DNA of 64,000 nucleotides from an uncultured Pseudomonadota bacterium. Its GTDB lineage: Bacteria; Pseudomonadota; Gammaproteobacteria; Steroidobacterales; Steroidobacteraceae. The translations under genes were made by a program, and so were the position numbers. Positions 1 to 64,000 of this stretch are shown here, in pieces (position 1 is the first letter of the stretch; the number at the start of each line of letters is the position of its first letter). The notes below the pieces were generated by a model. It had not been told where the DNA came from and searched no databases. It was given only the letters and a program-made list of their open reading frames with translations. The stretch is from positions 604 through 64,603 of the forward strand of contig CAISDJ010000027.1 of assembly GCA_903884105.1 (NCBI GenBank), read 5' to 3'.

Positions 1-92
1 TTCATGTAAGCCCATAGCCCGTAAGTGACGCCTGCAAAGATCAGGGCGACGAGGAGGCTCGACAGGATGCGCTGGGTGCGGGATAGGGGCAT
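1..92 (-). CDS. 5' end of a hypothetical membrane protein that runs off the left edge (partial)
   Basis: A reverse-strand ATG at 92-90 opens MPLSRTQRILSSLLVALIFAGVTYGLWAYM..., which looks like one hydrophobic helix. The fragment is too short for the ORF track and has no clear SD. Confidence 0.25.
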   Translation of the reverse strand, partial: MPLSRTQRILSSLLVALIFAGVTYGLWAYM

Positions 93-284
93 AAGGTGGC
101 GGAAATTCCGCCGGCGGAACGTAGGTGGAACGCGGAAGTATGATACCTGTTGCAACTGGTTGCCGGGAACGTGCGAATTCGGCGACTAGGCTGCGGCAGG
201 TCGCCGGACCGATCGAGGCGGCGCCCTGCCTGTGAAGCCGGTATCCCATTCATTTGCAATGCTTTATGGCGGGTCGCGCGAGGA

Positions 285-986
285 ATGCTGACACTCAGAC
301 AGGTGCGGAAGAGTTTCCCCGGCCCGGATCCGGCCCGGCCGCGGCCGGTGCTCGCCGAGGTGTCGCTCGCCCTCGAGCCCGGGGACTACATCGCGGTCAT
401 GGGCGAGTCGGGCGTCGGCAAGTCGACGCTCTTGAACCTGATTGCGGGGCTGGACGTTCCGGACTCGGGCGACGTCCTCCTCGAAGGCCAGAGCCTCGCC
501 GCCCTGGACGATGACGCGCGCACCTTGCTGCGCCGGCGCCGCATGGGCTTCGTCTTCCAGGCTTTTCATCTGCTGCCGCATCTCACCGTCGCGGGCAACG
601 TGGGGTTGCCGCTTGCGTTGAACGGGATGGCCGGGACCCATGCGGATGATCGGATCAATGAATTGCTTGAGGCCGTGGGCCTGCGCGACCGGCGCGACAG
701 CTTCCCGAAGGAACTGTCGGGTGGCGAGATGCAGCGGGTGGCGGTGGCGAGGGCGCTGGTCCATCGGCCGGCCGTGGTGCTCGCCGATGAGCCGACGGGC
801 AATCTCGATCCCGAGAGCGCTGCACAGGTGCTTGAGTTGCTGCGCGCGCAACTGAAGCGCGATGGCTCGATCGGCATCCTGGTTACGCATTCCGCTGTCG
901 CGGCTGCCACGACTGACCGCGTATACCTCCTGACTCGCCAGGGACTGCAGCTGCAATCCGGTACCACGACCCCGCGCCAGGAATGA
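285..986 (+). CDS. ABC transporter ATP-binding protein (LolD/MacB/YbbA-like)
   Basis: Walker A GESGVGKST, ABC signature LSGGEMQRVAVARAL, Walker B VVLADEPTGNLD. The internal ATG at 285 gives the typical N-terminus MLTLRQVRKSF. The TTG-150 extension is Arg-rich and looks like noise. Confidence 0.9.
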   Translation: MLTLRQVRKSFPGPDPARPRPVLAEVSLALEPGDYIAVMGESGVGKSTLLNLIAGLDVPDSGDVLLEGQSLAALDDDARTLLRRRRMGFVFQAFHLLPHLTVAGNVGLPLALNGMAGTHADDRINELLEAVGLRDRRDSFPKELSGGEMQRVAVARALVHRPAVVLADEPTGNLDPESAAQVLELLRAQLKRDGSIGILVTHSAVAAATTDRVYLLTRQGLQLQSGTTTPRQE

Positions 987-3499
987 GCAGCGCCAACGCC
1001 CAGTTGTTTGCGGCACTGGTGACCGGGCCGTTGCGTCACGCGGCCGGCCGCACGTTGCTGGCGGTTGTCGTCATCGCGCTGGGCGTGGCGCTCGGCCTCG
1101 GTGTCACGCTCGTCAATCGCTCGGCGGCGAGCGAAGTGTCGTTGGCCGCCCGCAGCCTGTTCGGGCTGTCAGACCTGGTCGTTCAGGGGACAAACGCCGG
1201 GTTCGATGAAGCGCTGTTCCCGGTGCTTGCCCGCCTGCCTGAAGTGGCGCTCGCCAATCCGGTCGTCGACGTCCAGGTCCGCGTCGTGGGGCGGCAGACT
1301 GCGCTCTCGGCCATGGGCATCGATTTCTTCCGCGCGGCGCGCATGCAACCGTCCATCGGCGTCGAAGCGCCGCGGACCAACCTCTCTCCGCTCGCTGCCG
1401 ATTCGGTATTCCTGAGTCCAGCAGCGGCACGTGACCTCGGCCTCGAGGAAGGCGACCAGCTCACCGTGCAGGTCGGTCTCGAGCCGGTGAGCTTTCATGT
1501 CGCGGGTATCCTTCCTGCAGCAGCCTATCGGCAGCGTGCGATGGTGCTCGACATCGGGACCGCCCAATGGCGCCTCGGACAGCTTGGGAAGCTGCAGCGG
1601 GTGGAGCTTCGGCTGCGCAGCGGCACATCGACGGAGGCAGTTCAGCGCAGGATTGCCGCGATGCTCCCGCCCGGCGTCAGCGTGACGACGCCCGGGGCAG
1701 AGACCGACGAAGCGTTGCGGCTCACCCGAGCCTATCGCTCGAACCTGACCGCGCTCGCGCTGGTTGCGCTCTTCACCGGCGCATTCCTCGTGCACTCCAC
1801 GCAATCGCTGGCGGTCATTCGCCGTCGCCGCGAGTTCGCGCTGCTCAAGGCGATGGGGGTTTCGGCGCGAGAGCAGATCGCCAGCACGTTGGCCGGCGGC
1901 GCGATCGTTGGTGGTGCAGGTGCGCTCTGCGGTGTGGGGCTCGGTATCTTGATCGCCGACCTGGGTCTGAACGCGTTTGGTGCCGACCTGGGTGCGGGCT
2001 ATTTCCGTGGCATTGCGCCCGCGCTCAAGGTGGACTGGCTCGACGCCGGCGTTTTCTTCCTGCTCGGTACGGCGGCCGCGATTGCCGGCACCCTCCGGCC
2101 CGCCATTGCCGCGGCCCGGGTTCCCGCTGCCCTCGCGCTGAAGGCGGGTGATCTCGAGGATCCCGCGGTTCGTGGCAACACCATTGCCGGCCTCGCGCTG
2201 TGGGGATTCGCGGGTGTGCTGCTTCTCCTGCCCGCGGTCGACGGCTTGCCGCTGGCGGGCTATAGCGCCATCGCGCTGGTGCTGATCGGCGCCGTGTTCC
2301 TGATGCCGGCTGTGACGCGATTGCTGCTGCGTCTGTTGCCGTCGGTGCGCTCGGTCCCGCTGCAGATTGCCACCGCGCATCTGCGCGGCACGGCACGGCA
2401 AGCGACCACGAGCCTGTCCGCCATCCTGGTCAGTTTCAGCCTGATGGTGGCGATGGCGGTGATGGTCACGTCGTTCCGCACGTCGCTCGACCAGTGGCTG
2501 GAGAAAATCCTGCCAGCCGATTTGTACCTGCGAGCCGGTTTTACCAGCGAGACGGCTTTCCTCGACGCGAATGACGTCACGGCACTCGCGGCGTTGCCGG
2601 AGGTGGAGCGGGTTGACGCGAACCGCTTTGCCCAGCTGGCCGTGACGGGGCTCAAGACACCCCTGGGGCTCATCGCGCGGCCGATCACGGAGCAGAATGC
2701 AGGCCGCATGCTGTGGATTGAATCGACGGCGACGAACGTTGCGCTGCCGGATGCCCAACCGGTCTGGATTTCAGAAGCGGCCGCAGATCTCTTGTCGTTG
2801 CGCTCCGGAGCCGTGTTCACCGGCTCCATCGGGGAACGCGCAGTGCAGTTCTCCGTGCGCGGTGTGTACCGGGACTATGAGCGGCAGAATGGGGGTGTCG
2901 TGATCGATCACGATGCCTACGTGCGGCTGACGGGCGATCTGCGGACGAATGCGGCGTGGCTTTGGCTCAAGCCGGGGGCCGATGTCGATCACCTCGTCAA
3001 TTCGATTCACGAGCGGCTTCCTGGTCTTGCCGAATTCGATGTGCGTCGGCCAGGCGAGATTCGGGCGATCACCTTGAGGGTCTTCGACCGCACGTTCGCA
3101 GTGACGTACCTGCTCGAGATCATTGCAGTGGGTATCGGCCTTGCGGGCATCGCCGCCAGCACCAGTGCGCAGGTCATCGCGAGGAGGGCGGAGCTCGGCG
3201 TCTTGAGGCATGTGGGCCTGCTGCGCAGGCAGGTCGGTTTCATGCTGGCGGCGGAGGGTGGATTGCTCGGCGCCGTGGGTGTGCTGGCAGGACTGGTCAT
3301 CGGCTCGGTGGTGAGTCTGATCCTCATCTATGTCGTCAATCGCCAGTCGTTTCATTGGAGCATGGACGTGTACTTCCCTTGGGTCTTGTTGATGGCGTTC
3401 AGCGTTTCGCTGGTGGCCGCAGCCGCCCTGACGGCGGTGTGGAGCGGCCGGCTCAGCTTGCGCGACGACATCATCCGGGCCGTGAAGGAGGACTGGTGA
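983..3499 (+). CDS. FtsX-family ABC permease with a duplicated FtsX domain (YbbP-like, 838 aa)
   Basis: ATGA overlap with the upstream ATPase. There are two blocks of TM helices, each followed by a large periplasmic region, as in fused MacB/YbbP-type permeases. Confidence 0.88.
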   Translation: MSSANAQLFAALVTGPLRHAAGRTLLAVVVIALGVALGLGVTLVNRSAASEVSLAARSLFGLSDLVVQGTNAGFDEALFPVLARLPEVALANPVVDVQVRVVGRQTALSAMGIDFFRAARMQPSIGVEAPRTNLSPLAADSVFLSPAAARDLGLEEGDQLTVQVGLEPVSFHVAGILPAAAYRQRAMVLDIGTAQWRLGQLGKLQRVELRLRSGTSTEAVQRRIAAMLPPGVSVTTPGAETDEALRLTRAYRSNLTALALVALFTGAFLVHSTQSLAVIRRRREFALLKAMGVSAREQIASTLAGGAIVGGAGALCGVGLGILIADLGLNAFGADLGAGYFRGIAPALKVDWLDAGVFFLLGTAAAIAGTLRPAIAAARVPAALALKAGDLEDPAVRGNTIAGLALWGFAGVLLLLPAVDGLPLAGYSAIALVLIGAVFLMPAVTRLLLRLLPSVRSVPLQIATAHLRGTARQATTSLSAILVSFSLMVAMAVMVTSFRTSLDQWLEKILPADLYLRAGFTSETAFLDANDVTALAALPEVERVDANRFAQLAVTGLKTPLGLIARPITEQNAGRMLWIESTATNVALPDAQPVWISEAAADLLSLRSGAVFTGSIGERAVQFSVRGVYRDYERQNGGVVIDHDAYVRLTGDLRTNAAWLWLKPGADVDHLVNSIHERLPGLAEFDVRRPGEIRAITLRVFDRTFAVTYLLEIIAVGIGLAGIAASTSAQVIARRAELGVLRHVGLLRRQVGFMLAAEGGLLGAVGVLAGLVIGSVVSLILIYVVNRQSFHWSMDVYFPWVLLMAFSVSLVAAAALTAVWSGRLSLRDDIIRAVKEDW

Positions 3500-4608
3500 T
3501 GGCGGCGATGCCGCGCCTGTCGTCGCTTTTCCTGGCCACCTGCGCAACGCTCCTGACCGTGGCCTTGCTTGTGTCCGCCTTGGCCGCCGCTGCCGAGTAT
3601 CCGCCCGTGGTGCGGGGCCAGGTCCTCGCGTTCCCGGCGGATGAAGGCAGTCATCCGCAGTATCGGATCGAGTGGTGGTACGTCACGGGCTGGTTGCAGG
3701 ACGAAAGCGGCCAGTCGCGGGGCTTCCAGGTGACCTTCTTCCGTAATCGGCCAGGCCTTGATGAGGGCAACCCCTCGCAGTTCGCTGCGCGCCAGCTGCT
3801 GTTTGCTCATGCTGCGATCAGCGATCCTGCGGTCGGCCGCCTGTTGCACGACGAGCGGGTGGCGCGAGCGGGCTTTGGACTTGCTGAAGCCACAGCGGGC
3901 AGCACTGACGTGGTGCTTGAGGACTGGTCGTTGCGTCAGGACGGACAAACCTATCATGTGAACATTCCCGGCAAGGACTTCCAGCTCGCCCTTGATCTCG
4001 TTGCCACTCAGCTTCCCCTGCTTCAGGGAGACGCCGGCTTCAGTCAGAAGGGACCCGATCAGGGTTCCGCGAGCCATTACTACAGCCAGCCGCAGATGGC
4101 AGTGTCCGGCCGGATCAGCGCGGGGGGTCGCGAGTTCGCTGTGCAAGGTACCGCCTGGTTCGATCACGAATGGTCCAGCACGTTGCTGGACGACGCGGCG
4201 CAGGGGTGGGACTGGCTGGGAATCAACCTGATCGATGGCGGCGCCCTGATGGCTTTTCGCATGCGTGACGCCGAGGGCCATGCACACTGGGCGGCGGCCA
4301 GCACGCGGCGCGGCTCGGGTGCGGCGGCAGTGACATCAGCCTATCGGCCGGAGCAGATCGAATGGCTGCCGGAGCGACAGTGGCGATCACCCCGCACCGG
4401 CATCGAGTATCCCGTCGAGTGGCGGCTGCGCGTGGGCGACACCTGGTATCAGGTGAGGCCCCTGTTCGATGATCAGGAGAGCGACTCGCGGCGCAGTACC
4501 GGCACGATCTATTGGGAAGGCGCGGTTGAACTGCTCGACGCGACCGGTGCCGTGGCCGGGCGAGGCTACCTGGAACTGACCGGATACGGCACCCGACTCA
4601 GGATGTAG
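3499..4608 (+). CDS. Secreted lipocalin-like AttH / CrtC (hydroxyneurosporene synthase)-domain protein
   Basis: TGATG overlap with the permease. Signal peptide MAAMPRLSSLFLATCATLLTVALLVSALAAAA. The motifs EWWYVTGW and WFDHEWS are typical of the AttH/CrtC-like family. Only the part of ORF 2956-4608 downstream of 3499 is credible. Confidence 0.72.
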   Translation: MAAMPRLSSLFLATCATLLTVALLVSALAAAAEYPPVVRGQVLAFPADEGSHPQYRIEWWYVTGWLQDESGQSRGFQVTFFRNRPGLDEGNPSQFAARQLLFAHAAISDPAVGRLLHDERVARAGFGLAEATAGSTDVVLEDWSLRQDGQTYHVNIPGKDFQLALDLVATQLPLLQGDAGFSQKGPDQGSASHYYSQPQMAVSGRISAGGREFAVQGTAWFDHEWSSTLLDDAAQGWDWLGINLIDGGALMAFRMRDAEGHAHWAAASTRRGSGAAAVTSAYRPEQIEWLPERQWRSPRTGIEYPVEWRLRVGDTWYQVRPLFDDQESDSRRSTGTIYWEGAVELLDATGAVAGRGYLELTGYGTRLRM

Positions 4609-4722
4609 ACCCCACCGCCGGACCCGGATGACCGGCCTGAATGTGCCGCTGTTAACAGTTGCCGCGGCTCAAGACCCCCTGCGCGGCGGGATGCGGCGGG
4701 CCGGCTGCTACGATCCGGCCAG

Positions 4723-5991
4723 ATGTCATTCCCCTACACCCCAGACCTGATCGAGACGCCGCTGGACGCCGCCAACGTCAGGCCGCAGCGGGTGCTGCAC
4801 CTGGTCAGTGGGCAGACGGAAGGCAATCTCGTCATCAACACCATGCTGCTGCCGCTCCTCATGAAGGGCGATCGCAGAACCCTGCTGCATCGAGTGGTGC
4901 ACTTCGCGACGGGGCATCCCCACGCGAACGTGATCCGGCAGTCGGGTATTCCAGTCCATGAGGTCACGCTCTCGCGCAGGCGCTGGTCCGCGCTCTCGCC
5001 CCGCGAGCTCGTGCAGATCGTGCGCGAATTCGATCCGGATGTGATTCATGCCTGGGGCCTGGCGGCACTGGTCTCGGCGCAGCTGTTGCGCCGGTTTGCC
5101 GGTCCCGGCACCGGCTGCATTTGCAGCCAGATCCAGACTGAAGCGCTGTCCCCGCGCGCCGGGGCGCTGGATCGACTGAAACTCAAGCTGGCCTTGAAGC
5201 TCGCACCGCGGCTAGACCAGATCGTCTATCCGTCGGAAGCGTCGAGATCCAGGCACCGCCGGGCAGGCTTTCCCGTGGAGAATTCAACCGTCATCTCGCC
5301 CGGCGTCGATGCCGAGCGGTTCAAGCCGAGCCTCGTGGCTCGCAAGCGCGTGCGCGAGAAGCTGGGGTTGGCCACGAACGCCTTTGTCATCGGCATGCAG
5401 GCGCCTTACCAGCCCGAGTTTGACCACATCACGTTCTTCAAGGCGGCGGGCGAGATCATTCGCGCCAACCCGCATGCGCAGATCCTGCTGGCCGGAAAAG
5501 GGGTGCAGAAAGGCAATGCGCCGCTCATGGCGCTCGTCGGAGGAGGTGCGCTGGCGACTCGCGTTCGCCTGCTCGGCGAATGGTCGGACTTGCCCGGCTT
5601 GTTCAGCGCCTGCGATGTGGTGGTTTCCAGCGCGCTGACCGATGACATGCGGATGACGCTTGCGATGGCAATGCTCTGCGGCATTCCGTGTGTCGCGACG
5701 AGCGTGGCAGCGCAAGGAGAAGTGGTCGGCCGCTTCGGGATCTCTGCCGAGGCGGGTAGTGAAACCTCACTGGCGCGAGGCATCACCCGGGTGATGGAGA
5801 TGCCTGCGGAACACCGTGTCTTCATGGCACGCAACGCGCGCGACAACGCGATGAATCATTTCAGCCAGACCCGGTCGATCTGGCGCTACCAGATGGTCTA
5901 CCTGGGCGTTCCCGACGAGGGTATCGCGCCGGTCGACGATCAGCCGGCTCCAAGGCCTCAAGTCGCCCCTGTCGATCAACCGGCAGCCTGA
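4723..5991 (+). CDS. Glycosyltransferase, GT4 (GT-B fold) family
   Basis: A 422-aa ORF with a C-terminal GT1/GT4-type region (LLAGKG...LLGEWSDLPGLFSACDVVVSSALTDDMRMTLAMAMLCGIPCVAT). Confidence 0.75.
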   Translation: MSFPYTPDLIETPLDAANVRPQRVLHLVSGQTEGNLVINTMLLPLLMKGDRRTLLHRVVHFATGHPHANVIRQSGIPVHEVTLSRRRWSALSPRELVQIVREFDPDVIHAWGLAALVSAQLLRRFAGPGTGCICSQIQTEALSPRAGALDRLKLKLALKLAPRLDQIVYPSEASRSRHRRAGFPVENSTVISPGVDAERFKPSLVARKRVREKLGLATNAFVIGMQAPYQPEFDHITFFKAAGEIIRANPHAQILLAGKGVQKGNAPLMALVGGGALATRVRLLGEWSDLPGLFSACDVVVSSALTDDMRMTLAMAMLCGIPCVATSVAAQGEVVGRFGISAEAGSETSLARGITRVMEMPAEHRVFMARNARDNAMNHFSQTRSIWRYQMVYLGVPDEGIAPVDDQPAPRPQVAPVDQPAA

Positions 5992-6046
5992 GTTCTAGAC
6001 TCGCAGCGAAGCGGCGTCGCGAGCAAGCGGCTCGATCTCGTTCCAC

Positions 6047-6536
6047 TTGCCGGCATTCATGAGCTCGGTTGTCGCAATTCAGGACCCGCCCACGCACTCG
6101 ACATTCGGCAGCTGCAGAAAGTCCGGCGCCGTTGCGCGCGAGATTCCCCCGGTGGGGCAGACTCCCGCCAATCTGCTCAGGTCGCTCAGCGCCGAGTCCT
6201 TGGACTGGAGTCGTGTCTGGGTGACGTTGGCTGATGAGCGTTGGGTGGAAGCGATCGAAGAGAACAGCAACGAGCGAATGGTGCGAGAGTCGCTGCTGGT
6301 GGGGCCTGCTGCAAAGGCGAACTTCGTCGGCCTGAAGAATCCGTCTGCTGCCGTTGATCAGGCCGTGGACTGGCCGGGGCACTCGACGCATCGGCTGCGC
6401 CCGCCTGCATATCGTGGGGGACGGCAGGTGGCAGGCCTACCTCAAGGCGAGAGAGCCTGGACTCGCCACGGAATTTCCTGTCCGCGGCATCCTGCATCAG
6501 CAACAGGTGCCGGTCGACGTCTTCTGGGCTCCCTAG
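6047..6536 (+). pseudogene. pgl: Decayed 6-phosphogluconolactonase (pgl/devB-type) relic
   Basis: Frame 1 carries ...LDWSRVWVTLADERWVEAIEENSNERMVRESLL...AKANFVGL, which is the Pgl core motif. Another frame (6354-6536) carries a Pgl-like C-terminus, PVRGIL...VDVFWAP. The central GxGxDGH segment is absent and the N-terminal SGG.TP motif has degenerated to PPVGQTP. Confidence 0.55.
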
Positions 6537-6551
6537 AGCCCAATGCCAGCT

Positions 6552-8627
6552 CTAGAGATTCACCTGGCTGCTGATCTCGACCACACGATGGGCGGGGACG
6601 CCGAAGTGGATGGACGCGAGCTGGCTGTTGCGCCCCATGACGGCGAACAGCCGCTTGCGCCACAGAGGCATCCCGGAGTTGCCCGAAAACACCGGGTTCT
6701 CGCGGCCAATGACATAGGTGGTCTCGTCAGGCCGGAATTCGACGCCCTTGGCATCTGCACCCCGCAAGGCCGACAGGATGTCCGGCACTTCCATGAAGCC
6801 GTAGCGCGCAATGACGCGGTAGATTCCGGGTGCAATCGTGTGCGTATCCACGCGCTTTTCGGTGGGTACGCGGGGCAGTTCCGTGCTCACGAACGTCAGC
6901 AGGATGATGCGTTCGTGCATGACACCGTTGAACCTCAGGTTCTGCGAAAGCGCACGCGGAATGCCTCCTGCATCGCTCACGAGATAGACGGCCGTGCCCG
7001 GCGCGATATTCGGCTTCTGCTCCATGATGGATGCAAGGAATTCGCGTACCGGAACCTGCTGCTTGGCAACGAGCCAGGCCAGGGCGCGCCGTCCTTCCCG
7101 CCAGGTGCTCATCAGCAGGTAAATCCCGGATGCAATCGCCAACGGGATCCAGCCACCATCGGCGAGCTTCAGGATGTTCGACGCAAAGAAGAACAGTTCA
7201 AAGACCAGGATGATCGCCAGCACGCCGATAACGGCCCGATTGCCCTTTGCATCCGCAATCCTGAGCAACATGATCACCATGACCGATGTGACCACCATGT
7301 CGCACACGATGGCGATGCCATAGGCACCGGCGAGGGCGCTCGACGACCCGAAGAGGATGACCAGCGTCAGGGTGCAGATAAACAGCAGCCAGTTCACGGC
7401 GGGCACATAGACCTGGCCGATCGAGTGCTCCGAGGAATGTAGCACTCGCAGTCGCGGCAGGTATCCCATGTTGATCGCCTGCCTGGCGATGGAGAAGACG
7501 CCCGAGATGACGGCCTGTGACGCGATGACCGTAGCGGCGGTCGCCAGCAGGATCAGCGGCACCAGGGCCCAGGCTGGTGCGAGCAGATAGAACGGATTCC
7601 GGATGGCCTCCGGGTCAGTGAGCAGCAATGCCCCCTGTCCGAAGTAGTTGAGCAGCAGTGCGGGCAGCACGACGAACAGCCAGCCCTTGCGAATCGGACC
7701 TCGCCCGAAGTGGCCCATGTCTGCATACAGGGCCTCGCCACCGGTCACGCACAGAAACACCGACGACAGCGTGATGAACCCGGCCACGCCGTTGTCCATG
7801 AAAAAGCGTGCGGCGTGCGCCGGGTTGATGGCGGCCAGCACCTGGGGCGCCAGCAGGATTCCGCGAATGCCGAGGACGGCGAGGGTCGCGAACCACGCGA
7901 TGATGACGGGCCCGAAGGCGCGGCCCATGACCGCAGTGCCGCGCTTCTGTACAAAGAAGAGACACGTAAGGATCAGGGCGGCACCCGGCATGACGACGTT
8001 GTGCAGGTTGGGAGCGGCGACGGCCAGCCCCTCGATGGCACTCATCACCGAGATGGCGGGGGTAATGAAGCCGTCACCAAAGAACAATGCTGCGCCGAAA
8101 AGTCCGATAGCGCTGACTGGGGTCCATATCCGCCAGTTCCGCGACGCGCCGACCAGCAGTGCGCTCAAAGCCAGGATGCCACCTTCGCCTCGGTTGTCGG
8201 CTTCCAGCACGATGCCGACGTACTTGACCGTGATGATCAGGGCGAGGCACCAGAAGATCAGCGACAACAAGCCCAGGACGTTATCTGGCATGACGGCGAT
8301 GCCGTGGATTGGCGAGAAGCACTCGCGCAGGGCGTAGAGGGGGCTCGTGCCGATGTCGCCAAAGACGACGCCAAGCGCACCGACCACGATGGCGACCCCG
8401 CCCTTCGAATTGCTCGTCTCATGCACGGGCCTATGCGCATCCGCAGTGCCGGTGGAGTCCGCTTCGTCTACAGAGGAAGGCGCTGATAAAGCCAGGTTGA
8501 TGATGCGCGGCAAGATGGGACTTGGCTTGGCAGTGGACCGTAGGGGAGAGGGCGTGATGCTCAGGCGCGAAGTGTAGCCCTGGCGTCGGCGGCTTTCCAT
8601 GCCATTATTCGCGCACGTCGATCTCAC
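6552..8627 (-). CDS. kup: KUP-family potassium uptake transporter
   Basis: GVVFGDIGTSPLYALRECF motif, about 12 TM helices and a cytoplasmic C-terminal domain. The start is uncertain (8627 or ATG at 8600). Confidence 0.9.
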   Translation of the reverse strand: MRSTCANNGMESRRRQGYTSRLSITPSPLRSTAKPSPILPRIINLALSAPSSVDEADSTGTADAHRPVHETSNSKGGVAIVVGALGVVFGDIGTSPLYALRECFSPIHGIAVMPDNVLGLLSLIFWCLALIITVKYVGIVLEADNRGEGGILALSALLVGASRNWRIWTPVSAIGLFGAALFFGDGFITPAISVMSAIEGLAVAAPNLHNVVMPGAALILTCLFFVQKRGTAVMGRAFGPVIIAWFATLAVLGIRGILLAPQVLAAINPAHAARFFMDNGVAGFITLSSVFLCVTGGEALYADMGHFGRGPIRKGWLFVVLPALLLNYFGQGALLLTDPEAIRNPFYLLAPAWALVPLILLATAATVIASQAVISGVFSIARQAINMGYLPRLRVLHSSEHSIGQVYVPAVNWLLFICTLTLVILFGSSSALAGAYGIAIVCDMVVTSVMVIMLLRIADAKGNRAVIGVLAIILVFELFFFASNILKLADGGWIPLAIASGIYLLMSTWREGRRALAWLVAKQQVPVREFLASIMEQKPNIAPGTAVYLVSDAGGIPRALSQNLRFNGVMHERIILLTFVSTELPRVPTEKRVDTHTIAPGIYRVIARYGFMEVPDILSALRGADAKGVEFRPDETTYVIGRENPVFSGNSGMPLWRKRLFAVMGRNSQLASIHFGVPAHRVVEISSQVNL

Positions 8628-8655
8628 CGGGGCGACCGGTCAACTGGGGGTGGGC

Positions 8656-8961
8656 ATGTCCCAAGGGCTTGTTTGCTGGAATTGCGGGGCGTCCATTGCC
8701 GACTTGAGCTTGCCGCTCAGCCGCTTTGACGAGTGCCGTGGCTGCCGCGCGCCGTTGCATGCGTGCCGCCTGTGCGAGTTCTACCAGACCACTGTCGCCA
8801 AGCAGTGCCGCGAACCGATTGCAGAGGAAGTAAAGGACAAAGAGCGGGCGAATTTCTGCGACTACTTCAAGCCCCGCCTCGGCGCTCACACGCCACGAAA
8901 CCAACAGGAACTGGATGATGCGCGAGCCGCGCTCGATGCGTTCTTCGGGTTGCAGCGTTGA
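8656..8961 (+). CDS. Small cysteine-rich (zinc-ribbon-like) hypothetical protein
   Basis: CWNCG...CRGC...CRLC...C...FCDYF pattern. The ATG at 8656 is preferred over the longer 8599 start. No family was recognised. Confidence 0.45.
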   Translation: MSQGLVCWNCGASIADLSLPLSRFDECRGCRAPLHACRLCEFYQTTVAKQCREPIAEEVKDKERANFCDYFKPRLGAHTPRNQQELDDARAALDAFFGLQR

Positions 8962-9011
8962 CTTCTGGGGAGGCGACTCGGGAGCCGCGCAAGGCGAGTC
9001 CGTTCGTGCCG

Positions 9012-11009
9012 TTAGCCTGCCTTCAGGAGCGTTCCGAGCTCGGTATGCCCTAGGGCATCGGCAATGTCAGTTGCCGAGTTGCCATCGCTGTTGCGTAGCT
9101 GACGGTTGGCGCCTGCTGCGAGCAGCAACTTCACGATCGGAGTGTGACCGTTTCGTGTAGCGACAATCAGCGCCGTGTTGCCGAAGGCGCCGGTAGCGTT
9201 TGCAGTGGCACCTGCTGCCAACAGACGCTGTACCGTCGAGGCGTGGCCGTTTGCTGCAGCCAGCAGTAGCGGCGACACGCCGCCGCGTACGGCGGAGTTG
9301 GCGTTGACTCCATTGGTGAGCAACAAGGCGACGATTTCCGCCTGACCCTCGCTGGCCGCTGTTGCGAGCGGTGACACACCCTGCTTGTCCTCCTGGTTCC
9401 GGTTCTCCGGTCGGATCAACTGGCGGGCGGCCTCAATGAATCCGGTCTGCGCTGCGTACCACAATGCGGATCTGCCTTCGGCGTCAACCCGCGAAGGATC
9501 GCCGCGATGCTGCAGCAGGATGTCGACGAGGCTGAGCTGCCTCGAACGCGTCGCAATCATCAGGGCATCGCGACCCAGCTTGTCGCTAGCCCCGATATCG
9601 AACCCCGCATCGACCAGTGCCGTCAGAATCTCCGCTTGTTGCGCGCGAGCAGCCGCCAGTACCGGTGGCTCGACGCCATTCGCAGGCGCAGTCCTCGAGA
9701 CGGCTGGCAACAGCAATTGCACCATCTTGAGGTCGCCGTGGCGAATGGCCCAATCGAACCACTGCGGATCGATGGCTGCCGCACCAGCGCCGAGGCTGCG
9801 TACCAAAGGCAGCAACTTCTCTGCCGCGCTCACATTGCGTGACGTGACGGCGTTGCCGAGCGCCGTCCGCAGTTCCGTTGGCGTCCACGGCTCCGTTCGT
9901 CGTGTCGCAATCAGCGAGTTGAGCATGACGGTCGACGGGCGTGTGGCGGCCACGCCAAGGTCCGACCAGCCGGCGTACAGGTCTACTTTTGCTGCGCGAC
10001 GCAGCGGTACGGAGGGCGTTGAAGCTTCTTTCTTGGCGACAGTGGCCGTAATTCCGGCAGCGCGCAACGCCTGGATTGCCGGTATCGATTCGCCGCGCAG
10101 CGCCCAGTCCAGCGCAGTCCAGCCTTCGGTGTTCCGCGCGTTGAACTTCCGTGTGGCTGCCATTCCGCTGAGCAGTGACCTGATGTTGTCCACCCGCTCA
10201 CTCCGTGCTGCATACATGAGCGGAGTGTTGCCAACTGTATCTTGCGCATCGACGTTGGCGCCCGCCTTGACCAGGGCGGAGACAGACGACCCGCTTTCAG
10301 AAGCAGACGCGAGCATCAGGGCCGTGGTGCCAAACCGGTCCGCTCGCTTCGTGTCCGCTCGCTGGCGAAGCAATTCCTGGACCGCATTCCCCGCGCCGGC
10401 TTCAGCAGCGCGCATCAGCGCATCCCTGCCAAACTCGTTAGTGGCATTGGTCAACTCGGGACTGGCGAGGATTCCGAGCAGTGCGGCGTCATCACCATCC
10501 GCTGCCGACCAGAACGCGGCGAGTCTTGCTGAGGGCTCTTTCAGATCCGAAGCTGGCAGGAATTCAAGCGGTAAGCTGCCCCGCTTCAGCGAACGTGACG
10601 CGAGTTCATGGCCGGCCTGAGCGGCAGCCTCCAGCCAGCGCCGCGACGCCTGAACGTCGCGGGGTGCTTCTCGAAGGAAAGACAGGGCAAGGCTGTAGGA
10701 CGCGTTTGCGTGTTTTTGCTCGGCGGCAGCCAGCAGCAATGAACGTTCCCTGGTCACGTCGGCGGTCACGCCCAGACCTGCGCGATAGAGCGAAGCCAGC
10801 AAATATTGAGCATTGGCGTTGCCCTGCGCCGCAAGCGGCTCAAGTGAGCGCACGGCAATCTGGAAGTTCTTCAGTCGGATGGCCGCCAGCGCGGGCTCCA
10901 TGGCAGGCTGCGCTGTGTAGGGGCGCGCTGCAGTCTCCGCCGCGAAAGTAGGAGCGCAGCCCAACAGCCATACCAGCGTGCATGTACGGAGGCCGTTACG
11001 CAGTACCAT
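9012..11009 (-). CDS. Secreted Sel1-repeat plus ankyrin-repeat protein
   Basis: Signal-like N-terminus MVLRNGLRTCTLVWLLGCAPTFA. Sel1 motifs (GNANAQYLLASLYRAGLGV, ...SYSLALSF). Two blocks of ANK repeats (G.TALM.A...G....V..LL..GA..N). The ORF overlaps the 3' end of the upstream oxidoreductase gene. The start could be 11072 or 11009. Confidence 0.8.
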   Translation of the reverse strand: MVLRNGLRTCTLVWLLGCAPTFAAETAARPYTAQPAMEPALAAIRLKNFQIAVRSLEPLAAQGNANAQYLLASLYRAGLGVTADVTRERSLLLAAAEQKHANASYSLALSFLREAPRDVQASRRWLEAAAQAGHELASRSLKRGSLPLEFLPASDLKEPSARLAAFWSAADGDDAALLGILASPELTNATNEFGRDALMRAAEAGAGNAVQELLRQRADTKRADRFGTTALMLASASESGSSVSALVKAGANVDAQDTVGNTPLMYAARSERVDNIRSLLSGMAATRKFNARNTEGWTALDWALRGESIPAIQALRAAGITATVAKKEASTPSVPLRRAAKVDLYAGWSDLGVAATRPSTVMLNSLIATRRTEPWTPTELRTALGNAVTSRNVSAAEKLLPLVRSLGAGAAAIDPQWFDWAIRHGDLKMVQLLLPAVSRTAPANGVEPPVLAAARAQQAEILTALVDAGFDIGASDKLGRDALMIATRSRQLSLVDILLQHRGDPSRVDAEGRSALWYAAQTGFIEAARQLIRPENRNQEDKQGVSPLATAASEGQAEIVALLLTNGVNANSAVRGGVSPLLLAAANGHASTVQRLLAAGATANATGAFGNTALIVATRNGHTPIVKLLLAAGANRQLRNSDGNSATDIADALGHTELGTLLKAG

Positions 11010-12354
11010 ATTTGGTCTCCACCTCGACGCCAGCCTGGCGCAGGAAGTCATTGGGAAGGACGCCTCCTGCATTGACGATCACCGACTGATTCTCCACCTC
11101 GAACTTGTTGCCCTTATGGTCCAGCAGCACGCGGTCCGTCGCGATCTGCCTGACCGTTGAGCCAAGCCGCAAGTCGAGTTCGCCCGACTTTGCGGCAGCC
11201 GCAACGCGATCGCGGTTCCTGGGCTTGGCTCGATCAAAGGCATCGCCGCGATAAGATAGCGTAACCTGCGTTCCTCCCAGTTCGGCGATGCTCGCTGCTG
11301 CTTCCAGCGCGCTATCTCCGCCGCCAACCACCAGGACGTGCTGGCCCTTGTACTGCTCCGGATCGAGGAGGCGGTATACGACCTTCGGCAGGTCCTCGCC
11401 TGGGACTCCCAGCTTGCGCGGTGTGCCGCGACGGCCAATGGCGAGCAGCACATTCCTGGTGCGGTACTCACCCTTCGGGGTCTTGACAAGGAAGCCCTGT
11501 GCTCCCAGGTTCTGCACGCCTTCGACTCGTTCCTTGTAGTTGATCTGCACCCCCGATTTCTTCTCGATGCTCTGCCAGAACTCAAGCAGTTCCTCTTTCG
11601 TCGTGCGGGTGAAATTCACCTTGCCGACAATCGGCAGCGTGGCGGCCTGCGTCATGACGAGCTTGGCTCTGGGATACTGGAATACACAACCACCCAGCGA
11701 CTCTTGCTCCAGCGTAACAAAACGCAGGCGCTTGGACAGGGCGGAAAGCGACGCAGCGAAGCCCGCAGGGCCCGCGCCGACGATGACGAGATCCAGAAGA
11801 TCCGCGCCTCCGCGGGGGCGGTGCTTCTCGATCATTTCAACAACCTGTTTGCCCTGCTCGAGCGCGTTGCGGATCAGGCCCATGCCGCCAAGCTCGCCGG
11901 CCACAAAAATGCCTGGCACGTTGGTTTCAAAGTGCGGTGTCAACACCGGAATGTCGATGCCGCGCTTCTCGGTGCCGAATACGAGTGTGATGGCGCCCAC
12001 TGGGCAGGCGGTACGGCATGCGCCGTGGCCGATGCAGTCTGTTGGACTCACCAGCTCTGCCTTGCCATTGATGAGGCCAAGCACGTGGTGGTGAGGTTGC
12101 TCCGGACAGGCCGTCACGCACGAGCCGCAGCCGATGCAGAGCGAAGGATCGATGATCGGATGCAGAGACGGTGGCTCAATCAAGCCGGCGCTCAAGGATT
12201 CGAATTTCGCTTCTGCGCTCTTGCGCGCCGTGTGGGCGCGCTGCCGACCGAACCACAGCCACAGAAGCAGCATTGGCACGATGTAGATTGCGTATTCGAG
12301 CACACTCACTCCGAAAGTCTTGCTGAGGTCGTCGGTATCCATGCCTGCTGGCAC
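10996..12354 (-). CDS. Membrane-anchored 2x[4Fe-4S] ferredoxin-domain / FAD-NAD(P) pyridine nucleotide-disulfide-family oxidoreductase
   Basis: N-terminal TM helix YAIYIVPMLLLWLWFG. CIGCGSCVTACPE and CIGHGACRTACPVGAI cluster motifs. Dinucleotide folds VIVGAGPAGFAASL and VLVVGGGDSALEAA. Confidence 0.8.
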   Translation of the reverse strand: MPAGMDTDDLSKTFGVSVLEYAIYIVPMLLLWLWFGRQRAHTARKSAEAKFESLSAGLIEPPSLHPIIDPSLCIGCGSCVTACPEQPHHHVLGLINGKAELVSPTDCIGHGACRTACPVGAITLVFGTEKRGIDIPVLTPHFETNVPGIFVAGELGGMGLIRNALEQGKQVVEMIEKHRPRGGADLLDLVIVGAGPAGFAASLSALSKRLRFVTLEQESLGGCVFQYPRAKLVMTQAATLPIVGKVNFTRTTKEELLEFWQSIEKKSGVQINYKERVEGVQNLGAQGFLVKTPKGEYRTRNVLLAIGRRGTPRKLGVPGEDLPKVVYRLLDPEQYKGQHVLVVGGGDSALEAAASIAELGGTQVTLSYRGDAFDRAKPRNRDRVAAAAKSGELDLRLGSTVRQIATDRVLLDHKGNKFEVENQSVIVNAGGVLPNDFLRQAGVEVETKYGTA

Positions 12355-12832
12355 TACCGTATCGGTCGCTGGAATCCCGCCGAGCGATCTTGACTGCTGG
12401 TCATGTCGAACGTCGATACAGGACCCCGCGCCGACAGACTACAGGCAAAGCAAGGCTGCGGTCGCGAAGTCAGTAACAGTTTCAACACCGTCCGTAGCTA
12501 CCCAACGAAACGAGTTCGGCACGACGGAGCCACGCTGCCGTCCGCGTTGACCGAGAACGTCGGTGCGGCCCGAGTATCGGCGGAACAGTCTTAACTGATC
12601 CTTAAGATCCAGAGCGGCAGCGATGCGCAATGGCCAAATATGTTGGTGGTTGGCGACAGATGACCATTTTGTGAAGTGGTCGACACCTGTAACTGTCGTC
12701 GGGCCCAGACAAGTCACTAAATTTCCAGTGCGGAGCCGCCATGCTTCCCACTAAACTTCTACATAACAAGAACGATTGTCCCGATGCCTCGAAAGCAGGC
12801 CGGGAAACGGCGGATTTAGGGAGTTTCACTGC

Positions 12833-14086
12833 ATGTCATTGATGGCGACATTTTGGGTCATGGCCGGATTCGCGGCGGGCATTGCTGCCTGCTTCGTCCT
12901 GCTGCCGATTCTTCGTGGCCCTGCGGACGAGCCAGCCAAGAATGGCCGGCGGGTGTTGGTTGGCGCAGCGGCCGCGGTGGGACTGTTTGGCCTCGCCATC
13001 GCAATTTATCTGCAGTTAGGTCGGCCTGATTCACTGGACGCGAGCCTGGGAAGCGCTCCTCACGCCGGTGTTTCCTCTGGAGAGAGCGGGCAAGTGGGCT
13101 CGATGGAAGCGTCCATCCAGAAGCTTGCTGACAAGTTGGCAGCGGGCGGCGGCACCGATGCGGAATGGGATCTCTTGGCACAGTCCTATGAGTTCCTGGG
13201 GAACGCGGAGGCTGCAAGCGAGGCGAGGCAGCACAGGGTTCCAGGCGCAGTGCAGCCTGCGGCACAGCTGGTGAATGACCTCACTACCTATGAAGATAAA
13301 GTCGGGGTTGCGCCGAAGGACGTTGGGTCCTGGCTCGGGATGGCTGGGCTCAAGCGCACGCAACGTGACTTCGCGGGCGCCGTCGCAGCCTACGAAAAGG
13401 TGCGTGAACTCAAGGGTATGACGGCGGATTCATGGGCGGACTATGCAGATGCGCTGGCTTCCCAACCCGGCGGTTCGCTGCGAGGCAAGTCTGCAGAGGC
13501 GATAGAGCAGGCACTCAAGATGGATCGGAATCATCCCAAGGCCTTGTGGCTGAAGGCGACGCTCGCGATTCAGGAGAAGCGCTTCAGTGAGGCGACCCGC
13601 CTGTGGCGGCAACTGCGTGGCGTGTTGCCCGCCGACTCTCCTGACGTACGCATTATCGAGGCCAACATTGCGGAGGCCGAGGCCCTGGCGAAGGGTGGCA
13701 GTCCTGCGCAGGCTGCGGTGGCACCAGCGCCTGCTGTAGCCGTGCAGATTGAAGGTACAGTAGATCTGGATCCTGCCTTGCGATCCAAGGTCACTCAGGG
13801 TATGACGCTCTATATCTATGCGAAGGTGCCCAATGCGCCGGGTCCGCCGCTGGCTGTTTCACGGGTCGCCGCGGGTTCCTGGCCTGCGCGCTTCGTACTC
13901 GATGACACCCAGTCGATGTTGCCGGACCGTCGGCTGTCCGACTTCCCGCAGGTCATCATTGAAGCGCGGCTTTCAAAGAGCGGCCAGGCAATCGCAGCCG
14001 CAGGCGACCTGCAGGGGCGCAGCGGCACGGTCGACACACGGGCTGCCAGGCCCGTCAACCTGAAGATCGACCAGGTCATCGGCTAG
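12833..14086 (+). CDS. ccmI: CcmI/CycH-like c-type cytochrome biogenesis (apocytochrome chaperone) protein
   Basis: N-terminal TM helix MATFWVMAGFAAGIAACFVLLPILRG, TPR-like middle region and a CcmI-type C-terminal domain (LYIYAKVPNAPGPPLAVSRV...FVLDD). ATG at 12833; the TTG-12776 extension is unsupported. Confidence 0.72.
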   Translation: MSLMATFWVMAGFAAGIAACFVLLPILRGPADEPAKNGRRVLVGAAAAVGLFGLAIAIYLQLGRPDSLDASLGSAPHAGVSSGESGQVGSMEASIQKLADKLAAGGGTDAEWDLLAQSYEFLGNAEAASEARQHRVPGAVQPAAQLVNDLTTYEDKVGVAPKDVGSWLGMAGLKRTQRDFAGAVAAYEKVRELKGMTADSWADYADALASQPGGSLRGKSAEAIEQALKMDRNHPKALWLKATLAIQEKRFSEATRLWRQLRGVLPADSPDVRIIEANIAEAEALAKGGSPAQAAVAPAPAVAVQIEGTVDLDPALRSKVTQGMTLYIYAKVPNAPGPPLAVSRVAAGSWPARFVLDDTQSMLPDRRLSDFPQVIIEARLSKSGQAIAAAGDLQGRSGTVDTRAARPVNLKIDQVIG

Positions 14087-14093
14087 GCTCATC

Positions 14094-15050
14094 ATGCAAG
14101 TTTCACGGTACGATCTCGCCTCGCGCGGCGAAGCACTGACTCCTGATCCGGTTGGATCCTCCCCGGATGAACGGGTGGTGGCCAATCGACGCGGTGTCCA
14201 TGTCCGCTCTCGCTGGCAGCGGTGGATCACGTTCGACAGCGTGTTCCTGACAATCGCTGCCTTGGTCGTCCTTGTCGGCTGGCGGTTTCCCACGGAGCGA
14301 TTCATTTCGCCCGCCGCCGGGCTCGGCTATGCACTCGGGATCACGGGCGGCAGCCTGATGCTGATCCTGCTGCTCTATCCACTGCGCAAGCGGATCGCGT
14401 GGTTTTCGAAGTTGGGGTCAGTCAAGGCCTGGTTCCAGGTGCATATCGTTTTCGGCGTAGTAGGTCCGATCTGCGTGCTTTATCACTCCAACTTTTCGCT
14501 CGGTGCGACCAATAGCAACGTTGCGTTGGCGTTGATGCTCGTCATTCTCGGAAGCGGCCTGCTTGGGCGGTATTTCTACGCCAAGATTCACGATGGTCTG
14601 ACGGGCCACGAAACCAACTATGCGGACCTCAAGGCGAATGCAGAAAGGCTGCGGACCGTCACGCTGTCCGTCAAGTTCATGCCGGAGCTGCTGACTCGTC
14701 TCGCCAATGAGGAGAAGCACCTCGTGGAGAACGCGCAGCGGTGCCCGGCGCTATTGCGGCCTCTCTATCTGGCTTGGTGCAGCCTTCGGGGCAGGTTGCG
14801 GCTCAACAGGCACGTCCGCCTTGCGCTCACGGCAGCGGCGTCCCAGTCGCAACTGATCGATGCGCATCGGGATCGTCTGCAGGAAACGGCGTACGCATAC
14901 ATCGACAGGCGGATGTCCGCTACTCAAAGCGTCGCCGAATACCAGACCTATGCGAACTTGTTTTCGTGGTGGCATCTGCTCCACCTGCCGTTGTTCTTCC
15001 TGATGCTGGTTGCCGGCATCGTGCATGTGGTCGCCGTACACGCGTACTGA
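14094..15050 (+). CDS. Integral membrane protein, about 5 TM helices, His-rich (unknown family)
   Basis: Starts 7 nt after the ccmI-like gene. The TM helices contain histidines (WFQVHIVFGVVGPICVLYH; WWHLLHLPLFFLMLVAGIVHVVAVH). Confidence 0.6.
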   Translation: MQVSRYDLASRGEALTPDPVGSSPDERVVANRRGVHVRSRWQRWITFDSVFLTIAALVVLVGWRFPTERFISPAAGLGYALGITGGSLMLILLLYPLRKRIAWFSKLGSVKAWFQVHIVFGVVGPICVLYHSNFSLGATNSNVALALMLVILGSGLLGRYFYAKIHDGLTGHETNYADLKANAERLRTVTLSVKFMPELLTRLANEEKHLVENAQRCPALLRPLYLAWCSLRGRLRLNRHVRLALTAAASQSQLIDAHRDRLQETAYAYIDRRMSATQSVAEYQTYANLFSWWHLLHLPLFFLMLVAGIVHVVAVHAY

Positions 15051-15123
15051 CGCGGGGTGGTTCGATCATGAATGCAAGGACAGACGGTACAGCGCGGGCA
15101 ATGATTGCGGAGCAGTGGCGCTC

Positions 15124-16689
15124 GTGAGGGCAAGCTGGATCTACAGACTGGTGGGGGCCTTGGGAATGCTCGTTGGGGCAGTACAGGTTCATGCGGCTAG
15201 CCAGGCTCTCGAGCGTCTCTTGATGCCGGGACCGGTGTCTGCTGCCCATGCAAAGTATGAGACTGACTGCGCGCAGTGCCACGATTTCGCAAACCGGCCG
15301 GGCCAGGCCCAGTTATGCGCAACCTGTCATGAGCCGGTTCGAGACGACATTCGAGCGGGAAAGGGGTTGCATGGCCGCCTACCGAACGCCGCCATGCTGC
15401 AATGTCGCGGATGCCATACCGAGCACAAGGGGCGCGACACCGATATCGTCAAGTTTGTGGCGCTTGAGTTTGATCACTCGAAGACGGACTTCGAGCTGGC
15501 GGACGCGCATGCCACCGTGCCCTGCGCAAGCTGCCACCAAGCCGGAAAGCCCTATCGAGAGGCTGCGGGTCAGTGCAGCGGATGCCACCTGAAGGACGAG
15601 CCACATGAGGGTCGATTGGGTAAGGACTGCGCGAGCTGTCATGATTCTGTGGCATGGAGCCGGACTCGCTACGACCACGGCAAGACGAAGTTCCCACTGG
15701 AGAACAAGCACGCAGAAGTCCCTTGCGCTGCCTGCCACTTTGGCAATCGCTACGACGGGACTCCTCAGGCCTGCGCCTCATGCCACTCGCCGGATGATGT
15801 GCATCGCGGAGCCCGCGGTACCGACTGCGCGTCGTGCCATACCACCAAGGAATGGCAGACGGCGCGCTTCAACCACGAGAAGGAGACGGGCTTCGCCTTG
15901 CGGGGTGCACACGCAGACGCCGCCTGCGCGAGTTGCCACAAGACCGGTCGTTATGAAGACAAAGTGCCAAAGGACTGTCACGGATGCCATCTCGCCGAAG
16001 ACACCCATGCCGGCCGCCTTGGGGAGAAGTGCGGTGATTGCCACACGAATGATGCGTTCAAGCCAGCGAAGTTCGACCACGACAAGGATACCAAGTACCT
16101 CCTTGAGGGAGAGCACAAACAGGTTTCCTGCCACGCATGCCATACCGCTCCGGTCGCGCAGCAGTCGTTGCAGTCCAACTGCTCGTCCTGCCATGCGGCG
16201 AACGACGTTCATGCCGCAAAGCTCGGGACACAATGCGAGTCCTGTCATGCGCCGGCCGGGTGGCGCTTTGATGTCCGCTTCGACCATGACCTCAGTGATT
16301 TCCAGCTTCTCGGGCAGCACGCTGCGGTCCCCTGCGAGCAGTGCCATCTGACACAGTCATTCAAGGATACGGCGTCCGGGTGCAACGACTGTCACGCGAA
16401 GACTGACGTCCACAAAGGCAGTCTTGGCAAGGAATGCGCCAGCTGCCATTCCCCGAACGGATGGGGGATCTGGGAGTTTGATCATGGCAAGCAGACCGGG
16501 TTTGGCCTGACCGGCGCGCACGGGAAGCTCACGTGCGCAGGTTGCCATCGCCAGCCGCCAGATGTCGTCAAGCTGTCACAGGACTGTGTGGCGTGCCACC
16601 AGGACGATGACGCTCACTTCGGTGATTTCGGACGGCAGTGCGAGCGCTGCCACGTCACCCTGTCATTCAAGCAAGTGCGTATCCGTTAG
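15124..16689 (+). CDS. Multihaem c-type cytochrome, 21 CXXCH motifs (seven c7-like trihaem modules)
   Basis: I counted 21 CXXCH motifs by eye. The GTG at 15124 gives a Sec-type signal, VRASWIYRLVGALGMLVGAVQVHAAS. The upstream part of ORF 15010 overlaps the preceding gene. Confidence 0.9.
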   Translation: MRASWIYRLVGALGMLVGAVQVHAASQALERLLMPGPVSAAHAKYETDCAQCHDFANRPGQAQLCATCHEPVRDDIRAGKGLHGRLPNAAMLQCRGCHTEHKGRDTDIVKFVALEFDHSKTDFELADAHATVPCASCHQAGKPYREAAGQCSGCHLKDEPHEGRLGKDCASCHDSVAWSRTRYDHGKTKFPLENKHAEVPCAACHFGNRYDGTPQACASCHSPDDVHRGARGTDCASCHTTKEWQTARFNHEKETGFALRGAHADAACASCHKTGRYEDKVPKDCHGCHLAEDTHAGRLGEKCGDCHTNDAFKPAKFDHDKDTKYLLEGEHKQVSCHACHTAPVAQQSLQSNCSSCHAANDVHAAKLGTQCESCHAPAGWRFDVRFDHDLSDFQLLGQHAAVPCEQCHLTQSFKDTASGCNDCHAKTDVHKGSLGKECASCHSPNGWGIWEFDHGKQTGFGLTGAHGKLTCAGCHRQPPDVVKLSQDCVACHQDDDAHFGDFGRQCERCHVTLSFKQVRIR

Positions 16690-16697
16690 AGGCAGTC

Positions 16698-19586
16698 ATG
16701 AAAGTCCTAACACGCTTGCTTTCTTTCCTGACGGCGCCGGGCTATCCGATGTTCGCTGTACTGTGCCTGATGCTGGGCAGCGTTTTCTTTTCTGGAGTGG
16801 AAGCACAGGTTGCGGCGCCCGGTCGAGTCGCTGCCTCGTTCGATCATCTCAGCACCGGTTTCGAGCTGACGGGTGCCCACCTTCAGGTGCGATGCGAGTC
16901 CTGCCACGTCGACGGCGTTTTCAAGGGGACCCAGGCGAACTGCGCCGCGTGCCATACGCCGGGCACGAGAGTGGGCGCGACGAGCAAGCCGTCGAATCAC
17001 ATCCTGACGACGGAACGTTGCGCGGATTGCCATACGACTGTTGCCTGGAATACCGCCGAGCGTTTCGATCACTCCCAGGTCATTGGGTCTTGCAGCAACT
17101 GCCACAATAACGTTCAAGTGGTTGGCAAGCCGGCGAACCACATTCCCACGAATCTGGACTGCAATTCGTGCCACAACGTCGGTTCGTGGGCGGTTGTGCG
17201 GTTCGATCACACCGGCGTAGTCGGCAATTGCGCCAGTTGCCACAACGGAACCCGCGCTACCGGCAAGGAAGCGAACCATATTCCGGTCGGCGATGATTGC
17301 GAGACTTGTCATACGCCAAGTGGCTGGCGCCCGGCAACGTTCAGCCACGTTGGCGTCACTGGCAATTGTGCAAGCTGTCATGACGGCGTACGCAGCACCG
17401 GCAAGGATCGCGCGCATATCCAGTCCAGCATGGTCTGCGAATCGTGCCATGTTCCGACTGCCTGGGCCCCCGTCACTCGTGTCGACCACACGCAGGTTCT
17501 CGGCAGCTGCGTTGTCTGTCACAACGGGACCAGCGTCACTTCAAGTGGCGTCAGGATCACCGGGAAGCCCGGTGATCACATTCGCTCAACCGATACCTGC
17601 GATGCTTGCCACGGCACGATGGTCTGGAGACCGGCAACGCGGGTGGACCATGCCAACGTCACTGGCAGTTGTGCGTCGTGCCATAACGGTACCGCTGCGA
17701 CCGGCAAGACGTTGGGTGTCCATATCGCATCTACGGACGCGTGTGAGACCTGTCATGGAACCACCGTCTGGCAACCCACTTCGCGCGTCGATCACAACCA
17801 GCTCGTTTCCGCGAACTGCGCCACCTGTCATGCACGCCCGATTGGTATCGGTGCCGTGCAGGCAACGGTCAAATCCGCTACCCACGTCGCCAGCGACAAC
17901 CAGTGCGCAACCTGTCATTCAACGCTGAGCTGGCGTCCTGCGAGTTTCGCTCACACTGGTATCACGAGCGGCTGCGCCAGCTGCCACAACAATGTGACCG
18001 CGACCGGCAAGTCAGGCGGCCACATCAATTCGACGGCGATCTGCGAGTCATGTCACGTGTCCACCTCCGTGTGGGCGCCGGTTGCGCCTGCACAGGTCAA
18101 TCACACGCAGGTCATTGGGTCTTGCAATACCTGCCATAACGGTTCAGTGAGAACTTCTTCAGGGACCCCGATCCAGGGCAAAGGGACGGGCCATATCCTG
18201 TCGACCGCCTCCTGTGATGCCTGCCACGCCATCGGATCATGGACGCCGACAGTGCGGGTCGACCACGGGCAGGTGCTCGGAAGCTGCTTTACGTGTCACA
18301 ACGGTTCGACACGGACTTCCGCAGGCGCATTGATTACCGGCAAGTCGCTCACCCACATTCAGAGTTCCAATGCCTGCGAGAACTGCCATTCGCCCAGTTC
18401 CTGGGCGACCAACGGCCGTCCGGACCACAGTACTTTCATCGGCAACTGCGCCACCTGCCACGGTGTATCGGCTTCGGGGAAGGGTCTCAATCACATCCAG
18501 TCAACCGTTGCCTGCGATAACTGCCATACGGTCTCTTCGTGGCTGCCGGCAGAGGCGGTCGATCACACGCAAGTGCTTGGAACCTGCACGAGCTGCCACA
18601 GCGGCTCGGTTCACACGAACTCGGGTGCGTTGATCCAGGGCAAGGGGACGAGCCACATAACAACCGCCCTGGAGTGCGACTCGTGCCACACGACCTCCAC
18701 TTGGGTTGTCGCGAGATTCGATCACACGAAGACCGCGCTGTCCTGCTTCTCGTGCCACGACAATACGCATGTGGCAGGCAAGACCGCCTCGCACATCACG
18801 ACCACGAACGCCTGCGAGACCTGCCACGTGAGCACGGCGTGGAAACCCGCCACCCGTGTTGACCATACCCAGGTGACGGGAACCTGCTTCTCATGCCACA
18901 ACGGATCGACTGCACGCGGCAAGTCGCAAACGCATATCGCGTCCGACAACACCTGCAGTACCTGCCACACGACGGTGGCATGGACCCCGGCCCAGTTCGA
19001 TCATCGCAATGTGGTTGCGGGGACTTGCGGTACCTGTCACAACGGCGTGAGTGCGACTGGCAAGCCGAACAATCACCTGCCGACAACGCAGTCCTGCGAC
19101 GCATGCCATGTCACGCTGGCATGGAAGCCGGCCACCTTCAGTCATGCCGGCATTACGACAGGCTGCAGCTCGTGCCACAACAACACGGTGACGGCAGGCA
19201 AGTCGACCAGACACATGACCACGTCCCGCGAATGCGTTATCTGCCACTCGACCACTGCGTGGACTCCTTTGACGTTCAGGCACACATCGACGGAGTACCC
19301 GGGTGACCACCGCGTTGCGTTGACCTGTACCGCCTCCGGGTGTCATTCGACCAACACGGATGCTGCCGTATGGCGAACCCCGTCATTGCGGGGCTCCTGT
19401 GCCGGGTGCCACTCAGGCAACTTCAAGGCGGGCAGTCACCCGAAAGTCAGCGGCGTGTCCAACTACACGGCGAGCGAGCTTCGAAATTGTTCGGGCGCTT
19501 GCCACACGTACACGAATGCGACGTTGACGACGATTTCCAAGACCCGGAATGGCCCACAGCACCGGGTAACGAGCAACGGCTTCTGA
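16698..19586 (+). CDS. Giant multihaem c-type cytochrome, 34 CXXCH plus two variant motifs (about 963 aa)
   Basis: ATG at 16698 lies 8 nt after the upstream stop and has a GAGG SD. Hydrophobic signal ...MFAVLCLMLGSVFFSGVEAQ. I counted 34 canonical CXXCH motifs plus CTASGCH and CSGACH. Confidence 0.9.
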   Translation: MKVLTRLLSFLTAPGYPMFAVLCLMLGSVFFSGVEAQVAAPGRVAASFDHLSTGFELTGAHLQVRCESCHVDGVFKGTQANCAACHTPGTRVGATSKPSNHILTTERCADCHTTVAWNTAERFDHSQVIGSCSNCHNNVQVVGKPANHIPTNLDCNSCHNVGSWAVVRFDHTGVVGNCASCHNGTRATGKEANHIPVGDDCETCHTPSGWRPATFSHVGVTGNCASCHDGVRSTGKDRAHIQSSMVCESCHVPTAWAPVTRVDHTQVLGSCVVCHNGTSVTSSGVRITGKPGDHIRSTDTCDACHGTMVWRPATRVDHANVTGSCASCHNGTAATGKTLGVHIASTDACETCHGTTVWQPTSRVDHNQLVSANCATCHARPIGIGAVQATVKSATHVASDNQCATCHSTLSWRPASFAHTGITSGCASCHNNVTATGKSGGHINSTAICESCHVSTSVWAPVAPAQVNHTQVIGSCNTCHNGSVRTSSGTPIQGKGTGHILSTASCDACHAIGSWTPTVRVDHGQVLGSCFTCHNGSTRTSAGALITGKSLTHIQSSNACENCHSPSSWATNGRPDHSTFIGNCATCHGVSASGKGLNHIQSTVACDNCHTVSSWLPAEAVDHTQVLGTCTSCHSGSVHTNSGALIQGKGTSHITTALECDSCHTTSTWVVARFDHTKTALSCFSCHDNTHVAGKTASHITTTNACETCHVSTAWKPATRVDHTQVTGTCFSCHNGSTARGKSQTHIASDNTCSTCHTTVAWTPAQFDHRNVVAGTCGTCHNGVSATGKPNNHLPTTQSCDACHVTLAWKPATFSHAGITTGCSSCHNNTVTAGKSTRHMTTSRECVICHSTTAWTPLTFRHTSTEYPGDHRVALTCTASGCHSTNTDAAVWRTPSLRGSCAGCHSGNFKAGSHPKVSGVSNYTASELRNCSGACHTYTNATLTTISKTRNGPQHRVTSNGF

Positions 19587-21970
19587 TGCGCAGAGGAGTA
19601 CTGAAGGCGCTGGTCGGGTGGTTGGGGTTGGGTCTGCTATCCCAGCCCGCGTCAGCCCAGTTTGCTCCGCGGTTGCTCGAAGCAGCAGATATCACGACGG
19701 CTGACACCCACCTGGATGTCGTATTGTTGTTCAGCTGCCAAGTCCGCTATTTGTCACACTTGCCGGCAGCCGAGAGCAATGTCGTCGACGTTCGGCTGGG
19801 TGTGGGCACTGATTGCCTCCAGGGCGGGAGCATCATCGGCAGCGAATCGCTGACGCCCCCCGCCGGGCAAGACGTCCTCAAGTCGATCGAGTTGATCCCC
19901 TTGCTCGCGAGCGACGTGGACCTGCGGATTACCTGGGGCACGCGGGAGCGCTACCTGATCGCTCCGACCTCTGATCAACGTGGGCTGCGGATCCGGGTGC
20001 TGCGGGACGAGCGGGGTGTGGATCGCAGCAGGGTATTGATTACCGAGCCCGAGGGCACGCTGGCTTCCGGCTACGCCATCAACCTCGAGTCGGCGACCGA
20101 ACCCTTCACGCCTGCCGCTGCAGCCGATGTGCAGCGTATCCTTGGCCAGGCAAGCTATGTTTCGAAGGTGGAGATCGAAAGTCAGACTTGGTATCGAATG
20201 CGCATCGGTCCATTCGCCACGCGTGCGGAGGCCGACAGGCAGCTGTTGCGTGCTCAGCAAGCGTATCCGCGAGCCTGGTTGGGGATCGCAGATGAGGTTC
20301 TGCACGAGGACGACGTCGTTACCACGACTACGACGGATGACATTCCCTCAGGTTCCGGACTCGTGCCTCCAACGGGTTTGTTTGCGATCGCACAGGCGCA
20401 GCTCAGGCGGCGCCAGTACGACGCGGCGATTGCTTCTTTCACAAGGTATCTCGTGGACGCGACGGGGGATACGCGAGGGACGGCTCGCGAGATGTTGGGT
20501 CTCGCCCAGGAGCGAAGCGGGCACCTTGCATTGGCCAAGGCCGAATATGAAGCCTACCTGCGTGAATTTCGCTCGGGTCGTGGGGCGGACCGTGTGCGAC
20601 GCCGCCTCAATGCGTTGCGGACGGCATCGGGCGCCAACCGGTCGCAGGAGGGTACCGGCGTTGATGAAGAACTCGCCTGGCGCTATTTCGGCGGCGTGTC
20701 GCAGTACTACAGATACGACGATAATCTCCGTACGATCGGCCCCCTCGAGGCGAAGTTCTCCAGCCAGAACGCGCTGCTGACCGATGCCGACTTCGTTGCC
20801 CGCAAGCGGGGCGAGTCGTTTGATTCGCTGGCGCGCTTCAATGGTGGCTACATCAAGGACATGTTGACCAAGGGTCCTGGGGACAGCTTCCGCCTCAGCA
20901 GCGCCTACTACGAAATGAGCGATGTGGAGCGGGGTTGGATGGCCCGCTTCGGTCGGCAGGCGCGCAGCAGCGACGGCATTCTCGGCACATTCGACGGCGC
21001 ATTGGGCAGCTACCGCCTTCAGCCCCATCTCACGTTCAATCTGGCAGCGGGGTTCCCCATCGAGTCCACCCGCAGCGGATTCAACAGCGACCGCCAGTTC
21101 CAGTCGCTCGCCGCCAATTTCGGTGTTCTGAGCGGTGGCTGGGAGCCATCCCTGTATGTGATCAACCAGACGTATCTCGGGGAGACGGATCGCCAGGCCG
21201 TGGGGGCGGAATTGCGGTACTTCAAGCCCGGACGAACCCTCATCGGTTTCGTCGATTACGACCAGCATTTCGGCGAGATGAACAACGTGATCGTGGTGGG
21301 TACGGTGCAGTTGCCAGCAATGTGGACGATGACGCTGGATGTCGAGCAGCGCAGGACGCCGATGCTCATGACCCGAAATGCGTTGATCGGGCAGGCCGTG
21401 CAGACGCTGGATCAATTGCTGGATCTGTTCACGAGCGAAGAGGTCAGGCAGCTGGCTCTCGACCGCACGGCGCCGTCCAGGTTGGCGAGCTTTTCGCTGT
21501 CGAGGCCCCTTGGCCAGCGTTTTCAGTTCGCACTGTATGCTGCGTCGACGGACATGGGCGCTACGCTGCCATCCGGAGGCGCCGAGGGCATTCCGGACCC
21601 GGGCGGTGACCTCTCACTGTCGGCGCAACTTCTGGCCATGAGCCTGTTCCAATCCGGCGATATCAACATCATGGCGGTTCGTTACCAGACGAATGATTTC
21701 GCCAAGACCGCCTCGATTGGCATCAGTTCACGATTGCCGCTCTATGGGGCCTGGCGGATTGGTCCGCAGCTGCGATTGGACCGCCGCGAGAATATCGCGG
21801 ATCAGTCGGTCCAGATGCTGCTGGCGCCGACGTTGCGACTCGGGCTCCAGCTCAAGAAGGTCATTTTCGAGCTTGAAGCCGGAGCCGAGCTGACGAATCG
21901 CACGGGATTCCCGGACGATGACAAGACGCGCCGCTATTTTTTCAGCCTGGGCTATCGATGGAACTTCTGA
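19586..21970 (+). CDS. Outer-membrane-type beta-barrel protein with N-terminal AMIN-like, SPOR and TPR regions
   Basis: TGATG overlap with the cytochrome gene. Signal MRRGVLKALVGWLGLGLLSQPASAQ. SPOR-like segment GYAINLES...WYRMRIGPFATRAEADRQLLRAQQAYPRAW. The C-terminal half (about 450 aa) has an alternating pattern and ends ...YFFSLGYRWNF, an OMP-type terminal Phe. Confidence 0.68.
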   Translation: MRRGVLKALVGWLGLGLLSQPASAQFAPRLLEAADITTADTHLDVVLLFSCQVRYLSHLPAAESNVVDVRLGVGTDCLQGGSIIGSESLTPPAGQDVLKSIELIPLLASDVDLRITWGTRERYLIAPTSDQRGLRIRVLRDERGVDRSRVLITEPEGTLASGYAINLESATEPFTPAAAADVQRILGQASYVSKVEIESQTWYRMRIGPFATRAEADRQLLRAQQAYPRAWLGIADEVLHEDDVVTTTTTDDIPSGSGLVPPTGLFAIAQAQLRRRQYDAAIASFTRYLVDATGDTRGTAREMLGLAQERSGHLALAKAEYEAYLREFRSGRGADRVRRRLNALRTASGANRSQEGTGVDEELAWRYFGGVSQYYRYDDNLRTIGPLEAKFSSQNALLTDADFVARKRGESFDSLARFNGGYIKDMLTKGPGDSFRLSSAYYEMSDVERGWMARFGRQARSSDGILGTFDGALGSYRLQPHLTFNLAAGFPIESTRSGFNSDRQFQSLAANFGVLSGGWEPSLYVINQTYLGETDRQAVGAELRYFKPGRTLIGFVDYDQHFGEMNNVIVVGTVQLPAMWTMTLDVEQRRTPMLMTRNALIGQAVQTLDQLLDLFTSEEVRQLALDRTAPSRLASFSLSRPLGQRFQFALYAASTDMGATLPSGGAEGIPDPGGDLSLSAQLLAMSLFQSGDINIMAVRYQTNDFAKTASIGISSRLPLYGAWRIGPQLRLDRRENIADQSVQMLLAPTLRLGLQLKKVIFELEAGAELTNRTGFPDDDKTRRYFFSLGYRWNF

Positions 21971-22611
21971 GACTCCCTGCCCGTAGCGGTCCGGGTTCGA
22001 GGCTGGCGCTGTGGGCCCTCCTGCTTGTTGCGACCTGCTTGCCGCAGTCCGGCTGCGTCGCTGTGCGCGCCGGTGCGCGTCAATACCAGGACGAAAGCAC
22101 CGCGGTCACGATCACTGTCGCGACGGATCCCGTGGTGCTGGCCAGGGAAGTGTCGATGCTCGCGGTCAATGCGCGTGACTATGTCAGCTTGTTCCCGCTG
22201 GAGGTGAATCGCTCCGGTCAGCGTCGCTACTACTTCTATGGCTACAGCTGGTCCACCATTGATCGACGCCAGACCCCAGGAGCGACAGTCCCGAGTGACG
22301 ATGAGTTGACCCTGCAGGCGGACGACAGAACGGTTGTGCTGCGGATGTCTTCGCGGGAGCTGCAGAATGCCGGGTTGCGTACTTTGCCCGTAGCGCCTCC
22401 TGCCTCTGGTGCGCGGCCGCTGTTGTTTCCCACGGATCGCGCCACGCTGCTGTTCGTGGGGACGGCCCGCGCCTTGTCCGCGCAGTTCGCGGCGACGTCC
22501 GGCGCTGCTTCCGTGGAACAGTTTCGGCAGTGGAGCGCTCCCGAACCCGGATTCAAGGGATTCTTCGAGCGGATAGGATCTGCGCAGCCGACCCGAACGC
22601 CATCAAGGTAG
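21958..22611 (+). CDS. Hypothetical lipoprotein
   Basis: 13-nt overlap with the barrel gene. Signal plus lipobox ...LWALLLVATCLPQSGC. No family was recognised. Confidence 0.55.
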   Translation: MELLRLPARSGPGSRLALWALLLVATCLPQSGCVAVRAGARQYQDESTAVTITVATDPVVLAREVSMLAVNARDYVSLFPLEVNRSGQRRYYFYGYSWSTIDRRQTPGATVPSDDELTLQADDRTVVLRMSSRELQNAGLRTLPVAPPASGARPLLFPTDRATLLFVGTARALSAQFAATSGAASVEQFRQWSAPEPGFKGFFERIGSAQPTRTPSR

Positions 22612-23346
22612 ACGAGACATCGCCTCTGCAGGCTTGATGCCGGCTGTCTGCTGTGCGAGCCGCCGGGTCAGTGCTCGCAATACATCGGCGATCCATTCCC
22701 GTTCCGCTTTGGTCACCCGCCGCGTCGACTTCCATGTCGTGATCTTCTCTGCGCCGCTGCGTCGCCCCCAGGGACTCGTAATCTCCGCAAGCTTGTGCAG
22801 CACGTCCAGGTTCGCGTTCAGCGCGTCTGCAGCCGTCTTTCGATCAACGAAACGACGCTCCAACAGGCCGATCGCTGCCCGTCCGGCCGGGATCAGCCGA
22901 CGCGGCTCACGCAGCAGACGCGCGTATTCCTCGGCCAGAAACAGGACGTCACCGTCCGCAATCATGTCGTGTGGCGCGGCGGGGTAGCTGGTATGGATGA
23001 GCTGCGCCGCTGAAGCAGTGCAGTCTGCATCGGCCATATGGGCGCACGGTTCGGCTGGCTCGCGGCCTGCGACGACAGTATGGATATGCGTCAGTTGAAA
23101 TGCGCCTGGTCCAAGGGAGAGCAGCGCGTGCACGTTCCAGCCGGCGATCAGTGGATCGAGCAGCGCGTGGGCAGCGGCTTCAGTGGCAAGGTCTCTTGTT
23201 GGAGTCAACGTCGCGATGCGGGCCTTAATCCAATACGAAAAGGAGCCGAGCGTCCCGACGGAGGTCACCTTGGGGTCGAAGTCTTCACCGTCGGCGCTCT
23301 CAACCCGGTAGCAGAGGCGAACAACTCGGGTGTTCAGTTCGTTCAT
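22603..23346 (-). CDS. Hypothetical protein (no recognisable domain)
   Basis: A 247-aa ORF with ordinary, non-shadow amino-acid composition. It is convergent with the cytochrome operon. Confidence 0.45.
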   Translation of the reverse strand: MNELNTRVVRLCYRVESADGEDFDPKVTSVGTLGSFSYWIKARIATLTPTRDLATEAAAHALLDPLIAGWNVHALLSLGPGAFQLTHIHTVVAGREPAEPCAHMADADCTASAAQLIHTSYPAAPHDMIADGDVLFLAEEYARLLREPRRLIPAGRAAIGLLERRFVDRKTAADALNANLDVLHKLAEITSPWGRRSGAEKITTWKSTRRVTKAEREWIADVLRALTRRLAQQTAGIKPAEAMSRLP

Positions 23347-23484
23347 GGCGTGGCTTCACCTGCGTGCGCAGCACGTGGGTGGTCCCTCGGGCCTGGCGGC
23401 GTTGATTGTTCTTGTCGTCCACCCTGTTGGACGGCGCCGAGGCGTCAATCAATCGGGTCCCGCCTGGGACCGCCCTCGGGGAGT

Positions 23485-24357
23485 TCATCGGGTTGCTGCG
23501 GCCGGTTCCCTGGAGTGCCACATCAGGTACAGGCCGCTTGCGACGATCAACGATCCGCCTGCCAACATTCGGGAGCCGGGAAGGACGCTCCACCCGAACC
23601 AGTCCAGCGCGATGCCCCAAAGGAGGGCGGTGTATTCAAAGGGGGCGACGACCGACGCAGGTGCCAGCCGGAAGGCTTGCGTAATGAAGTGCTGCCCCGC
23701 CGCCCCCGCGATCCCGAGGCCGAGGATCCACCCCCCCTCTTCGAGCCTCACGGGCGTCCAGGTCGTGATGCTGGCGAGGCCAGCCACCACCGCAATCACC
23801 GCCATTGTCCAGAACACCATGCTCGCCGTCGTGTCTGTCCTCGACAGCACACTGATCGAAATGGCGCTGAGCGCATAGAAGACGGCCGCCATGAATGCGC
23901 CAAGCCCCCCCAGCGTGACCATGCCCGCAGCCGTTGGCCGCAGCATGACGATGACGCCGACCAATCCCACGGAGATGGCGCACCAACGACGCCAGCTGAC
24001 GCGCTCACCCAGGAAAGGCACCGAAAGCGCGGTGATCAACAACGGCGCTGACAGATAGAGGGTGTAGGCGTCAGCCAGCGAAAGCTCGCGCACGGCGAAT
24101 ACGAAAGACCACAGAAGCCCGATTGACAGGAGTCCCCGCAGCAGATGGAGGGGCCAGCGGATCGGTCGTATGTCTTTGAGCCGGCGGGAAATGCCAAGTA
24201 CCAGCAGGACGATTGGCAGAGATGCGATGCCCCTGAGAAAAGTGACCTGCATCGGGCCATGCAGCTGCCCGAGGTGCTTCATGGCGGCATCCATCAGCGC
24301 GAAGCTGCCCACCGCCGCGATCATCATCAGAATGCCTCGGGTTGCGGGGTGCGACAT
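23485..24357 (-). CDS. DMT-superfamily (EamA-like) transporter
   Basis: About ten TM helices and two EamA-type halves. The ATG at 24357 (MSHPATRGILMMIAAVGSFALMDA) is preferred. Confidence 0.8.
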   Translation of the reverse strand: MSHPATRGILMMIAAVGSFALMDAAMKHLGQLHGPMQVTFLRGIASLPIVLLVLGISRRLKDIRPIRWPLHLLRGLLSIGLLWSFVFAVRELSLADAYTLYLSAPLLITALSVPFLGERVSWRRWCAISVGLVGVIVMLRPTAAGMVTLGGLGAFMAAVFYALSAISISVLSRTDTTASMVFWTMAVIAVVAGLASITTWTPVRLEEGGWILGLGIAGAAGQHFITQAFRLAPASVVAPFEYTALLWGIALDWFGWSVLPGSRMLAGGSLIVASGLYLMWHSREPAAATR

Positions 24358-24523
24358 TAGGCGCAGCAGTCTGCCAGCGGGGCTTCGGATTTGCCAACGC
24401 GTCAACAAGTGCCGGCGGGCAATTCCTTTCAGGCCAGTACCGCATCGGACCGCCGCGGGCGATAATCAGCACCAAGGCACTCAGCCCACTCAAGCCACTC
24501 AAGCCGCAAGGTGTTCATCCGTC

Positions 24524-25726
24524 ATGAATGAAGCGTATATCTGCGATGCCATCCGCACCCCCATCGGCCGTTACGGCGGCAGCCTCGCTACCATTCGCGC
24601 GGACGATCTGGCGGCGGTGTCCATCAAGGCACTCATGGAGCGCAATCCGGGCGTCGATTGGGCGGCAGTGGACGAGGTGTACCTGGGTTGTGCCAACCAG
24701 GCCGGCGAAGACAACCGCAATGTGGCCCGGATGGGTCTGCTGCTGGCAGGTCTGCCCGACAGCGTCCCGGGCGGCACGCTCAACCGGCTGTGCGGGTCGG
24801 GTCTCGATGCCGTGGCGATCGCGGCGCGGACGCTGAAGACCGGCGAAGCTGATCTCATCATCGCGGGTGGCGTCGAGAGCATGACTCGCGCGCCGTTTGT
24901 CATGGGCAAGGCCGATGCGGCTTGGGCGCGTGGTCAGAAGATCGAAGATACGACAATGGGCTGGCGCTTCATCAACCCGGCGCTCAAGAAACTTCACGGC
25001 GTCGACACGATGCCGGAGACTGCCGAGAACCTCGTGACGGAGTTCGGCATTTCAAGGACCGATCAGGACGCCTTTGCGCTGCGCAGCCAGCAACGGTATG
25101 CGAAGTCGAGCGCACTCGGCTTTTTTGTGAAGGAACTGATCTCTGTATCGATTCCGCAGGCGAAGGGAGATCCCAGGGTGTTCGCGGCTGACGAGCATCC
25201 CCGCGAAACGACGATGGAGGCGCTGGCAAAGCTCAAGGGCGTCGTGAGGCCGGACGGTTCCGTAACTGCGGGCAACGCATCCGGGATCAACGACGGCAGT
25301 TGTGCGCTACTCGTTGCAAGTGAGGCTGGTGTCAAAAAGCACGGTCTGCGGGTTCGCGCGCGCGTAGTAGCTGCGGCCACTGCAGGCGTTCCTCCGAGAG
25401 TCATGGGAATCGGTCCAGTACCGGCCACGCGCAAGGTGCTTGCGAAAGCGGGGCTCACGCTCGAGCAGATGGACGTGATCGAACTCAACGAAGCGTTCGC
25501 TTCGCAGGCTCTCTCCGTGATGCGGCAGCTCGGCCTGGCGGATGACGCTGCTCACGTGAATCCCAATGGCGGCGCGATTGCGCTTGGTCATCCATTGGGT
25601 GCGAGCGGCGCCCGCCTCGTGACGACGGCGATCAATCAGCTCGAAGCGATGGGTGGTCGATACGCGCTCTGCACGATGTGCATCGGTGTGGGTCAGGGTA
25701 TCGCGATGATCATTGAACGGATCTAG
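24524..25726 (+). CDS. pcaF: 3-oxoadipyl-CoA / acetyl-CoA C-acyltransferase (PcaF/PaaJ-type thiolase)
   Basis: MNEAYICDAIRTPIGRYGG, NRLCGSGLDA (active-site Cys), GVESMTRAPFVMGK, NPNGGAIALGHPLGASG, CIGVGQG. The ORF part upstream of 24524 is spurious. Confidence 0.88.
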   Translation: MNEAYICDAIRTPIGRYGGSLATIRADDLAAVSIKALMERNPGVDWAAVDEVYLGCANQAGEDNRNVARMGLLLAGLPDSVPGGTLNRLCGSGLDAVAIAARTLKTGEADLIIAGGVESMTRAPFVMGKADAAWARGQKIEDTTMGWRFINPALKKLHGVDTMPETAENLVTEFGISRTDQDAFALRSQQRYAKSSALGFFVKELISVSIPQAKGDPRVFAADEHPRETTMEALAKLKGVVRPDGSVTAGNASGINDGSCALLVASEAGVKKHGLRVRARVVAAATAGVPPRVMGIGPVPATRKVLAKAGLTLEQMDVIELNEAFASQALSVMRQLGLADDAAHVNPNGGAIALGHPLGASGARLVTTAINQLEAMGGRYALCTMCIGVGQGIAMIIERI

Positions 25727-25783
25727 ACAATGACCTATAAGTAGGGCGTCTGGACCGGGAAGATCAAGGAACGCCGCCCGACG

Positions 25784-26401
25784 GTGTCGGGGGAGGGTCT
25801 AGTGCAGCTCTATCACGCAACGGCATCGCCGTTCGCGCGCAAGGTTCGCGTGCTTGTCCGGGAAAAGGGATTGCTGGATCGGGTCGAGGAGATCACCGTC
25901 AATCCATTAGCGGATCCGGCGGAGCTGCATTTCGTCAATCCACTCGGCAAGGTTCCTGCGCTGGTCCTCTCGGACGGTACGGCGCTGTTCGACAGCCCGG
26001 TCATCTGCGAGTACCTCGACACCATCAGCGGTTCCCCGCGATTCCTCCCCAAGGAGGGCGAAAAGCGTTGGCAGGTGCTGCGGATGCAGGCGCTGGCCGA
26101 CGGCATCATGGATTCCGGGGTCGCAATGATTTATGAGACTCGCCGGCCGGAGGCGCAGCGTTCGCCGGACTGGCAGCAGCGTCGGCAGAGCGGCATCCTG
26201 CGCTCCATTCGCAAGCTCGAGGATGAAGCCATTCAGCTGGCGGGTCCGGTCAACCTCGGCGGTATCGCCGTGGCCTGTGCCCTCGGATACCTCGACTTTC
26301 GGCTGCCTCATATCGACTGGCGCAAGGACCACGTGCATGTCGCCACGGCCTACGCAGCGCTGAGTGCCCTTCCGGGGATGCAGGCCACCTTGCCGAGTTG
26401 A
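25784..26401 (+). CDS. Glutathione S-transferase family protein
   Basis: N-terminal thioredoxin-like GST fold (LYHATASPFARKVRVLVREKGL...NPLGKVPALV...L.DS.VICEYLD) and a helical C-terminal domain. Confidence 0.8.
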   Translation: MSGEGLVQLYHATASPFARKVRVLVREKGLLDRVEEITVNPLADPAELHFVNPLGKVPALVLSDGTALFDSPVICEYLDTISGSPRFLPKEGEKRWQVLRMQALADGIMDSGVAMIYETRRPEAQRSPDWQQRRQSGILRSIRKLEDEAIQLAGPVNLGGIAVACALGYLDFRLPHIDWRKDHVHVATAYAALSALPGMQATLPS

Positions 26402-26521
26402 GTTTGCCGTCGCTGCGGGCTAGCGCCGCCGAGAATAGTCGGAGCAAGCAAACGGCTGCGGTCCGTCCCTGCCTCGCAGCCCGTCCGGATGACGCACCCA
26501 AGCTGTGGACAGTAGCTCTCG

Positions 26522-26549
26522 TTTCCACGGTTATGATGGCGCGTGGAAA
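26522..26549. promoter_or_regulatory. Inverted repeat TTTCCACG-N12-CGTGGAAA upstream of the VOC gene (candidate operator)
   Basis: Perfect 8-bp arms read directly from the sequence. The site ends about 35 nt upstream of the ATG at 26585, before the GAGGAGA SD. Confidence 0.3.
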
Positions 26550-26584
26550 ATCGCGGGCCGGCGTTTCGGTGAGGAGACAGGTAC

Positions 26585-27136
26585 ATGACAAGACCAGGGC
26601 TGAGTTTCAGTCACATGGGCTTCTTCGTGCATGACATCAAGCGCATGGAAGACTTCTATGCGCGCGTCCTGGAGTTCACGGTTACGGACCGGGGTCCATT
26701 GGCGGGGCCGAACGGAACGATGAATCTTGTCTTCCTGAGTCGTGACCCGGACGAACATCACCAGGTTGTCCTGATCAGCGGCCGGCCGGAGTCGCTGCCG
26801 TTCAATCCGATCAATCAGATCTCGTTCAAGGCGGATAGCCTCGCGACGTTGAAGGCCATGCACCGTCGCCTGCAGGAGGCCGGATCACGCGACATTATCC
26901 CGGTGACACATGGCAATGCAGTATCGGTATACGCACTCGATCCTGAGGGTAACCGGATTGAGCTTTATATCGACACCCCGTGGTATGTGGAGCAGCCGAT
27001 GCGCGTTCCCGTCGACCTCACGCTCGATGAGGCAACATTGATGGCGACCGTCGAGGCCCATGCGCGGACACTGCCCGGCTTCCGGCCCCGCGATGTCTGG
27101 CGTGCTGAGATGGCTCGGCGGATGGGAATCGGATAG
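26585..27136 (+). CDS. VOC-family (glyoxalase / extradiol dioxygenase fold) protein
   Basis: LSFSHMGFFVHDIKRMEDFY...FTVTD, HHQVVL, and GNRIELY beta-alpha-beta-beta-beta modules. Confidence 0.72.
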   Translation: MTRPGLSFSHMGFFVHDIKRMEDFYARVLEFTVTDRGPLAGPNGTMNLVFLSRDPDEHHQVVLISGRPESLPFNPINQISFKADSLATLKAMHRRLQEAGSRDIIPVTHGNAVSVYALDPEGNRIELYIDTPWYVEQPMRVPVDLTLDEATLMATVEAHARTLPGFRPRDVWRAEMARRMGIG

Positions 27137-27149
27137 CGGCCCAGCCGCA

Positions 27150-28469
27150 TCAGGGAACGACCAGTCCCCTGCAGTCACCGAAGCCGATGGAGACGAAACC
27201 CTCTCTGGCAGCGCGCGCCCGGAGGATGACCTCATCGCCGTCCTCGAGAAAAGTCCGTTTCTCGGTGGTGGGCAGCGTCAGCGGCTTGCGCCCTCCTTCG
27301 GTGATTTCAAGCAGGCTGCCGAGACTGTCGCGTGTCGGCCCGGAAATCGTACCCGTGCCGAGCAAATCCCCTGGCTGCAGGTTGCAGCCATTGCTCGCAT
27401 GGTGCGCGACCAGTTGCGCTGTCGTCCAGTAGAGGTGTCGCACGTTGCTTGCGGAGATCCGTTGCGGCTCGATGCCTTGCCGGCGCATCGCCTCGCTGGA
27501 CAACAAGACTTCAAGCGCCACATCGTAGGCACCCCTGGCCTGGTCGGACTCGTTCCACAGGTAAGCGAGCGGATGCGGGTCTCCTGCAGCACGGGGTGTC
27601 TGAGCGATCCGGAAGGGCGCGAGCGCTTCAGGCGTGATGACCCACGGCGAGACGGTAGACATGAAATTCTTGGCGAGGAAAGGTCCGAGCGGCTGGTACT
27701 CCCAGGGCTGGATGTCCCGCGCCGACCAGTCATTGAGCAGGCAGAATCCGGCAATGTGATCCTGCGCTTCGTCAATCGAGATCGGGGTGCCGAGCGGATT
27801 GCCCCGGCCGATCCAGATACCCATCTCGAGTTCAATGTCGAGTCGCTTGCTCGGTCCGAATGTCGGACTTTCCTCGTCAGCCGCTTTGCTCTGGCCCGCG
27901 GGACGCTTCAGCTGCGTACCTGACGGGCGAATCGACGATGCGCGACCGTGATACCCGATCGGCACATGCTTGTAGTTCGGGAGCAGCGGATTATCCGGAC
28001 GGAACAGGCGGCCGACATTCACCGCGTGATGAATGCCGGCATAGAAATCCGTGTAGTCGCCGATGGAGGCGGGCAGCAGCAGGTTGCAGTCCGGTGAGCT
28101 GTGGAGCAGGCGCCCCCCCATTTCGCGTGCGCGGCCAACCTGTTCGCCATCCACTTGAAGCAGTGCCGAGACCTGCTCTCGAAGCGCGCGACGAGGAGCC
28201 GCTCCGAGCGCGAACAGGGGATTCAGCGTAGGACCGATTGCCGCCCGCGCAGCGTCCGCAGCCAAACCGTAGAGCAGGCCGCCAGAAAGGGCTACGCCAA
28301 GATCGAGAATGCGATCGCCGATGGCGATGCCGCCTCGCGGCGCCCCACCGACGCTGGGCGCGAAGACGCCAAGTGGCAGGTTCTGGATCGGAAAGTCTGG
28401 ATGGCCGTTCGCAGACTCCACCCAGCTCCGTAGCGCCGTTTCATGGGTCTTGTCCGTTGCGCCGCTCAT
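27150..28469 (-). CDS. fahA: Fumarylacetoacetase
   Basis: N-terminal [12 protein letters not shown] motif. Length 439 aa. Overlaps the stop of upstream hmgA (operon). Confidence 0.9.
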
Positions 28470-29776
28470 TTGAAAGTCTTCACGAGATCGTCCCAGCAGG
28501 CGTCATAGTCCGGCTGCAGTTGGGGAGCATCCATCGCAAAGCCGGTCGGGCGGATCACGCGACTGGTTTCAAACATGAACGCCAGCGTATCGACGATCTT
28601 GTGCGGCTTGAGATCGGCAGCCATGGCCCTGACCGTGGTTTTCGCGTCCGGTCCATGCGCGCTCATGCGATTGTGCAATGACGCTCCGCCGGGCTCGAAC
28701 CCTCCCGACTTTGCGTCGTATTCCCCGTGCACCAGCCCCATGTATTCGCTCATGACATTGCGGTGGAACCAGGGTGGACGGAAGGTTTCCTCGCCGACCA
28801 TCCAGCGAGGCGGGAAGATCACGAAGTCGATATTCGCGACGCCGGCCGCCGTTGTCGGCGAAGTGAGTACCGTGAAGATGGACGGGTCCGGGTGATCAAA
28901 GCTGATGCTACCCATCGTGTTGAATCTCGCGAGGTCGTACTTGTAGGGTACCGAGTTGCCATGCCACGCCACCACATCGAGGGGCGAGTGGTCCAGGTCC
29001 GTGGCCCACAGGTTCCCGAGGAACTTCTGTACCAGTTGCAGCTGTTCCTCCCGATCCTCGAACCACGCGACCGGCGTCAGAAAGTCGCGCGCGTTCGCAA
29101 GGCCGTTCGAGCCGATCGGCCCGAGGTCGGGAAGGCGGAATGGGGCATCGTGGTTTTCGCACACATAGCCGCGCGCCTCGCTGGCCAGCAGCTCCACCCT
29201 GAACTTCATGCCCCGCGGTACGACCGCAATCTCGCCGGGAACGACCTCCAGCAGGCCGCATTCGGTCGCAAGCCGTAAGCCGCCTTGCTGGGGCACCAGC
29301 AGCAGTTCGCCATCCGCATTGAAGAATACGCGTTCCATCGATCGATTCGCGCAGTACAGATGAATCGTTGCTCCCGATGCGGCCTCAGCTGAGTCGGTCG
29401 CGGCGACCGTGACGAGTCCGCTGAGAAAGTCCGTTGGCGTCTCGGGAAGCGGCAGGGGACTCCAGCGCAGCCGGTTGGGCGTGGGCGGTGCGAGAGGGCC
29501 CTGCACAGTGCCATTGCCGATGCGGCGAAACGGCCCATGTGCTGCCGACGGCCGGATACGGTACAGCCAGGCGCGGCGTGCATCCTTGCGCGGGACCGTG
29601 AAGGCTGTTGTTGAAAACTGCTCCGCATACAGCCCGCGGGGCGGACGCTGCGGTGAGTTGCGACCCGAAGGCAACGCACCCGCAACGGCCTCGGTCGCGA
29701 ACTCATTGCCGAAACCGGACAGGTAGCGGCAGGGTTCCCGGGTCGCAGTGCCGGCAGGATCTGAGGTCTTGTCCAT
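28466..29776 (-). CDS. hmgA: Homogentisate 1,2-dioxygenase
   Basis: [13 protein letters not shown]...[19 protein letters not shown], and HG(P/T) motifs. The ATG at 29776 gives 436 aa. The 100-aa upstream extension is spurious. Confidence 0.92.
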
Positions 29777-29957
29777 CGTGTCTTGCCCCCGTGCGGCTTC
29801 ACTGTCGCGCTGCTGCAGGCATGGCGCGGAAAATCGTGCGGCTCTGGCGGGCATTCTAGCGGCAATCGGCGGGCGCGCGCACCCGCATCGTGCGATCGAT
29901 TGCAGAGGGAACGTCTTTCGTGATAGTTGTACGCGCAACCAGATTGAGGAGTCGTTC

Positions 29958-31628
29958 ATGGGTCCCGACCCGCAAACCGGCGCGCCACCCTTGCCCGTGC
30001 TGATCGTCGGCGGCGGGCCCGTCGGCCTGACGCTCGGCGCCTTGCTGGCGCGCCACGGCATTGCCTCGCACATCATCGAGGCGGACGAGGCCTATTGCCA
30101 GGGGAGCCGCGCGATCTGCATATCACGGCGCTCGCAGGAAGTGCTTGCCTGGGTGGGCGCTGACCGTCCTCTCAACGCCAAGGGGTTGCCGTGGACCGGC
30201 GGGCGCAGCTACTTCCGCAACCAGGAGGTACTCCATTTCAGGATGCCGACGGAGCCTACCGAGCGGTTCGCCCCCATGGTCAACATCCAGCAGTACTTCG
30301 TCGAAGAGTACGCCCATCAGGCGCAGGACCGCTTTCCGGGGAAGTGTTCAGTCAGTTGGTCGACGCGGGCTGTGGCAACGCGACCCACGGCCGACGGAGT
30401 CGAGGTTGACGTGGAGGCGGCGGGCGGCCATCGCGAAACGCTCCGTGCCCAATGGGTTGTGGCCTGCGACGGCGCGCGCAGTGCAGTGCGCGATCATCTC
30501 GGGCTCTCTCTCGAGGGCACGCAGTACGAGGGCAGGTACGTCATAGTGGACATCGAGCAGGAATCCAGTCGTGCTGTCGAGCGCCTTGCATGGTTTGACC
30601 CGCCGTCGAACCCGGGGTCGACCGTGCTGATGCATCGCCAGCCCGACAACGTCTGGCGCGTCGATTACCAGATTCGCGATGGCGAGGATCCCGCCGAGGC
30701 GGTGCGGCCCGAGCTGGTGCTGCCGAGAGTACAAAGCCATCTCGACATGATCGGTGAGACGGCGCCCTGGAAGCCCCTTTGGATCTCAGCGTACGGCGCC
30801 AAATGCCTGAGCTTGCGCAGCTATCGCCACGGCCGCGTCCTGTTTGCCGGGGATGCGGCGCACCTCGTCCCGATATTCGGTGTCCGGGGACTGAACTCCG
30901 GCCTCGACGATGTCGGAAACCTTGCATGGAAGCTGGCGCTCGTGATTGGCGGGGCATCCCGCGACGATCTGCTCGATACGTACTCAACCGAACGGCTGTA
31001 TGCGACGGAGGAGAACATCGCCTACGCGGCAAAGAGCACGGAGTTCATGGCCCCGCCGAACTTTGCGTTCGAGTTGATGCGCCAAGCGACCTTGCGGCTT
31101 GCGTCCGTCGACCCCCGGGTACGGTCGTTGATCAACCCCCGGCAGTCATCCCAATGCAGTTACCCCGCCGCGATGCTGGGGGCGGGTCTGCCAGGCGGTG
31201 ATCGCAGCGCCTCCCCTCGACCCGGCGATCCAGCACCCGAGGCTCGAGTCCGGACGACTGACGAACGCACTCATCTCACCCAATACTTCGGGGGCGGATT
31301 CATAGCGCTGTATTTCACCGATGACAGGCCTGTTCCCGATTCGATCGCACTGCGCGCGTCGGCCTCTACGCAAGACGTCGCCACGATGACCGTCGTACGG
31401 ATCGCGAGGAAGGGGATTCCGGATGCGACGACAGTGGTGGATTTCATCGGAGAAGCGTGGCAGCGCTACGGAGCACACGAAGGCACCCTCTGCCTTATCC
31501 GTCCCGATGGCTATGTGCTCGCCTGCTGGGATCAGCCGGACTGGCAAGCGCTCTCGTCGGTGCTGCGAAGAATTCTCACGGGACAGGCATTGCCACAGCC
31601 GCGATTGCTGGTCGGAGGCGACGCATGA
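29958..31628 (+). CDS. FAD-dependent aromatic-ring monooxygenase (MhpA/PheA-class, about 556 aa)
   Basis: [22 protein letters not shown] (GxGxxG), [10 protein letters not shown], and [27 protein letters not shown] (DG and GD motifs of class A flavoprotein hydroxylases). Confidence 0.85.
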
Positions 31629-31804
31629 AAGAACAGGATCTGGATCACTGCTATACAGTGCTGAGCGATGCCCTCGCAGCAGTCGGCGGGGAAAAGGCTT
31701 CGCTGCTGCTGGCAACCTTAAGTCTTTCATTGATCGTGAGGGAAACCGATGCGAAGATCGTGCTCGACCTGATCGCGCAGGCCGGGGAGCTGGCGCGAAC
31801 CTGA
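31625..31804 (+). CDS. Small (59 aa) DUF2783-like protein, translationally coupled to the monooxygenase
   Basis: ATGA overlap at 31625-31628. Sequence [38 protein letters not shown]... The family assignment is from memory of similar small partner genes. Confidence 0.55.
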   Translation: MKEQDLDHCYTVLSDALAAVGGEKASLLLATLSLSLIVRETDAKIVLDLIAQAGELART

Positions 31805-31836
31805 GGTGACCGCGATCCCTGTCGTTTCAAGGTTGA

Positions 31837-32322
31837 TTGCCCATGAAGCCTTCCGCAGCGCGGCCCAGTCCGCTTGACCGTACGCTCACCTACCGGCTGC
31901 ACCTGTTGCACAAAGTTACCGATAGCCTGAGCAGCGAAGCGTATTTGACGGACGGGGGATTGCCGATCGGCGAAGGCCGGTGCCTGGCTGTCATCGGGAC
32001 ATTTACACCGTTGTCCGTAGTCGATCTTGCGCAGCGCGCGAACCTTCACAAGGGTCAGGCAAGTCGAGCCGCACAGGCACTCGTGAGCCGCGGTCTGGTG
32101 CGGAAGGCTATCAATGCAACAGACAGCCGCGGCGTCGTCCTCACGCTGACGCGGAAGGGGCAGGGCGTCTGGAAGCGCGTCATGGACCTGGTGGAGCGGC
32201 GGAACGAAGAGATCTTTGGCTGCTTGAGCGCCGCAGAGCGCAACCAGCTCAGCGGGCTGCTCGATCGTCTGCTCGAGAGAGCCAGGCACGATGCCGTGAT
32301 TGCGAGCGGGGCTGACGAGTAG
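31837..32322 (+). CDS. MarR-family transcriptional regulator
   Basis: Winged-helix region LSVVDLAQRANLHKGQASRAAQALVSRGLVRKAINATDSRGVVLTLTRKG. Confidence 0.8.
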   Translation: MPMKPSAARPSPLDRTLTYRLHLLHKVTDSLSSEAYLTDGGLPIGEGRCLAVIGTFTPLSVVDLAQRANLHKGQASRAAQALVSRGLVRKAINATDSRGVVLTLTRKGQGVWKRVMDLVERRNEEIFGCLSAAERNQLSGLLDRLLERARHDAVIASGADE

Positions 32323-32339
32323 CCCCTCGCTGCACCCGC

Positions 32340-33023
32340 CTAGAGATCGCAGTCCGGTTGTGCCTCGGGGGCCGCAGCCGCAAAGGGCGGCAGCGATTCC
32401 AGGTGGTGACTGATGGCCACCAGCGTTGGAAACGGGGACAGGTCAACCTGTTGCCGGCGGGCGTTGTACATCTGCGGTACGAGGCACAGATCCGCGATGC
32501 TCACGCTGTCACCCAGCAGGTAACGACGTCCGCTGCTCGCAGCAATGGCGCGCGATTCGAGTGCCTTGAATCCGACCTGGATCCAGTGGCGGCTCCATGC
32601 AGAAATCGCCTCCTGATCGTGGCCCAGCGCTGACTTCAGGTATCGGGTGACCCGCAGGTTGGTGGGTCCATGAATCTCACAGGCGATGGACAATGCGAGC
32701 GCCCGTACCTGCGCGCGGGCTGCAGGCTGGGTTGGCAGCAGCCGAGGTTCCGGGAACAACTCATCCAGGTACTCGATGATTGCCAGCGACTGGGTGAGGA
32801 TGATCTCGCCGTGCTGCAGGACAGGCAGTAACCCTTCCGGATTCAGGGACAGATAGTCGGGTGCAAGATGCTCGTCGTACCGCAGGTGCCGGTAAACAGC
32901 TTCGTATTCGAGGCCTTTGAGGTTGAGCGCAATCCGCACGCGATACGACGCCGAACTGCGGAAGTACGTGAACAGCCTGAGGACCGCCGGCTCGGCCGGT
33001 CCGGATGCATCTTCTTTTCTCAC
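32340..33023 (-). CDS. maiA: Maleylacetoacetate isomerase (zeta-class GST)
   Basis: LRLFTYFRSSASYRVRIALNLKGLEYE... is the zeta-GST signature. The start is uncertain: GTG at 33023 is the nearest in-frame start upstream of the conserved N-terminus. Confidence 0.8.
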   Translation of the reverse strand: MRKEDASGPAEPAVLRLFTYFRSSASYRVRIALNLKGLEYEAVYRHLRYDEHLAPDYLSLNPEGLLPVLQHGEIILTQSLAIIEYLDELFPEPRLLPTQPAARAQVRALALSIACEIHGPTNLRVTRYLKSALGHDQEAISAWSRHWIQVGFKALESRAIAASSGRRYLLGDSVSIADLCLVPQMYNARRQQVDLSPFPTLVAISHHLESLPPFAAAAPEAQPDCDL

Positions 33024-33172
33024 TGCTTTCCGCCACTCAAGGTGATTGTGGCCTTGCGCGGGCCATACTAGACTCGGGATGGTTTCCTCCGCAACCAAGT
33101 GGGCTCGATCGCCGGAGCGGGTTTCCGCCTGCCCCGTGGGCGCTGTCAAGCTCCAGTATAAGTACGCAAGCC

Positions 33173-34504
33173 ATGGGGGTCGCCTTGGACAAGACCGCGC
33201 CGACGATCGGGGATGAAGCTGTCGGTGACGGAGCAAGCACAGCATACCGCTGGTATGTCGTCACTGTTCTGCTGCTCGTCTACTCCCTCAATTTTCTCGA
33301 CCGCTCGGTCATCAACATCCTCGGCGAACAGATCAAGAGGGACCTCTCGATCTCGGATACCCAGCTCGGATTGCTGACCGGCACGTCGTTCGCGCTGTTC
33401 TACTCGCTGCTTGGCCTGCCCATCTCGCGTCTCGCCGACAAGGTCAACCGCGTCCGCCTGGTTGCCGTCGCACTGACGCTGTGGAGCGGGTTGACGGCGG
33501 CATCCGGTCTGGCCGCAAGCTATGTCCAGCTGTTCCTGGTGCGCATGGGCGTCGGGATCGGTGAGGCGGGAGGCACGCCGCCTTCGCAATCCGTGATCGC
33601 CGACTATTTCCCGCATGCGACGCGGGGCACCGCCATTGCGCTGTTCAATACCGGCGTACCGCTCGGCACCTTTCTCGGTTTCCTGGTAGGCGGCTATGTC
33701 AGCCAGGCCGCGGGCTGGCGCGTGGCATTCTTTGTGGCCGGCATTCCTGGACTGCTGGTCGCCGCACTGCTGTGGTTGACGATCCGGGAGCCGGTACGGG
33801 GTGCGGTTGATGGTCTTGCCAAGGCAGCAGAGCGCGTGCCGCCGCTCGGGGAGACCTTGAGGCGCCTCTTCGGACGGCCGTCCTATTTCAAGGTGGTCTG
33901 CGGCTCGGCGTGCAGCATCGGCATCACGTTCATCGGCGGGGCCTGGTTGCCTTCGCTCTTCATCAGGCTGCATGGATTCTCGCCGGCAGAGGTGGGCGGA
34001 TGGATGGCGCTGTTTACCGGCATTGGAGGTGCGATAGGCTCCTTTGGCGGTGGCGCACTGGCTGACTACCTCAAGCGCTGGTGGCCCCGAGCCGAAATCT
34101 TCGTTCCCGCGATTGCCAATGCCCTCGCTTTTCCCGCCTTCCTGCTTGCAGCACTGGCGCACGATCGGACCCTCGCGCTCATCGGTTTGGCGGGCGTGTT
34201 CTCGCTGGGCTACGTCTGGATCGGCCCCAACTCGGCCATGATCCATCGGGTCGTGCCGGTCCGTTCGCGCGCACTGGCTATTGGCTTCATGCTGTTCTTC
34301 TCCAACATCACGGCGTTGGCGCTCGGGCCGCTGCTGGTGGGTATGCTGAGCGACTTGCTGGCTGCAGACTACGGAAAGGAATCGTTGCGGTATGCGCTGG
34401 TCGCCGCCTCGTTCATCTGCATCGCCGGCACGGGATTCTACCTGTGGGCCGGACGTCACTATCTCCGCGATGCCGAGATCAACGCCGATCCCAGTGCCCA
34501 GTAA
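33173..34504 (+). CDS. MFS transporter
   Basis: 12 TM helices. LNFLDRSVINILG and GLPISRLADKVNR (MFS signature loop 2-3). Confidence 0.85.
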   Translation: MGVALDKTAPTIGDEAVGDGASTAYRWYVVTVLLLVYSLNFLDRSVINILGEQIKRDLSISDTQLGLLTGTSFALFYSLLGLPISRLADKVNRVRLVAVALTLWSGLTAASGLAASYVQLFLVRMGVGIGEAGGTPPSQSVIADYFPHATRGTAIALFNTGVPLGTFLGFLVGGYVSQAAGWRVAFFVAGIPGLLVAALLWLTIREPVRGAVDGLAKAAERVPPLGETLRRLFGRPSYFKVVCGSACSIGITFIGGAWLPSLFIRLHGFSPAEVGGWMALFTGIGGAIGSFGGGALADYLKRWWPRAEIFVPAIANALAFPAFLLAALAHDRTLALIGLAGVFSLGYVWIGPNSAMIHRVVPVRSRALAIGFMLFFSNITALALGPLLVGMLSDLLAADYGKESLRYALVAASFICIAGTGFYLWAGRHYLRDAEINADPSAQ

Positions 34505-34629
34505 GGATTTGTAGACGAACCGCAGCCCCGCCGGCTGCAACGGAACGCAAAGCAAAGCCCAGGGTAGCGTGCTGGATCGCCACACTGCAGTGGCGACGTT
34601 CCCCCGGTTCACGTAGTCGCGCCTGGGCG

Positions 34630-35793
34630 TCAGCCGACAAGCGCGGACAAGGTGGCTGGGGGTACCAGGTGCCGGACCGACGCGGGGGCAACGCTCCAGT
34701 GGTCATCCCAGCGGAGTGGCTGTGGCAGGTGCAACGACAGGGAGCGGGATGAGTGCCCCCTGGCCATGGTGAAGCCGGTGCCGTCACGTTGCGAGGCAAA
34801 CAGTTCGCCGTCTCGACCGGCTGCGACGCCGTAGACCTCGGCCGCGGCAACGAAATCAACGAACTCACCTGAATCAGCAGACCAGCGCGCGATACCCGCA
34901 CCTTGCGGACAGGCCGCTGCGATCAGGCCGAGCGGTTCGCTGGCTGCAATACTCGCCACGTAGCCACGCAACTGCTTGCTCGCGCTCTCGGGTACTGGCA
35001 GCAGCCGGAGTTCGCCCCCAAGGCGGTACAGCGCCACCACGGACGGAGCGGCAAGGGGCTCGCCCTCGAATTGCAGGCCGACGGCCACGCTTCCGTTCTG
35101 CATCACTGCCAGGTGCCGAATGCTCAAGAGGTGATCCGGGAGCCGCAGCTGTTCCAGGCAACGACCCGAAGCCACGTCAATGACGACGAGTGACGGGTCC
35201 ATTGTCGGGATGTTCAGTTTCTCCCTGAAGGTGCGCGGGTGCGTCAGGATGCCGCCGTTCGCGACGATGAGCGTCTTGCCGTCCGGCAGCCAGGCGATCT
35301 CATGCGGGTCGATGCCTCGCGTTTCGAGTTCGCCGATCACGCGAAAGTCGCGGGCATCGCGAATGCCGATCATGCCCCTGGGCGTATCGAAGTCGTGTTC
35401 TGCGGTGAACACTACGGAGCCGTCACTTGAGAACACGCCATGTCCGGCCAGATGCCGGCCTTTGGGCGTGGAAAAGGCGTTGCGGACTTCCAGCGTCTCA
35501 AGGTTGAGTTCAAAAGCGTCTGTCCCCGGACGGCGCGCGAAGAACAGCACGCGTTGCGGACGAGTGGGGTCGATGGCGTTGCCATGGACACGTGCCGGCA
35601 CCTTGTGTCCGAATGCGTAGCCGTCGGGAAGCACAAGGCCGCCGACATACTGGTTGCCGGGCAGATCCTCGAATCCGGAGAGCAGCACGCCGTCATGCGT
35701 GGCTGCCGGCCAGTTGCGCGAGAGCCAGAACCCAGCACCCGCCGCTGTTGCCAGCGTGGCTCCGCCGATGAATTGCCGTCGCGTGATGGCCAC
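34630..35793 (-). CDS. DUF1513 domain protein with Tat signal
   Basis: MAITRRQFIGGATLATAAGAGFW twin-arginine leader and beta-propeller-like repeats. It occupies the usual position at the end of imelysin / di-haem clusters. Confidence 0.78.
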   Translation of the reverse strand: MAITRRQFIGGATLATAAGAGFWLSRNWPAATHDGVLLSGFEDLPGNQYVGGLVLPDGYAFGHKVPARVHGNAIDPTRPQRVLFFARRPGTDAFELNLETLEVRNAFSTPKGRHLAGHGVFSSDGSVVFTAEHDFDTPRGMIGIRDARDFRVIGELETRGIDPHEIAWLPDGKTLIVANGGILTHPRTFREKLNIPTMDPSLVVIDVASGRCLEQLRLPDHLLSIRHLAVMQNGSVAVGLQFEGEPLAAPSVVALYRLGGELRLLPVPESASKQLRGYVASIAASEPLGLIAAACPQGAGIARWSADSGEFVDFVAAAEVYGVAAGRDGELFASQRDGTGFTMARGHSSRSLSLHLPQPLRWDDHWSVAPASVRHLVPPATLSALVG

Positions 35794-35801
35794 GGGGTGT
35801 C

Positions 35802-37205
35802 CTACAGGGAATCCAGGAACGCGAGCAACGCCGCACGATCCCTCTTCGACATCGACTTGTACGCGTCGCGTGCCGTAGCGCCTTCACCGCCATGCCACAG
35901 GATTGCTTCGCTGGCATCGCGCGCACGACCATCGTGCAGCAGCCGGGTGTGGCCGTTCACCAGATGCTGCAGTCCTAGGCCCCATAGCGGCGGCGTCCGC
36001 CATTCGCTGCCTGTTGCCTCTCCGTCCGGTCGATCGTCCGCGAGTTCCGGGCCCATGGCGTGCAGCAGCAGGTCGGTAAACGGATGGAACGTCTGGTTCG
36101 CGAGTTCCGGCAGCACGGTCTTCGCGTCGGTCTTGAGCTCCGGACGATGGCAGCCACTGCAGCCGGCTTCCACAAATCGCCTCGCTCCGGTCTTGACGGC
36201 CGGACTGTCGAGGTTGCGTCGGGCAGGGACCGCCAGCGTGCGCTGGTATTGCACGATCTTGTCAAAGATTGCGTCGCTGATTTCCGGGCTGCCGCCGGTG
36301 GGCGCCGCATTGCACGCGGTTTGTGCAGGCATGCAGCTCTGGTTCGGGCGCAGTGACGTCGCCATGCCCATTTCGCCGTTGAACGCTGCAGCGGTCTGAT
36401 GCGCGATGTCGGGCTGGTTGGCTTTCCAGCCAAACCGACCGAGCATCTTCTGCTGGGTGGTGAGGTTGACGACATGGTTGGCGCGCCCGGAGATTCCGTT
36501 GCCATCGCGATCCTCGGCATCCACCCACTCCAGGATCTGCGCTTCCGGTACCTGTTCCAGCAGGCCGGAACCGATTACGGCAGGAGCGACGCGCGGCGAG
36601 ATCTCGGTGCTCGGCGCAAAGGGACCATATCCCAGTTGCTCGAAGACATAGCTGGGTTCGAGCAGGGTATAGGCTTCTCCGTCCGCGAAGGCCCCGGTCA
36701 GTTCTCGATGATCGATGCGTACTGTTCCCTCGGCGGAGACTCCGTCAATCGCAAACGGATTCAGATTGCCACCATACGTTGGCTCCGGACCCGCAGGGTC
36801 GCCTGAGCCCGCCCCTGAAACGCTGAACTGGAAAACCAGCGAGACCGGACGTTCGCCTGGGAGCGGCGGCTGGCCGCGGCCATCGTTGTTGTGGCAGGCA
36901 TCGCACGAACGCGCGTTGAACAGCGGCCCGAGGCCATCACGCGCACTCGCGGAAGCCGGTGCGACTACCCACGGACTGTTGAAGAAGGCATTGCCCACGA
37001 AGAACGTGGCGCGATCCGCGCTCACGAGATTCGCCGCCGGTTGCGAAAAGGCCTGTCGTGAATTCTCGTGGACGGTCGTGTCACCGCCCGACTGCGGTTG
37101 CAGCAATGCAGTGACATCGGGACCGCGGCTGCAACCGCCGAGCAGGCTGGCTGTCAGCAGCAGCGCAAGTCCGTGCCGGAAGGGGGTTGTGAGCGGAGTG
37201 TTCAA
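35802..37205 (-). CDS. Di-haem oxidoreductase / putative peroxidase (DUF1111 family) lipoprotein
   Basis: Lipobox LLGGC. Two CXXCH motifs (CDACHN, CSGCHR). C-terminal LWHGGEG motif. Confidence 0.85.
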   Translation of the reverse strand: MNTPLTTPFRHGLALLLTASLLGGCSRGPDVTALLQPQSGGDTTVHENSRQAFSQPAANLVSADRATFFVGNAFFNSPWVVAPASASARDGLGPLFNARSCDACHNNDGRGQPPLPGERPVSLVFQFSVSGAGSGDPAGPEPTYGGNLNPFAIDGVSAEGTVRIDHRELTGAFADGEAYTLLEPSYVFEQLGYGPFAPSTEISPRVAPAVIGSGLLEQVPEAQILEWVDAEDRDGNGISGRANHVVNLTTQQKMLGRFGWKANQPDIAHQTAAAFNGEMGMATSLRPNQSCMPAQTACNAAPTGGSPEISDAIFDKIVQYQRTLAVPARRNLDSPAVKTGARRFVEAGCSGCHRPELKTDAKTVLPELANQTFHPFTDLLLHAMGPELADDRPDGEATGSEWRTPPLWGLGLQHLVNGHTRLLHDGRARDASEAILWHGGEGATARDAYKSMSKRDRAALLAFLDSL

Positions 37206-38425
37206 TCGCCACTTCCCAGGATCGGGGACATGAAGATGCCGAGTGCCGTGGCGGCTCGGCCCAGGCTGAGCGCCAGCGAGCGCAATGCATCCGCACCGGC
37301 CTGTACCCGAGCATGGCCTTCTGCGTTGTCCTCACGGACCTCACGATCGAACGGATTGCGGATCGCGCCGATCTGGGTGGCAGTGTTCTCCAGTCGGGCT
37401 TTCATTTCCTCGGCCACCATCGCATCGGCCTTGGCGACGTAGTCGGCGAGGCTCGGGCCGCTGACTACACTCCCGTCCAGGCGCTGGTACCGGCCGTGAT
37501 ACACCGACGCAATGCCCGTGACGTTGGCCTTGAGGTCGTTGCTCGTGAAATCGCTGAAGCAGGACTGTTCCTCTTCCTGGTCGCCGGACAGGAGCGGTAC
37601 GGCAAGGCGTTCTCCGGCCATCTCGACTTCGCTGAGGCCTACCATGCCGGTCAACATACGCTTGAGGCCGGTGTAGACATCGCCGGTCACGAAGTCCCGG
37701 CGATAACTCGGCATCGCGGGGTCGGTGACGATGGTCCACGCCGTCACGAGCGATTGCACATCGCTGATCAGCAGGGTTGTTGCAGCTTTCAGGTATTGGC
37801 CGCGGCGCGCCGCGACGTCCGTCGATGGGTCGCCCTTGACGACGAAATCGGTATAGGGTCGCTGGCCGCTCGCTTCAGGTGTCTGGTTGAAGTCCTGTCC
37901 CCACAGCAGAAACTCGATTGCGTGGTAGCCGCTCGCGATGTTCTTTTCACCACCGGTTTCGTTCTGGTCGCTGATCAGCTGGGGGGTGATGGACGGAAAG
38001 GCCGCCGGGTTGCCGATGATGTTGAGCCCGGGGGCGGCGTTGTAGCTCGGTCCGACTGCATCGATGTGGTTCTCGTCCAGCGGCCAGCCATTCAGCTGTC
38101 CCTCGGGACCGCCTTCCCCGTCGATGGGTCCGCCGTAGAAACGGAACGCCTCCGACTGGTCATACGCAATCCGGGCTGCGCGCCACTTGTCTCGCGCGTC
38201 GGCCAGGGTCTGTTCCGACGGCATGCCTATCAGGGCGTCAACGCTGGCATCGAGTGCCCGCGCCGCCTGCAGCGTGTCTTCGTAGGTCGCCAGCACGATG
38301 TCGGCATAGGTATTGAGAACGGGGCGGCGTGGATCGTCCGCCGGCGCGCGGGTGCATGCCGCCAGCAGGCCGGTAGCCAGCAGGGCGCTGAGACCAAGCA
38401 TTCTCTTAAAATGCATCATATTCAT
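37202..38425 (-). CDS. Imelysin-family (IrpA-like) periplasmic lipoprotein
   Basis: Lipobox LLAAC after MNMMHFKRMLGLSALLATG. The imelysin family is the best fit I recognise, and it overlaps the downstream di-haem gene. Confidence 0.78.
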   Translation of the reverse strand: MNMMHFKRMLGLSALLATGLLAACTRAPADDPRRPVLNTYADIVLATYEDTLQAARALDASVDALIGMPSEQTLADARDKWRAARIAYDQSEAFRFYGGPIDGEGGPEGQLNGWPLDENHIDAVGPSYNAAPGLNIIGNPAAFPSITPQLISDQNETGGEKNIASGYHAIEFLLWGQDFNQTPEASGQRPYTDFVVKGDPSTDVAARRGQYLKAATTLLISDVQSLVTAWTIVTDPAMPSYRRDFVTGDVYTGLKRMLTGMVGLSEVEMAGERLAVPLLSGDQEEEQSCFSDFTSNDLKANVTGIASVYHGRYQRLDGSVVSGPSLADYVAKADAMVAEEMKARLENTATQIGAIRNPFDREVREDNAEGHARVQAGADALRSLALSLGRAATALGIFMSPILGSGD

Positions 38426-38503
38426 TGGGTTATCGGTCTGATCCTGAAGCTTCCCGGGACCGGGCGCCAAGTCGGCAACCTCCCGATGAAGGCCATATTA
38501 GTG

Positions 38504-38522
38504 GCTAATGAGAATGAATCGC
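38504..38522. promoter_or_regulatory. Candidate Fur box upstream of the imelysin operon
   Basis: GCTAATGAGAATGAATCGC matches 13 of 19 positions of GATAATGATAATCATTATC by hand alignment. It lies about 80-100 nt upstream of the ATG at 38425 on the minus strand. Confidence 0.35.
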
Positions 38523-38648
38523 AATTGCCTAGACTACGTACGCCCGTAAGGAGGGTCTGGGGGCCGTCTGCCGCCAGCCGGTACCGGCGCCACTTCCCGT
38601 CAACGTTGTGTGATCATGCCGGCGTTTTTTGCACCTTCAAGAAGACCC

Positions 38649-40436
38649 ATGGCTGAATCCGCCGCCGACCGCCCGAAGTCCAGATCGCCCAAGCCGCTGC
38701 GTGCGCTGCTGCCGTTTCTCAGGCCCTACCGAGGCACGCTCATCCTCGCGCTGGTCGCACTCGTCGTTGCGGCGGTGGCGCTGCTGGCGCTCCCGCTGGC
38801 CCTGCGCAACCTGATTGACCTGGGGCTGGCGGCCAGTAGCGCGAGCACGATCAACAGCTACTTCGTGTGGTTCCTCGTCGCGGCCTTCATCTTCGGCATC
38901 TTCGCCGCGCTCCGGTTCTACTTCGTCACGTGGCTGGGCGAGCGCGTCGTCGCCGACTTGCGCGCCGCCGTGTATGACCGCGTCGTGCGTCTCGATCCGC
39001 TGTTTTTTGAAGTCACGCGTACGGGCGAAGTGCTCTCCCGGCTCACGACGGACACGACGCTGGTGCAGACCATCGCAGGCGTCGGATTGTCCATCACCTT
39101 GCGGTCCTTCGTCAGCCTGATCGGCGGTCTCGTCATGCTGGGCCTGACGAGTGCGCGGCTGATGGGCTACATCCTCATCATGATTCCCGTGGTCGTAGTC
39201 CCTCTGATCCTGATCGGCCGGCAGGTCCGCCAACTCTCGCGCGCGGCGCAGGACCGCATTGCCGATTCCAGCGGGCTCGCCGGCGAAACCTTGAACGCCA
39301 TCCAGACGGTGCAGGCCTTCACGCTCGAGAAGCTGCAGAGCAAGCGCTTCGCGGATGCCGTCGAAGACAGCTTCGTCACCGCCGTACACCGCACGCGCAT
39401 CCGCGCCGTGCTCACGGCGGTCGGCGTCATGATGGTCTTCGGTGCCATTACGTTTGTCTTGTGGCTTGGCGCGCATGCCGTGCTTGCCGGTGAGATGACG
39501 CCCGGACAGCTGGGTCAGTTCCTGCTCTACGCGATGTTCGTGGCCACGGCAGCCGCCGCGCTCACGGAGGTGTGGGGCGACGTCCAGCGCGCGGCCGGTG
39601 CGATGGATCGGCTGGTCGAGCTGATGAACGCGCAGCCTGCGATTCGTGCGCCGGCGGAGCCGCTTGAATTGCCGGCGCGCGGTGCAGACGGCATTCGTTT
39701 CGAAGATGTGTCGTTCCGTTACCCTTCGCGTCCGGACACGCTCGCCCTGAAGAATTACACGCTCGACATTCCGGCGGGCGAAACCATTGCGTTTGTCGGT
39801 CCTTCCGGCGCGGGCAAGAGCACGACCTTCCAGTTGCTGCTGCGCTTCTATGATCCTGTTTCGGGGCGCATCTGCATCGACGGCATCGATATCGCAAAGG
39901 CCGACCCGCAAGCGGTCCGGGCGCGTATCGGCCTCGTGTCGCAGGAAACCACGCTGTTCGGAACTTCGGCGCGCGAGAACATTCGCTACGGCAGGCCTGG
40001 TGCAACCGATGCCGATATCGAGGCAGCGGCACGCGCGTCGGCGGCAGACGAATTCATCCGCCAGTTGCCCCAGGGGTACGACACCTTCCTTGGTGAAAAG
40101 GGCACGCGCCTGTCTGGCGGCCAGCGGCAGCGGATTGCCATTGCGCGCGCAATCCTGAAAGATCCGCCCATCTTGCTGCTCGACGAGGCGACGAGTTCGC
40201 TCGACGCTGAAAGCGAGCGCCTGGTCCAGGAGGCGCTTGAGCATCTGATGCGCAATCGTACGACGCTGATCATCGCCCATCGCCTGGCCACCGTGCTGAA
40301 GGCCGATCGCATCGTGGTCATGGATCAGGGTCGCATCGTCAATATTGGCACGCACAGCGAGCTCGTCGAGCGCGACCCGATGTACGCGCGGTTCGCGGAA
40401 CTCCAGTTCGGAAACGGTGGAGTGATGCCGGAATGA
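38649..40436 (+). CDS. ABCB-type exporter, fused TMD-NBD (MsbA/NdvA-like)
   Basis: Six TM helices followed by GPSGAGKST, LSGGQRQRIAIARAIL and ILLLDEATSSLD. Confidence 0.9.
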   Translation: MAESAADRPKSRSPKPLRALLPFLRPYRGTLILALVALVVAAVALLALPLALRNLIDLGLAASSASTINSYFVWFLVAAFIFGIFAALRFYFVTWLGERVVADLRAAVYDRVVRLDPLFFEVTRTGEVLSRLTTDTTLVQTIAGVGLSITLRSFVSLIGGLVMLGLTSARLMGYILIMIPVVVVPLILIGRQVRQLSRAAQDRIADSSGLAGETLNAIQTVQAFTLEKLQSKRFADAVEDSFVTAVHRTRIRAVLTAVGVMMVFGAITFVLWLGAHAVLAGEMTPGQLGQFLLYAMFVATAAAALTEVWGDVQRAAGAMDRLVELMNAQPAIRAPAEPLELPARGADGIRFEDVSFRYPSRPDTLALKNYTLDIPAGETIAFVGPSGAGKSTTFQLLLRFYDPVSGRICIDGIDIAKADPQAVRARIGLVSQETTLFGTSARENIRYGRPGATDADIEAAARASAADEFIRQLPQGYDTFLGEKGTRLSGGQRQRIAIARAILKDPPILLLDEATSSLDAESERLVQEALEHLMRNRTTLIIAHRLATVLKADRIVVMDQGRIVNIGTHSELVERDPMYARFAELQFGNGGVMPE

Positions 40437-42004
40437 TTGCAGGGTTGGCGACCCGACAGCGATGGGTGGCAGCAGCGCTCGGGCTGGCCGCAGTGCTGGC
40501 CACGGGCTGGTGGGCCTGGCAGGGCAGGGAGGTCCGGCTCGTTGCGGCGCCGGGTGGGCGGGTCCAGTGCGTGTCCTACGCGCCCTCCAGCGGTCGTGAC
40601 GAAACCCTTGTGAATGTCGGCGTCGTTGTTTCGCCCGAGCGCATCGAGCGGGACCTTACGCTGCTCGCCGAGCGGTTTGACTGTGTGCGCACGTACTCAC
40701 AGAGCAATGGACTCGATGAAGTGCCGCGTATTGCCCGCGGCCTCGGTCTCAAGGTGCTGATGGGGGTGTGGATCAGTCGCGACCCCGCGGTGAATGAGCG
40801 TGAGATCGAGTCCGCCACGCGGATCTCCGAGCGTGACCGCGACGTCATCCGCGGCATCGTTGTCGGCAACGAGGTGATGTTGCGCGGTGAAGCCACGCCG
40901 GAGGTACTGGCCGGCTATATCCGCAGGGTGCGCACCGCCACCGGATTGCCCGTTACATACGCTGATGTGTGGGAGTTCTGGCGCAGGTACCGCGCGGCGC
41001 TGGTAGAGGAAGTCGACTTCATTACCATCCACATCCTGCCCTACTGGGAAGACAGGCCGGTGCCCGTGGAGTCGGCCGTCGCCCACGTTCGCGATATCTA
41101 CGCATTGATGCAGAAGGAGTTCCCGGGCCGCACGCTGCTGATCGGCGAAACCGGCTGGCCGAGCGCAGGGCGCCAGCGGCAGGGTGCCATACCCAGTCGC
41201 GTCAACCAGGCGCGTTTCATCCGTGAGTTTCTTGCGTTCACGAGCGAGGCGCAGGTGCCGTACAGCGTGATCGAAGCCTTTGACCAGCCGTGGAAGCGGC
41301 GCCAGGAAGGGGCAGTTGGCGGCTACTGGGGGCTGTACACCAACGAACGCGAGGTCAAGTTTTCGCTGGTCGATGCCGTGGTGGAAGAGCCTCGCTGGCC
41401 GTGGGCACTTGGAATGGGCCTGCTGGTGTCGGTCGGGTTCCTGCTCTCGACGGTACTCAGCGGCGTCAAGCTGCGACTGCTAGCCGCAACGATCGTGGGT
41501 CTTGGTGGCTATGTGACCGGGTGCGTGCTGGCCTCGGAGGCCAAGACGGCCTGGGCCGCAAGCCGGAACCGGACGGAGTTCGTCATTGCCATAGTATGGT
41601 CGGTGCTCGCGCTCGCCACTGCGTGGTTGTTTGTGCGGAATCTCGCGGCGTCGGCCGACAGGAATCGCGAGCCGCTGCGCGGGTGGCGCGTGCTGCGGTT
41701 CATCTGGCTGTTCAGTGCGACCGTCGTGGCGCTTTTGCTGGCAATGGATTCGCGCTATCGCGATTTTCCCATCGCGCTCTTTCTGGCGCCGGTCGGGTCG
41801 ATGGTGCTCGCCTTGCTTGCCACACGCGAGCGCCTCGGGCTGGGTCTTGAAGAGCGGATCATGGCGGCGTGGCTGCTCGTCGCGGCCGGCATCATCGCCG
41901 TGCAGGAAGGCTTCCTGAATGGCAGCGCGCTTGTATGGTGCGCGCTGCTCGCCGTGTTTTCCCTAAGCGTGCTGCTGCCGCGAAGAGGGGCGGGCACGGC
42001 CTGA
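40433..42004 (+). CDS. Membrane-bound glycoside hydrolase family 17-like beta-glucan glucanase/transferase (NdvC-like)
   Basis: ATGA overlap with the exporter. GH17-type TIM barrel (GIVVGNEVMLRGE with catalytic Glu; LLIGETGWPSAG with nucleophile Glu), followed by a C-terminal region with about 6 TM helices. Confidence 0.72.
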   Translation: MIAGLATRQRWVAAALGLAAVLATGWWAWQGREVRLVAAPGGRVQCVSYAPSSGRDETLVNVGVVVSPERIERDLTLLAERFDCVRTYSQSNGLDEVPRIARGLGLKVLMGVWISRDPAVNEREIESATRISERDRDVIRGIVVGNEVMLRGEATPEVLAGYIRRVRTATGLPVTYADVWEFWRRYRAALVEEVDFITIHILPYWEDRPVPVESAVAHVRDIYALMQKEFPGRTLLIGETGWPSAGRQRQGAIPSRVNQARFIREFLAFTSEAQVPYSVIEAFDQPWKRRQEGAVGGYWGLYTNEREVKFSLVDAVVEEPRWPWALGMGLLVSVGFLLSTVLSGVKLRLLAATIVGLGGYVTGCVLASEAKTAWAASRNRTEFVIAIVWSVLALATAWLFVRNLAASADRNREPLRGWRVLRFIWLFSATVVALLLAMDSRYRDFPIALFLAPVGSMVLALLATRERLGLGLEERIMAAWLLVAAGIIAVQEGFLNGSALVWCALLAVFSLSVLLPRRGAGTA

Positions 42005-42343
42005 CTGCGCACGAGCCAGCACAAGGACACCCGTGACGAAGCTCACCGCCGCGGGGTCGTAGCAGTACAGTACAAGTCCGGCGGCGCCGATGATTGCCGC
42101 AGCCAGCGCGATCACGCGGCTCCACGTGAAGACGGTCAAGACCGTCAACGCCATCGCTGCATAACCGAGTCCGAACGTCGCGAAGCTGCGGATCACGAGC
42201 AGGCGCACCGTGCACCAGCCGAAGCCCGTAACGACATCACAGCTGTGCGCGAACTCCGCAGGCTGTACGAGCAGGTAGCGCGCCCCCGCTGCGAGGGCAA
42301 AAGCCGCCGCAACGAGGCTCCACTCAAGGACTGCGCGCTTCAC
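41963..42343 (-). CDS. Small hypothetical membrane protein (4 TM helices)
   Basis: A hydrophobic 126-aa ORF whose tail is convergent with and overlaps the GH17 gene. Confidence 0.4.
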   Translation of the reverse strand: MKRAVLEWSLVAAAFALAAGARYLLVQPAEFAHSCDVVTGFGWCTVRLLVIRSFATFGLGYAAMALTVLTVFTWSRVIALAAAIIGAAGLVLYCYDPAAVSFVTGVLVLARAQSGRARPSSRQQHA

Positions 42344-42351
42344 GGTTGCTG

Positions 42352-42861
42352 TTACTGCGGATTGCCGATGTAGTCCCGCTTGCCGATATCGACGCCGAGA
42401 TGACGCAGGATGGCGTACGCCGTCACGGCATGGAAGTAGAGATTGGGCAGCGCGAAACCCGTCAGGTACGACAGGCCCGTGAACGTCACCGCGCTCGGGC
42501 CCAGCTTGAGTTCGACTTTTCGATCGTCCGAGCCGTCGATCTGCGCGGGCGTGATGCTGGCCACGAAGGCAAGTGTCTTGTCGAGGCGCGCTACGAGTTC
42601 TGCGAAGGTCGCTTCCGTATCCGCGTAGGCAGGAATCTCGACCCCGGCAAGGCGCGCAACGATGCCCTTCGCATTGTCGGAGACAATCTGTACCTGCTTG
42701 GTCAGGGGCAGCATGTCAGGCGTAAGGCGGCCATTCAGGAACACGCTCGCGTCGATCTTTTTCTCCTGGGCGTGCGCCTCGGCCTTGGTCAGGATGGCGC
42801 GCAGGTTGGTCACCGCGCGGGTGACGACGGGAACGGAGGCCTGGTACATCGAAATGGTCAT
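42352..42861 (-). CDS. DUF1993 domain protein
   Basis: MTISMYQASVPVVTRAVTNLRAILTKAEAHAQEKKID...QIVSDNAKG matches my recollection of DUF1993. The start at 42861 overlaps the marR stop (ATGA). Confidence 0.68.
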   Translation of the reverse strand: MTISMYQASVPVVTRAVTNLRAILTKAEAHAQEKKIDASVFLNGRLTPDMLPLTKQVQIVSDNAKGIVARLAGVEIPAYADTEATFAELVARLDKTLAFVASITPAQIDGSDDRKVELKLGPSAVTFTGLSYLTGFALPNLYFHAVTAYAILRHLGVDIGKRDYIGNPQ

Positions 42862-43469
42862 GGTCGTTTTCCTTTTGGTGCTGGATCTTGTCTGTTGCGG
42901 CCCGTCACCCCGCGCGACGGCCGCGAAATAGGGGTCGGCGGGACTGGCGGGCTGCACGTATCAACGGTTGCCTTGTTGTGCTCGAGGCCTTCGATGCAGC
43001 GCTTGAGCAGTCTGCGCAGCTCGGCGACTTCATCTGGCCCAATCGGGGCCAGCATATTGTCCCAGACCGGATCGGCCGCTGCTCGTGCCTTCAGCATCTG
43101 GGTGCGCCCCGCATCCGTAATGTACCAGCAGTCGACCCGCCGGTTGTCCGGGCGGGGCTTGCGCTCAAGGCTGCCTTCGCTTTCGAGGCGGCGCAGGATG
43201 GTATTGATGGTCTGGGCGGTGACCATGGTGGCCTTGGCGATCCGCGCTCCCGAGATGCCGGGGTGGTGATTGATCACGAACAGGGTGGTGATGTGCGCGA
43301 AAGACAGCCCCACCTGGGCGACGCGCAAGCGCTCGTCGATGGCTTGGCGGATGGAGTGCTGCAGCCGTTTGAGCAGGTACCCGAGGTGCTCTTCCTTCCC
43401 GTCCGGTGCCTGGCCCCGGGACGGTGCACTGTCTCCGTGGAGGGCGGTGGGGGCGGCGGCGCGTTTCAT
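42858..43469 (-). CDS. MarR-family transcriptional regulator
   Basis: Winged-helix region GISGARIAKATMVTAQTINTILRRLESEGSLERKPRPDNRRV. It carries an unusual Pro-rich C-terminal tail of about 40 aa. Confidence 0.8.
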   Translation of the reverse strand: MKRAAAPTALHGDSAPSRGQAPDGKEEHLGYLLKRLQHSIRQAIDERLRVAQVGLSFAHITTLFVINHHPGISGARIAKATMVTAQTINTILRRLESEGSLERKPRPDNRRVDCWYITDAGRTQMLKARAAADPVWDNMLAPIGPDEVAELRRLLKRCIEGLEHNKATVDTCSPPVPPTPISRPSRGVTGRNRQDPAPKGKRP

Positions 43470-43481
43470 GGGGTTGAGTTA

Positions 43482-43497
43482 TATCAGGTACCTGATA
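43482..43497. promoter_or_regulatory. Perfect 16-bp palindrome TATCAGGTACCTGATA (candidate MarR operator)
   Basis: Read directly from the sequence. It lies 12 nt upstream of the marR start (43469, minus strand), in the divergent region shared with the RND operon. A further CTGATA half-site follows at about 43511. Confidence 0.45.
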
Positions 43498-43658
43498 CGA
43501 TGTCAGCAAGCTGATATCGCGAAGTCCGCGCCTCGCCAGTGGCGGACCGGCTGACAAATCTTGTGAATTCTTGAAATTGGCCGTTGCCGGTTTGCCTTAC
43601 CTTGATGCCATCCGCTGGCGGGCCGGTTGCCTGCTTCCGTCTGTCTCGTCCTAGCACC

Positions 43659-44765
43659 ATGACCAACCGCCTGTTCCCTTCGACGTCGCGCCCGTGCGGG
43701 GCTGCACACCTGCTGTCTGCCGCCCTTCTCGTCATCGGCGCAGCGACGACGGCCCACGCTGCGGAGCCGAAGCCCGCACCCGTCGCGCTGGCGGTCAATG
43801 CCGCCGTGGTCAAGACGGAGCGGGTGGCCAGGACCTTGCCGGTCACCGGCTCCATCCAGGCGTGGCAGGAAATCATCATCGGGCCCGAGGTCGGCGGGTA
43901 TCGCGTCGACTCGGTGCTGGTGGAAGTCGGCGATCGCGTGAAGCGGGACCAGGAACTGGTGCGCCTCTCCAGCAGCATGCTCGAGGCCGAAGCCGCTGCC
44001 AGGCGGGCTGCCGTCAAGCAGGCCGAGGCACAGCAGGCCAACGCGGATGCCGCGTTGCGCCGCGCAGAGATGCTGGCGAGCACCAACGTGTTCTCGCAGG
44101 CCGATCTCGACCGGCTGCGCAGCGAACAGCTGACTGCACAGGGCCGGGTCGAGGCCACGCGCGCGGACCTGAACCTCGCCGAGCTGCGGGTTCGTTACAC
44201 GAGGGTGAAGGCGCCGTATGACGGCGTGATCACCGCTCGCACGGTGAACGTCGGGCAGATCGCGCAAAGCGGCGGCGAAATGCTGCGGCTCCTGCGCGAC
44301 GGACGCGTCGAGTGGCGAGGCGAGGTACCGGAAGCGCGGCTCAAGGAACTGAAGGCGGGCCAGGTCGCAAAGCTGACCACGGCCGACGGCACGGAACTGA
44401 CCGGCAAGGTCCGCGTCGTGGCGCCCACCGTGTCCAGCAGCAACAGGATGGGCCTGGTCTATGTCGACATCGTGCCCGGCAGTCCGGCGCGGCCCGGCAT
44501 GTTTGCGCGCGGTATGGTCGAGACCAGCGTGGCCGATGCCAACCTGGTGCCGCTGTCCAGCCTGGTTTCCCAGGACGGCTACAACTATGTGTTCGTGCTG
44601 CAGGCCGGCGACAAGGTCGAACGCCGCCGCGTCGCGACAGGCAGCATCCACGGCGATGCCATCGAGATCACCGAGGGCCTGAAGGCCGGCGAGCGCGTGG
44701 TGGCCAAGGGCGCCGCCTTCCTCAAGAACGGCGACCAGGTCAAGGTCGTCGCCGCCGGCGCCTGA
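43659..44765 (+). CDS. RND efflux periplasmic adaptor (membrane fusion protein)
   Basis: Signal ...LLSAALLVIGAATTAHA, coiled-coil hairpin, and the motif RVRYTRVKAPYDGVITAR. Confidence 0.85.
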   Translation: MTNRLFPSTSRPCGAAHLLSAALLVIGAATTAHAAEPKPAPVALAVNAAVVKTERVARTLPVTGSIQAWQEIIIGPEVGGYRVDSVLVEVGDRVKRDQELVRLSSSMLEAEAAARRAAVKQAEAQQANADAALRRAEMLASTNVFSQADLDRLRSEQLTAQGRVEATRADLNLAELRVRYTRVKAPYDGVITARTVNVGQIAQSGGEMLRLLRDGRVEWRGEVPEARLKELKAGQVAKLTTADGTELTGKVRVVAPTVSSSNRMGLVYVDIVPGSPARPGMFARGMVETSVADANLVPLSSLVSQDGYNYVFVLQAGDKVERRRVATGSIHGDAIEITEGLKAGERVVAKGAAFLKNGDQVKVVAAGA

Positions 44766-44779
44766 ACGGAAGCAGCAGC

Positions 44780-47700
44780 ATGAACTTCGTTACCTGGGCC
44801 ATCCGCAATCCGACGCCCGTCATCGTGATGTTCATCGCGCTGATGATCGGCGGGCTCATCAGTTTCGAGCGGCTCGGCGTCCAGGACCTGCCGGACATCG
44901 AGTTTCCCACGGTCACGGTCTCCGTCGGCTATCCGGGCGTGCCTCCGTCGCAGATGGAGTCAGAGGTCACGCGCAAGATCGAAGATGCGGTGGCGACGGT
45001 CACCGGCGTCCAGCACATCCAGTCGCGCGTCAACGTCGGCTCCTCCACGACCACCGTCGAGTTCCTGTTCGACCGCGACATCAGCCAGGCGATGGACGAC
45101 GTGCGCGACGCGGTTACCCGCATCCGCAGCGACCTGCCGGCGGATGCCAACGAACCCATCGTCTCCCGCGCCACCACCGCGGGCCAGCCGATCCTGACCT
45201 ACAGCGTCGCCGCCGAAGGGATGAGCGATACGGACCTGTCGTGGTTCATCGATCTCACGGTCATGCGCGAGCTGACGGCCGTGGCCGGCGTGGGGCAGGT
45301 CAACCGCGTCGGCGGCGTGTCGCGCGAGATTCGCGTCGACCTCGATCCGGACCGGTTGACGGCCCTCGGCATCACGGCGGGCGACCTGTCGCGGCAGCTC
45401 GCACGCATCCAGGCCGAGTATCCGGGCGGCGAAGCGCGCATCGGCGGACTCGAGCAGAACGTGCGCACGGTCGGCACCATCACGTCCGCTCAGGAGCTGG
45501 CGGCGCTGCCGATCCTGTTGCCGGACGGGCGCAATCTGCGTCTCGATACCGTGGCCGAGATCAAGGACCAGGCGTCGGAGCGTCGGCAGCTCGCGCTGCT
45601 CGACGGCCAACCCGTTGTCGGCTTTGAAATCATGCGTGCCTGGGGCGCGAGCGCACTCGGCGTTGCTGATGACGTCCGCATTGCAGTGGAGAAGCTGCAG
45701 GCGGCGAACCCGAACGTGAAGTTCACGGAGGTCAGCTCTACCGTCGACTCTATTCGCCAGTCCTTCGACGTGTCGATGGAGATGTTGCTCGAGGGCGCGA
45801 TCCTCGCCATCGCCGTCGTCTGGTTCTTTCTGCGCGACTGGCGCGCAACCATCGTGTCTGCCGTCGCGCTGCCGCTCGCCATCATCCCGACGTTCTGGGC
45901 CATGCAGTTGCTCGGTTACACGCTGAATACGCTGACGTTGCTGGCCCTGTCGCTCGTCGTCGGCATGCTCGTGGACGATGCGATCGTGGAGGTCGAGAAC
46001 ATTTTCCGGCATCTGCGCATGGGCAAGACGCCCCTGCAGGCGGCCACCGATGCGGCCATCGAGATCGGTCTCGCCGTCGTGGCGACGACGCTGACGCTGT
46101 GCGCCGTGTTCGTGCCTGTTGCGTTCATGGGCGGCGTGCCGGGCGAATTCTTCCGCCCGTTTGCGTTCACGGCCACGGTCGCCGTGCTGTTCTCGCTGCT
46201 GGTGGCCCGCATGCTGACGCCGATGATGGCGGCCAACCTGATGCGCCCGCACGACCAGGGCCCGGAGACGAGCCCGATGAAGGAATGGTACCTGCGCTCC
46301 GTGACCTGGTGCCTCAGGCATCGGCGGATCACCCTGGGTGTCGCCACCGCGTTGCTGTTCGGTTCGCTCAGCCTGTTGCCGCTGTTGCCGCAGGGGTTCT
46401 CGCCTGCGGGCGATGCGGGCTTCACGGATGTTGTCGTCGAGCTGCCGCCCGGTGCCGCGCTGGAAGAGACCCATGCCATGGCCGAGGACGTGCGCGCCCG
46501 GTTGCAGGGGATTCCCGAGATCCAGCACGTCTACACGACGATCGGCAGTTCGCAAGCTGGCCGCGGGCCGGGCGATTCGGGGAGCAGCGGCAGCGTCAAT
46601 CGTGCCAGTCTCCAGGTCTTGCTGTCGCCCATCGACGATCGTGATCGCTCTCAGCAGGAGATCCAGCGCGACATCATGGCGCGCATCAAGGACGTGCCCG
46701 GCGTGCGCCTCTCGTTCGGCAACCAGTTCGGCAGCGCGATGCAGATCACGCTCGTCGGTGAAGACCCTGATGCGTTGAATGCCGCCGCTGCTGCGGTCGA
46801 GCAGGACATGCGTGGCATCCCGGGCCTCGGTATCGTGTCGTCGTCGGCCAGCCTCGTGCGTCCGGAGATCGTGGTCCGGCCGCTGCCCGAACGCGCCGCG
46901 GAACTGGGTGTCACAACGGAATCGCTCGGCATGGTCACTCGCATCGCGACGAGCGGCGACATCTCTGCCGGCCTCTCCAAGCTCAACCTGCCGTCGCGGC
47001 AGATCCCGATCCGCGTCCGGATGAACGACAAGGCCCGCACGGACGTGGACCAGATCGGCCTGCTGACAGTCTCCGGGCGTCAGGGCCCGGTGGCGTTGCG
47101 CAATGTCGCGGACATCTCCTTCGGGGCGGGCCCCGCGCAGATCTCGCGCTATGACCGCAACCGCAACGTCACCATCACCGCCGACCTCAACGGGCAGGCC
47201 CTCGGCGACATGCTGGCAGCCGCCCGCGCCACGCCATCGATGCAGCGCCTGCCGGAGACGGTGCGCGAAGTGGTGTCCGGGCAGGCCGAATTCTTCCGGC
47301 AGCTGATGTCGGGATTCCTGTTCGCGATGGCAATCGGCATCCTCTGCATCTACGCGCTGCTCGTCGTGCTGTTCAAGGACGCCTTCCAGCCCATCACCAT
47401 CCTGTCGGCGCTGCCGCCTTCGGCCGGCGGAGCCATCCTGTGCCTGTTCGTATTCCAGTTCGAGGTGTCGATCTCGTCGATGATCGGCATGTTGATGCTG
47501 ATGGGCATCGTGACGAAGAACTCGATCCTGCTCGTCGAGTATGCAGAGATGGCACAGCGGGAACACGGCATGGGGCGCTTCGAAGCGCTCGTCGATGCCT
47601 GCGCCAAGCGTGTCCGCCCGATCGTGATGACGACCATTGCGATGGGTGCGGGCATGTTGCCGATCGCGCTCGGGCTGTCCGGCGACTCGAGCTTCCGTGC

Positions 47701-47863
47701 GCCGATGGGTGTCACGGTGATCGGAGGTCTCGTTGCGTCGACCGCGCTCAGCCTGTTCGTCGTGCCCGTGATCTTCACCGTGGTCGACGACTTCCAGAAG
47801 TGGCTCAAGCGCAAGGTCGGGCGCAGCCCGGTGCCGGCCGTCGTCGCCCAGCCGACGGCCTGA
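44780..47863 (+). CDS. RND efflux permease (AcrB/HAE-type, 1027 aa)
   Basis: MNFVTWAIRNPTPVIVMFIALMIGG, 12 TM helices and two large periplasmic loops. The ORF part upstream of 44780 is in-frame read-through. Confidence 0.93.
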   Translation: MNFVTWAIRNPTPVIVMFIALMIGGLISFERLGVQDLPDIEFPTVTVSVGYPGVPPSQMESEVTRKIEDAVATVTGVQHIQSRVNVGSSTTTVEFLFDRDISQAMDDVRDAVTRIRSDLPADANEPIVSRATTAGQPILTYSVAAEGMSDTDLSWFIDLTVMRELTAVAGVGQVNRVGGVSREIRVDLDPDRLTALGITAGDLSRQLARIQAEYPGGEARIGGLEQNVRTVGTITSAQELAALPILLPDGRNLRLDTVAEIKDQASERRQLALLDGQPVVGFEIMRAWGASALGVADDVRIAVEKLQAANPNVKFTEVSSTVDSIRQSFDVSMEMLLEGAILAIAVVWFFLRDWRATIVSAVALPLAIIPTFWAMQLLGYTLNTLTLLALSLVVGMLVDDAIVEVENIFRHLRMGKTPLQAATDAAIEIGLAVVATTLTLCAVFVPVAFMGGVPGEFFRPFAFTATVAVLFSLLVARMLTPMMAANLMRPHDQGPETSPMKEWYLRSVTWCLRHRRITLGVATALLFGSLSLLPLLPQGFSPAGDAGFTDVVVELPPGAALEETHAMAEDVRARLQGIPEIQHVYTTIGSSQAGRGPGDSGSSGSVNRASLQVLLSPIDDRDRSQQEIQRDIMARIKDVPGVRLSFGNQFGSAMQITLVGEDPDALNAAAAAVEQDMRGIPGLGIVSSSASLVRPEIVVRPLPERAAELGVTTESLGMVTRIATSGDISAGLSKLNLPSRQIPIRVRMNDKARTDVDQIGLLTVSGRQGPVALRNVADISFGAGPAQISRYDRNRNVTITADLNGQALGDMLAAARATPSMQRLPETVREVVSGQAEFFRQLMSGFLFAMAIGILCIYALLVVLFKDAFQPITILSALPPSAGGAILCLFVFQFEVSISSMIGMLMLMGIVTKNSILLVEYAEMAQREHGMGRFEALVDACAKRVRPIVMTTIAMGAGMLPIALGLSGDSSFRAPMGVTVIGGLVASTALSLFVVPVIFTVVDDFQKWLKRKVGRSPVPAVVAQPTA

Positions 47864-47884
47864 CGGACGGCTTCGCGTAGGACG

Positions 47885-48700
47885 TCAGCGCCAGGACGGC
47901 CCGAAGGTCTGGCCGATGCCCAGCATCTGGCCGATCCCCTCGATCGGGATCATGTTCTGCCCGAACAGCACGCCCAGCGGGTGCTTGCTCAACCGGTAGG
48001 AACGCAGCGTGTCGAGCGGCTCTGTCCCGGTCGCAGTCCCCGTCTTCTGGTCGACGGTCGTGATCTTGCAGCGCGTGCAGGGCTTGACCGCACGCAGCGT
48101 CACGGTGTCGTCCGCCAGTTCGTGGAGGGCATCCTCGCCGTGCGGCTCCAATCCTGAAAGGACCAGGTTCGGCCGGAAGCGGTTCATCGGCAGCGGCGAC
48201 GGTAGTTTCTGGTTGAGGTGCGCAAGGCTCGCTTCCGACACGGCGAGCAGCGGGAAGCCATCCGAGAACTGGTTCAGAGCCGGCGTCTCCCCAGTCCATT
48301 CACGGTTGCTCTCGCGCCGGCCTGCAGGATTGAACCTGACCAGGCGATGGGGTGCGCCCAGGAAGCCGTCCAGCAGGTCAGCCGCGACAGTGCCCATGTC
48401 GAAGGCGCTGCAACGGTCGTTCCAGACGGTGGCGGTCGTCGCCTCTCCCTTCGCGTTGAAGGGAATGAACAATTCACCGACGCCTGGCATCTCGATCTGC
48501 AGGCCTTCGTCGTCAAGCCACGTGCCAATCAGGGCGAGCCGGGGCTCCTCGCGCTGCGTGACGAACCGGCCTGCGGGAGTGACGATCATCCACTCCCGAT
48601 CATGCTCGAGGCCGGTTGCAGTCAGCCTGGCCTGCGATACGGCGATGCCCCGGCAGGACTTGATGGGGTAGATGCGCAGTTCGGTCAAGGTGATGGACAC
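47885..48700 (-). CDS. MOSC domain protein (MOSC N-terminal beta-barrel plus MOSC)
   Basis: LRIYPIKSCRG N-terminal motif, RFRPNLVL, and a C-terminal CTRCKITTVDQ conserved Cys. Confidence 0.8.
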   Translation of the reverse strand: MSITLTELRIYPIKSCRGIAVSQARLTATGLEHDREWMIVTPAGRFVTQREEPRLALIGTWLDDEGLQIEMPGVGELFIPFNAKGEATTATVWNDRCSAFDMGTVAADLLDGFLGAPHRLVRFNPAGRRESNREWTGETPALNQFSDGFPLLAVSEASLAHLNQKLPSPLPMNRFRPNLVLSGLEPHGEDALHELADDTVTLRAVKPCTRCKITTVDQKTGTATGTEPLDTLRSYRLSKHPLGVLFGQNMIPIEGIGQMLGIGQTFGPSWR

Positions 48701-48756
48701 AGCGATGCCTGCGAGCGCTACGGAGACGGGTTCGGGAAGGCGTAACGGAATACGCC

Positions 48757-48785
48757 CGTTGCTTGACGGACAGCGCCGCTATAAT
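48757..48785 (+). promoter_or_regulatory. Candidate sigma70 promoter for the MFP-ABC operon
   Basis: Perfect TATAAT at 48780-48785. The upstream TTGCTT / TTGACG hexamers sit at sub-optimal spacing (15 and 11 nt). About 45 nt upstream of the ATG at 48830. Confidence 0.3.
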
Positions 48786-48829
48786 GCCCATGCGGCGCGC
48801 CCTGCTGCAAATGACCGTTGAGATGCTCT

Positions 48830-49981
48830 ATGCCACGTCGCACCTTGGCTGTCGTCGCCGGAATCGTCGTGGCAGCAGGGGCGTGGTTTGCGTATGCCTC
48901 GCGCCCGAGGCCCATCGATGTGGAAGTCGTCGCCGTCGATCGCGGGACGGTCGCCGAAACCGTCACCAACACGCGCGCCGGAACGATCGAGGCCTGCCGT
49001 CGCGCCAAGCTGGCGCCGCCCATGGGCGGGCAGATCGCCAAGCTGCACGTCAAGAAGGGCGATACCGTCAAGCGCGACCAGCTGCTGCTCGAGCTCTGGA
49101 ATGAGGATGCTCGCGCACAGGTCACGCTGGCGGAGCGGGACGTGGTGGCATCGCAGTCCCGCGCCGAGGAGGCGTGTGTCGGTGCTGCCGTTTCCCGCCG
49201 CGAAGCGACCCGCTACGCCTCCATGCTCGAGCGCAAGCTCGTGGCAGTTGATGCCGCCGAACGCAGCAAGGGCGATGCCGACAGTCGAGAAGCAGCTTGC
49301 CGCGCTGCCACCCAGAACACCCTGGTGTCCCGCTCGCGAGTCGATGCAGCCCGCGCCGCGCTCGATCGCACGCGGCTGCGTGCACCGTTCGACGGGGTGG
49401 TGGCGGAGATCAATGGCGAACTTGGCGAGTTCGTGACGCCGTCACCCATCGGTATTGCCACGCCGCCTGCGGTCGACGTCGTGGATACCAGCTGCATCTA
49501 TGTCACAGCACCCATCGACGAAGTCGACGCGCCGCGCATCCGGGAGGGCATGCCCTCCCGCGTCACGCTGGATGCCTTCCGCGACAAGCGCTTTCCGGCC
49601 CATGTGCGGCGCGTGGCTCCCTACGTGCTCGAAGTTGAAAAGCAGGCACGGACGGTGGAGATCGAGGCGGAACTTGATGTGCGGGACGACCGGACGCTGC
49701 TGCCTGGCTATAGCGCCGATGTGGAAGTCATCCTGGATGAGCGCGCCGATGTGTTGCGGGTGCCGACGCGCTCAGTGCTCGAGGGGAAGCGCGTCTATGT
49801 ATTCGATCCCGCGGCGGGCCGCGTGAATGCACGAGAGGTCACCACCGGCTTGAGCAACTGGGAGTTTACGGAAATCACTTCCGGTCTCGCCGCCGGCGAC
49901 CAGGTCGTGACCACGGTGGATCGAGCGAAGCTGGCAGACGGCGTCGCCGCCCGCATTGGTACGCCGGCCACCACCAAATGA
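48830..49981 (+). CDS. HlyD/MacA-type periplasmic adaptor
   Basis: N-terminal anchor MPRRTLAVVAGIVVAAGAWFAYA, coiled coil, and TRLRAPFDGVVAEI motif. Confidence 0.85.
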   Translation: MPRRTLAVVAGIVVAAGAWFAYASRPRPIDVEVVAVDRGTVAETVTNTRAGTIEACRRAKLAPPMGGQIAKLHVKKGDTVKRDQLLLELWNEDARAQVTLAERDVVASQSRAEEACVGAAVSRREATRYASMLERKLVAVDAAERSKGDADSREAACRAATQNTLVSRSRVDAARAALDRTRLRAPFDGVVAEINGELGEFVTPSPIGIATPPAVDVVDTSCIYVTAPIDEVDAPRIREGMPSRVTLDAFRDKRFPAHVRRVAPYVLEVEKQARTVEIEAELDVRDDRTLLPGYSADVEVILDERADVLRVPTRSVLEGKRVYVFDPAAGRVNAREVTTGLSNWEFTEITSGLAAGDQVVTTVDRAKLADGVAARIGTPATTK

Positions 49982-50664
49982 TCCGACTCGACAAGGTTTG
50001 CCGCCTCTTTCAGGTCGGCGACCAGGAAGTGCGCGCGCTCGATGACGTCTCCATGGTCATCGAGAACGGCGACTATCTTTCCATCATGGGGCCTTCGGGC
50101 TCCGGCAAGTCCACGCTGCTCAACGTCATCGGCCTGCTGGATCGCCCGACCAGTGGTACCTACACACTGGATGACCGCGAAACCACTGCGCTCAATGATG
50201 ATGAGCTCGCGCACACGCGGGCGCGGCGGATCGGCTTCATCTTCCAGTCGTTCCATCTCGTGTCGCGCATGACGGCCTTCGAGAACGTCGAGTTGCCACT
50301 GGTGCTGGCGGGTGTGGCTCCTGCAGAGCGCAAACCCCGCGTCAAGAAGTTGCTTGACGACCTGAGTCTCACTGATCGCGGTCACCATCGTCCGGACCAG
50401 CTCTCCGGCGGGCAGAGGCAACGAGTGGCGATTGCTCGCGCGATGGTGATGCAGCCGACAGTGCTGCTCGCCGATGAGCCCACTGGCAATCTCGACCACG
50501 CGTCGGGTGCGGAAGTGCTGGCGGCCATCGAGCAGTTGAATGCCCGAGGCATCACCCTGATCGTCGTGACCCACGACAATGAAGTGGGGGATCGTGCACA
50601 CCGCCATATCCGCATGCGCGATGGCAAGGTCGTGGACGATTTCGCCGGCAAGCGCACGCCGTGA
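49978..50664 (+). CDS. ABC transporter ATP-binding protein (MacB/LolD-type)
   Basis: GPSGSGKST, LSGGQRQRVAIARAM and VLLADEPTGNLD. ATGA overlap on both sides. Confidence 0.92.
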   Translation: MIRLDKVCRLFQVGDQEVRALDDVSMVIENGDYLSIMGPSGSGKSTLLNVIGLLDRPTSGTYTLDDRETTALNDDELAHTRARRIGFIFQSFHLVSRMTAFENVELPLVLAGVAPAERKPRVKKLLDDLSLTDRGHHRPDQLSGGQRQRVAIARAMVMQPTVLLADEPTGNLDHASGAEVLAAIEQLNARGITLIVVTHDNEVGDRAHRHIRMRDGKVVDDFAGKRTP

Positions 50665-51872
50665 GCCTCGCCGACCTCCTGAAGCTCGCCATCGATTCGA
50701 TCCTGCGCGCGCGCATGCGCAGCTCAATGCTGCTGCTCGCGATGGGGATTGGTGTCGCCGCAGTCATTGTCCTTACCGGTTTGGGAGAGGCGGCGCGGCG
50801 CTACGTGGCGGGGGAGTTCCAGGTCCTCGGCACGCGCCTGATCATCGTCATTCCGGGCCGTTCTGAAACCACCGGTATCCAGCCTGGACTGTTCAGCGGC
50901 GAGACCCCGCGTGACCTGACGTTGGGTGACGCACAGTCCCTGCGCGCCATACCCGATGTCGAGCGCGTCGCGCCGTTGATCATCGGAGCGGCCCCGATCT
51001 CTGCACGCGGTCGCGAGCGGGAAGTGCCGGTACTCGGCACGACGGCCGACTATATCGGTATCCAGACCACCGAAGTCACGGAGGGACAATTCCTGCCACC
51101 AGGCGAAATCGATGTCGATCGGGCGATCTGTGTCATTGGGTCGAATGTACGCCACGAGCTGTTCGGCGATGGGCCTGCGGTCGGCGAGTCGCTGCGAATC
51201 GGCGAGCGTCGCTTTCGAGTCGTCGGGGTGCTGGCGAACCAGGGACGGTCCATCGGCTTCGATACGCAGGAACTTGTCATCGTCCCTGTGAGTGCGGCGC
51301 AGGCGCTGTTCAATTCGGGGTCACTCTTTCGCGTGCTGGTGCAGACCCGCAGTCGGGACTCGATGCTGCGAATCCGGGACCGGGTGATCGCGGTCATCAA
51401 GGCGAGGCATCAGGGGGAGGAGGACGTCACCGTCATTACCCAAGATGCGCTGCTTGCCACATTCGACCGGATCTTTACGGCGTTGACGCTGACGTTGGCT
51501 GGCATCGCATCGATCAGTCTTTGCGTAGCAGGCATCCTGGTCATGAACGTGATGTTGGTGGCCGTCAGCCAGCGCACGGCCGAGATCGGGCTCCTCAAGG
51601 CCATCGGCGCGACTCGACGTCAGGTGCTGTCGATATTCCTCGCTGAAGCGCTGCTGCTGTCCCTGGCCGGTGCTGTGGTCGGTATCGCAGTCGGACAGGC
51701 CGCGAGCTGGTTCGTGCGCAAGTTGTATCCCGCGTTGCCGCTTGCCGCGCCGTTGTGGGCCTATGTCCTCGCGGTCACGACCGCGCTGGTCAGTGGCATC
51801 GTGTTCGGCATGCTGCCCGCGCGTCGTGCGGCACGGCTTGATCCCGTCGAAGCGTTGTCGGGGCGGAAGTAA
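50661..51872 (+). CDS. FtsX/MacB-type ABC permease, subunit 1
   Basis: TM1, then a MacB-type periplasmic domain of about 220 aa, then 3 TM helices containing EIGLLKAIGATRRQV. Confidence 0.88.
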   Translation: MSLADLLKLAIDSILRARMRSSMLLLAMGIGVAAVIVLTGLGEAARRYVAGEFQVLGTRLIIVIPGRSETTGIQPGLFSGETPRDLTLGDAQSLRAIPDVERVAPLIIGAAPISARGREREVPVLGTTADYIGIQTTEVTEGQFLPPGEIDVDRAICVIGSNVRHELFGDGPAVGESLRIGERRFRVVGVLANQGRSIGFDTQELVIVPVSAAQALFNSGSLFRVLVQTRSRDSMLRIRDRVIAVIKARHQGEEDVTVITQDALLATFDRIFTALTLTLAGIASISLCVAGILVMNVMLVAVSQRTAEIGLLKAIGATRRQVLSIFLAEALLLSLAGAVVGIAVGQAASWFVRKLYPALPLAAPLWAYVLAVTTALVSGIVFGMLPARRAARLDPVEALSGRK

Positions 51873-53071
51873 TGCGTACCGCCGATCTGCTGCGACTGAC
51901 GGCGAGTTCGGTGACATCACACCGCTTGCGGGCGGGGTTGACTGCGCTTGGCATAGCCATTGGCGTCACTGCTGTGGTCTTGCTGACGTCCATCGGTGAG
52001 GGCGTGCACCGCTTCGTGTTGTCGGAATTCACTCAATTCGGCACCAACATCATCACGGTTACCCCGGGGAAGACGCAGACTTTCGGTGGGTCCCTCGGAG
52101 CACTCAATTCAGTGCGGCCCCTCACCATCGATGACGTGGAGGCACTGAATCGTGCTCCCTACGTGCTGGCGGCCGATCCGGTGGTCCAGGGCAATGCCGA
52201 GGTGGAATTTGCCGGTCGCAAGCGCCGAACGACGGTTTATGGCGTCGGACCCGGGTTTGCGGAGGCGTTTCATTTCGGTGTCGCGGAGGGGGCCTTCCTG
52301 CCCGAGGACGATCCGCGTGCGCCCCGAGCGCTGGCCGTTCTCGGTTCCCGCATGTACAGCGAGCTCTTTGGCAGGGAGAGCGCGATCGGCCAGACGATTC
52401 GTGTCGGAGGGCAGCGTTACCGCATCGCGGGTGTCATGGAGTCGAAGGGGACAACGCTCGGATTCGATCTCGATGACACGGTGTACGTTCCCGCCACGCT
52501 GGGACTCGCATTGTTCAATCGATCGAGCCTGTTCGAGGCGAATGTCCTCTACTCCGAAGATGCCCCGCTGGCGGAGGTCGTCGAGTCGATCAAGACGATC
52601 CTGACGGCCCGGCATCGTTCCGAGGATTTCACGATCACGACGCAGCAGCAGATGCTCGATTCGCTGGGATCCGTCCTGTCGGTGCTGACGTTCGCGGTCG
52701 GTGCACTCGGCAGCATCTCGCTGCTGGTCGGGGGCGTGGGGATCTTCACGATCATGGTCATCGGCGTACGCGAACGGACGGCGGAAATCGGTCTGCTGCG
52801 GGCACTGGGAGCGGAACGGCGGCAGATCCTGGCGCTCTTCCTCATCGAGGCCATGTTTCTGTCTGCCGTGGGGGGTGTCCTGGGCCTGGTAGTGGGTCTC
52901 GGCATTGCGGCAGTCCTTGATCTGGCGATGCCCTCATTGCCCGTGAGCTACGCGCCCGGCTTCATCGCGCTCGCCGAGGTCCTCGCCATCGTGATCGGCC
53001 TCATTGCAGGCATCCTGCCTGCCGCCAATGCGGCGAGGCTTGAACCCGTGAACGCGTTAAGGGCGGAATAA
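51872..53071 (+). CDS. FtsX/MacB-type ABC permease, subunit 2
   Basis: Same architecture as subunit 1 (EIGLLRALGAERRQI), with a 1-nt overlap to the upstream gene. Confidence 0.88.
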   Translation: MRTADLLRLTASSVTSHRLRAGLTALGIAIGVTAVVLLTSIGEGVHRFVLSEFTQFGTNIITVTPGKTQTFGGSLGALNSVRPLTIDDVEALNRAPYVLAADPVVQGNAEVEFAGRKRRTTVYGVGPGFAEAFHFGVAEGAFLPEDDPRAPRALAVLGSRMYSELFGRESAIGQTIRVGGQRYRIAGVMESKGTTLGFDLDDTVYVPATLGLALFNRSSLFEANVLYSEDAPLAEVVESIKTILTARHRSEDFTITTQQQMLDSLGSVLSVLTFAVGALGSISLLVGGVGIFTIMVIGVRERTAEIGLLRALGAERRQILALFLIEAMFLSAVGGVLGLVVGLGIAAVLDLAMPSLPVSYAPGFIALAEVLAIVIGLIAGILPAANAARLEPVNALRAE

Positions 53072-53149
53072 TCCAGAAAGTTGCCGCGGTGCAAGATCTG
53101 GCCTGAGCGGTCCGTTCGGTCTGCCGCCGGCCCGTTCTGTGAAGCCAAT

Positions 53150-53203
53150 AGTGCAATTAAATTAATGAATATTCTTATATTTTAATGAATTAATGGCGGC
53201 ACT
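53150..53203. repeat. Isolated 40-bp AT-rich core with two TTAATGAAT direct repeats, flanked by AGTGC/GCACT
   Basis: 53155-53194 contains only three G/C. TTAATGAAT occurs at 53162-53170 and 53182-53190, 20 bp apart. The 5-bp inverted flanks are at 53150-53154 and 53199-53203. Confidence 0.5.
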
Positions 53204-53361
53204 GTAATCTTCGAGTTTCTGAGATTCTCACCCCAATAGGAGCGCCGCACGGAGAGGAGCGGCGAGAACAGCCAAGAAATAGGCATCTGCGACGCAGCAA
53301 ATTAAGCTTGAACTGTACCGACTGGACGGTAAACTGCGGAGACTCCCTATACGGGTCCCGC

Positions 53362-53976
53362 ATGTTCAGTCTTCCGCAAAACCCTCCCGTTGCCATCCGC
53401 GATCGCATCCTCGACGCCGTCGGCCAGCTCTCCATGTCGCTCGGTGCAGGCAACTTTACGCTCGAGCAGGTGGCGCAGGCTGCCGGTGTCAGCAAGGGCG
53501 GGCTGCTGTACCACTTCCCGACGAAGGAAGCCCTGTTGCTGGCGATGGGGGAGCGCTTCCTGCAAACCTTCGAGTCTGGCCGGCGTGAGGCCCGTGAGCA
53601 TTTGCCCGACGAACCTTCCGCCGACCTCAAAGCCAGCGTGCTTGGCATGCTGTGCCGGCCGTCGTCCGAGATCTGCCAGGGCGCTGCGATTCTCACTGCG
53701 GCTGCCAATGACCCGGCACTGGTCGAGATGTTTCGCACTTGTCTTGCCGACTATACGAACGAGCTGGCCACCTGGCCGGGCTCGTTCGAGCGTAAAGCCA
53801 TCGTCTCACTCGCCGTCGATGGGCTGATGCTCCGCGAAGCCTTGCGTGTCTCCCCCTTTTCTTCCGCTCAGCGTGATGCCGTGATCCACGCGCTGCTCCA
53901 GCTCGCGGACGAGTCCTGTTGCCAGACAGTGGCACCGGACACCGAACCGCAGGATTCCAAGCAGGTACTCCCATGA
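53362..53976 (+). CDS. TetR/AcrR-family transcriptional regulator
   Basis: HTH region FTLEQVAQAAGVSKGGLLYHFPTKEALL. Its stop overlaps the start of the adaptor gene. Confidence 0.85.
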   Translation: MFSLPQNPPVAIRDRILDAVGQLSMSLGAGNFTLEQVAQAAGVSKGGLLYHFPTKEALLLAMGERFLQTFESGRREAREHLPDEPSADLKASVLGMLCRPSSEICQGAAILTAAANDPALVEMFRTCLADYTNELATWPGSFERKAIVSLAVDGLMLREALRVSPFSSAQRDAVIHALLQLADESCCQTVAPDTEPQDSKQVLP

Positions 53977-55160
53977 TCTCCTCCCGTATCGCCCAGTCGC
54001 TGGCTGTCGCAACCCTGTCCACATCGCTGCTTGCGCTGTCCGCCTGCGGATCCGGTGGCGCCCAGCCCGGCGGCAGCATGCCGAAACCCGAAGTCGCGGT
54101 CGGTACTGCGACGTCGGCACCGCTCCCGTTGCAGTTGACCTATACCGCCCGTGCCATCGGATCGCGGGAAGTGGAAGTGCGGGCTCGCGTCAGCGGCATC
54201 CTCGAATCGCGTCGGTTTGTCGAGGGCAGTGCCGTCAAGGCGGGTGATGTCCTGTTCCAGATCGATCCGGAACCGTATCGCGCAGCGTTGGCCCAAGCTC
54301 GTGGTGAGCTGGGCGTAGAACGAGCGAGTCTTGATGCAGCCATGCGCAACCGCGATCGCGTCGTGCCCTTGTATGACAAGAACGCTGTCAGCCAGCGCCA
54401 GCGTGATGAAGCGGTTTCTGCCTACGAGGTCGCGGCGGCACGGGTGGCCTCGGCAGAAGCGCGCCTCAAGACGGCCGAGCTCGATCTCGGTTATACCTCC
54501 GTCCGCGCGCCGATCTCGGGCTTGACCAGTCGCGAAGTCCGATCGGAAGGCAGCCTCGTGCAAGCCGGCAGTGAGTCCAGCTTGCTGACACGCATCGTGC
54601 AGACCGATCCGCTGTACATCGAATTCTCCGTGCCCGAGGCAGAAGCCGCCCTGTTGCGCGCGCGCCTTGTGGATCAGGCCACCCGCAAGAACCTGCTGGC
54701 CACTCTGTTGCTCGGCAATGGCGAGCATCCCGACAAGGCGCCGGTGACCTTCATCGACAACGCGGTCGAATCGACGTCTGGCACCGTGATCGCTCGCGCT
54801 GTCCTGCCGAACGCGCGCGGCGCACTGCTGCCAGGCCAGTTCGTGCGTGTCCGCGTCGAAGGCGTTGCACTCGAAGACGTGGTCGCGATTCCGCGCAAGG
54901 CCGTGATGATGAGCCCGCAGGGCGCGTTTGTCTGGGTCATCGATGCAAACGAGTCTGCCAGCTTCCGGCCGGTGCAAATGGGCCGTGGGGCTGACGAACA
55001 GGTCGTGATCACGCAGGGCCTCGGAGCGGGTGAGCGTTATATCGTCGAAGGCGTCATGAAAGTGGCCCCGGGTGCGCCCGTGACAGCGGTGCCTGCCGAG
55101 CCCGTTGCCCGCGAAGCAGCGGCGCAGGCGCAGCCCAAGCCGGCAAAGGATCCCGCATGA
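53973..55160 (+). CDS. RND efflux periplasmic adaptor lipoprotein (AcrA/MexA-type)
   Basis: Lipobox LLALSACG, LDLGYTSVRAPISG motif, and a C-terminal Ala/Pro-rich tail. Confidence 0.9.
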   Translation: MISSRIAQSLAVATLSTSLLALSACGSGGAQPGGSMPKPEVAVGTATSAPLPLQLTYTARAIGSREVEVRARVSGILESRRFVEGSAVKAGDVLFQIDPEPYRAALAQARGELGVERASLDAAMRNRDRVVPLYDKNAVSQRQRDEAVSAYEVAAARVASAEARLKTAELDLGYTSVRAPISGLTSREVRSEGSLVQAGSESSLLTRIVQTDPLYIEFSVPEAEAALLRARLVDQATRKNLLATLLLGNGEHPDKAPVTFIDNAVESTSGTVIARAVLPNARGALLPGQFVRVRVEGVALEDVVAIPRKAVMMSPQGAFVWVIDANESASFRPVQMGRGADEQVVITQGLGAGERYIVEGVMKVAPGAPVTAVPAEPVAREAAAQAQPKPAKDPA

Positions 55161-58100
55161 TCTCCACAGTCTTCATCAAGCGGCCGATCCTGGCCGGCGT
55201 GTTGTCGGCGTTCATCGTGATCGCCGGCCTCGCGAGTCTCAGGAGCTTGCCGATCGCGCAGTACCCCGAGATCCTGCCGCCCACCGTATCCGTTTCCGCG
55301 TTCTATCCCGGAGCGACGGCCGAGACCGTGTCTGACAGTGTTGCGGTGCCGCTCGAGCAGCAGATCAACGGCGTCGATAGGATGCTGTACATGAACTCGG
55401 TCAGTTCCGGAGCCGGGTCGCTGACGATCAATATCTCGTTCGCCGTCGGGACAGACGCCGATATCGCTGCGATCAACGTAAACAACCGCGTGCAGGCAGC
55501 CCTGCCGCTGTTGCCGGAAGAAGTCCGGCGGCAGGGCGTTACCGTTGTCAAGGCATCGAACGACATCCTGCAGCTCATCACGATGTCGTCGCCTGACAAA
55601 CGGTACGACTCGCTGTTCATCAGCAACTACACGCTTCTCAACGTGCTCGATGAGCTGAAGCGCATCCCTGGCATTGGCAACGTGCAGATGTTCGGTGCCA
55701 AGGACTACGCTATCCGCGTCTGGCTCCAGCCTGACCGGCTGGCGCAGCTGGGGTTGACGACGGCAGAAGTCGCCGCCGCGATCCGTGAGCAGAATTCGCA
55801 GTTCGCCGCGGGCCGCGTCGGGCAGGAACCAGCTGGCAAAGGGGTCGATTTCACGTTTTCCGTGACGGCACAAGGACGCTTCTCCGATCCCGCACAGTTT
55901 GCGGAAATCGTCTTGCGCACGACGGCAACAGGTGCCGTGGTGCGGCTCAAGGACGTGGCGCGCATAGAACTCGGTTCCCGGGACTACGACTTCGTCTCCA
56001 AGCAGAACGGCATGGAGGCCATCCCGATTGCCATCTTCCTGCAGTCTGGCGCGAACGCACTCGACGTGGGCCGCGCGGTGGAAGCCCGCATGCGGGAGTT
56101 GGCCATTGCCTTTCCTGAGGGCTTGGCGTTCGATATTCCCTACGACACGACCACCTACATCGAAGCCTCGATCAATGAAGTACTGAAGACCCTTGCCGAG
56201 GCGATGCTGCTCGTGTTCGCGGTCGTTTTCCTGTTCCTGCAGAACTGGCGCGCCACTCTGATTCCCATGTTGGCCGTCCCGGTATCGCTGATCGGCGCAT
56301 TGACCGTCATGTACCTGCTGGGATTCTCCATCAATACGTTGACGCTGTTCGGAATGGTGCTCGCGATTGGCATCGTCGTTGACGACGCGATTGTCGTGCT
56401 TGAGAACGTCGAGCGCATCATGACTACCGAGCATCTGTCTCCGGAAGAAGCCACCGTCAAGGCGATGAAGGAAGTGACGGGGCCCGTGATCGCCATCGTG
56501 CTGGTGTTGTGCGCCGTGTTCCTGCCAGTGGCTTTCCTCGGCGGACTCGTCGGCGAGATGTACCGCCAGTTCGCGGTAACCATCGCCGTATCAGTCATGA
56601 TCTCGGGTTTCGTGGCGCTGACGCTGACGCCGGCGCTCTGCGCATCGTTGCTGCGCCCGGAGCACGCGACCGCGCATGGCGTGTTCACGCGCTTCAATGA
56701 CTGGTTTGCCCGCTTCACCGGACGCTATACCCGCGGCGTGCGTTATCTGTTGCGGCACGCGACGCTGGCGCTTGCTCTGTTCGCCGCGCTACTCGTTGCG
56801 ACGGCCGGCTTGTTCCGTTTCGTGCCCAACACGCTGGCGCCCAACGAAGACCAGGGCTATGTGCTGGCCTTGCCGATCCTGCCGGATGCCGCTTCGCTGT
56901 CCCGCACAGAGAAGGTGGTCGACCAGATCATGGGCTACACGTCTACAGTCCCGGCGGTCGCCGACTCCCTCGGGTTTGCCGGGCTGGATCTCCTGACCTT
57001 TGCCCTGCGGACCAATGCCGGCGCCATCTGGATCCCGCTGAAGAACTGGGACGAACGCAAGGGGACGGAGTCTTCGCCTGCGGCGGTCGTCGGCGGCATC
57101 TACGGCTTCGGCGCGACGATCAAGGATGCGTTCGTGCTCGCGTTCGAGCCACCGCCGATCCAGGGCTTGAGTACGACCGGCGGCTTCGAAGGGTATGTGC
57201 AGGCGAAGACCAGCAGCGACCCCAAGGCGCTAGCCGCGGCGACCCAGCAATTGCTTGCAGCCACCGCGGGTCGCCCGGAGCTCGCGGGTGTGCAGACGAC
57301 GTTCAGCGCGAGCGTGCCGCAGATGCGCATCGAGCTGGACCGCGAGAAGGCCAAGAGCCTCGGCATCCCCGTCACCGAGATCTTCGATACGCTGCAAAGT
57401 ACGTTCGGTGCGCTGTACGTCAATGACTTCAACAAGTCCGGTCGCGTGTTTCGCGTCTACCTGCAATCCGAGGCGGAGTTCCGCGCGCATGCGCAGGATA
57501 TCCGTAACGTCTATCTGCGCTCGTCGAAAGGCTCGCTGGTGCCACTGACGGCGGTAGCCACCATCCATGAAGATACGGGTCCCGAGATCATGGAGCGCTT
57601 CAATGTGTTCCCTGCAGCGAAGGTACTCGGGAATCCCGCGCCCGGTTACAGCTCGGGACAGGCACTCGATGTCATGGAGAAGATCGCCACCGAGGCACTG
57701 CCGGCAGGCTATGTGCTGACGTGGGCAGGGACGTCCTATCAGGAGAAGATTGCCGGCGACTCCACGGTTGGCATCTTCATGCTGGCAGTGTTGATGGTGT
57801 TCCTGATTCTGGCTGCCCAGTACGAACGCTGGACGCTGCCGCTCGCCGTGATCCTGGCCGTGCCGTTTGCCGTCTTCGGTGCCGTCGCGGCGGTCGCATT
57901 GCGCGGCTTGCAGAACGACATCTATTTCCAGATCGGCCTGGTGACACTGATCGGCCTGGCCGCCAAGAACGCCATTCTCATCGTCGAGTTCGCGATGATG
58001 AAGCATGCGGAAGGGATGTCTTACGCCGACGCCGCGGTAGAGGCGGCCCGGCTCCGGTTCCGGCCGATCATCATGACGTCGCTGGCCTTTATCCTCGGTG

Positions 58101-58312
58101 TCGTTCCGCTTGCCATCAGCACGGGTGCAGGTGCGGCCAGCCGCCATTCGATTGGCACCGGCGTCATCGGCGGCATGCTGGTGGCGACGTTCGTCGCCAC
58201 GTTGTTCATTCCGTTCTTCTTCCGCTTTATTGCGTCCTGGGGTGACCGCAAGCAACCCGCTGCGATCCCGGGAGACAAGCGAGCGGGCGTGGCGGAGGTG
58301 CCCCATGGTTGA
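55157..58312 (+). CDS. RND multidrug efflux permease (AcrB/MexB HAE1-type, 1051 aa)
   Basis: MISTVFIKRPILAGVLSAFIVIAGL, VDDAIVVLENVERIM, and 12 TM helices. Confidence 0.95.
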   Translation: MISTVFIKRPILAGVLSAFIVIAGLASLRSLPIAQYPEILPPTVSVSAFYPGATAETVSDSVAVPLEQQINGVDRMLYMNSVSSGAGSLTINISFAVGTDADIAAINVNNRVQAALPLLPEEVRRQGVTVVKASNDILQLITMSSPDKRYDSLFISNYTLLNVLDELKRIPGIGNVQMFGAKDYAIRVWLQPDRLAQLGLTTAEVAAAIREQNSQFAAGRVGQEPAGKGVDFTFSVTAQGRFSDPAQFAEIVLRTTATGAVVRLKDVARIELGSRDYDFVSKQNGMEAIPIAIFLQSGANALDVGRAVEARMRELAIAFPEGLAFDIPYDTTTYIEASINEVLKTLAEAMLLVFAVVFLFLQNWRATLIPMLAVPVSLIGALTVMYLLGFSINTLTLFGMVLAIGIVVDDAIVVLENVERIMTTEHLSPEEATVKAMKEVTGPVIAIVLVLCAVFLPVAFLGGLVGEMYRQFAVTIAVSVMISGFVALTLTPALCASLLRPEHATAHGVFTRFNDWFARFTGRYTRGVRYLLRHATLALALFAALLVATAGLFRFVPNTLAPNEDQGYVLALPILPDAASLSRTEKVVDQIMGYTSTVPAVADSLGFAGLDLLTFALRTNAGAIWIPLKNWDERKGTESSPAAVVGGIYGFGATIKDAFVLAFEPPPIQGLSTTGGFEGYVQAKTSSDPKALAAATQQLLAATAGRPELAGVQTTFSASVPQMRIELDREKAKSLGIPVTEIFDTLQSTFGALYVNDFNKSGRVFRVYLQSEAEFRAHAQDIRNVYLRSSKGSLVPLTAVATIHEDTGPEIMERFNVFPAAKVLGNPAPGYSSGQALDVMEKIATEALPAGYVLTWAGTSYQEKIAGDSTVGIFMLAVLMVFLILAAQYERWTLPLAVILAVPFAVFGAVAAVALRGLQNDIYFQIGLVTLIGLAAKNAILIVEFAMMKHAEGMSYADAAVEAARLRFRPIIMTSLAFILGVVPLAISTGAGAASRHSIGTGVIGGMLVATFVATLFIPFFFRFIASWGDRKQPAAIPGDKRAGVAEVPHG

Positions 58313-59711
58313 TTCACGGTTGCCCCGATTGGGTGTGCTTTTGTGCGCACTCCTGGTTCTCGGCGGCTGCATCGTTTCGCGGGTGTCCGTCGACAAGCCG
58401 GCGCTGCCGCTGCCTCAGGCCTTGCCTGACGTCGCCGAGCAGGCGACGCCCCTGGCCGATCGCTGGTGGAGCGTATTTGGTGATCCCACGCTGGACCGAT
58501 TGATGGAGGAAGCGCTCGCACACAATGCGGATGCCGCCCTGGCCGCTGCACGGGTCCTCGAATCCCGCTCGGCGCTCAGGCAAGCGAACTCGAATCGCTC
58601 TCCGGGCGTGAGTATTGAGGGCAATGCCGCGCGGCGCTTTGATAGCGTGCTCGCGGGACAATCGCCGGATCCAGGCGTGGCCCGAGACAGCTTTTCTGCA
58701 CAGGGCGTCGTGACGTACGAACTTGACCTTTGGGGTCGGTACACGCGTGCGAGCGAAGCAGCCCGGTCGCGGCTGCTCGCGTCTGAGTTCGATCGCGATG
58801 CGGTGCGCCTGAGTCTCACGGGCGACGTTGCACGGGGCTATTTCTCGCTGGTGGCGGCGCAACAGCAGCTGGATCGCGCTCGTGAAACACTGGCCGCGCG
58901 CCGTGAATCGGTCGGCCTCGAGAAGATCCGCTTTGATGCGGGGGAGAGCGACGAGGCGACGTTGCGCCGGACCGAGGCGGAAGCCGCGGCCTCGGCAATC
59001 TCGGCACAGCAGTTTGAACTCGACTTGGGCCAGAGGACCCACGCACTTGGGGTACTGCTTGGTCGCTCGCCGAAGGAAATGACGGATGCTGGCTGGACGA
59101 CCGGCGTCTTGCCTGTGGCTCCAGTGTTGTCGCCCGGGCTGCCTTCGACGGTGCTGGAGCGCCGGCCAGATGTCCGTTCAGCCGAGGCCGCATTGATCGC
59201 TGCCGCAGCAGATATCGGGGTGGCTCGAACCGGCCTGTTCCCAACCATCAACCTGACGGGCACGTACGGTTCCGCGAGTCAGGAGCTGGCAGACCTCTTT
59301 ACCGATCCCGCCAAGCAGTGGTCACTCGCAGCGGGGTTGTTGCAGCCGGTCTTCCAGGCGGGCCGGTTGCGTGCCGCGGTGGAGCGTGCGAACGCCCTAC
59401 AGCAGCAGCGGCAAGCGGCGTATGCGAGGACGGTACAGAATGCCTTCCGTGATGTGCTCGATGCCCTCAAGGGGCAGGAACTCCTCGGTGGCATTCGCCA
59501 GACGACGGCCGAGCAATCGTCAGCTCTCGCTCGCGCGGCCGAGCTGTCTGAGTTGCGCTACGCAGCCGGAGAGATTGCCTACCTCGATTTGCTGGATGTC
59601 CGTCGCAATCTCTACCAGTCGCAGATCGCGCTGGTGGGCGCGCAGCGAGACGCGCTGACGAATTCGGTCAGTTTGGCGCTTGCGCTGGGTGGCGGGGCGA
59701 CGTCTCCGTAG
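58305..59711 (+). CDS. Outer membrane factor lipoprotein (NodT/OprM family)
   Basis: Lipobox LVLGGC, WW..F.D..L motif (RWWSVFGDPTLDRLMEEAL), and two TolC-type repeats. 8-nt overlap with the RND gene. Confidence 0.9.
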   Translation: MVDSRLPRLGVLLCALLVLGGCIVSRVSVDKPALPLPQALPDVAEQATPLADRWWSVFGDPTLDRLMEEALAHNADAALAAARVLESRSALRQANSNRSPGVSIEGNAARRFDSVLAGQSPDPGVARDSFSAQGVVTYELDLWGRYTRASEAARSRLLASEFDRDAVRLSLTGDVARGYFSLVAAQQQLDRARETLAARRESVGLEKIRFDAGESDEATLRRTEAEAAASAISAQQFELDLGQRTHALGVLLGRSPKEMTDAGWTTGVLPVAPVLSPGLPSTVLERRPDVRSAEAALIAAAADIGVARTGLFPTINLTGTYGSASQELADLFTDPAKQWSLAAGLLQPVFQAGRLRAAVERANALQQQRQAAYARTVQNAFRDVLDALKGQELLGGIRQTTAEQSSALARAAELSELRYAAGEIAYLDLLDVRRNLYQSQIALVGAQRDALTNSVSLALALGGGATSP

Positions 59712-59947
59712 GCAGCTACGGCATTGCGCTCGAACTGCGGGGCCGCGGGGTCGGAACCCGGGCGATCACCCAGTTGCTGCAGCCATCTGCAGCGGATGGC
59801 TCAGTGACGCGGGTCGTGGCGCATATCCTTCCCGGCAACATCGCGTCTTCGAAGCTGGCCAGCCGACTCGGCTTCTCGCCGGAACGCGCCTTCACTGACG
59901 TGCATGGCGATGCAGACGTGCGCTGGGTGTGGACCGTACCGGCATAA
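59711..59947 (+). pseudogene. C-terminal remnant of a GNAT (RimJ/RimL-like) N-acetyltransferase
   Basis: My hand translation gives GSYGIALELRGRGVGTRAITQLL...VVAHILPGNIASSKLASRLGFSPERAF...*. This carries the acetyl-CoA motif R/Q-x-x-G-x-G/A, but the roughly 100 N-terminal residues are missing. The frame runs straight into the OMF stop codon. Confidence 0.55.
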
Positions 59948-60029
59948 AGCAGGGTAAAAGTGTCGACGGAACGTGGACCTCGAAGAAGGCTGGTCAGCGC
60001 CCCACAACAAGAGCGGCAGGGCGATTCCG

Positions 60030-60300
60030 ATGAGCCCATGCGTTCTGGTCCATGGGGCATGGCATGGGGCATGGCATGGGGCCTGGTGCTGGCACAAACT
60101 GGTGCCCCTGTTCGAAGCCCATGGGCATTCGGTGCTGACGCCCGACCTGCCGCCGCTTGGGATAGACCGCACTCCCATCGCATCGGCGTCGCTGCAGGCG
60201 GACGCTGACCGCGTGTGAGCAGTGCTGTCAGGCTGCAGCGAGCCCGCCTATCTCGTGGGCCACAGCATGGCCGGGCTGCGCAGCGAGGAACTTGAACGAC
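60030..60300 (+). pseudogene. Alpha/beta-hydrolase pseudogene (in-frame stop, truncated after the nucleophile elbow)
   Basis: MSPCVLVHGAWHGAWHGAWCWHKLVPLFEAHGHSVLTPDLP...ADADRV, then TGA at 60216-60218, then AVLSGCSEPAYLVGHSMAG in the same frame. Similarity to hydrolases ends after that. Confidence 0.6.
60051..60086 (+). repeat. Three tandem copies of a 12-bp unit (CATGGGGCATGG x2, CATGGGGCCTGG) encoding HGAW-HGAW-HGAW
   Basis: Read directly from the sequence, inside the hydrolase pseudogene. Confidence 0.85.
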
Positions 60301-60615
60301 CCAGCCAGGCTAGTCTCGAAGTTTGGTGCGTGCTGGATGGAGTTCTCCCTGACGCTCCATGCGAGGTTCGCCTCGGTGAGGTTCGAAAAGGGGGCGGCAC
60401 TGGAGGTAGGCGGATCGGGCGAGCACTGCCGCTCAGCGCAAATTATACCGGCAGGCACCAATCCCGCGTTGGCCGCTGACTCCGGGACCGAATTTTAAAG
60501 TATGCTTGGAATTGAGTCGACAGGATCCATCTGGCGCGTCAGCGCCGGTGGTTTCGGCAGCATTGTTTCCGACTCCCCGGCCTGCGCTGCAGGCTGAAGC
60601 TACAGGTCGTTCAAG

Positions 60616-61287
60616 TTGAAGCGTGACAGTGTCGTGAAGAAGGTCGTGGGTCGTCGGGAACAGAAAAAGGCCGAGACGGCGGAACGTATTGCCATGGCGG
60701 GCCGCAAGCTGCTTCGGGCCAAGGGCTTTGATGCCCTGACCACACAGGAGGTCGCGCTGGAGGCGGGGATCCCGCCCGGCACCCTGTTCGGGTACATCAG
60801 CAACAAGACCGACCTGCTGATCATCGCGCTCGTCCATGAAGCGATGGAGTTCGTTGCCACAATCCCGTCGCGGATCCCCGCAGCGGGTAGCTGCAAGGAC
60901 CGGGTCATGTTCGTCTTCGAGGAGATGGCGGTCTACCACGGTCGCGACGTCGAGATCACGCGGCACTTCCTGCGCGAGTTGGCTATCACGCTGAACAAGG
61001 AGCTGACCGAACGCTCGCATGCTCTCGGCGATGCCGTGCGCGATGTCATCTCGGCCATCGTGGCCGAACACCAGCAACGCGGTGAGGTCACCCGTGAACT
61101 TGCCGCAGAAGACATCAGTCGCCTGCTGTTTTCCCACTACTGGTCCAGCCTCCGCTACTGGGTGACGGGAGTCTATTCTCGAGCGGAATACTCGACCACG
61201 CTGCGCAAGGCACTCAAGTGGCAGTTCATGGGCATTGCGGCGACTCCGGCAACCGGGGCGGGATCGGGCAAGGCTCGAGCCGGCTAG
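60616..61287 (+). CDS. TetR/AcrR-family transcriptional regulator
   Basis: HTH region LTTQEVALEAGIPPGTLFGYISNKTDLL. TTG start at 60616 (uncertain). Confidence 0.82.
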   Translation: MKRDSVVKKVVGRREQKKAETAERIAMAGRKLLRAKGFDALTTQEVALEAGIPPGTLFGYISNKTDLLIIALVHEAMEFVATIPSRIPAAGSCKDRVMFVFEEMAVYHGRDVEITRHFLRELAITLNKELTERSHALGDAVRDVISAIVAEHQQRGEVTRELAAEDISRLLFSHYWSSLRYWVTGVYSRAEYSTTLRKALKWQFMGIAATPATGAGSGKARAG

Positions 61288-61396
61288 CGGCGGCGGGACT
61301 TGAGGGCGACCGGTTCCAGCAGTCAGCGACGATGCGCGTCCCACTTCAGAACGCGTCACCTTCGCGATCCCGCCACCATGCGATAGCATACGCGCC

Positions 61397-62785
61397 GTGA
61401 ATCACTACGATATTCTGGTCATCGGCAGCGGCCCGGCGGGCGAGGGCGCGGCCATGATGGCGGCGAAGAATCACCGCAAAGTCGCCCTCATCGAGCGTCA
61501 CGGGGAAGTCGGCGGCGGCTGCACCCATTGGGGCACGATCCCGAGCAAAGCGCTCCGGCAAGCGGTCAAGACGCTCTACGATGCCAGGCGCAATCCGCTG
61601 CTCCGTGAATTCCGCAATTCCCTGAACATCAGCTTTCCGCGCCTGCTGTCGTCGGCAGGCGGAGTGATCGATGCGCAGGTGGCGAGTCGCCGCCGTTTCT
61701 ATGACCGCAACCGCGTGCCGATCCTGTCGGGCGATGCCTGGTTCATCGACGATCATACGGTCGAAGTCCGTTCCGACAGCGCAGAGACCCAGCGCGTCAC
61801 CGCCGACCACATCGTGGTTGCCACGGGATCGCGGCCATACCATCCGCCAGAACTCGATTTCAGCCACCCGCGCGTTCGTGATAGCGACACCATCCTGCGC
61901 TACGGCGACAACCCGTTCGTTGTCACCATCTACGGGGCCGGGGTGATCGGCTGCGAGTACGCGTCGATCTTCATCAACCTGGGCTGCAAGGTCACGCTGG
62001 TGAACACGCAGGATCGCCTGCTGTCGTTCCTCGACGATGAGATTGCAGAAGCGTTGTCCTATCACCTGCGCGAGCAGGGCTGCGTGATCCGCCACAACGA
62101 GAAGTTTGCGGGCCTCGAGGCCCGCGAACGGGACGTCGTGTTGCAGCTCGAATCCGGCCGCAAGATCAAGTCGGACCTGCTGCTGTGGGCCAATGGCCGC
62201 ACCGGCAACACGAACAACATGAACCTCGAGGCGGTGGGGCTCGTTCCGAATTCACGTGGCCAGCTTGGAGTCAATGCGCATTACCAGACTCCGCTCGGCC
62301 ACATCTATGCCGCGGGCGATGTCATCGGCCCACCGGCGCTCGCCAGCGCGGCCTACGGACAGGGATGCGATGCCGTCCAGCACATCCTCGATCCGCGCAT
62401 GGAACCACACCGCCCGGACCTCGTGCCGACCGGCATCTACACGCTGCCCGAGATTTCCACGGTCGGCCTGAACGAACGCGAACTGCGTGAAAAAAACATT
62501 CCATACGAAGTGGGGCATGCGAGCTTCAAGAGCCTGGCGCGCGCGCAGATGACGGACGAACGCGTCGGCATGCTGAAGATTCTCTTCAACACCGAAACGC
62601 TTAAAGTGCTCGGTGTGCACTGCTTCGGCGACGGCGCATCGGAGATCATCCATATCGGCCAGACTGTCATGTCAAGCGACGACATGAACGACATGCGGTA
62701 CTTCGTGAATACGAAGTTCAACTACCCAACGATGGCCGAAGCCTACCGGACCGCCGCGTTCAATGGGCTCAATCGGCTGGCCTGA
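61397..62785 (+). CDS. sthA: Soluble pyridine nucleotide transhydrogenase (Si-specific)
   Basis: (V)[35 protein letters not shown], and the C-terminal [18 protein letters not shown] typical of SthA/UdhA. GTG start. Confidence 0.9.
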
Positions 62786-62797
62786 AGCCAGGCACTA

Positions 62798-62905
62798 AGG
62801 AAGCCAAGGAAGCTGGGAAGCTGGGAAGCCGAGGAAGCCGGATTCCCGTTCGAGCGTCTTGATTCCCTTCTGGCTTCCCAGCTTCCCTGGCTTCCTTCGC
62901 TTCCG
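62798..62905. repeat. Dyad-symmetric array: five GGAAGC repeats, an approximately 34-bp centre, then four GCTTCC repeats
   Basis: GGAAGC at 62799, 62808, 62816, 62824 and 62833. GCTTCC at 62873, 62881, 62890 and 62899. Spacing is 8-9 bp. GATTCCC occurs twice in the centre. The array starts 13 nt after the sthA stop. Confidence 0.75.
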
Positions 62906-63255
62906 TCTCCAGCTCAGCGTTGTCCCCTCTGTGTGCGACGCATTGCTGCAATTGCGCCAAGTCGTAACAGGAGGCACGGTTGCCAACCCACGCGCGTCGT
63001 GCTCGCGTGATGGCTTCAACTCAATGAAATCGAACGCGTTTCCGGCTCAATGAGGCCGCGAGTGACGAGGTGTCATCGCGTTGGCATGGCCATTGCTGAT
63101 ACTAGGTTACAGAGCGTGCCCCCCGCACCTCTTCGGGACTCGACAGGGTCTCTTCAAGGCTGCCTCGTTCATCGCGATGCGGCCTTTTTTTATTCGGGAC
63201 CGGCGTGGGTCTGGCGCAACTCGAGCACCAGGCTCCAGGGGCTCTCAGCCGATAG

Positions 63256-63849
63256 TCAGCTTCTCGCGTTGTCTGCCGGCTTCGCTTCGCGTTTGGCTTT
63301 CTCGCGGACGATGGACAACGTGAGCTTGAGCCCGGAGCTGTCCGGATTCAGCTCGAGTCCCCGCTCCGCGTCGCCCAGGGCCTTGGTGATCTGGCCAAGA
63401 CCCGCATAGGCGCCGGCCCGGTTCTGCAGCGCCCGCCAGTTGCCTGGGTCGAGTTCGAGCGACCGATTGCAATACACGATCGCCGTATCGTATTCCTTCA
63501 GTCCCACGTATCCGGCACACAGGTTGGAGAGCATCGTCACGCGCTCTTCAGTCGTGAGGATCTGCTTCAGCCCTTCGCGTGTCAGCTCGACGCCCTTCTC
63601 GTAGTTGCCAAGCATCAGCGCACTGGCGCCGTCGGAAAGGTAAGGGTTCGTGCCGTAGACAGAGCGGGATCCCCCGATGCCGAGTTCCTGGGCGGACGCC
63701 GGAGCGGACTGCAGTGCAAGGAATGCCAGCAGGCAGGGCAGCGACGAGACGGGGGCACGTCGAGCTGGAAGCGGGGTAACCAAGGCAAGTCCCCTCCATC
63801 GTGACTGCGAAAGGGCGCGGAACGAACGCCGCTGATGGATATAGCACAA
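63256..63849 (-). CDS. Secreted TPR-repeat protein
   Basis: Signal ...SSLPCLLAFLALQSAPASAQE. At least three TPR motifs (MLGNYEKGVELTREGL; GLKEYDTAIVYCNRSLELDPGNWRALQNRAGAY; LGQITKALGDAERGLELNPD). The start is uncertain. Confidence 0.6.
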   Translation of the reverse strand: MCYIHQRRSFRALSQSRWRGLALVTPLPARRAPVSSLPCLLAFLALQSAPASAQELGIGGSRSVYGTNPYLSDGASALMLGNYEKGVELTREGLKQILTTEERVTMLSNLCAGYVGLKEYDTAIVYCNRSLELDPGNWRALQNRAGAYAGLGQITKALGDAERGLELNPDSSGLKLTLSIVREKAKREAKPADNARS

Positions 63850-64000
63850 GCCCCGCGCTGGAAGAAGCTGCGCACCGGCGGCGACGCAGGCAGCCGCTGC
63901 TGCAGGGCATCACTACGATGGAAAGTGCGCCCGGTCAGCTGCCGTGGATGTGCTGGGTGGGTTCAGTGCCGCCTGGAAAAAAGGCGAGCGACACGGAATT

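Follow-up and report, generated by a model that had tools for sequence, protein, structure and literature searches.

As judged from its motifs and gene order, the locus described here, from a Steroidobacteraceae bacterium, is a genuine, well-conserved example of a porin-cytochrome gene cluster already known as PCC3 and not a novel type of system. We put at roughly even odds (about 0.5) the reading that it encodes a PCC3-class trans-envelope conduit with conserved accessory proteins, fed by a NOX-like input made of proteins B and D and exporting electrons, not taking them up from Fe(II). The features lie as follows in the window, i.e., the whole 64-kb stretch of DNA that was analysed:

9012..11072, minus strand: A, secreted Sel1/ankyrin-repeat protein (686 aa if the first ATG is used)
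10996..12354, minus strand: B, membrane-anchored FeS-flavoprotein, predicted to be cytoplasmic (Pyr_redox_3 and Fer4 families)
12355..12832, no strand: intergenic region from which B and the C-H operon diverge (478 bp, presumed promoters)
12833..14086, plus strand: C, CcmI/CycH-like apocytochrome chaperone paralogue (Ig_CycH, TPR_CcmH_CycH, NrfG-like)
14094..15050, plus strand: D, PCC3-type inner-membrane protein of 318 aa (5 TM helices, His motifs)
15124..16689, plus strand: E, putative periplasmic 21-haem cytochrome c with Sec signal (21 CXXCH, Cytochrome_C7)
16698..19586, plus strand: F, 34-haem cytochrome c with Sec signal (34 CXXCH)
19586..21970, plus strand: G, outer-membrane SPOR/TPR/beta-barrel protein with signal peptide (SPOR, AlphaFold2 model)
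21958..22611, plus strand: H, small lipoprotein or secreted protein of 217 aa (no Pfam family)

ORF analysis bore out the eight genes, coordinates and junctions of the original prediction (C/D +7, D/E +73, E/F +8, F/G -1 and G/H -13 nt), and the counts of 21 and 34 CXXCH motifs were reproduced. The 3′-end of B is overlapped by A, both being on the minus strand, and B diverges from C-H across the 478-bp gap. The stop codon of F and the start of G overlap by 1 nt, and H is translationally coupled to G. The divergent region has a GC content of 0.56 vs. ~0.62 in its flanks; a search of these 478 bp yielded neither a sigma-70 consensus nor a terminator nor a convincing Fur box, the best Fur-box match (12/19) being a score that 8% of window segments of the same size also reach.

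The PCC3 assignment was made against the published motifs, haem counts, composition and gene order of reference clusters. In PCC3 clusters, as described by He et al. (2017, PMC5566968), a porin gene accompanies genes for an inner-membrane protein (IMP) of ~300 aa with five TM helices, an SGXXG motif and two WX3HX13H motifs, and for two multihaem cytochromes (MHCs): a periplasmic one, in which the median haem number is 21, and an extracellular one, rich in Thr/Ser/Ala/Gly, in which it is 34. D, E and F share these features, haem counts included, and the four core genes follow the order IMP, periplasmic MHC, extracellular MHC, porin of Slit_1446-1449 in Sideroxydans lithotrophicus ES-1, which together identify the locus as PCC3. 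Likenesses extend to a ratio of 25–28 aa per haem and to a periplasmic MHC built of seven trihaem repeats of ~66 aa each, as in the Riftia endosymbiont (7 repeats of 66 aa, 21 haems). Other examples are Slit_0867-0870 of ES-1 and the cluster of Leptothrix cholodnii SP-6. The suggestion that the conduit is atypical was thus not borne out, the locus being a textbook copy that agrees point by point with the description in He et al. (2017). A possible tie to PCC3, introduced as a Gallionellaceae cluster, proved right as to the match and too narrow as to the hosts, which include Alpha-, Beta- and Gammaproteobacteria (He et al., 2017, PMC5566968). The CcmI paralogue and the FeS-flavoprotein do fall outside the known definition, as first proposed, since neither is mentioned in He et al. 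(2017); a ferredoxin-NADP reductase gene adjoining 7/11 similar clusters receives a passing remark in a 2026 MAG survey (PMC13264449). A literature search for a functional test of PCC3 returned none.

Relatives of G were found at 276 places in a collection of species-representative genomes, 80 of which were kept; all 80 are in Steroidobacteraceae or unclassified proteobacterial MAGs, and the synteny A-B | C-D-E-F-G-H is conserved across them. A chance arrangement can be dismissed, since dozens of species-level genomes share this order of genes. Eleven further contexts were sampled outside Steroidobacteraceae. Together with the domain content, which Pfam and NCBIfam searches support for the CcmI/CycH-like C, the FeS/FAD protein B and the SPOR/TPR protein G, and with the predicted barrel, the synteny supports the original reading of a trans-envelope porin-cytochrome conduit.

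D comprises five TM helices and a cytoplasmic helical bundle of ~120 aa, with WX3HX13H present twice and SGLLG once. The motifs occur in all 52 homologues extracted and in 9/10 contexts examined outside the family, with H117, H131, H294, H297 and H311 invariant. In the AlphaFold2 model (pLDDT 74.9), the His pairs lie near opposite membrane faces, and D is predicted to hold two b-type haems, at H117/H297 on the cytoplasmic side and at H131/H311 on the periplasmic side. D has no significant Pfam or NCBIfam family (DUF4405 matches weakly in 15/30 D-family members), and a PDB fold comparison of the model gave no match, so haem b binding is predicted from the motifs.

B carries a TM helix at its N-terminus and comprises a ferredoxin-like domain, whose two FeS motifs are CxxCxxCxxxCP and CxxHxxCxxxCP, and an FAD/NAD(P)H domain resembling those of thioredoxin reductase, FNR and YpdA (Fer4 dicluster and Pyr_redox_3, E 2e-41). 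Its relatives in the PDB are YpdA/Bdr, TrxR and ferredoxin-NADP reductases of the TrxR type. The redox-active CXXC is absent, which suggests that B is FNR-like and not a disulfide reductase; C223 is the sole Cys outside the FeS motifs. Positive residues follow the TM helix, so the redox domains should face the cytoplasm. The His-containing FeS motif is present in 41/41 homologues, and B is the best-conserved protein across lineages, with identities of 46% in Emticicia (on a Bacteroidota plasmid), 56% in a Sphingomonadales MAG and 57% on an unassigned contig.

B and D occur together at 45 loci and are both missing from four, while D occurs without B at one and B without D at none (Fisher p = 2e-5, uncorrected for phylogeny); the four loci lacking both may reflect a single evolutionary event. 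In Emticicia the gene for the B homologue is part of the operon and separates the IMP gene from the cytochrome genes, and a Caulobacterales cluster has a gene of the same Fer4 and Pyr_redox_3 architecture. Short-form IMPs on a contig of Anaerolineales and on two further contigs without assignment adjoin separate ferredoxin and pyridine-nucleotide oxidoreductase genes as well as a c7-repeat cytochrome. Distant IMP relatives on plasmids adjoin 2Fe-2S proteins, one of these IMP relatives being annotated ‘iron reductase’. Four of the 11 contexts outside the family (L082, L083, L085 and L087) have no flavoprotein next to the cluster, nor does the D-bearing Steroidobacteraceae locus L010, so B may be optional or encoded elsewhere. 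B is divergently transcribed in the present locus, outside the C-H operon, which we count against the preferred reading.

The close linkage of an iron-sulfur flavoprotein of the NAD(P)H type to the cluster suggests electron export rather than iron oxidation. Inward flow from Fe(II) to NAD(P)+ would oppose the redox potential as well as the membrane potential, which likewise favours export, as do the heterotroph genes of the window. The published PCC3 model instead has extracellular Fe(II), Mn(II) or minerals as donors of electrons that D would pass to the quinone pool, B then being an unrelated or regulatory neighbour. It draws on the discovery of PCC3 in iron-oxidiser genomes, its commonness in Sideroxydans and Leptothrix, the proposal that the IMP is a quinone-active cytochrome b (He et al., 2017, PMC5566968), and the up-regulation, in Sideroxydans CL21 cells oxidising iron, of one PCC3 copy’s IMP gene; the clusters without an adjacent flavoprotein also suit it. 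However, both ES-1 PCC3 clusters were down-regulated on Fe(II), and the authors considered them not involved under their conditions (PMC8788666), which further favours export. The extracellular cytochrome was undetected in ES-1 proteomes on magnetite. Co-occurrence and co-loss of B and D, the place of B inside the Emticicia operon, the absence of evidence for a quinone site in D, and the absence of autotrophy genes from the 64-kb window also speak against uptake, which we regard as a serious but rather unlikely alternative. Export from NAD(P)H would use up the membrane potential instead of building it, a point against our own reading.

E is made of seven tandem c7-type trihaem repeats of ~67 aa (25 aa per haem), its CXXCH spacing repeating every three haems, and has 24 extra His. 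It matches Cytochrome_C7 (E 1.7e-30) and TIGR04257 and has no PDB sequence match at E <= 1e-5. Exactly 21 CXXCH are present in about 55/68 Steroidobacteraceae homologues, the deviating ones being nearly all contig-end fragments or matches to a neighbouring cytochrome. F has 34 CXXCH plus one CX3CH and one CX4CH, is rich in Thr (13.8%), Ser (10.6%), Ala and Gly, has ~23–24 aa per haem and, like E, matches Cytochrome_C7/c3 profiles. Its matches to the DmsE-family model (141.9 bits over five stretches) and to MtrC domain II/IV (E 2e-29) are below the model cut-offs. F orthologues carry 17 to 70 haems; this range beside the fixed 21 of E fits one wire across a fixed gap and one with a free end. 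E is accordingly proposed to span the periplasm, and F to pass through the barrel and reach the cell exterior. Counting against surface exposure of F are its lack of a lipobox and the absence of secretion-system genes nearby.

The prediction of a barrel at the C-terminus of G agrees with an AlphaFold2 model (mean pLDDT 77.7; ~85–95 across the barrel) that places a barrel of ~22 strands, counted from the DSSP string, at residues 365–793 and ending in a C-terminal Phe. It is preceded by a beta-sandwich (31–139), a SPOR domain (163–234; E 4.6e-8), which belongs to a peptidoglycan-binding family, and TPRs (265–347). The beta-sandwich is an extra N-terminal domain beyond the earlier description. 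G has no PDB sequence relative and no MtrB_PioB family match in Pfam or NCBIfam, and Foldseek returned generic large barrels only, with FimD/PapC ushers at the top. The barrel is narrower than that of MtrB, which has 26 strands; this too we count against the preferred reading.

These properties bear on a different arrangement, in which E and F would remain in the periplasm, storing electrons or conducting them to a partner there or in the outer leaflet, and G would be a peptidoglycan-anchored outer-membrane protein with a role such as export or anchoring and not a sheath. The Sec signal of F without a lipobox, the ushers and ordinary porins, not MtrB, as nearest folds of G, and a helical insert at 595–626 that could act as a plug would fit such an arrangement. 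So would the barrel being the least conserved part, given that the Emticicia outer-membrane protein has no detectable homology to G. We nevertheless think it quite improbable, as F and G overlap by 1 nt, with an F-type gene directly 5′ of the barrel gene both in Steroidobacteraceae loci and in several clusters of other lineages. Orthologues of F reach ~2100 aa with 70 haems and would, if extended, reach far beyond the periplasm width. F also resembles the DmsE/MtrA family, members of which insert into barrels.

Under the preferred reading, cytoplasmic NAD(P)H would reduce the FAD of membrane-anchored B and then its two FeS clusters, one of which has an invariant His ligand position like surface-exposed ‘exit’ clusters. 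B would contact D and reduce its cytoplasmic-side haem b, then the periplasmic-side haem b, the two proteins acting like a two-component NOX/ferric-reductase, for which the E. coli Fre-MsrQ pair is a bacterial precedent. Electrons would continue along the fixed-length wire E across the periplasm to F, sheathed by G, which the SPOR domain would tie to peptidoglycan, and so to the outside. The acceptor would be extracellular Fe(III) or Mn(IV) minerals, humics or O2, with no electron uptake from Fe(II).

C would act as a CcmI-like chaperone dedicated to the maturation of the 55 haem sites. It has two N-terminal TM helices, TPRs and a C-terminal Ig-like domain (Ig_CycH, E 1e-30; TPR_CcmH_CycH, E 1.6e-11; NrfG-like, E 2e-10), and its position is conserved across Steroidobacteraceae loci. 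Sphingomonadales and Caulobacterales clusters have a CcmI-like gene with or without CcmF/G/H, and Emticicia a CcsA gene; a putative dedicated cytochrome-maturation gene is thus a recurring companion. H and A are candidate envelope accessory proteins. H, without a Pfam or NCBIfam family, lies downstream of G in 66/73 loci with enough flank and is conserved within the family; its lipobox is non-canonical (LPQSG-C). The Cys aligns in 43/70 homologues with automatic start choice, and in L082 the barrel is followed by a homologue (30% identity) whose lipobox is SGC. A (Ank_2, E 7e-59, and a Sel1 repeat) may start at a later Met at 11009, exposing an LLGC lipobox, and is possibly a periplasmic scaffold; it lies upstream of B in most Steroidobacteraceae loci (32–59% identity) and was not seen in clusters outside the family.

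The same components could instead serve reductive iron acquisition or extracellular superoxide production, as a Gram-negative counterpart of eukaryotic FRE/FRO/NOX, and not respiration or redox balancing. B and D mirror the split NOX/FRE design, the ‘iron reductase’ annotation points the same way, and the route would conserve no energy. An imelysin/di-haem oxidoreductase/DUF1513 cluster, of a type linked to iron uptake, is located at 34630–38470 in the same window and would agree. Without a convincing Fur box in the divergent region, and with 55 haems being a costly device for assimilatory needs, we hold this use to be improbable.

The NOX-like systems of the ferric-reductase-domain superfamily, i.e., E. 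coli Fre with MsrQ and eukaryotic NOX/FRE/FRO, share with the proposed B-to-D step a cytoplasmic NAD(P)H flavoprotein that feeds a membrane protein, two His pairs on two helices with two stacked b haems predicted, and delivery at the outer side. In contrast, D has no Pfam Ferric_reduct match and five TM helices instead of six, B is of the TrxR/FNR type with its own two FeS clusters and membrane anchor, and the acceptor would be a 55-haem wire instead of O2, Fe(III) or MsrP. The c7-repeat ‘nanowire’ cytochromes of the Geobacter sulfurreducens GSU1996 type consist, like E, of tandem c7-type trihaem domains; E has seven of them vs. four and lies within a porin-cytochrome operon. As GSU1996, with 12 haems, is ~12 nm long, E may be ~21 nm. 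MtrCAB, MtoAB and PioAB follow the same logic, with a multihaem cytochrome in the periplasm, a barrel that acts as its sheath, and an outer cytochrome, and F matches the DmsE/MtrA and MtrC models sub-threshold. They differ in strand number, in family and in the SPOR and TPR extensions of G, in having 10 haems vs. 21 and 34, in the missing lipobox of F, and in their inner-membrane partner, tetrahaem CymA vs. the di-His-motif b-type D. With the GSU2203 model also below its cut-off, the parts lie outside MtrCAB, PioAB/MtoAB and Geobacter Pcc, as anticipated. From the published PCC3 clusters the locus differs in its host, a Steroidobacteraceae heterotroph that is not a known iron oxidiser, and in four extra conserved genes absent from the published definition (FeS-flavoprotein, CcmI-like chaperone, lipoprotein and ankyrin/Sel1), of which the FeS-flavoprotein and the CcmI-like gene emerge as conserved companions of the locus.

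On its sequence, the multihaem cytochrome locus of this uncultured Steroidobacteraceae bacterium is a further case of the bioinformatically defined PCC3 class of porin-cytochrome clusters, matching the definition of the class point for point. PCC3 clusters comprise a porin, an extracellular multihaem cytochrome (MHC), an MHC in the periplasm and a hypothetical protein of the inner membrane (IMP; He et al., 2017; PMC5566968). The class has been a candidate iron oxidase since 2017, and was still called functionally uncharacterised in 2025-2026. The genes are arranged as follows:

9012-11072, minus strand: A, Sel1/ankyrin protein, overlapping the 3′ end of B
10996-12354, minus strand: B, FeS-flavoprotein, divergent from C-H and separated from them by 478 bp
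12833-22611, plus strand: operon C-H, six co-directional genes, separated by +7, +73 and +8 nt at the first three junctions and overlapping by 1 and 13 nt at the last two, encoding C (CcmI/CycH-like chaperone), D (the IMP), E (21-haem periplasmic cytochrome), F (34-haem cytochrome), G (SPOR/TPR/barrel protein) and H (small lipoprotein/secreted protein)

The original prediction, which proposed an atypical trans-envelope multihaem electron conduit, had given coordinates and junctions that were all borne out by the ORF list and translations. Its counts of 21 CXXCH motifs in E and 34 in F were reproduced by motif counting, with F also carrying one CX3CH and one CX4CH. The profile searches that it had called for returned CcmI/CycH domains in C, a 2x FeS ferredoxin domain and Pyr_redox_3 in B, ankyrin repeats and one Sel1 repeat in A (Pfam/NCBIfam profiles), and c7/c3-type cytochrome domains in E and F; no Pfam or NCBIfam family was matched by D or H. 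Scans of the divergent region between B and C for promoters, terminators and Fur boxes gave nothing convincing. If A starts from the Met at 11009, its signal sequence would end in LLGC, a lipobox, and A and B would overlap by 14 nt instead of 77; A may therefore be a lipoprotein. At the other end of the locus, a 247-aa ORF on the strand opposite to H (22603-23346, minus strand) shares 9 nt with the 3′ end of that gene. This ORF matches no Pfam or NCBIfam family, and its tblastn matches were confined to the two closest loci reaching that far (L002, 77%; L003, 64%).

Each element of the PCC3 definition has its counterpart here. The published IMP is about 300 aa long with five transmembrane (TM) helices, TM4 carrying SGXXG and TM3 and TM5 each carrying WX3HX13H; the periplasmic MHC has a median of 21 haems, a low aa:haem ratio and internal repeats, exemplified by the seven repeats of 66 aa and 21 haems in a Riftia symbiont; and the extracellular MHC, with a median of 34 haems, is repetitive and rich in Thr/Ser/Ala/Gly (PMC5566968). 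D is 318 aa long and carries W113-H117-H131, SGLLG at 154-158 and W293-H297-H311. These motif residues are invariant in two alignments, and the PCC3 IMP motifs were present in all extracted D homologues (52/52). E holds its 21 CXXCH within 521 aa, or 24.8 aa per haem, as seven tandem trihaem repeats of ~67 aa each. F holds 34 CXXCH within 962 aa, has a sequence period of 23-24 aa, and is composed of 13.8% T, 10.6% S, 9.5% A and 8.7% G. The order D-E-F-G, namely IMP, periplasmic MHC, putative extracellular MHC and porin, is that of Slit_1446-1449 in Sideroxydans lithotrophicus ES-1. The assignment was made by published motif and architecture criteria, with the cluster of a Burkholderiaceae MAG serving as proxy for the named reference sequences of ES-1 and Leptothrix cholodnii (IMP 32% identical to D, E 3e-40; MHC 41%). 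Sequence matches to B, D, E, F and G occur in a Sphingomonadales cluster, where Pfam also identifies a CcmI-like gene. In the IMP profile search, the best 120 matches were all Steroidobacteraceae-like proteins.

The outer-membrane barrel predicted for G was recovered in an AlphaFold2 model (mean pLDDT 77.7; 85-95 in the barrel), which places an N-terminal beta-sandwich, a SPOR domain, a TPR region and a C-terminal barrel (residues 365-793) in that order. The count of ~22 strands was read from the DSSP string, and the protein ends in Phe. Foldseek retrieved generic large barrels only, with 24-strand ushers at the top, and sequence searches of the PDB with G, E and F gave no matches. A search with a G profile yielded 276 relatives in a species-representative genome collection. 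The best 80 of these all belong to Steroidobacteraceae or to unclassified Gamma-/Proteobacteria MAGs, the closest being a Steroidobacteraceae MAG at 93% identity.

Synteny of the G loci was assessed by tblastn with the window proteins, and the gene order A(-) B(-) / C D E F G H proved to be conserved in almost every locus with enough flank, a check that the original prediction had set out. Across these loci the two cytochromes behave differently. Orthologues of E have exactly 21 CXXCH in ~55 of 68 cases, the rest being nearly all contig-end fragments or matches to the neighbouring cytochrome, while orthologues of F range from 17 to 70 haems and reach about 2100-2190 aa. A constant E and a variable F are what would be expected if E spans the periplasm, a fixed distance, and F is free-ended outside the cell. 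The 12-haem c7-repeat cytochrome GSU1996 is ~12 nm long, from which 21 haems would measure near 21 nm. E, fixed at 21 haems, could act as a molecular ruler for the periplasm.

B and D occur together in 45 loci, D alone in one (L010), B alone in none and neither in four (Fisher's exact test, p = 2e-5, uncorrected for phylogeny). The four loci without B and D (L027, L030, L031 and L042, from Steroidobacteraceae/Proteobacteria MAGs) may reflect a single evolutionary event; in them, the CcmI gene is adjoined by an ankyrin gene or an empty stretch. CcmI, the barrel, the lipoprotein and the 21-haem cytochrome are all retained in these four, and the second cytochrome is giant: it has 50-70 CXXCH and a length of up to about 2190 aa. 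H lies downstream of G in 66 of 73 loci.

The accessory genes also recur outside the family. The Sphingomonadales MAG encodes B (56% identity) and the CcmI-like gene divergently from IMP-E-F-G, followed by CcmF/G/H, and a Caulobacterales MAG has CcmF-G-H-I and a Fer4 + Pyr_redox_3 gene of the B architecture divergent from IMP-MHC. In L088, another context outside the family, B is 57% identical and accompanies an IMP and a c7-repeat MHC. No flavoprotein was found near the cluster in 4 of the 11 contexts outside the family (L082, L083, L085 and L087). Upstream of the gene for the IMP in L082 and L085, on the minus strand, three conserved divergent genes take the place of B and CcmI; their products, of 395 aa, 821-842 aa (Laminin_G_3) and 504 aa, matched no other families. 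L082 has a counterpart of H, 30% identical, 3′ of the barrel gene. B, C and H are, as judged from these gene contexts, conserved accessory parts of the PCC3 system, in the description of which no flavoprotein, CcmI or lipoprotein is mentioned (He et al., 2017; PMC5566968). In a 2026 survey of cave MAGs, 7 of 11 clusters of a large MHC and a ~20-strand porin were noted to have a gene for a ferredoxin-NADP reductase nearby, which was not analysed further (PMC13264449).

A PCC3-like operon also lies on plasmid pEMTOL02 of Emticicia oligotrophica DSM 17448 (Bacteroidota), arranged as follows:

NC_018749.1, 78197-90781 (L081): CcsA (1028 aa), IMP with the PCC3 motifs, B homologue, 23-haem cytochrome, 40-haem cytochrome, outer-membrane protein, lipoprotein

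Its B homologue is 46% identical (E 9e-124). The operon ends in an outer-membrane protein of 538 aa, which showed no homology to the G profile (E 0.6), and a lipoprotein with a GW domain. A maturation gene accompanies the cluster under either host system, CcmI-type in Proteobacteria and CcsA in Emticicia. Searches against plasmids gave no match for G and, for B, only Emticicia and one weak Pseudoalteromonas match; a literature search found no report tying Emticicia to multihaem cytochromes. This cultured strain, with its ~100-kb plasmid, could serve as a tractable organism in which to test the function of the PCC3 class. Three further loci, namely L084 (an Anaerolineales contig), L089 and L090, have short-form IMPs of 184-224 aa, which lack the cytoplasmic bundle but carry SGXXG and two WX3HX13H motifs and are related to the IMP profile at an hhalign probability of 99.2%. 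The neighbours of the IMP gene are a c7-repeat MHC gene (730-906 aa) and small genes that encode ferredoxin and Pyr_redox_2 separately; the loci contain no barrel gene. From this gene content, they look like a porin-less, split version of the same input module.

What B and D might do together can be read from their motifs and models. The N-terminus of B forms one hydrophobic helix followed by an Arg/Lys run, so that by the positive-inside rule its redox domains should be cytoplasmic. The nearest relatives of the flavoprotein domain are YpdA/Bdr, thioredoxin reductases and TrxR-type ferredoxin-NADP reductases (FNR). This domain lacks a CXXC motif, and its lone cysteine, C223, is conserved below the 95% threshold, which makes an FNR-like role more likely than disulfide reduction. 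Of the two FeS motifs of B, the first reads CxxCxxCxxxCP and the second CxxHxxCxxxCP (residues 107-118); the second ligand position of the latter is His in all 41 homologues examined, Bacteroidota and Alphaproteobacteria among them. Motif 1 deviates in Emticicia, where Ser replaces the second Cys, and in L088. These motifs suggest a His-ligated or 3Fe cluster; His-ligated clusters typically lie at the protein surface, at entry or exit points for electrons. The AlphaFold2 model of D (pLDDT 74.9) has five TM helices; on the cytoplasmic side, TM4 and TM5 continue as a helical bundle of ~120 aa, which is a candidate site for the docking of B. One haem b would be set near each membrane face by the His pairs of D. 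A fold search with the D model gave no PDB match below E 0.6, and DUF4405 was matched weakly by 15 of 30 D members, so haem binding by D rests on the motifs.

The best-supported reading of these features is a PCC3 conduit fed by a two-component module resembling NADPH oxidases (NOX). Electrons would pass from NAD(P)H to the FAD of B, from there through its two FeS clusters to the two b haems of D, then to the 21 c haems of E and the 34 c haems of F, sheathed by G, and on to an extracellular acceptor. We infer outward flow because inflow from Fe(II) to NAD(P)+ would be uphill with respect to the redox gradient and also to the inside-negative membrane potential, and because the window carries genes of a heterotroph (thiolase, homogentisate pathway, aromatic-ring hydroxylase and efflux pumps). 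The aromatic catabolism cluster at 27150-31628, consistent with heterotrophy, comprises genes for fumarylacetoacetase, homogentisate 1,2-dioxygenase and an FAD aromatic-ring hydroxylase; genes for a MarR regulator and an MFS transporter come next. Three adjacent genes at 34630-38470 (minus strand) encode DUF1513, a di-haem oxidoreductase of the DHOR family and an imelysin (Peptidase_M75), a set usually tied to iron acquisition.

The published model is instead one of quinone-linked electron uptake. The absence of B beside some clusters is a point against a conduit fed by B. Outward flow is favoured over uptake by expression data from ES-1, in which both PCC3 clusters were down-regulated on Fe(II) and, the authors concluded, took no part in Fe(II) oxidation in the conditions of that study (PMC8788666). 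The outer PCC3 cytochrome also went undetected in proteomes of ES-1 on magnetite. A second rival is a system confined to the periplasm. F lacks a lipobox and the locus has no secretion system close by, which counts against export, as does the 22-strand barrel, tighter than that of MtrB; the variable length of F beside an invariant E speaks for an F that ends outside. Export of this kind would, moreover, dissipate rather than build membrane potential, a further point against it. The benefit may lie in redox balancing, in reductive mobilisation of iron or manganese, or in superoxide production, and an assimilatory or ROS-producing role is a rival in its own right.

More broadly, and tentatively (at a probability of roughly 0.4), PCC3 conduits, at least in heterotrophs, may be NAD(P)H-fed, NOX-like trans-envelope reductases and not iron oxidases, built on an ancient cross-phylum module. 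B, a membrane-anchored FNR-ferredoxin fusion, would dock on the cytoplasmic bundle of D and bypass the quinone pool, so that cytoplasmic reducing power would reach the cell exterior via ~55 haems. The module itself, a flavoprotein, a ferredoxin, an IMP and a c7-repeat cytochrome, would be common to Proteobacteria, Bacteroidota and Chloroflexota. As the best-conserved partner and one of NAD(P)H type, B offers for PCC3 a mechanism that is concrete and falsifiable, together with a direction of electron flow. The analysis adds to PCC3 a family-wide host group, the Steroidobacteraceae, an extended conserved gene set in which the FeS-flavoprotein is best conserved, the 21-haem invariance, and a cultured, plasmid-borne case in another phylum. 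The near-universal presence of the cluster in a common family of soil and freshwater heterotrophs extends PCC3 ecology past the iron oxidisers.

Comparison with other known systems sets the locus apart from the better-studied conduits, as the original prediction had supposed. G matches only SPOR and TPR in Pfam and has no MtrB_PioB match; on F, the DmsE model TIGR03508 scored 141.9 bits in five separate stretches against a cut-off of 192.2, and the OmcA/MtrC model 36 against 209, and membership of the Mtr/Mto/Pio family was rejected on these scores. The Geobacter Pcc systems (OmbB-OmaB-OmcB/Ext), defined by octa- to dodecahaem Oma/Omc-type cytochromes and an OmbB-type porin, were rejected as well, the sole related NCBIfam match, to the GSU2203-family decahaem, scoring 74.9 bits against a cut-off of 325; this comparison covered cytochrome models. 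B was rejected as a bacillithiol/thioredoxin disulfide reductase of the YpdA/TrxR type for want of a redox Cys pair. C has the features of a CcmI/CycH apocytochrome c chaperone: an N-terminal membrane anchor with two hydrophobic segments, a TPR region (TPR_CcmH_CycH, 44.8 bits; cut-off 42) and a C-terminal Ig-like CycH domain (Ig_CycH, 106 bits; cut-off 27). D differs from the ferric reductase domain (FRD)/NOX family in lacking the 6-TM Ferric_reduct domain, for which neither D nor 30 homologues gave a match even at E <= 1; the putative likeness of D to FRD/NOX is one of motifs and logic, and not of family membership.

What the first reader, a model, noticed from the sequence alone, without database searches (positions are those of the whole stretch)
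15124..16689. 21-haem cytochrome built from seven tandem c7-like trihaem modules
The 21 CXXCH motifs fall into a repeating unit of about 70 aa: F(D/N)H..T.F.L.(G/D)(A/K)H....C..CH...(9-12)...C..CH..D.H.G.LG..C..CH....W. Each unit carries three CXXCH motifs plus three extra His residues, enough for bis-His ligation of every haem. This is the layout of Geobacter trihaem c7 (PpcA) and its polymers such as the dodecahaem GSU1996, which has four c7-type domains. Seven such domains in one chain would form a haem wire long enough to cross a periplasm. The Sec signal and lack of a lipobox suggest a soluble periplasmic protein.
Basis: partly seen in the sequence, partly recalled or inferred. Interest (0 to 1): 0.6.

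Follow-up and report, generated by a model that had tools for sequence, protein, structure and literature searches.

The report
21-haem periplasmic cytochrome of PCC3 cluster
This gene encodes a 21-haem periplasmic cytochrome made of repeated three-haem units; it is a typical member of the "PCC3" porin-cytochrome gene clusters, published in 2017 but never tested experimentally and thought to wire the inner membrane to the cell surface.

Summary
ORF 15124-16689 (+) encodes 521 aa with 21 CXXCH motifs (0.3 expected by shuffling), a Sec-type signal and no lipobox. It has a diverged N-terminal three-haem head and six 66-70 aa repeats. In 78 orthologues all 21 motif His and exactly 21 other His are invariant, which fits bis-His ligation of every haem.

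The c7 idea is partly right. One axial His sits in a different place than in PpcA. The GSU1996-type NCBIfam model is not met, and the head is c3-like.

The gene is the periplasmic cytochrome of a PCC3 cluster (He et al. 2017): a 5-TM membrane protein with two WX3HX13H motifs, this 21-haem protein, a 34-haem cytochrome and an outer-membrane protein. That paper already reports 21 as the median haem number and seven 66-aa repeats in one such protein. Function is still untested.

Synteny is conserved in 80 Steroidobacteraceae-type loci, together with a CcmI paralogue, an FeS-flavoprotein and an ankyrin protein.

The scan has flagged PCC3 before on other DNA (85 notes, at least 69 genomes). Verdict: a new member of a known kind, of low to moderate interest.

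The parts
15124..16689 (+). Gene for the 521-aa, 21-CXXCH periplasmic multihaem cytochrome (GTG start; stop at 16687-16689)
   Evidence: Pfam PF14522/PF14537/PF02085
15124..15198 (+). Sec-type signal peptide of about 24-26 residues, with no lipobox Cys
   Evidence: Read directly from the sequence; homologues align with an AxA-type site just before the invariant E-T-L-L-M-P-G motif
15220..15441 (+). N-terminal three-haem head (residues 33-106), class III cytochrome c3-like; haems 1-3, invariant M34, H42, H83 and H101
   Evidence: PF02085 at 37.4 bits and PF14537 at 28.7 bits; PDB 1gyo E 1.2e-5
15469..16686 (+). Six tandem 66-70 aa repeats (residues 116-521), each FDH..H..CXXCH..CXXCH..H..CXXCH; haems 4-21
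   Evidence: AF2 model of residues 116-316 has mean pLDDT 87.3
15589..16608 (+). Five full c7-type frames (residues 156-495), shifted by one haem from the repeats as cut above
   Evidence: Each frame hits PF14522 over profile positions 5-67 of 67 at 25.7-34.0 bits, cut-off 24.8; hhalign against PpcA
14094..15050 (+). PCC3 inner-membrane protein, 318 aa, 5 hydrophobic segments, two WX3HX13H motifs (W113, W293) and SGLLG154; a putative di-haem-b electron gate
   Evidence: the motifs are those of He et al. 2017 Fig. 8; present in 80 of 80 related loci
16698..19586 (+). Putative extracellular multihaem cytochrome with 34 CXXCH (plus one CX3CH and one CX4CH), rich in Thr/Ser/Ala/Gly
   Evidence: present in 80 of 80 loci
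19586..21970 (+). 794-aa outer-membrane protein (signal peptide, SPOR and TPR-like regions, C-terminal part ending YRWNF); the presumed PCC3 porin
   Evidence: present in 61 of 80 loci, the rest mostly cut by contig ends
12833..14086 (+). CcmI/CycH-like apocytochrome chaperone paralogue heading the operon
   Evidence: PF23892 and PF23914; 73 of 80 loci; a second copy sits beside CcmE on contig C40
21958..22611 (+). Conserved 217-aa ORF overlapping the porin stop; no family match
   Evidence: (41 loci)
10996..12354 (-). Divergent membrane-anchored 2x[4Fe-4S] plus FAD/NAD(P) flavoprotein; a conserved partner
   Evidence: Pfam and NCBIfam; 70 of 80 loci, always divergent, 63-88% identity in the 25 loci whose values were printed
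9012..11072 (-). Sel1/ankyrin-repeat protein downstream of the flavoprotein; a conserved partner
   Evidence: 70 of 80 loci

Best explanation
The gene encodes the periplasmic multihaem cytochrome of a PCC3-type porin-cytochrome system. After Sec export and signal cleavage, the Ccm system, probably helped by the operon's own CcmI paralogue, attaches 21 c-type haems. There is about one haem per 24 residues.

The chain is a c3-like three-haem head followed by six c3/c7-type three-haem repeats. All 21 haems are probably low-spin bis-His. My proposed assignment is that each conserved free His ligates the next unassigned CXXCH haem within its repeat, and that H101 or M34 completes the head.

The result should be a single-polypeptide haem wire, by analogy with the GSU1996 c7 polymer. 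It would carry electrons across the periplasm between the 5-TM inner-membrane protein, which has NOX/FRD-like WX3HX13H motifs, and the 34-haem cytochrome held at the outer membrane by the large OM protein.

The direction of flow is unknown. The genome lacks RuBisCO, and a divergent NAD(P)H-type FeS-flavoprotein is conserved next to the cluster. I therefore lean towards outward electron export to Fe(III), Mn(IV), humics or other external acceptors, rather than lithoautotrophic Fe(II) oxidation.

Shown here: the sequence features, conservation, family matches and synteny. Inferred: haem occupancy, the ligand assignment, the wire length, the partner contacts and the direction of flow.
For: - 21 CXXCH plus 21 invariant extra His.
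- Pfam c7, c3 and class III matches.
- The repeat profile's best PDB hit is the GSU1996 dodecahaem, and hhalign against PpcA gives E 2e-4.
- Haem counts among the top 120 homologues are 21 (98 proteins), 24, 27, 30, 33, 36 and 39, that is steps of three; single proteins have 35 and 37.
- 77 of 80 genome loci have exactly 21.
- The gene order IMP, 21-haem, 34-haem, OM protein matches ES-1 Slit_1446-1449.
- The IMP motifs match He et al. 2017.
- He et al. report a median of 21 and 34 haems, and seven 66-aa RADAR repeats in a 21-haem PCC3 periplasmic cytochrome.
- Hoover et al. 2023 report 21, 24 and 27 haems and long, linear AF2 models that could span the periplasm.
- Synteny in 80 loci: IMP 80, extracellular cytochrome 80, CcmI 73, porin 61; flavoprotein and ankyrin protein 70 each.
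- No RuBisCO in a genome that is 99.3% complete.
Against: - No PCC3 component has been tested biochemically or genetically.
- In S. lithotrophicus ES-1 proteomics the PCC3 proteins rank low, and the extracellular cytochrome was not detected.
- The full-length AF2 model was poor (pLDDT 58.8), and Foldseek found no structural neighbour even for the good fragment model. Neither the fold nor the length was verified here.
- The OM protein has no porin family match.
- I could not compare the protein directly with a named PCC3 reference sequence.
- The conserved M34 gives 22 candidate distal ligands for 21 haems, so the ligand map for the head is ambiguous.
Confidence: 0.75

Rival explanations
1. It acts as a periplasmic electron store (capacitor), as proposed for the Geobacter c7 polymers GSU1996, GSU0592 and GSU2210. 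The 21 haems would buffer electrons when external partners are absent, without forming a fixed bridge.
For: It resembles c7 polymers. The capacitor role is the one proposed for GSU1996 in the literature (PMC10138318), and Hoover et al. also mention storage.
Against: It is strictly syntenic and tightly packed with a membrane protein, a second giant cytochrome and an OM protein. The haem number is held at 21 in 77 of 80 loci, which suggests a length constraint rather than a capacity. The two roles do not exclude each other.
Confidence: 0.12
2. It is an MtrA-like barrel-inserted cytochrome. The chain would sit mainly inside the OM barrel and reach only part of the way into the periplasm, with other carriers linking it to the inner membrane.
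For: In MtrCAB the periplasmic decahaem MtrA is sheathed by the porin (my own knowledge of the family). The genome also has an MtrA/MtoA-like decahaem elsewhere.
Against: Twenty-one haems are about twice what is needed to cross an outer membrane. No small soluble cytochrome is encoded in the cluster. The IMP is conserved immediately upstream in 80 of 80 loci.
Confidence: 0.1
3. It is a catalytic multihaem enzyme of the nitrite, hydroxylamine, sulfite or tetrathionate reductase type, rather than a wire.
For: Weak, sub-threshold NCBIfam matches to HmcA and the nine-haem cytochrome.
Against: There is one invariant His for every haem and no CXXCK or other open-site motif. The protein has only 24 residues per haem, no catalytic domain, and all enzyme-family scores are far below their cut-offs.
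Confidence: 0.03

Closest known systems
PCC3 periplasmic multihaem cytochrome (He, Barco, Emerson & Chan/Roden 2017, PMC5566968; e.g. S. lithotrophicus ES-1 Slit_1447 and the 21-haem protein of the Riftia endosymbiont; Hoover et al. 2023, PMC9900912)
   Same: It has the same four-gene context and order and the same IMP motifs. The 21 haems equal the family median, and the ratio is about 24-26 residues per haem. It has seven repeats of about 66 aa, one weak and six strong, and family haem counts rise in steps of three.
   Different: The host is an uncultured Steroidobacteraceae-type gammaproteobacterium without RuBisCO, not a known iron oxidiser. In this lineage the cluster also carries a CcmI paralogue, a 217-aa ORF and a divergent FeS-flavoprotein/ankyrin pair, none of which is among the four PCC3 genes as He et al. 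define them in the passages read. I could not align it directly to a named reference.
Geobacter sulfurreducens c7 polymers GSU1996 (12 haems, PDB 3OV0), GSU0592 and GSU2210 (27 haems)
   Same: One polypeptide made of tandem three-haem class III units, predicted to be periplasmic. GSU1996 is the best PDB hit of the repeat profile, and both fall in Pfam PF14522.
   Different: TIGR04257 (nanowire_3heme) is not met, at 23 bits against a cut-off of 40. GSU1996 has one His-Met haem per domain, whereas here a conserved His occupies that position. GSU1996 has HxxH before haem I, whereas here there is one His there and an FDH His after it (alignment). GSU1996 is not encoded with a porin.
Trihaem cytochrome c7 PpcA (PDB 1OS6/2LDO)
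   Same: The spacing of the haem I/III/IV motifs, the GF..AH element before haem III, and a comparable PF14522 score (31.0 for PpcA against 25.7-34.0 per frame).
   Different: Only hhalign probability 46.5%, and the repeat profile against PpcA gives E 0.36. There is an 8-residue insertion carrying W....FDH, and one axial His is relocated.
MtrA/MtoA decahaem of MtrCAB/MtoAB porin-cytochrome complexes
   Same: A periplasmic multihaem partner of an OM barrel and an outer cytochrome, with a low residue-to-haem ratio.
   Different: No significant homology of this protein to DmsE/MtrA models. It has 21 rather than 10 haems and a different repeat architecture.

Membership tests
PCC3 porin-cytochrome cluster (He et al. 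2017) | [quoted passage not shown] | tested here: met
   Genes at 14094-15050, 15124-16689, 16698-19586 and 19586-21970, with junctions of +73, +8 and -1 nt. The order is the same as Slit_1446-1449. Conserved in 80 loci.
PCC3 porin-cytochrome cluster (He et al. 2017) | IMP of about 300 aa with 5 TM helices, WX3HX13H on TM3 and TM5, and SGXXG on TM4 | tested here: met
   318 aa; W113FQVH-x13-H, W293HLLH-x13-H and SGLLG at 154; five hydrophobic segments.
PCC3 porin-cytochrome cluster (He et al. 2017) | Periplasmic MHC with about 21 haems (21/24/27), about 26 aa per haem, and internal repeats of about 66 aa | tested here: met
   21 CXXCH, 24.8 aa per haem, and a 1+6 repeat pattern. The paper's Supplementary Fig. 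1 shows 7 repeats of 66 aa in a 21-haem example.
PCC3 porin-cytochrome cluster (He et al. 2017) | Extracellular MHC with very many haems (median 34), rich in T/S/A/G and repetitive | tested here: met
   34 CXXCH; T 13.5%, S 10.5%, A 9.7%, G 8.5%.
PCC3 porin-cytochrome cluster (He et al. 2017) | Large beta-barrel porin | tested here: inconclusive
   It has a signal peptide and a C-terminal ...YRWNF, and it is conserved. Only SPOR and TPR matches were found, there is no porin family hit, and no structure was run.
PCC3 porin-cytochrome cluster (He et al. 2017) | Sequence homology to a named reference (e.g. Slit_1447) | not testable with these tools
   Reference sequences cannot be fetched by name. 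The genome handles are anonymous, and the genome-contig scan returned only the 80 closest loci.
Pfam PF14522 Cytochrome_C7 (clan of class III multihaem cytochromes) | Score above the gathering cut-off of 24.8 bits | tested here: met
   Whole protein 105.1 bits, E 1.7e-30. Five single frames score 25.7-34.0 bits end to end, and the frame at residues 78-158 scores 24.2, just below.
Cytochrome c7 sensu stricto (PpcA type) | Axial ligand layout of H-x2-H before haem I and one His before haem III, with all three haems bis-His | tested here: not met
   There is one His (DDxH) before the haem I-type motif, and the second is FDH after it. The His before haem III is kept. Bis-His ligation is plausible but was not measured.
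NCBIfam TIGR04257 nanowire_3heme (GSU1996-type c7 domain) | Score above the cut-off of 40 bits | tested here: not met
   23.2 bits, E 5.9e-5.
GSU1996-type c7 polymer | One His-Met haem (haem IV) per domain | tested here: not met
   No conserved Met in the repeats. The position aligned to GSU1996 'MLDMEKGKSC' holds an invariant His.
Pfam PF02085 Class III cytochrome c (c3), N-terminal head only | Score above the cut-off of 22.9 bits | tested here: met
   Residues 26-115 score 37.4 bits over profile positions 20-90 of 101. PDB 1gyo gives E 1.2e-5.

The most novel reading that the evidence does not exclude
PCC3 periplasmic cytochromes could be a structurally distinct, all-bis-His subclass of c7 polymer. 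One axial His has moved to an inserted W....FDH element, and the haem number (21 in most lineages) would be set by the width of the periplasm. In heterotrophic soil Steroidobacteraceae the wire would be fed from cytoplasmic NAD(P)H through a split NOX-like module, made of a membrane-anchored FeS-flavoprotein and a di-haem-b IMP. It would then export electrons rather than oxidise iron.
Probability: 0.3. Interest if true: 0.55.

Novelty: new member of a known kind. Interest (0 to 1): 0.28.

Why it matters
PCC3 clusters are widespread. Here, 57 of 151 sampled genomes of this family carry the cytochrome, and thousands of metagenomic homologues exist. None has been tested.

If the 21-haem protein really spans the periplasm as one polypeptide, it would be a different solution from the relays of small carriers used by Shewanella and Geobacter. 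It would also mark a large, unrecognised capacity for extracellular electron transfer in common soil Gammaproteobacteria.

This particular gene adds little beyond another well-preserved example. What it does add is a cleaner description of the repeat frame and the invariant ligand set, which could guide expression constructs, for example fragments cut at c7 frames.

Tried and rejected
- Full-length AlphaFold2 on 40 homologues gave pLDDT 58.8 and pTM 0.29. Foldseek against the PDB found nothing.
- A three-repeat fragment with a stacked 148-row alignment gave a good model (pLDDT 87.3). Foldseek again found only noise, best E 3.1. Haem-rich, coil-dominated folds appear to be invisible to it, and the coordinates are not exposed. 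I could therefore not measure length, haem spacing or His pairing.
- My first pooled alignment (A3) came out staggered rather than stacked and was discarded.
- The full-length profile against PDB sequences gave no c7 or GSU1996 hit, only c3 and 16-haem hits near E 1e-3. The repeat-level profile was needed, and its single stretches are individually weak (i-E of 0.13 or worse), so I rely on the Pfam frame test instead.
- A catalytic-enzyme reading was rejected, because every haem has a conserved sixth ligand and no enzyme family passes its cut-off.
- A recent DNA-level duplication or an assembly artefact was rejected, because there is no tandem DNA repeat and orthologous units are more alike than paralogous ones.

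Full report
**1. Observation**

Translating 15124-16689 (+) gives 521 residues with 21 CXXCH motifs, 42 Cys and 45 His. Shuffling the same residues gives 0.29 motifs on average and never more than 4.

The gene caller's product in the public collection starts at ATG 15025 (554 aa, P0001). About 520-aa homologues align from the GTG at 15124, which has a GGAG 11 nt upstream. The N-terminus is a standard Sec signal ending VHA/AS. The first Cys is residue 49, so there is no lipobox.

**2. Repeat anatomy**

Cutting at F/Y-D/N-H gives a 115-aa first segment with three CXXCH, followed by six units of 66-70 aa. Each unit reads FDH-x10-H-x4-CXXCH-x12-CXXCH-x5-H-x7-CXXCH.

In 40 homologues and in 78 orthologues taken from genome loci, every CXXCH is invariant. 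Exactly 21 other His are also 100% conserved: three in the head (H42, H83, H101) and three in each repeat. The only other conserved candidate ligand is M34, in an invariant E-T-L-L-M-P-G motif just after the signal peptide. It leaves 22 candidate ligands for 21 haems in the head region, which I could not resolve.

The repeats are old. Units within the protein are 41% identical on average, whereas the same unit in other genomes is 58% identical. No DNA tandem repeat is detectable.

**3. Is it c7-like?**

At family level, yes. PF14522 (Cytochrome_C7) scores 105 bits (E 1.7e-30, five stretches), alongside PF14537 and PF02085.

I tested the frame explicitly. Five fragments cut as [DDxH-CXXCH][FDH..H..CXXCH..CXXCH] each match PF14522 from profile position 5 to 67 at 30.7, 26.5, 34.0, 25.7 and 27.6 bits. 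The cut-off is 24.8, and authentic PpcA, whose sequence I checked against PDB 1OS6, scores 31.0. hhalign of a three-repeat profile against PpcA picks the same frame: PpcA residues 25-70 align to fragment residues 118-175, E 2e-4, probability 46.5%.

Every homologue starts H[c][c]H[c] and ends HH[c][c]H[c]. The simplest reading is a circularly offset c7-type unit.

There are differences from true c7:
- Only one His precedes the haem I-type motif, where PpcA has H17 and H20. The other His is the FDH His, in an 8-residue insertion after that motif.
- A profile of the repeat finds the GSU1996 dodecahaem (3ov0) as its best PDB hit (E 3.4e-7). Each stretch is individually weak, and PpcA itself scores only E 0.36.
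- NCBIfam's GSU1996-type domain TIGR04257 is not met, at 23.2 bits against 40.
- GSU1996 has one His-Met haem per domain (PMC10138318), while this protein has an invariant His at that position.
- The head (residues 26-115) is class III c3-like: PF02085 at 37.4 bits, and PDB 1gyo at E 1.2e-5.

My ligand assignment is an inference, not a measurement. I propose that each free His serves the next unassigned CXXCH within its repeat.

**4. Structure attempts**

Full-length AF2 was poor, with pLDDT 58.8. A three-repeat fragment, with orthologous and paralogous triplets stacked in one alignment, gave pLDDT 87.3 and pTM 0.54.

The claim that the protein is long enough to cross a periplasm therefore rests on analogy. 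From memory, GSU1996 is about 12 nm for 12 haems. In addition, Hoover et al. 2023 describe AF2 models of the PCC3 cytochromes as long and mostly linear, and say that the 21-27-haem periplasmic cytochrome could span the periplasm.

**5. What it is**

The neighbours identify it:
- Upstream is a 318-aa membrane protein with five hydrophobic segments, two WX3HX13H motifs and an SGXXG motif.
- Downstream is a 34-CXXCH cytochrome rich in Thr/Ser/Ala/Gly.
- After that comes a 794-aa outer-membrane protein with a signal peptide, SPOR and TPR-like regions, ending YRWNF.

This is the "PCC3" cluster of He et al. 2017. That paper defines the four genes and the same IMP motifs, and gives median haem numbers of 34 (extracellular) and 21 (periplasmic). 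Its Supplementary Figure 1 already shows seven 66-aa repeats, one weak and six strong, in the 21-haem periplasmic cytochrome of the Riftia endosymbiont. In S. lithotrophicus ES-1 the gene order Slit_1446-1449 is the same as here. Hoover et al. report 21, 24 or 27 haems. Among my top 120 homologues the counts are 21 (98 proteins), then 24, 27, 30, 33, 36 and 39, with single proteins at 35 and 37. Papers up to 2025 state that PCC3 is functionally untested.

**6. Wider context**

A scan of species-representative genomes returned 80 loci, nearly all labelled Steroidobacteraceae or Gammaproteobacteria MAGs. Of these, 77 encode exactly 21 CXXCH. Synteny is strong: IMP in 80 of 80, the extracellular cytochrome in 80 of 80, the CcmI paralogue in 73, the OM protein in 61 and a 217-aa ORF in 41. 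Most shortfalls are due to contig ends.

Earlier notes of this scan gave me a lead, which I tested. A divergent, membrane-anchored 2x[4Fe-4S] FAD/NAD(P) flavoprotein and a Sel1/ankyrin protein are present in 70 of 80 loci, always on the opposite strand. In the 25 loci whose values were printed, the flavoprotein is 63-88% identical, more conserved than the cytochrome.

Within the window's own family, 57 of 151 sampled genomes (46 of 114 high-quality genomes, 25 of 40 genera) have the cytochrome, so it is a patchy accessory trait.

The window's genome is 3.73 Mb and 99.3% complete. It has no RuBisCO large subunit and only four ORFs with three or more CXXCH: this pair, an MtrA/MtoA-like decahaem and a five-haem protein. 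It has two CcmI copies, one of them beside CcmE in the housekeeping ccm locus.

**7. Mechanism**

The best-supported model is a single-chain periplasmic haem wire. It would link a di-haem-b-like inner-membrane gate to the outer-membrane and extracellular cytochrome, and would be matured with the help of a dedicated CcmI.

He et al. noted that the IMP motifs resemble the ferric-reductase/NOX transmembrane domain. Taken together with the conserved NAD(P)H-type flavoprotein and the lack of RuBisCO, I lean towards outward electron export in this organism. The direction remains inference.

The rivals are a capacitor role, an MtrA-like role limited to the barrel, and an enzyme role. The first two are not excluded. 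The enzyme reading is unlikely, because every haem has a conserved sixth ligand.

**8. Verdict**

The c7-polymer interpretation is partly supported and refined. The object is a typical member of a published, still untested family that this scan has met many times on other DNA (85 notes in at least 69 genomes). It is a new member of a known kind, with interest about 0.28.

Noticed in passing
window 12833-14086 (+); genome contig C40:72303-72623 (-): The operon starts with a CcmI/CycH paralogue that is conserved in 73 of 80 related loci. The genome's second CcmI lies about 4 kb from CcmE in the housekeeping ccm locus. This looks like a dedicated apocytochrome chaperone for the 55-plus haem attachments of the cluster, and it is not among the four PCC3 genes as He et al. 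define them in the passages read.
   Followed up: partly
window 9012-12354 (-): A divergent pair is present in 70 of 80 related loci, always in this orientation: a flavoprotein with an N-terminal TM helix, 2x[4Fe-4S] and a TrxR/YpdA-like FAD/NAD(P) domain, and a Sel1/ankyrin-repeat protein. In the 25 loci whose values were printed, the flavoprotein is 63-88% identical, more conserved than the cytochromes.
   Followed up: partly
window 15223-15225 (M34) within 15211-15231: An invariant E-T-L-L-M-P-G motif lies directly after the signal peptide, and M34 is 99% conserved. It could be a Met ligand for haem 1 or a docking element for the inner-membrane protein. With it there are 22 candidate distal ligands for 21 haems.
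   Followed up: no
window 19586-21970 (+): The presumed porin carries a SPOR (peptidoglycan-binding) domain and TPR-like repeats ahead of its C-terminal OM region. It matches no porin family in Pfam or NCBIfam. Its start ATG overlaps the stop of the 34-haem gene (ATGA).
   Followed up: partly
window 21958-22611 (+): A 217-aa ORF overlaps the porin stop by 13 nt. It has no family match but is found downstream of the porin in 41 related loci.
   Followed up: partly
genome contig C74:11230-12222 (-), outside the window: A 10-CXXCH, roughly 330-aa ORF looks like an MtrA/MtoA/DmsE-type decahaem. The organism may therefore have a second porin-cytochrome conduit of a different type.
   Followed up: no
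window 15025-15123: The public gene call for this protein (554 aa, P0001) starts at ATG 15025 and overlaps the IMP gene by 26 nt. Homologue N-termini favour GTG 15124, so the database entry probably has a 33-residue false extension.
   Followed up: partly
whole genome G000: No RuBisCO large subunit was found in a genome that is 99.3% complete. This argues against a classical autotrophic iron-oxidiser lifestyle for this PCC3 carrier.
   Followed up: partly

Follow-up and report, generated by a model that had tools for sequence, protein, structure and literature searches.

The closest described counterpart of the locus studied here is PCC3, a porin-cytochrome c cluster predicted from genomes, as a putative electron path across the envelope, by He, Barco, Emerson & Roden 2017 (Front Microbiol 8:1584; PMC5566968) and extended in the Gallionellaceae by Hoover et al. 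2023 (mSystems 8:e00038-23). The cluster is described as "functionally unverified", and no complex has been purified or genetically tested. Its published hallmarks (PMC5566968) include an inner-membrane protein of ~300 aa with five TM helices, carrying SGXXG on TM4 and WX3HX13H on TM3 and TM5, a periplasmic cytochrome of ~21 haems (21-27) with a ~66-aa internal repeat, and a repetitive, Thr/Ser/Ala/Gly-rich large cytochrome with a median of 34 haems and ~26-30 aa per haem. An adjacent gene for an outer-membrane beta-barrel ("porin") is a further hallmark. AlphaFold models of PCC3 cytochromes have been called "long and mostly linear" (PMC10734462). The locus also resembles MtrCAB/MtoAB of Shewanella and Sideroxydans in its logic of periplasmic multihaem cytochrome, barrel and surface cytochrome, and the polymerised or GSU1996-type c7 cytochromes of Geobacter, which are proposed nanowires, in its putative long chains of close-packed bis-His haems with little protein per haem.

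The cluster and its PCC3 hallmarks

We analysed a stretch of 64,000 nucleotides from an uncultured gammaproteobacterium (positions 604 to 64,603 of contig CAISDJ010000027.1), referred to below as the window. An earlier reading made from the sequence alone had singled out one multihaem cytochrome ORF at 16698 and did not recognise the described cluster type (PCC3). The ORF lies among the following genes.

10996..12354, minus strand: membrane-anchored Fe-S/FAD/NAD(P)H protein, divergently transcribed, with a 4Fe-4S ferredoxin domain, the FAD motif GAGPAG and the NAD(P)H motif GGGDSA
12776..14086, plus strand: CcmI/CycH-like chaperone for cytochrome c maturation, encoded at the head of the operon, with two N-terminal TM segments, TPR and Ig_CycH
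14094..15050, plus strand: candidate PCC3 inner-membrane protein, 318 aa, five hydrophobic segments
15124..16689, plus strand: periplasmic 21-haem cytochrome c with 7 triheme (c7-like) repeats of 66-68 aa period
16698..19586, plus strand: candidate large PCC3-type multihaem cytochrome c ("extracellular" MHC), 962 aa, 34 CXXCH plus CX4CH and CX3CH
19586..21970, plus strand: outer-membrane protein, 794 aa, whose ATG overlaps the cytochrome stop (TGATG)
21958..22611, plus strand: conserved 217-aa protein with a hydrophobic leader, overlapping the barrel gene by 13 nt

The true start of the CcmI-like gene is probably ATG 12830, and that of the 21-haem gene is uncertain (GTG 15115/15124/15151, TTG 15160 or ATG 15166). 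The stop of the latter lies 8 nt before the 36-haem gene. These gene overlaps and 8-nt gaps indicate a single operon, and by this layout the cytochrome gene is co-transcribed and translationally coupled with the CcmI-like, inner-membrane, 21-haem and barrel genes. Promoter and terminator scans of 12200-23500 gave nothing above shuffled expectation. The 217-aa protein, possibly a lipoprotein, had no family match. Two further plus-strand ORFs, 22634-22987 and 23038-24051, seem to be Arg-rich artefacts of a wrong reading frame and were excluded from the cluster.

The locus has the four-gene core of PCC3 (He et al. 2017) in the same relative order, and each component resembles its published counterpart. 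The inner-membrane protein, with 318 aa and five hydrophobic segments, carries WX3HX13H twice, at aa 113 (WFQVH..H) and aa 293 (WHLLH..H), and SGXXG as SGLLG at aa 154; these motifs are kept in all 120 of 120 homologues, and an alignment of 41 sequences shows no change in any of the four His. The periplasmic cytochrome has 21 CXXCH in a 17/18/33 spacing pattern, hence 21 haems in 7 repeats of 66-68 aa. The large cytochrome is Thr/Ser/Ala/Gly-rich and has 34+2 motifs, one haem per ~25.7 aa of mature protein, and its ~47-aa repeat is as in the PCC3 of Leptothrix cholodnii. The 794-aa protein takes the place of the porin. It runs from a signal peptide through a beta-sandwich, a SPOR-like domain and TPR helices to a C-terminal barrel, which ends in ...YRWNF with a terminal Phe. 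The AlphaFold model (pLDDT 80) gives the barrel ~22-24 strands and the protein periplasmic SPOR-like/TPR domains, against the "up to 42" strands obtained earlier by PRED-TMBB.

Seven other loci (Ferribacterium limneticum and six metagenomic) have this gene set as well, and each component is homologous to its counterpart. The gene for the Fe-S/FAD/NAD(P)H protein, the most conserved component of the cluster (54-67% identity), is only a few genes away from the cytochrome genes in 8/8 clusters, the present one included, and the CcmI-like chaperone gene is found at 7/8 loci; neither protein is mentioned in the 2017 paper. The host differs as well, being a Steroidobacteraceae-like bacterium and a likely heterotroph; neither the 2017 text nor its text-form supplements contain this family. 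No relevant report of multihaem cytochromes in Steroidobacteraceae turned up in the literature search. Matched against the published hallmarks, the ORF probably encodes the large cytochrome of a PCC3-type cluster in a Steroidobacteraceae-like gammaproteobacterium. It is a fresh member of a known family and not a new kind of thing.

The large cytochrome and its predicted location

The cytochrome gene starts with ATG at 16698, 6 nt downstream of a Shine-Dalgarno GAGG that directly follows the stop of the preceding gene, and its stop codon occupies 19584-19586. The 962-aa product contains exactly 34 CXXCH plus CTASGCH (aa 877) and CSGACH (aa 931), which bears out the count given in the sequence-only reading; shuffling of the residues (2000 trials) gave a mean of 0.4 CXXCH and a maximum of 4. 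The protein is composed of T 14%, S 11%, A 9.5% and G 8.7%, and has only 6 Met. It has 75 His, of which 39 lie outside the 36 haem motifs; 37 of those 39 occupy conserved positions, the lead-in at the N-terminus accounting for 2, the modules for 32 and the tail for 3. The extra His are conserved across 71 homologues. With 37 conserved extra His for 36 haems, the suggested compatibility with bis-His ligation throughout is arithmetically possible. The polypeptide divides as follows.

16698..16805, plus strand: Sec (SPase I) signal peptide, aa 1-36, read from the sequence, with predicted cleavage between VEA and Q and no lipobox
16806..17018, plus strand: N-terminal lead-in, aa 37-107, with haems 1-2 as a degenerate first module
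17019..19232, plus strand: 15 regular di-haem modules, aa 108-845, haems 3-32, 46-57 aa each, defined by alignment
19233..19583, plus strand: C-terminal non-repeat part, aa 846-962, a half module with haem 33 followed by a three-haem tail domain

The sole Cys of the leader, C23 (AVL-C), has Leu at -1 and therefore forms no lipobox. The cytochrome is thus not an MtrC-type lipoprotein, in agreement with the sequence-only reading. The same signal-peptide layout is repeated in the L001 orthologue. No secretion-system gene was found in the operon or among the annotated genes of the window. From these features the cytochrome is predicted to be Sec-exported and non-lipidated, with 36 covalent haem sites.

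The 21-haem cytochrome, the inner-membrane protein and the barrel together account for how a cytochrome without an anchor could be retained at the surface, and we propose that they form a trans-envelope wire. Maturation of the cytochrome would fall to the Ccm system, with the dedicated CcmI-like protein assisting. All its haems may be bis-His ligated and stacked as one continuous chain; with the ~0.8-0.9 nm per haem of MtrA and OmcS, a linear chain would measure ~30 nm. The 36-haem cytochrome would be held by the 22-24-strand barrel and not by a lipid anchor, would meet the 21-haem one in or under the barrel and would project from the cell surface. In this way the assembly could link the inner membrane electrically with insoluble or remote redox partners outside the cell, for example Fe/Mn minerals, humics or other cells, for either the uptake or the export of electrons.

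Two observations count against such a wire: the cytochrome has a Sec signal of the ordinary kind as its leader, and the proteomes of Sideroxydans ES-1 are without the homologous large cytochrome, though other subunits were detected. Both would fit a cytochrome that stays in the periplasm as an electron store (capacitor) or buffer, with a different role for the barrel, for example polymer export as in TPR-barrel exporters, and so would the missing lipobox and an operon without secretion genes. Haem capacitance has already been proposed for PCC3. The barrel protein has SPOR-like/TPR periplasmic domains, and Foldseek placed its model among ushers and porins (E=1e-10 to 1e-7), with AlgE, PelB-type exporters and ushers among the nearest matches. 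However, the operon already provides a 21-haem periplasmic cytochrome, and a 36-haem rod, if linear, would be wider than the periplasm. The start of the barrel gene also overlaps the cytochrome stop, and this barrel-cytochrome adjacency is kept across Gamma- and Betaproteobacteria. We consider a purely periplasmic store quite unlikely, and favor the trans-envelope wire, with a predicted extracellular location of the large cytochrome.

Modules, related families and module number

Successive haem motifs of the large cytochrome lie 22-30 aa apart and belong by turns to units of the type "CxxCH...W......(D/S)H" and of the type "CxxCH(N)G..(A)TGK...H(I)". In the alignment of the 15 regular modules, C1 C4 H5 W10 H18 C25 C28 H29 K37 H41 are invariant, confirming a di-haem module with two conserved extra His. 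The earlier figure of about 17 modules was fair, as the 15 regular ones are joined by the degenerate first module (haems 1-2) and the half module (haem 33). The lead-in motif "FDHLSTGFELTGAH..C..CH" resembles the triheme repeat of the adjoining 21-haem cytochrome. The pattern breaks over the last ~117 aa (~120 had been estimated), where haem 33 is followed by CTASGCH (nt 19326-19346), CAGCH and CSGACH (nt 19488-19505), so that both variant motifs lie here as described; the conserved tail reads ...GPQHRVTSNGF.

Self-similarity of the cytochrome peaks at lags 46, 54, 100, 93, 47 and 23. The modules share 49% protein identity on average and 68% at most, their best DNA-level copies are 60-79% identical over at most 90 nt, and Tandem Repeats Finder found no repeat in the gene. 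The description of the coding repeats as near-identical does not agree with these values. Read from its sequence, the cytochrome is built from old, diverged di-haem modules, ~16 two-haem units in all.

Domain models matched the cytochrome with multihaem families only (Cytochrome_C7 in 12 stretches, c3, the MtrC/MtrF haem domain and Paired_CXXCH). Some of these matches are what would be expected of an elongated member of the MtrC/OmcA, MtrA/DmsE or Geobacter c7-polymer "nanowire" (GSU1996 type) families: the MtrC/MtrF haem-domain model scored 102 bits, DmsE/MtrA (TIGR03508) summed to 142 bits over 5 partial stretches, and Cytochrome_C7 matched in part. Membership in NCBIfam families was judged by the curated cut-offs, and every score fell below them (TIGR03508, 142 against 192; OmcA/MtrC TIGR03507, 36 against 209; nanowire_3heme TIGR04257, GSU1996-like, 29.8 against 40). 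The DmsE/MtrA match is, at the level of sequence, a motif-level resemblance only. The repeat unit is di-haem and not triheme or pentahaem, no lipobox is present, and neither the whole protein nor the module profile gave a significant match to a solved structure. By sequence, the whole cytochrome had no match in the PDB; the module profile returned CXXCH-level noise, at best photosynthetic reaction-centre cytochromes (E 2e-4). An AlphaFold2 model built on a 71-sequence alignment had low confidence (pLDDT 63, pTM 0.26; best at aa 890-950, pLDDT 75-83), and with this weak model Foldseek found no match among solved structures (best E 8.9, OcwA). Descent from one of these families as an elongated member is very improbable.

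The known systems also differ from the cluster in layout. The haem-packing motifs are weakly similar to the MtrA/DmsE and MtrC haem domains, but the present cytochromes have 21 and 36 haems against 10 and 10 in MtrCAB/MtoAB, the large one is without a lipoprotein anchor, the barrel has extra periplasmic domains, and the inner-membrane partner is a putative b-type protein instead of CymA/ImoA. In contrast to Geobacter, length comes here from di-haem repeats in one polypeptide; neither polymerisation, as in OmcS/OmcZ, nor a series of triheme c7 domains is involved.

Comparison of module number among orthologues, as had been suggested, gave a constant number at 87-88% identity and 42-46(+2) haems at ~53%. 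A complete orthologue from a Steroidobacteraceae MAG has 962 aa and the same 34+2 motifs, and aligns without gaps at 88.4% aa identity. Two further orthologues from other assemblies are truncated and align over 553 aa and 684 aa, likewise gap-free; these close orthologues share 87-88% aa identity with the cytochrome. Whole-module indels were seen only in the ~53%-identity orthologues, where they measure 45-60 aa (1-2 CXXCH, mostly 2) or 102-105 aa (4 CXXCH), and not in the 87-88% ones; family members carry from 9 to 131 CXXCH. The sequence comparison indicates that modules are indeed gained and lost, but only over long times, and the idea of a hotspot for such changes was not upheld. The gap-free orthologues from other assemblies also count against a collapse or expansion of the repeats during assembly, the objection that the sequence-only reading had raised to its own claim. 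That the array is an assembly artefact, or the gene a decaying one without a functional protein, is largely refuted and can practically be dismissed: repetitive genes do break short-read assemblies, and the L002 contig ends inside the gene and the metagenomic fragment P0002 is truncated, but DNA repeats only 60-79% identical, with a null result from Tandem Repeats Finder, leave little to collapse, the complete orthologue is equal in length and gapless and the two truncated ones are gapless where covered, the frame is intact with the 36 motifs and distal His conserved, and the Shine-Dalgarno sequence and translational coupling are intact.

Possible electron entry and significance

The inner-membrane protein is a putative di-haem-b transmembrane electron carrier, with a ~125-aa loop predicted to be cytoplasmic. 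Its two His pairs, 13 apart on two helices, resemble those of the NOX/FRE ferric-reductase domain and of MsrQ/YedZ, and the likeness of the His pairs to the ferric reductase domain was noted by He et al. 2017. Searches with its profile in the PDB and with the protein itself in Pfam (E up to 10) returned nothing beyond coiled-coil noise and a DUF4405 hit without significance, so that this likeness is one of motifs and topology only. A flavin/NAD(P)H module is also genetically coupled to the inner-membrane protein, as in NOX/FRE, but here the flavoprotein is a separate polypeptide of the TrxR/YpdA type with an Fe-S domain.

These features suggest a speculative reading, to which we give a small but real chance, in which PCC3 of this lineage is a quinone-independent, NOX-like trans-envelope chain. 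The Fe-S/FAD/NAD(P)H protein would dock on the cytoplasmic loop of the di-haem-b protein, and cytoplasmic reducing equivalents would pass through the two b haems to the 21-haem periplasmic rod, the 36-haem surface rod and finally extracellular acceptors. The cluster would then amount to a "split NADPH oxidase" that feeds a cable of 57 haems, and it would bring along a CcmI-type chaperone of its own for the maturation of the giant apocytochromes. If this is true, PCC3 would be primarily an electron-export (redox-balancing) device of heterotrophs and not an Fe(II) oxidase.

Few known electron-transfer proteins are as extreme as the giant single-chain multihaem cytochromes, of which PCC3 has so far yielded no characterised example. 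The cytochrome described here is compact (36 haems), stable in its modules among close relatives and part of a complete coupled operon in a likely heterotrophic member of the Steroidobacteraceae, and could for these reasons be tractable for expression and structural work. Its di-haem module profile shows an architecture that scales to ~130 haems within one polypeptide, and the conserved Fe-S/FAD/NAD(P)H protein and CcmI-like chaperone offer testable ideas on how electrons may enter the chain and how a 36-haem protein may be matured.

The operon of the 36-haem cytochrome

The 36-haem gene (ATG at 16698, stop at 19584-19586, + strand; product 962 aa) lies within a tightly packed + strand operon, its GAGG ribosome-binding site directly following the stop of the preceding gene.

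Genes of the operon (window positions)
12776-14086, +: CcmI/CycH-like protein with TM segments, TPR and an Ig_CycH domain
14094-15050, +: membrane protein of 318 aa, matching no Pfam family
~15124-16689, +: cytochrome with 21 CXXCH, seven triheme repeats of period 66-68 aa
16698-19586, +: 36-haem gene, 8 nt after the stop of the 21-haem cytochrome gene
19586-21970, +: 794-aa protein, its ATG overlapping the stop of the 36-haem gene (TGATG)
21958-22611, +: 217-aa protein, with a 13-nt overlap with the preceding barrel gene

PCC3 was defined bioinformatically (He et al. 2017, PMC5566968) as a porin with an "extracellular" cytochrome (median 34 haem sites) and a periplasmic one (median 21), accompanied by an inner-membrane protein of ~300 aa that has five TM helices and carries SGXXG plus a pair of WX3HX13H motifs. 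Every one of these architectural features is found in the window cluster, as likened through published descriptions of the reference proteins, and the repeat periods agree with those published for the periplasmic protein (~66 aa) and for the L. cholodnii large cytochrome (~47 aa). We therefore consider it likely that the cluster is of PCC3 type and that the 36-haem gene encodes its large cytochrome.

Five hydrophobic segments were recognised in the 318-aa inner-membrane protein, where WX3HX13H occurs at aa 113 and again at aa 293 and SGLLG lies at aa 154; these motifs are kept in 120 of 120 homologues among the matches listed, and the four His are invariant in an alignment of 41 sequences. By the positive-inside rule its N-terminus, loop 2 and ~125-aa loop 4 would be cytoplasmic, so that each face of the membrane would have one of the His pairs close by. 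In the AlphaFold model of the 794-aa protein (pLDDT 80), the signal peptide is followed by a beta-sandwich, then a SPOR-like domain, TPR helices and, at the C-terminus, a barrel of ~22-24 strands that resembles ushers, AlgE and Occ porins; the last residue is Phe. The 217-aa protein had no family match, has homologues at the equivalent position in three other loci (L001, L003, L008) and, with a hydrophobic leader containing Cys residues, may be a lipoprotein.

Just downstream, two long + strand ORFs (22634-24051; 117 and 337 aa) had no family match and are Arg/Pro-rich; they appear to be artefacts of reading high-GC DNA in the wrong frame. Genuine genes probably run on the - strand instead, one candidate being 22603-23346, with a 247-aa counterpart in L002. 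Farther on, at 34630-37205 (-), a DUF1513 protein adjoins a di-haem oxidoreductase of the DHOR family (2 CXXCH), forming a second c-type haem locus unrelated to the PCC3 cluster.

Anatomy and age of the di-haem repeats

The anatomical description in the sequence-only reading proved accurate: it had counted 34 CXXCH motifs plus CTASGCH and CSGACH, and all were found, the variants at aa 877 and 931. Shuffling the residues gave a mean of 0.4 CXXCH and a maximum of 4. When the sequence was split at each CXXCH, two unit types of ~23 aa, "CxxCH...W......(D/S)H" and "CxxCH(N)G..(A)TGK...H(I)", alternated strictly, and self-similarity peaked at lags of 46, 54, 100, 93, 47 and 23. The proposed di-haem module with two extra conserved His was recovered as 15 regular pairs of 46-57 aa (aa 108-845), in which ten positions are invariant (C1, C4, H5, W10, H18, C25, C28, H29, K37, H41). 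The pair formed by haems 1-2 is degenerate, haem 33 belongs to a half unit and, as had been noted, the C-terminal ~117 aa depart from the pattern and hold both variant motifs. Of the 39 non-motif His, 37 are at conserved positions; with 36 haems and only six Met, all-bis-His ligation is arithmetically possible. The leader indeed lacks a lipobox (AVL-C23), and SPase I cleavage after VEA at aa 36 is plausible.

The same reading had also called the repeats near-identical and a hotspot for module gain and loss, and had raised the worry of assembly collapse or expansion; these points were not supported. DNA copies within the array are short and 60-79% identical, Tandem Repeats Finder reported no repeats in window 15000-22000, and modules share on average 49% protein identity (maximum 68%). 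The nearest genomes found belong to a Steroidobacteraceae MAG (L001), whose barrel protein is 93% identical, and to an uncultured proteobacterium (L002), with 89%; these matches identify the lineage of the host. The complete L001 orthologue has the same length of 962 aa, the same 34+2 motifs and 88.4% identity without a gap, and gap-free alignment was also seen for the partial L002 copy (over 553 aa) and a metagenomic fragment (P0002, over 684 aa), making an assembler artefact very unlikely and arguing against rapid change in module number. The repeats are old. The L002 contig (1-1687) stops within the large cytochrome gene and P0002, the closest metagenomic copy, is truncated, so short-read assemblies tend to break in this gene despite its diverged repeats.

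Module number, constant in these close relatives, does change over longer evolutionary distances. Four orthologues (P0003-P0006) with the same C-terminal tail, ~53% identity and 42-46(+2) haems carry insertions of 45-60 aa (1-2 CXXCH, mostly 2) or 102-105 aa (4 CXXCH) relative to the window protein, and the best 120 homologues have 23-69 CXXCH per protein.

Related loci and the module family

Seven related loci were inspected, namely L003, L004 (Ferribacterium limneticum CP075190) and L005-L009. Each of the seven encodes an inner-membrane-protein homologue (33-51% identity, both motifs) and a large-cytochrome homologue (31-45% identity, 38-62 haems) and has a gene at the barrel position (25-39% identity in six; the L006 protein has no significant similarity to the window barrel). 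The 21/24-haem cytochrome was called in six (40-52% identity), no gene being called in the 2-kb gap of L007 where it is expected by position.

A membrane-anchored flavoprotein was present in all eight loci (the window plus seven), at most a few genes away from the PCC3-type cytochrome genes, and in most it adjoins the inner-membrane-protein gene divergently. Its identity of 54-67% is the highest among cluster components, and the membrane anchor, 4Fe-4S ferredoxin domain, GAGPAG (FAD) and GGG[D/N]SA (NAD(P)H) recur in 7/7 related loci. In the window, as in six of the seven related loci, the CcmI/CycH-like gene (TPR plus Ig_CycH) lies inside or beside the cluster, suggesting that the giant apocytochromes are matured with a dedicated chaperone. 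Neither gene is mentioned in the text of He et al. 2017.

Accessory genes (positions within each locus)
Flavoprotein: window 10996-12354 (-); L003 956-2263; L004 3731-5029; L005 4785-6083; L006 2318-3691; L007 4471-5766; L008 14-1315; L009 4531-5883
CcmI/CycH-like: window 12776-14086 (+); L003 2461-3759; L004 16436-17659; L007 16432-17466; L008 6161-7426

Directly downstream of the flavoprotein gene, on the same strand (9012-11072, -), is a 686-aa ankyrin-repeat protein with five Ank_2 stretches. Such a protein is unusual in bacteria, and this one is not conserved elsewhere among the inspected loci.

A 47-position di-haem module profile, searched against 1.84 billion cluster representatives, matched 2037 representative proteins at E <= 1e-3. 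Newly returned proteins among the best 150 of these had a median of 30 CXXCH (range 9-131). Three of the matches, P0268 (129 CXXCH, 3274 aa), P0269 (131, 3592 aa) and P0319 (120, 3949 aa), each a single polypeptide built of this module, sequences as returned, are well above the maximum of 85 haems cited in He et al. 2017. The window protein is a mid-sized member.

Proposed mechanism and direction of electron flow

Gallionellaceae versions of PCC3 have 10-35 haems (Hoover et al. 2023), and that study describes its AlphaFold models of PCC3 cytochromes as "long and mostly linear" (PMC10734462). The complex was termed "functionally unverified" as of 2025; its expression in Sideroxydans CL21 is above the mean, and ES-1 proteomes yielded other subunits but never the large cytochrome. 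Steroidobacteraceae are absent from the text and text-format supplementary files of He et al. 2017, and our literature search returned no paper connecting them with such cytochromes. The 36-haem protein is a new Steroidobacteraceae member of a known, experimentally uncharacterised family.

The export signal, 36 haem sites, modules, operon membership and conserved candidate His ligands are observed; combined with what the MtrCAB and OmcS structures have established about multihaem cytochromes, they lead us to propose that the 36 haems would form a single unbroken bis-His chain, ~30 nm long if linear at ~0.8-0.9 nm per haem. The barrel, in place of a lipid anchor, may retain this cytochrome, which would touch the 21-haem periplasmic rod there, and the complex would carry electrons between the inner membrane and solids outside the cell. 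Our AlphaFold model of the cytochrome was too weak to count as structural evidence (pLDDT 63, pTM 0.26), and Foldseek found no match with it.

As to direction, the literature favours Fe(II) oxidation, since PCC3 is found in iron oxidisers. The window, however, encodes aromatic catabolism at 24170-31628 (3-oxoadipyl-CoA thiolase, GST, a glyoxalase-type dioxygenase, fumarylacetoacetase, homogentisate 1,2-dioxygenase and an aromatic-ring hydroxylase), and its homogentisate-pathway genes and thiolase make the host look like an aromatic-degrading heterotroph, not a lithotrophic iron oxidiser. The conserved NAD(P)H/FAD/Fe-S partner also suggests electron export. A NOX-like, quinone-independent export chain centred on the flavoprotein would be one such arrangement, though an improbable one.
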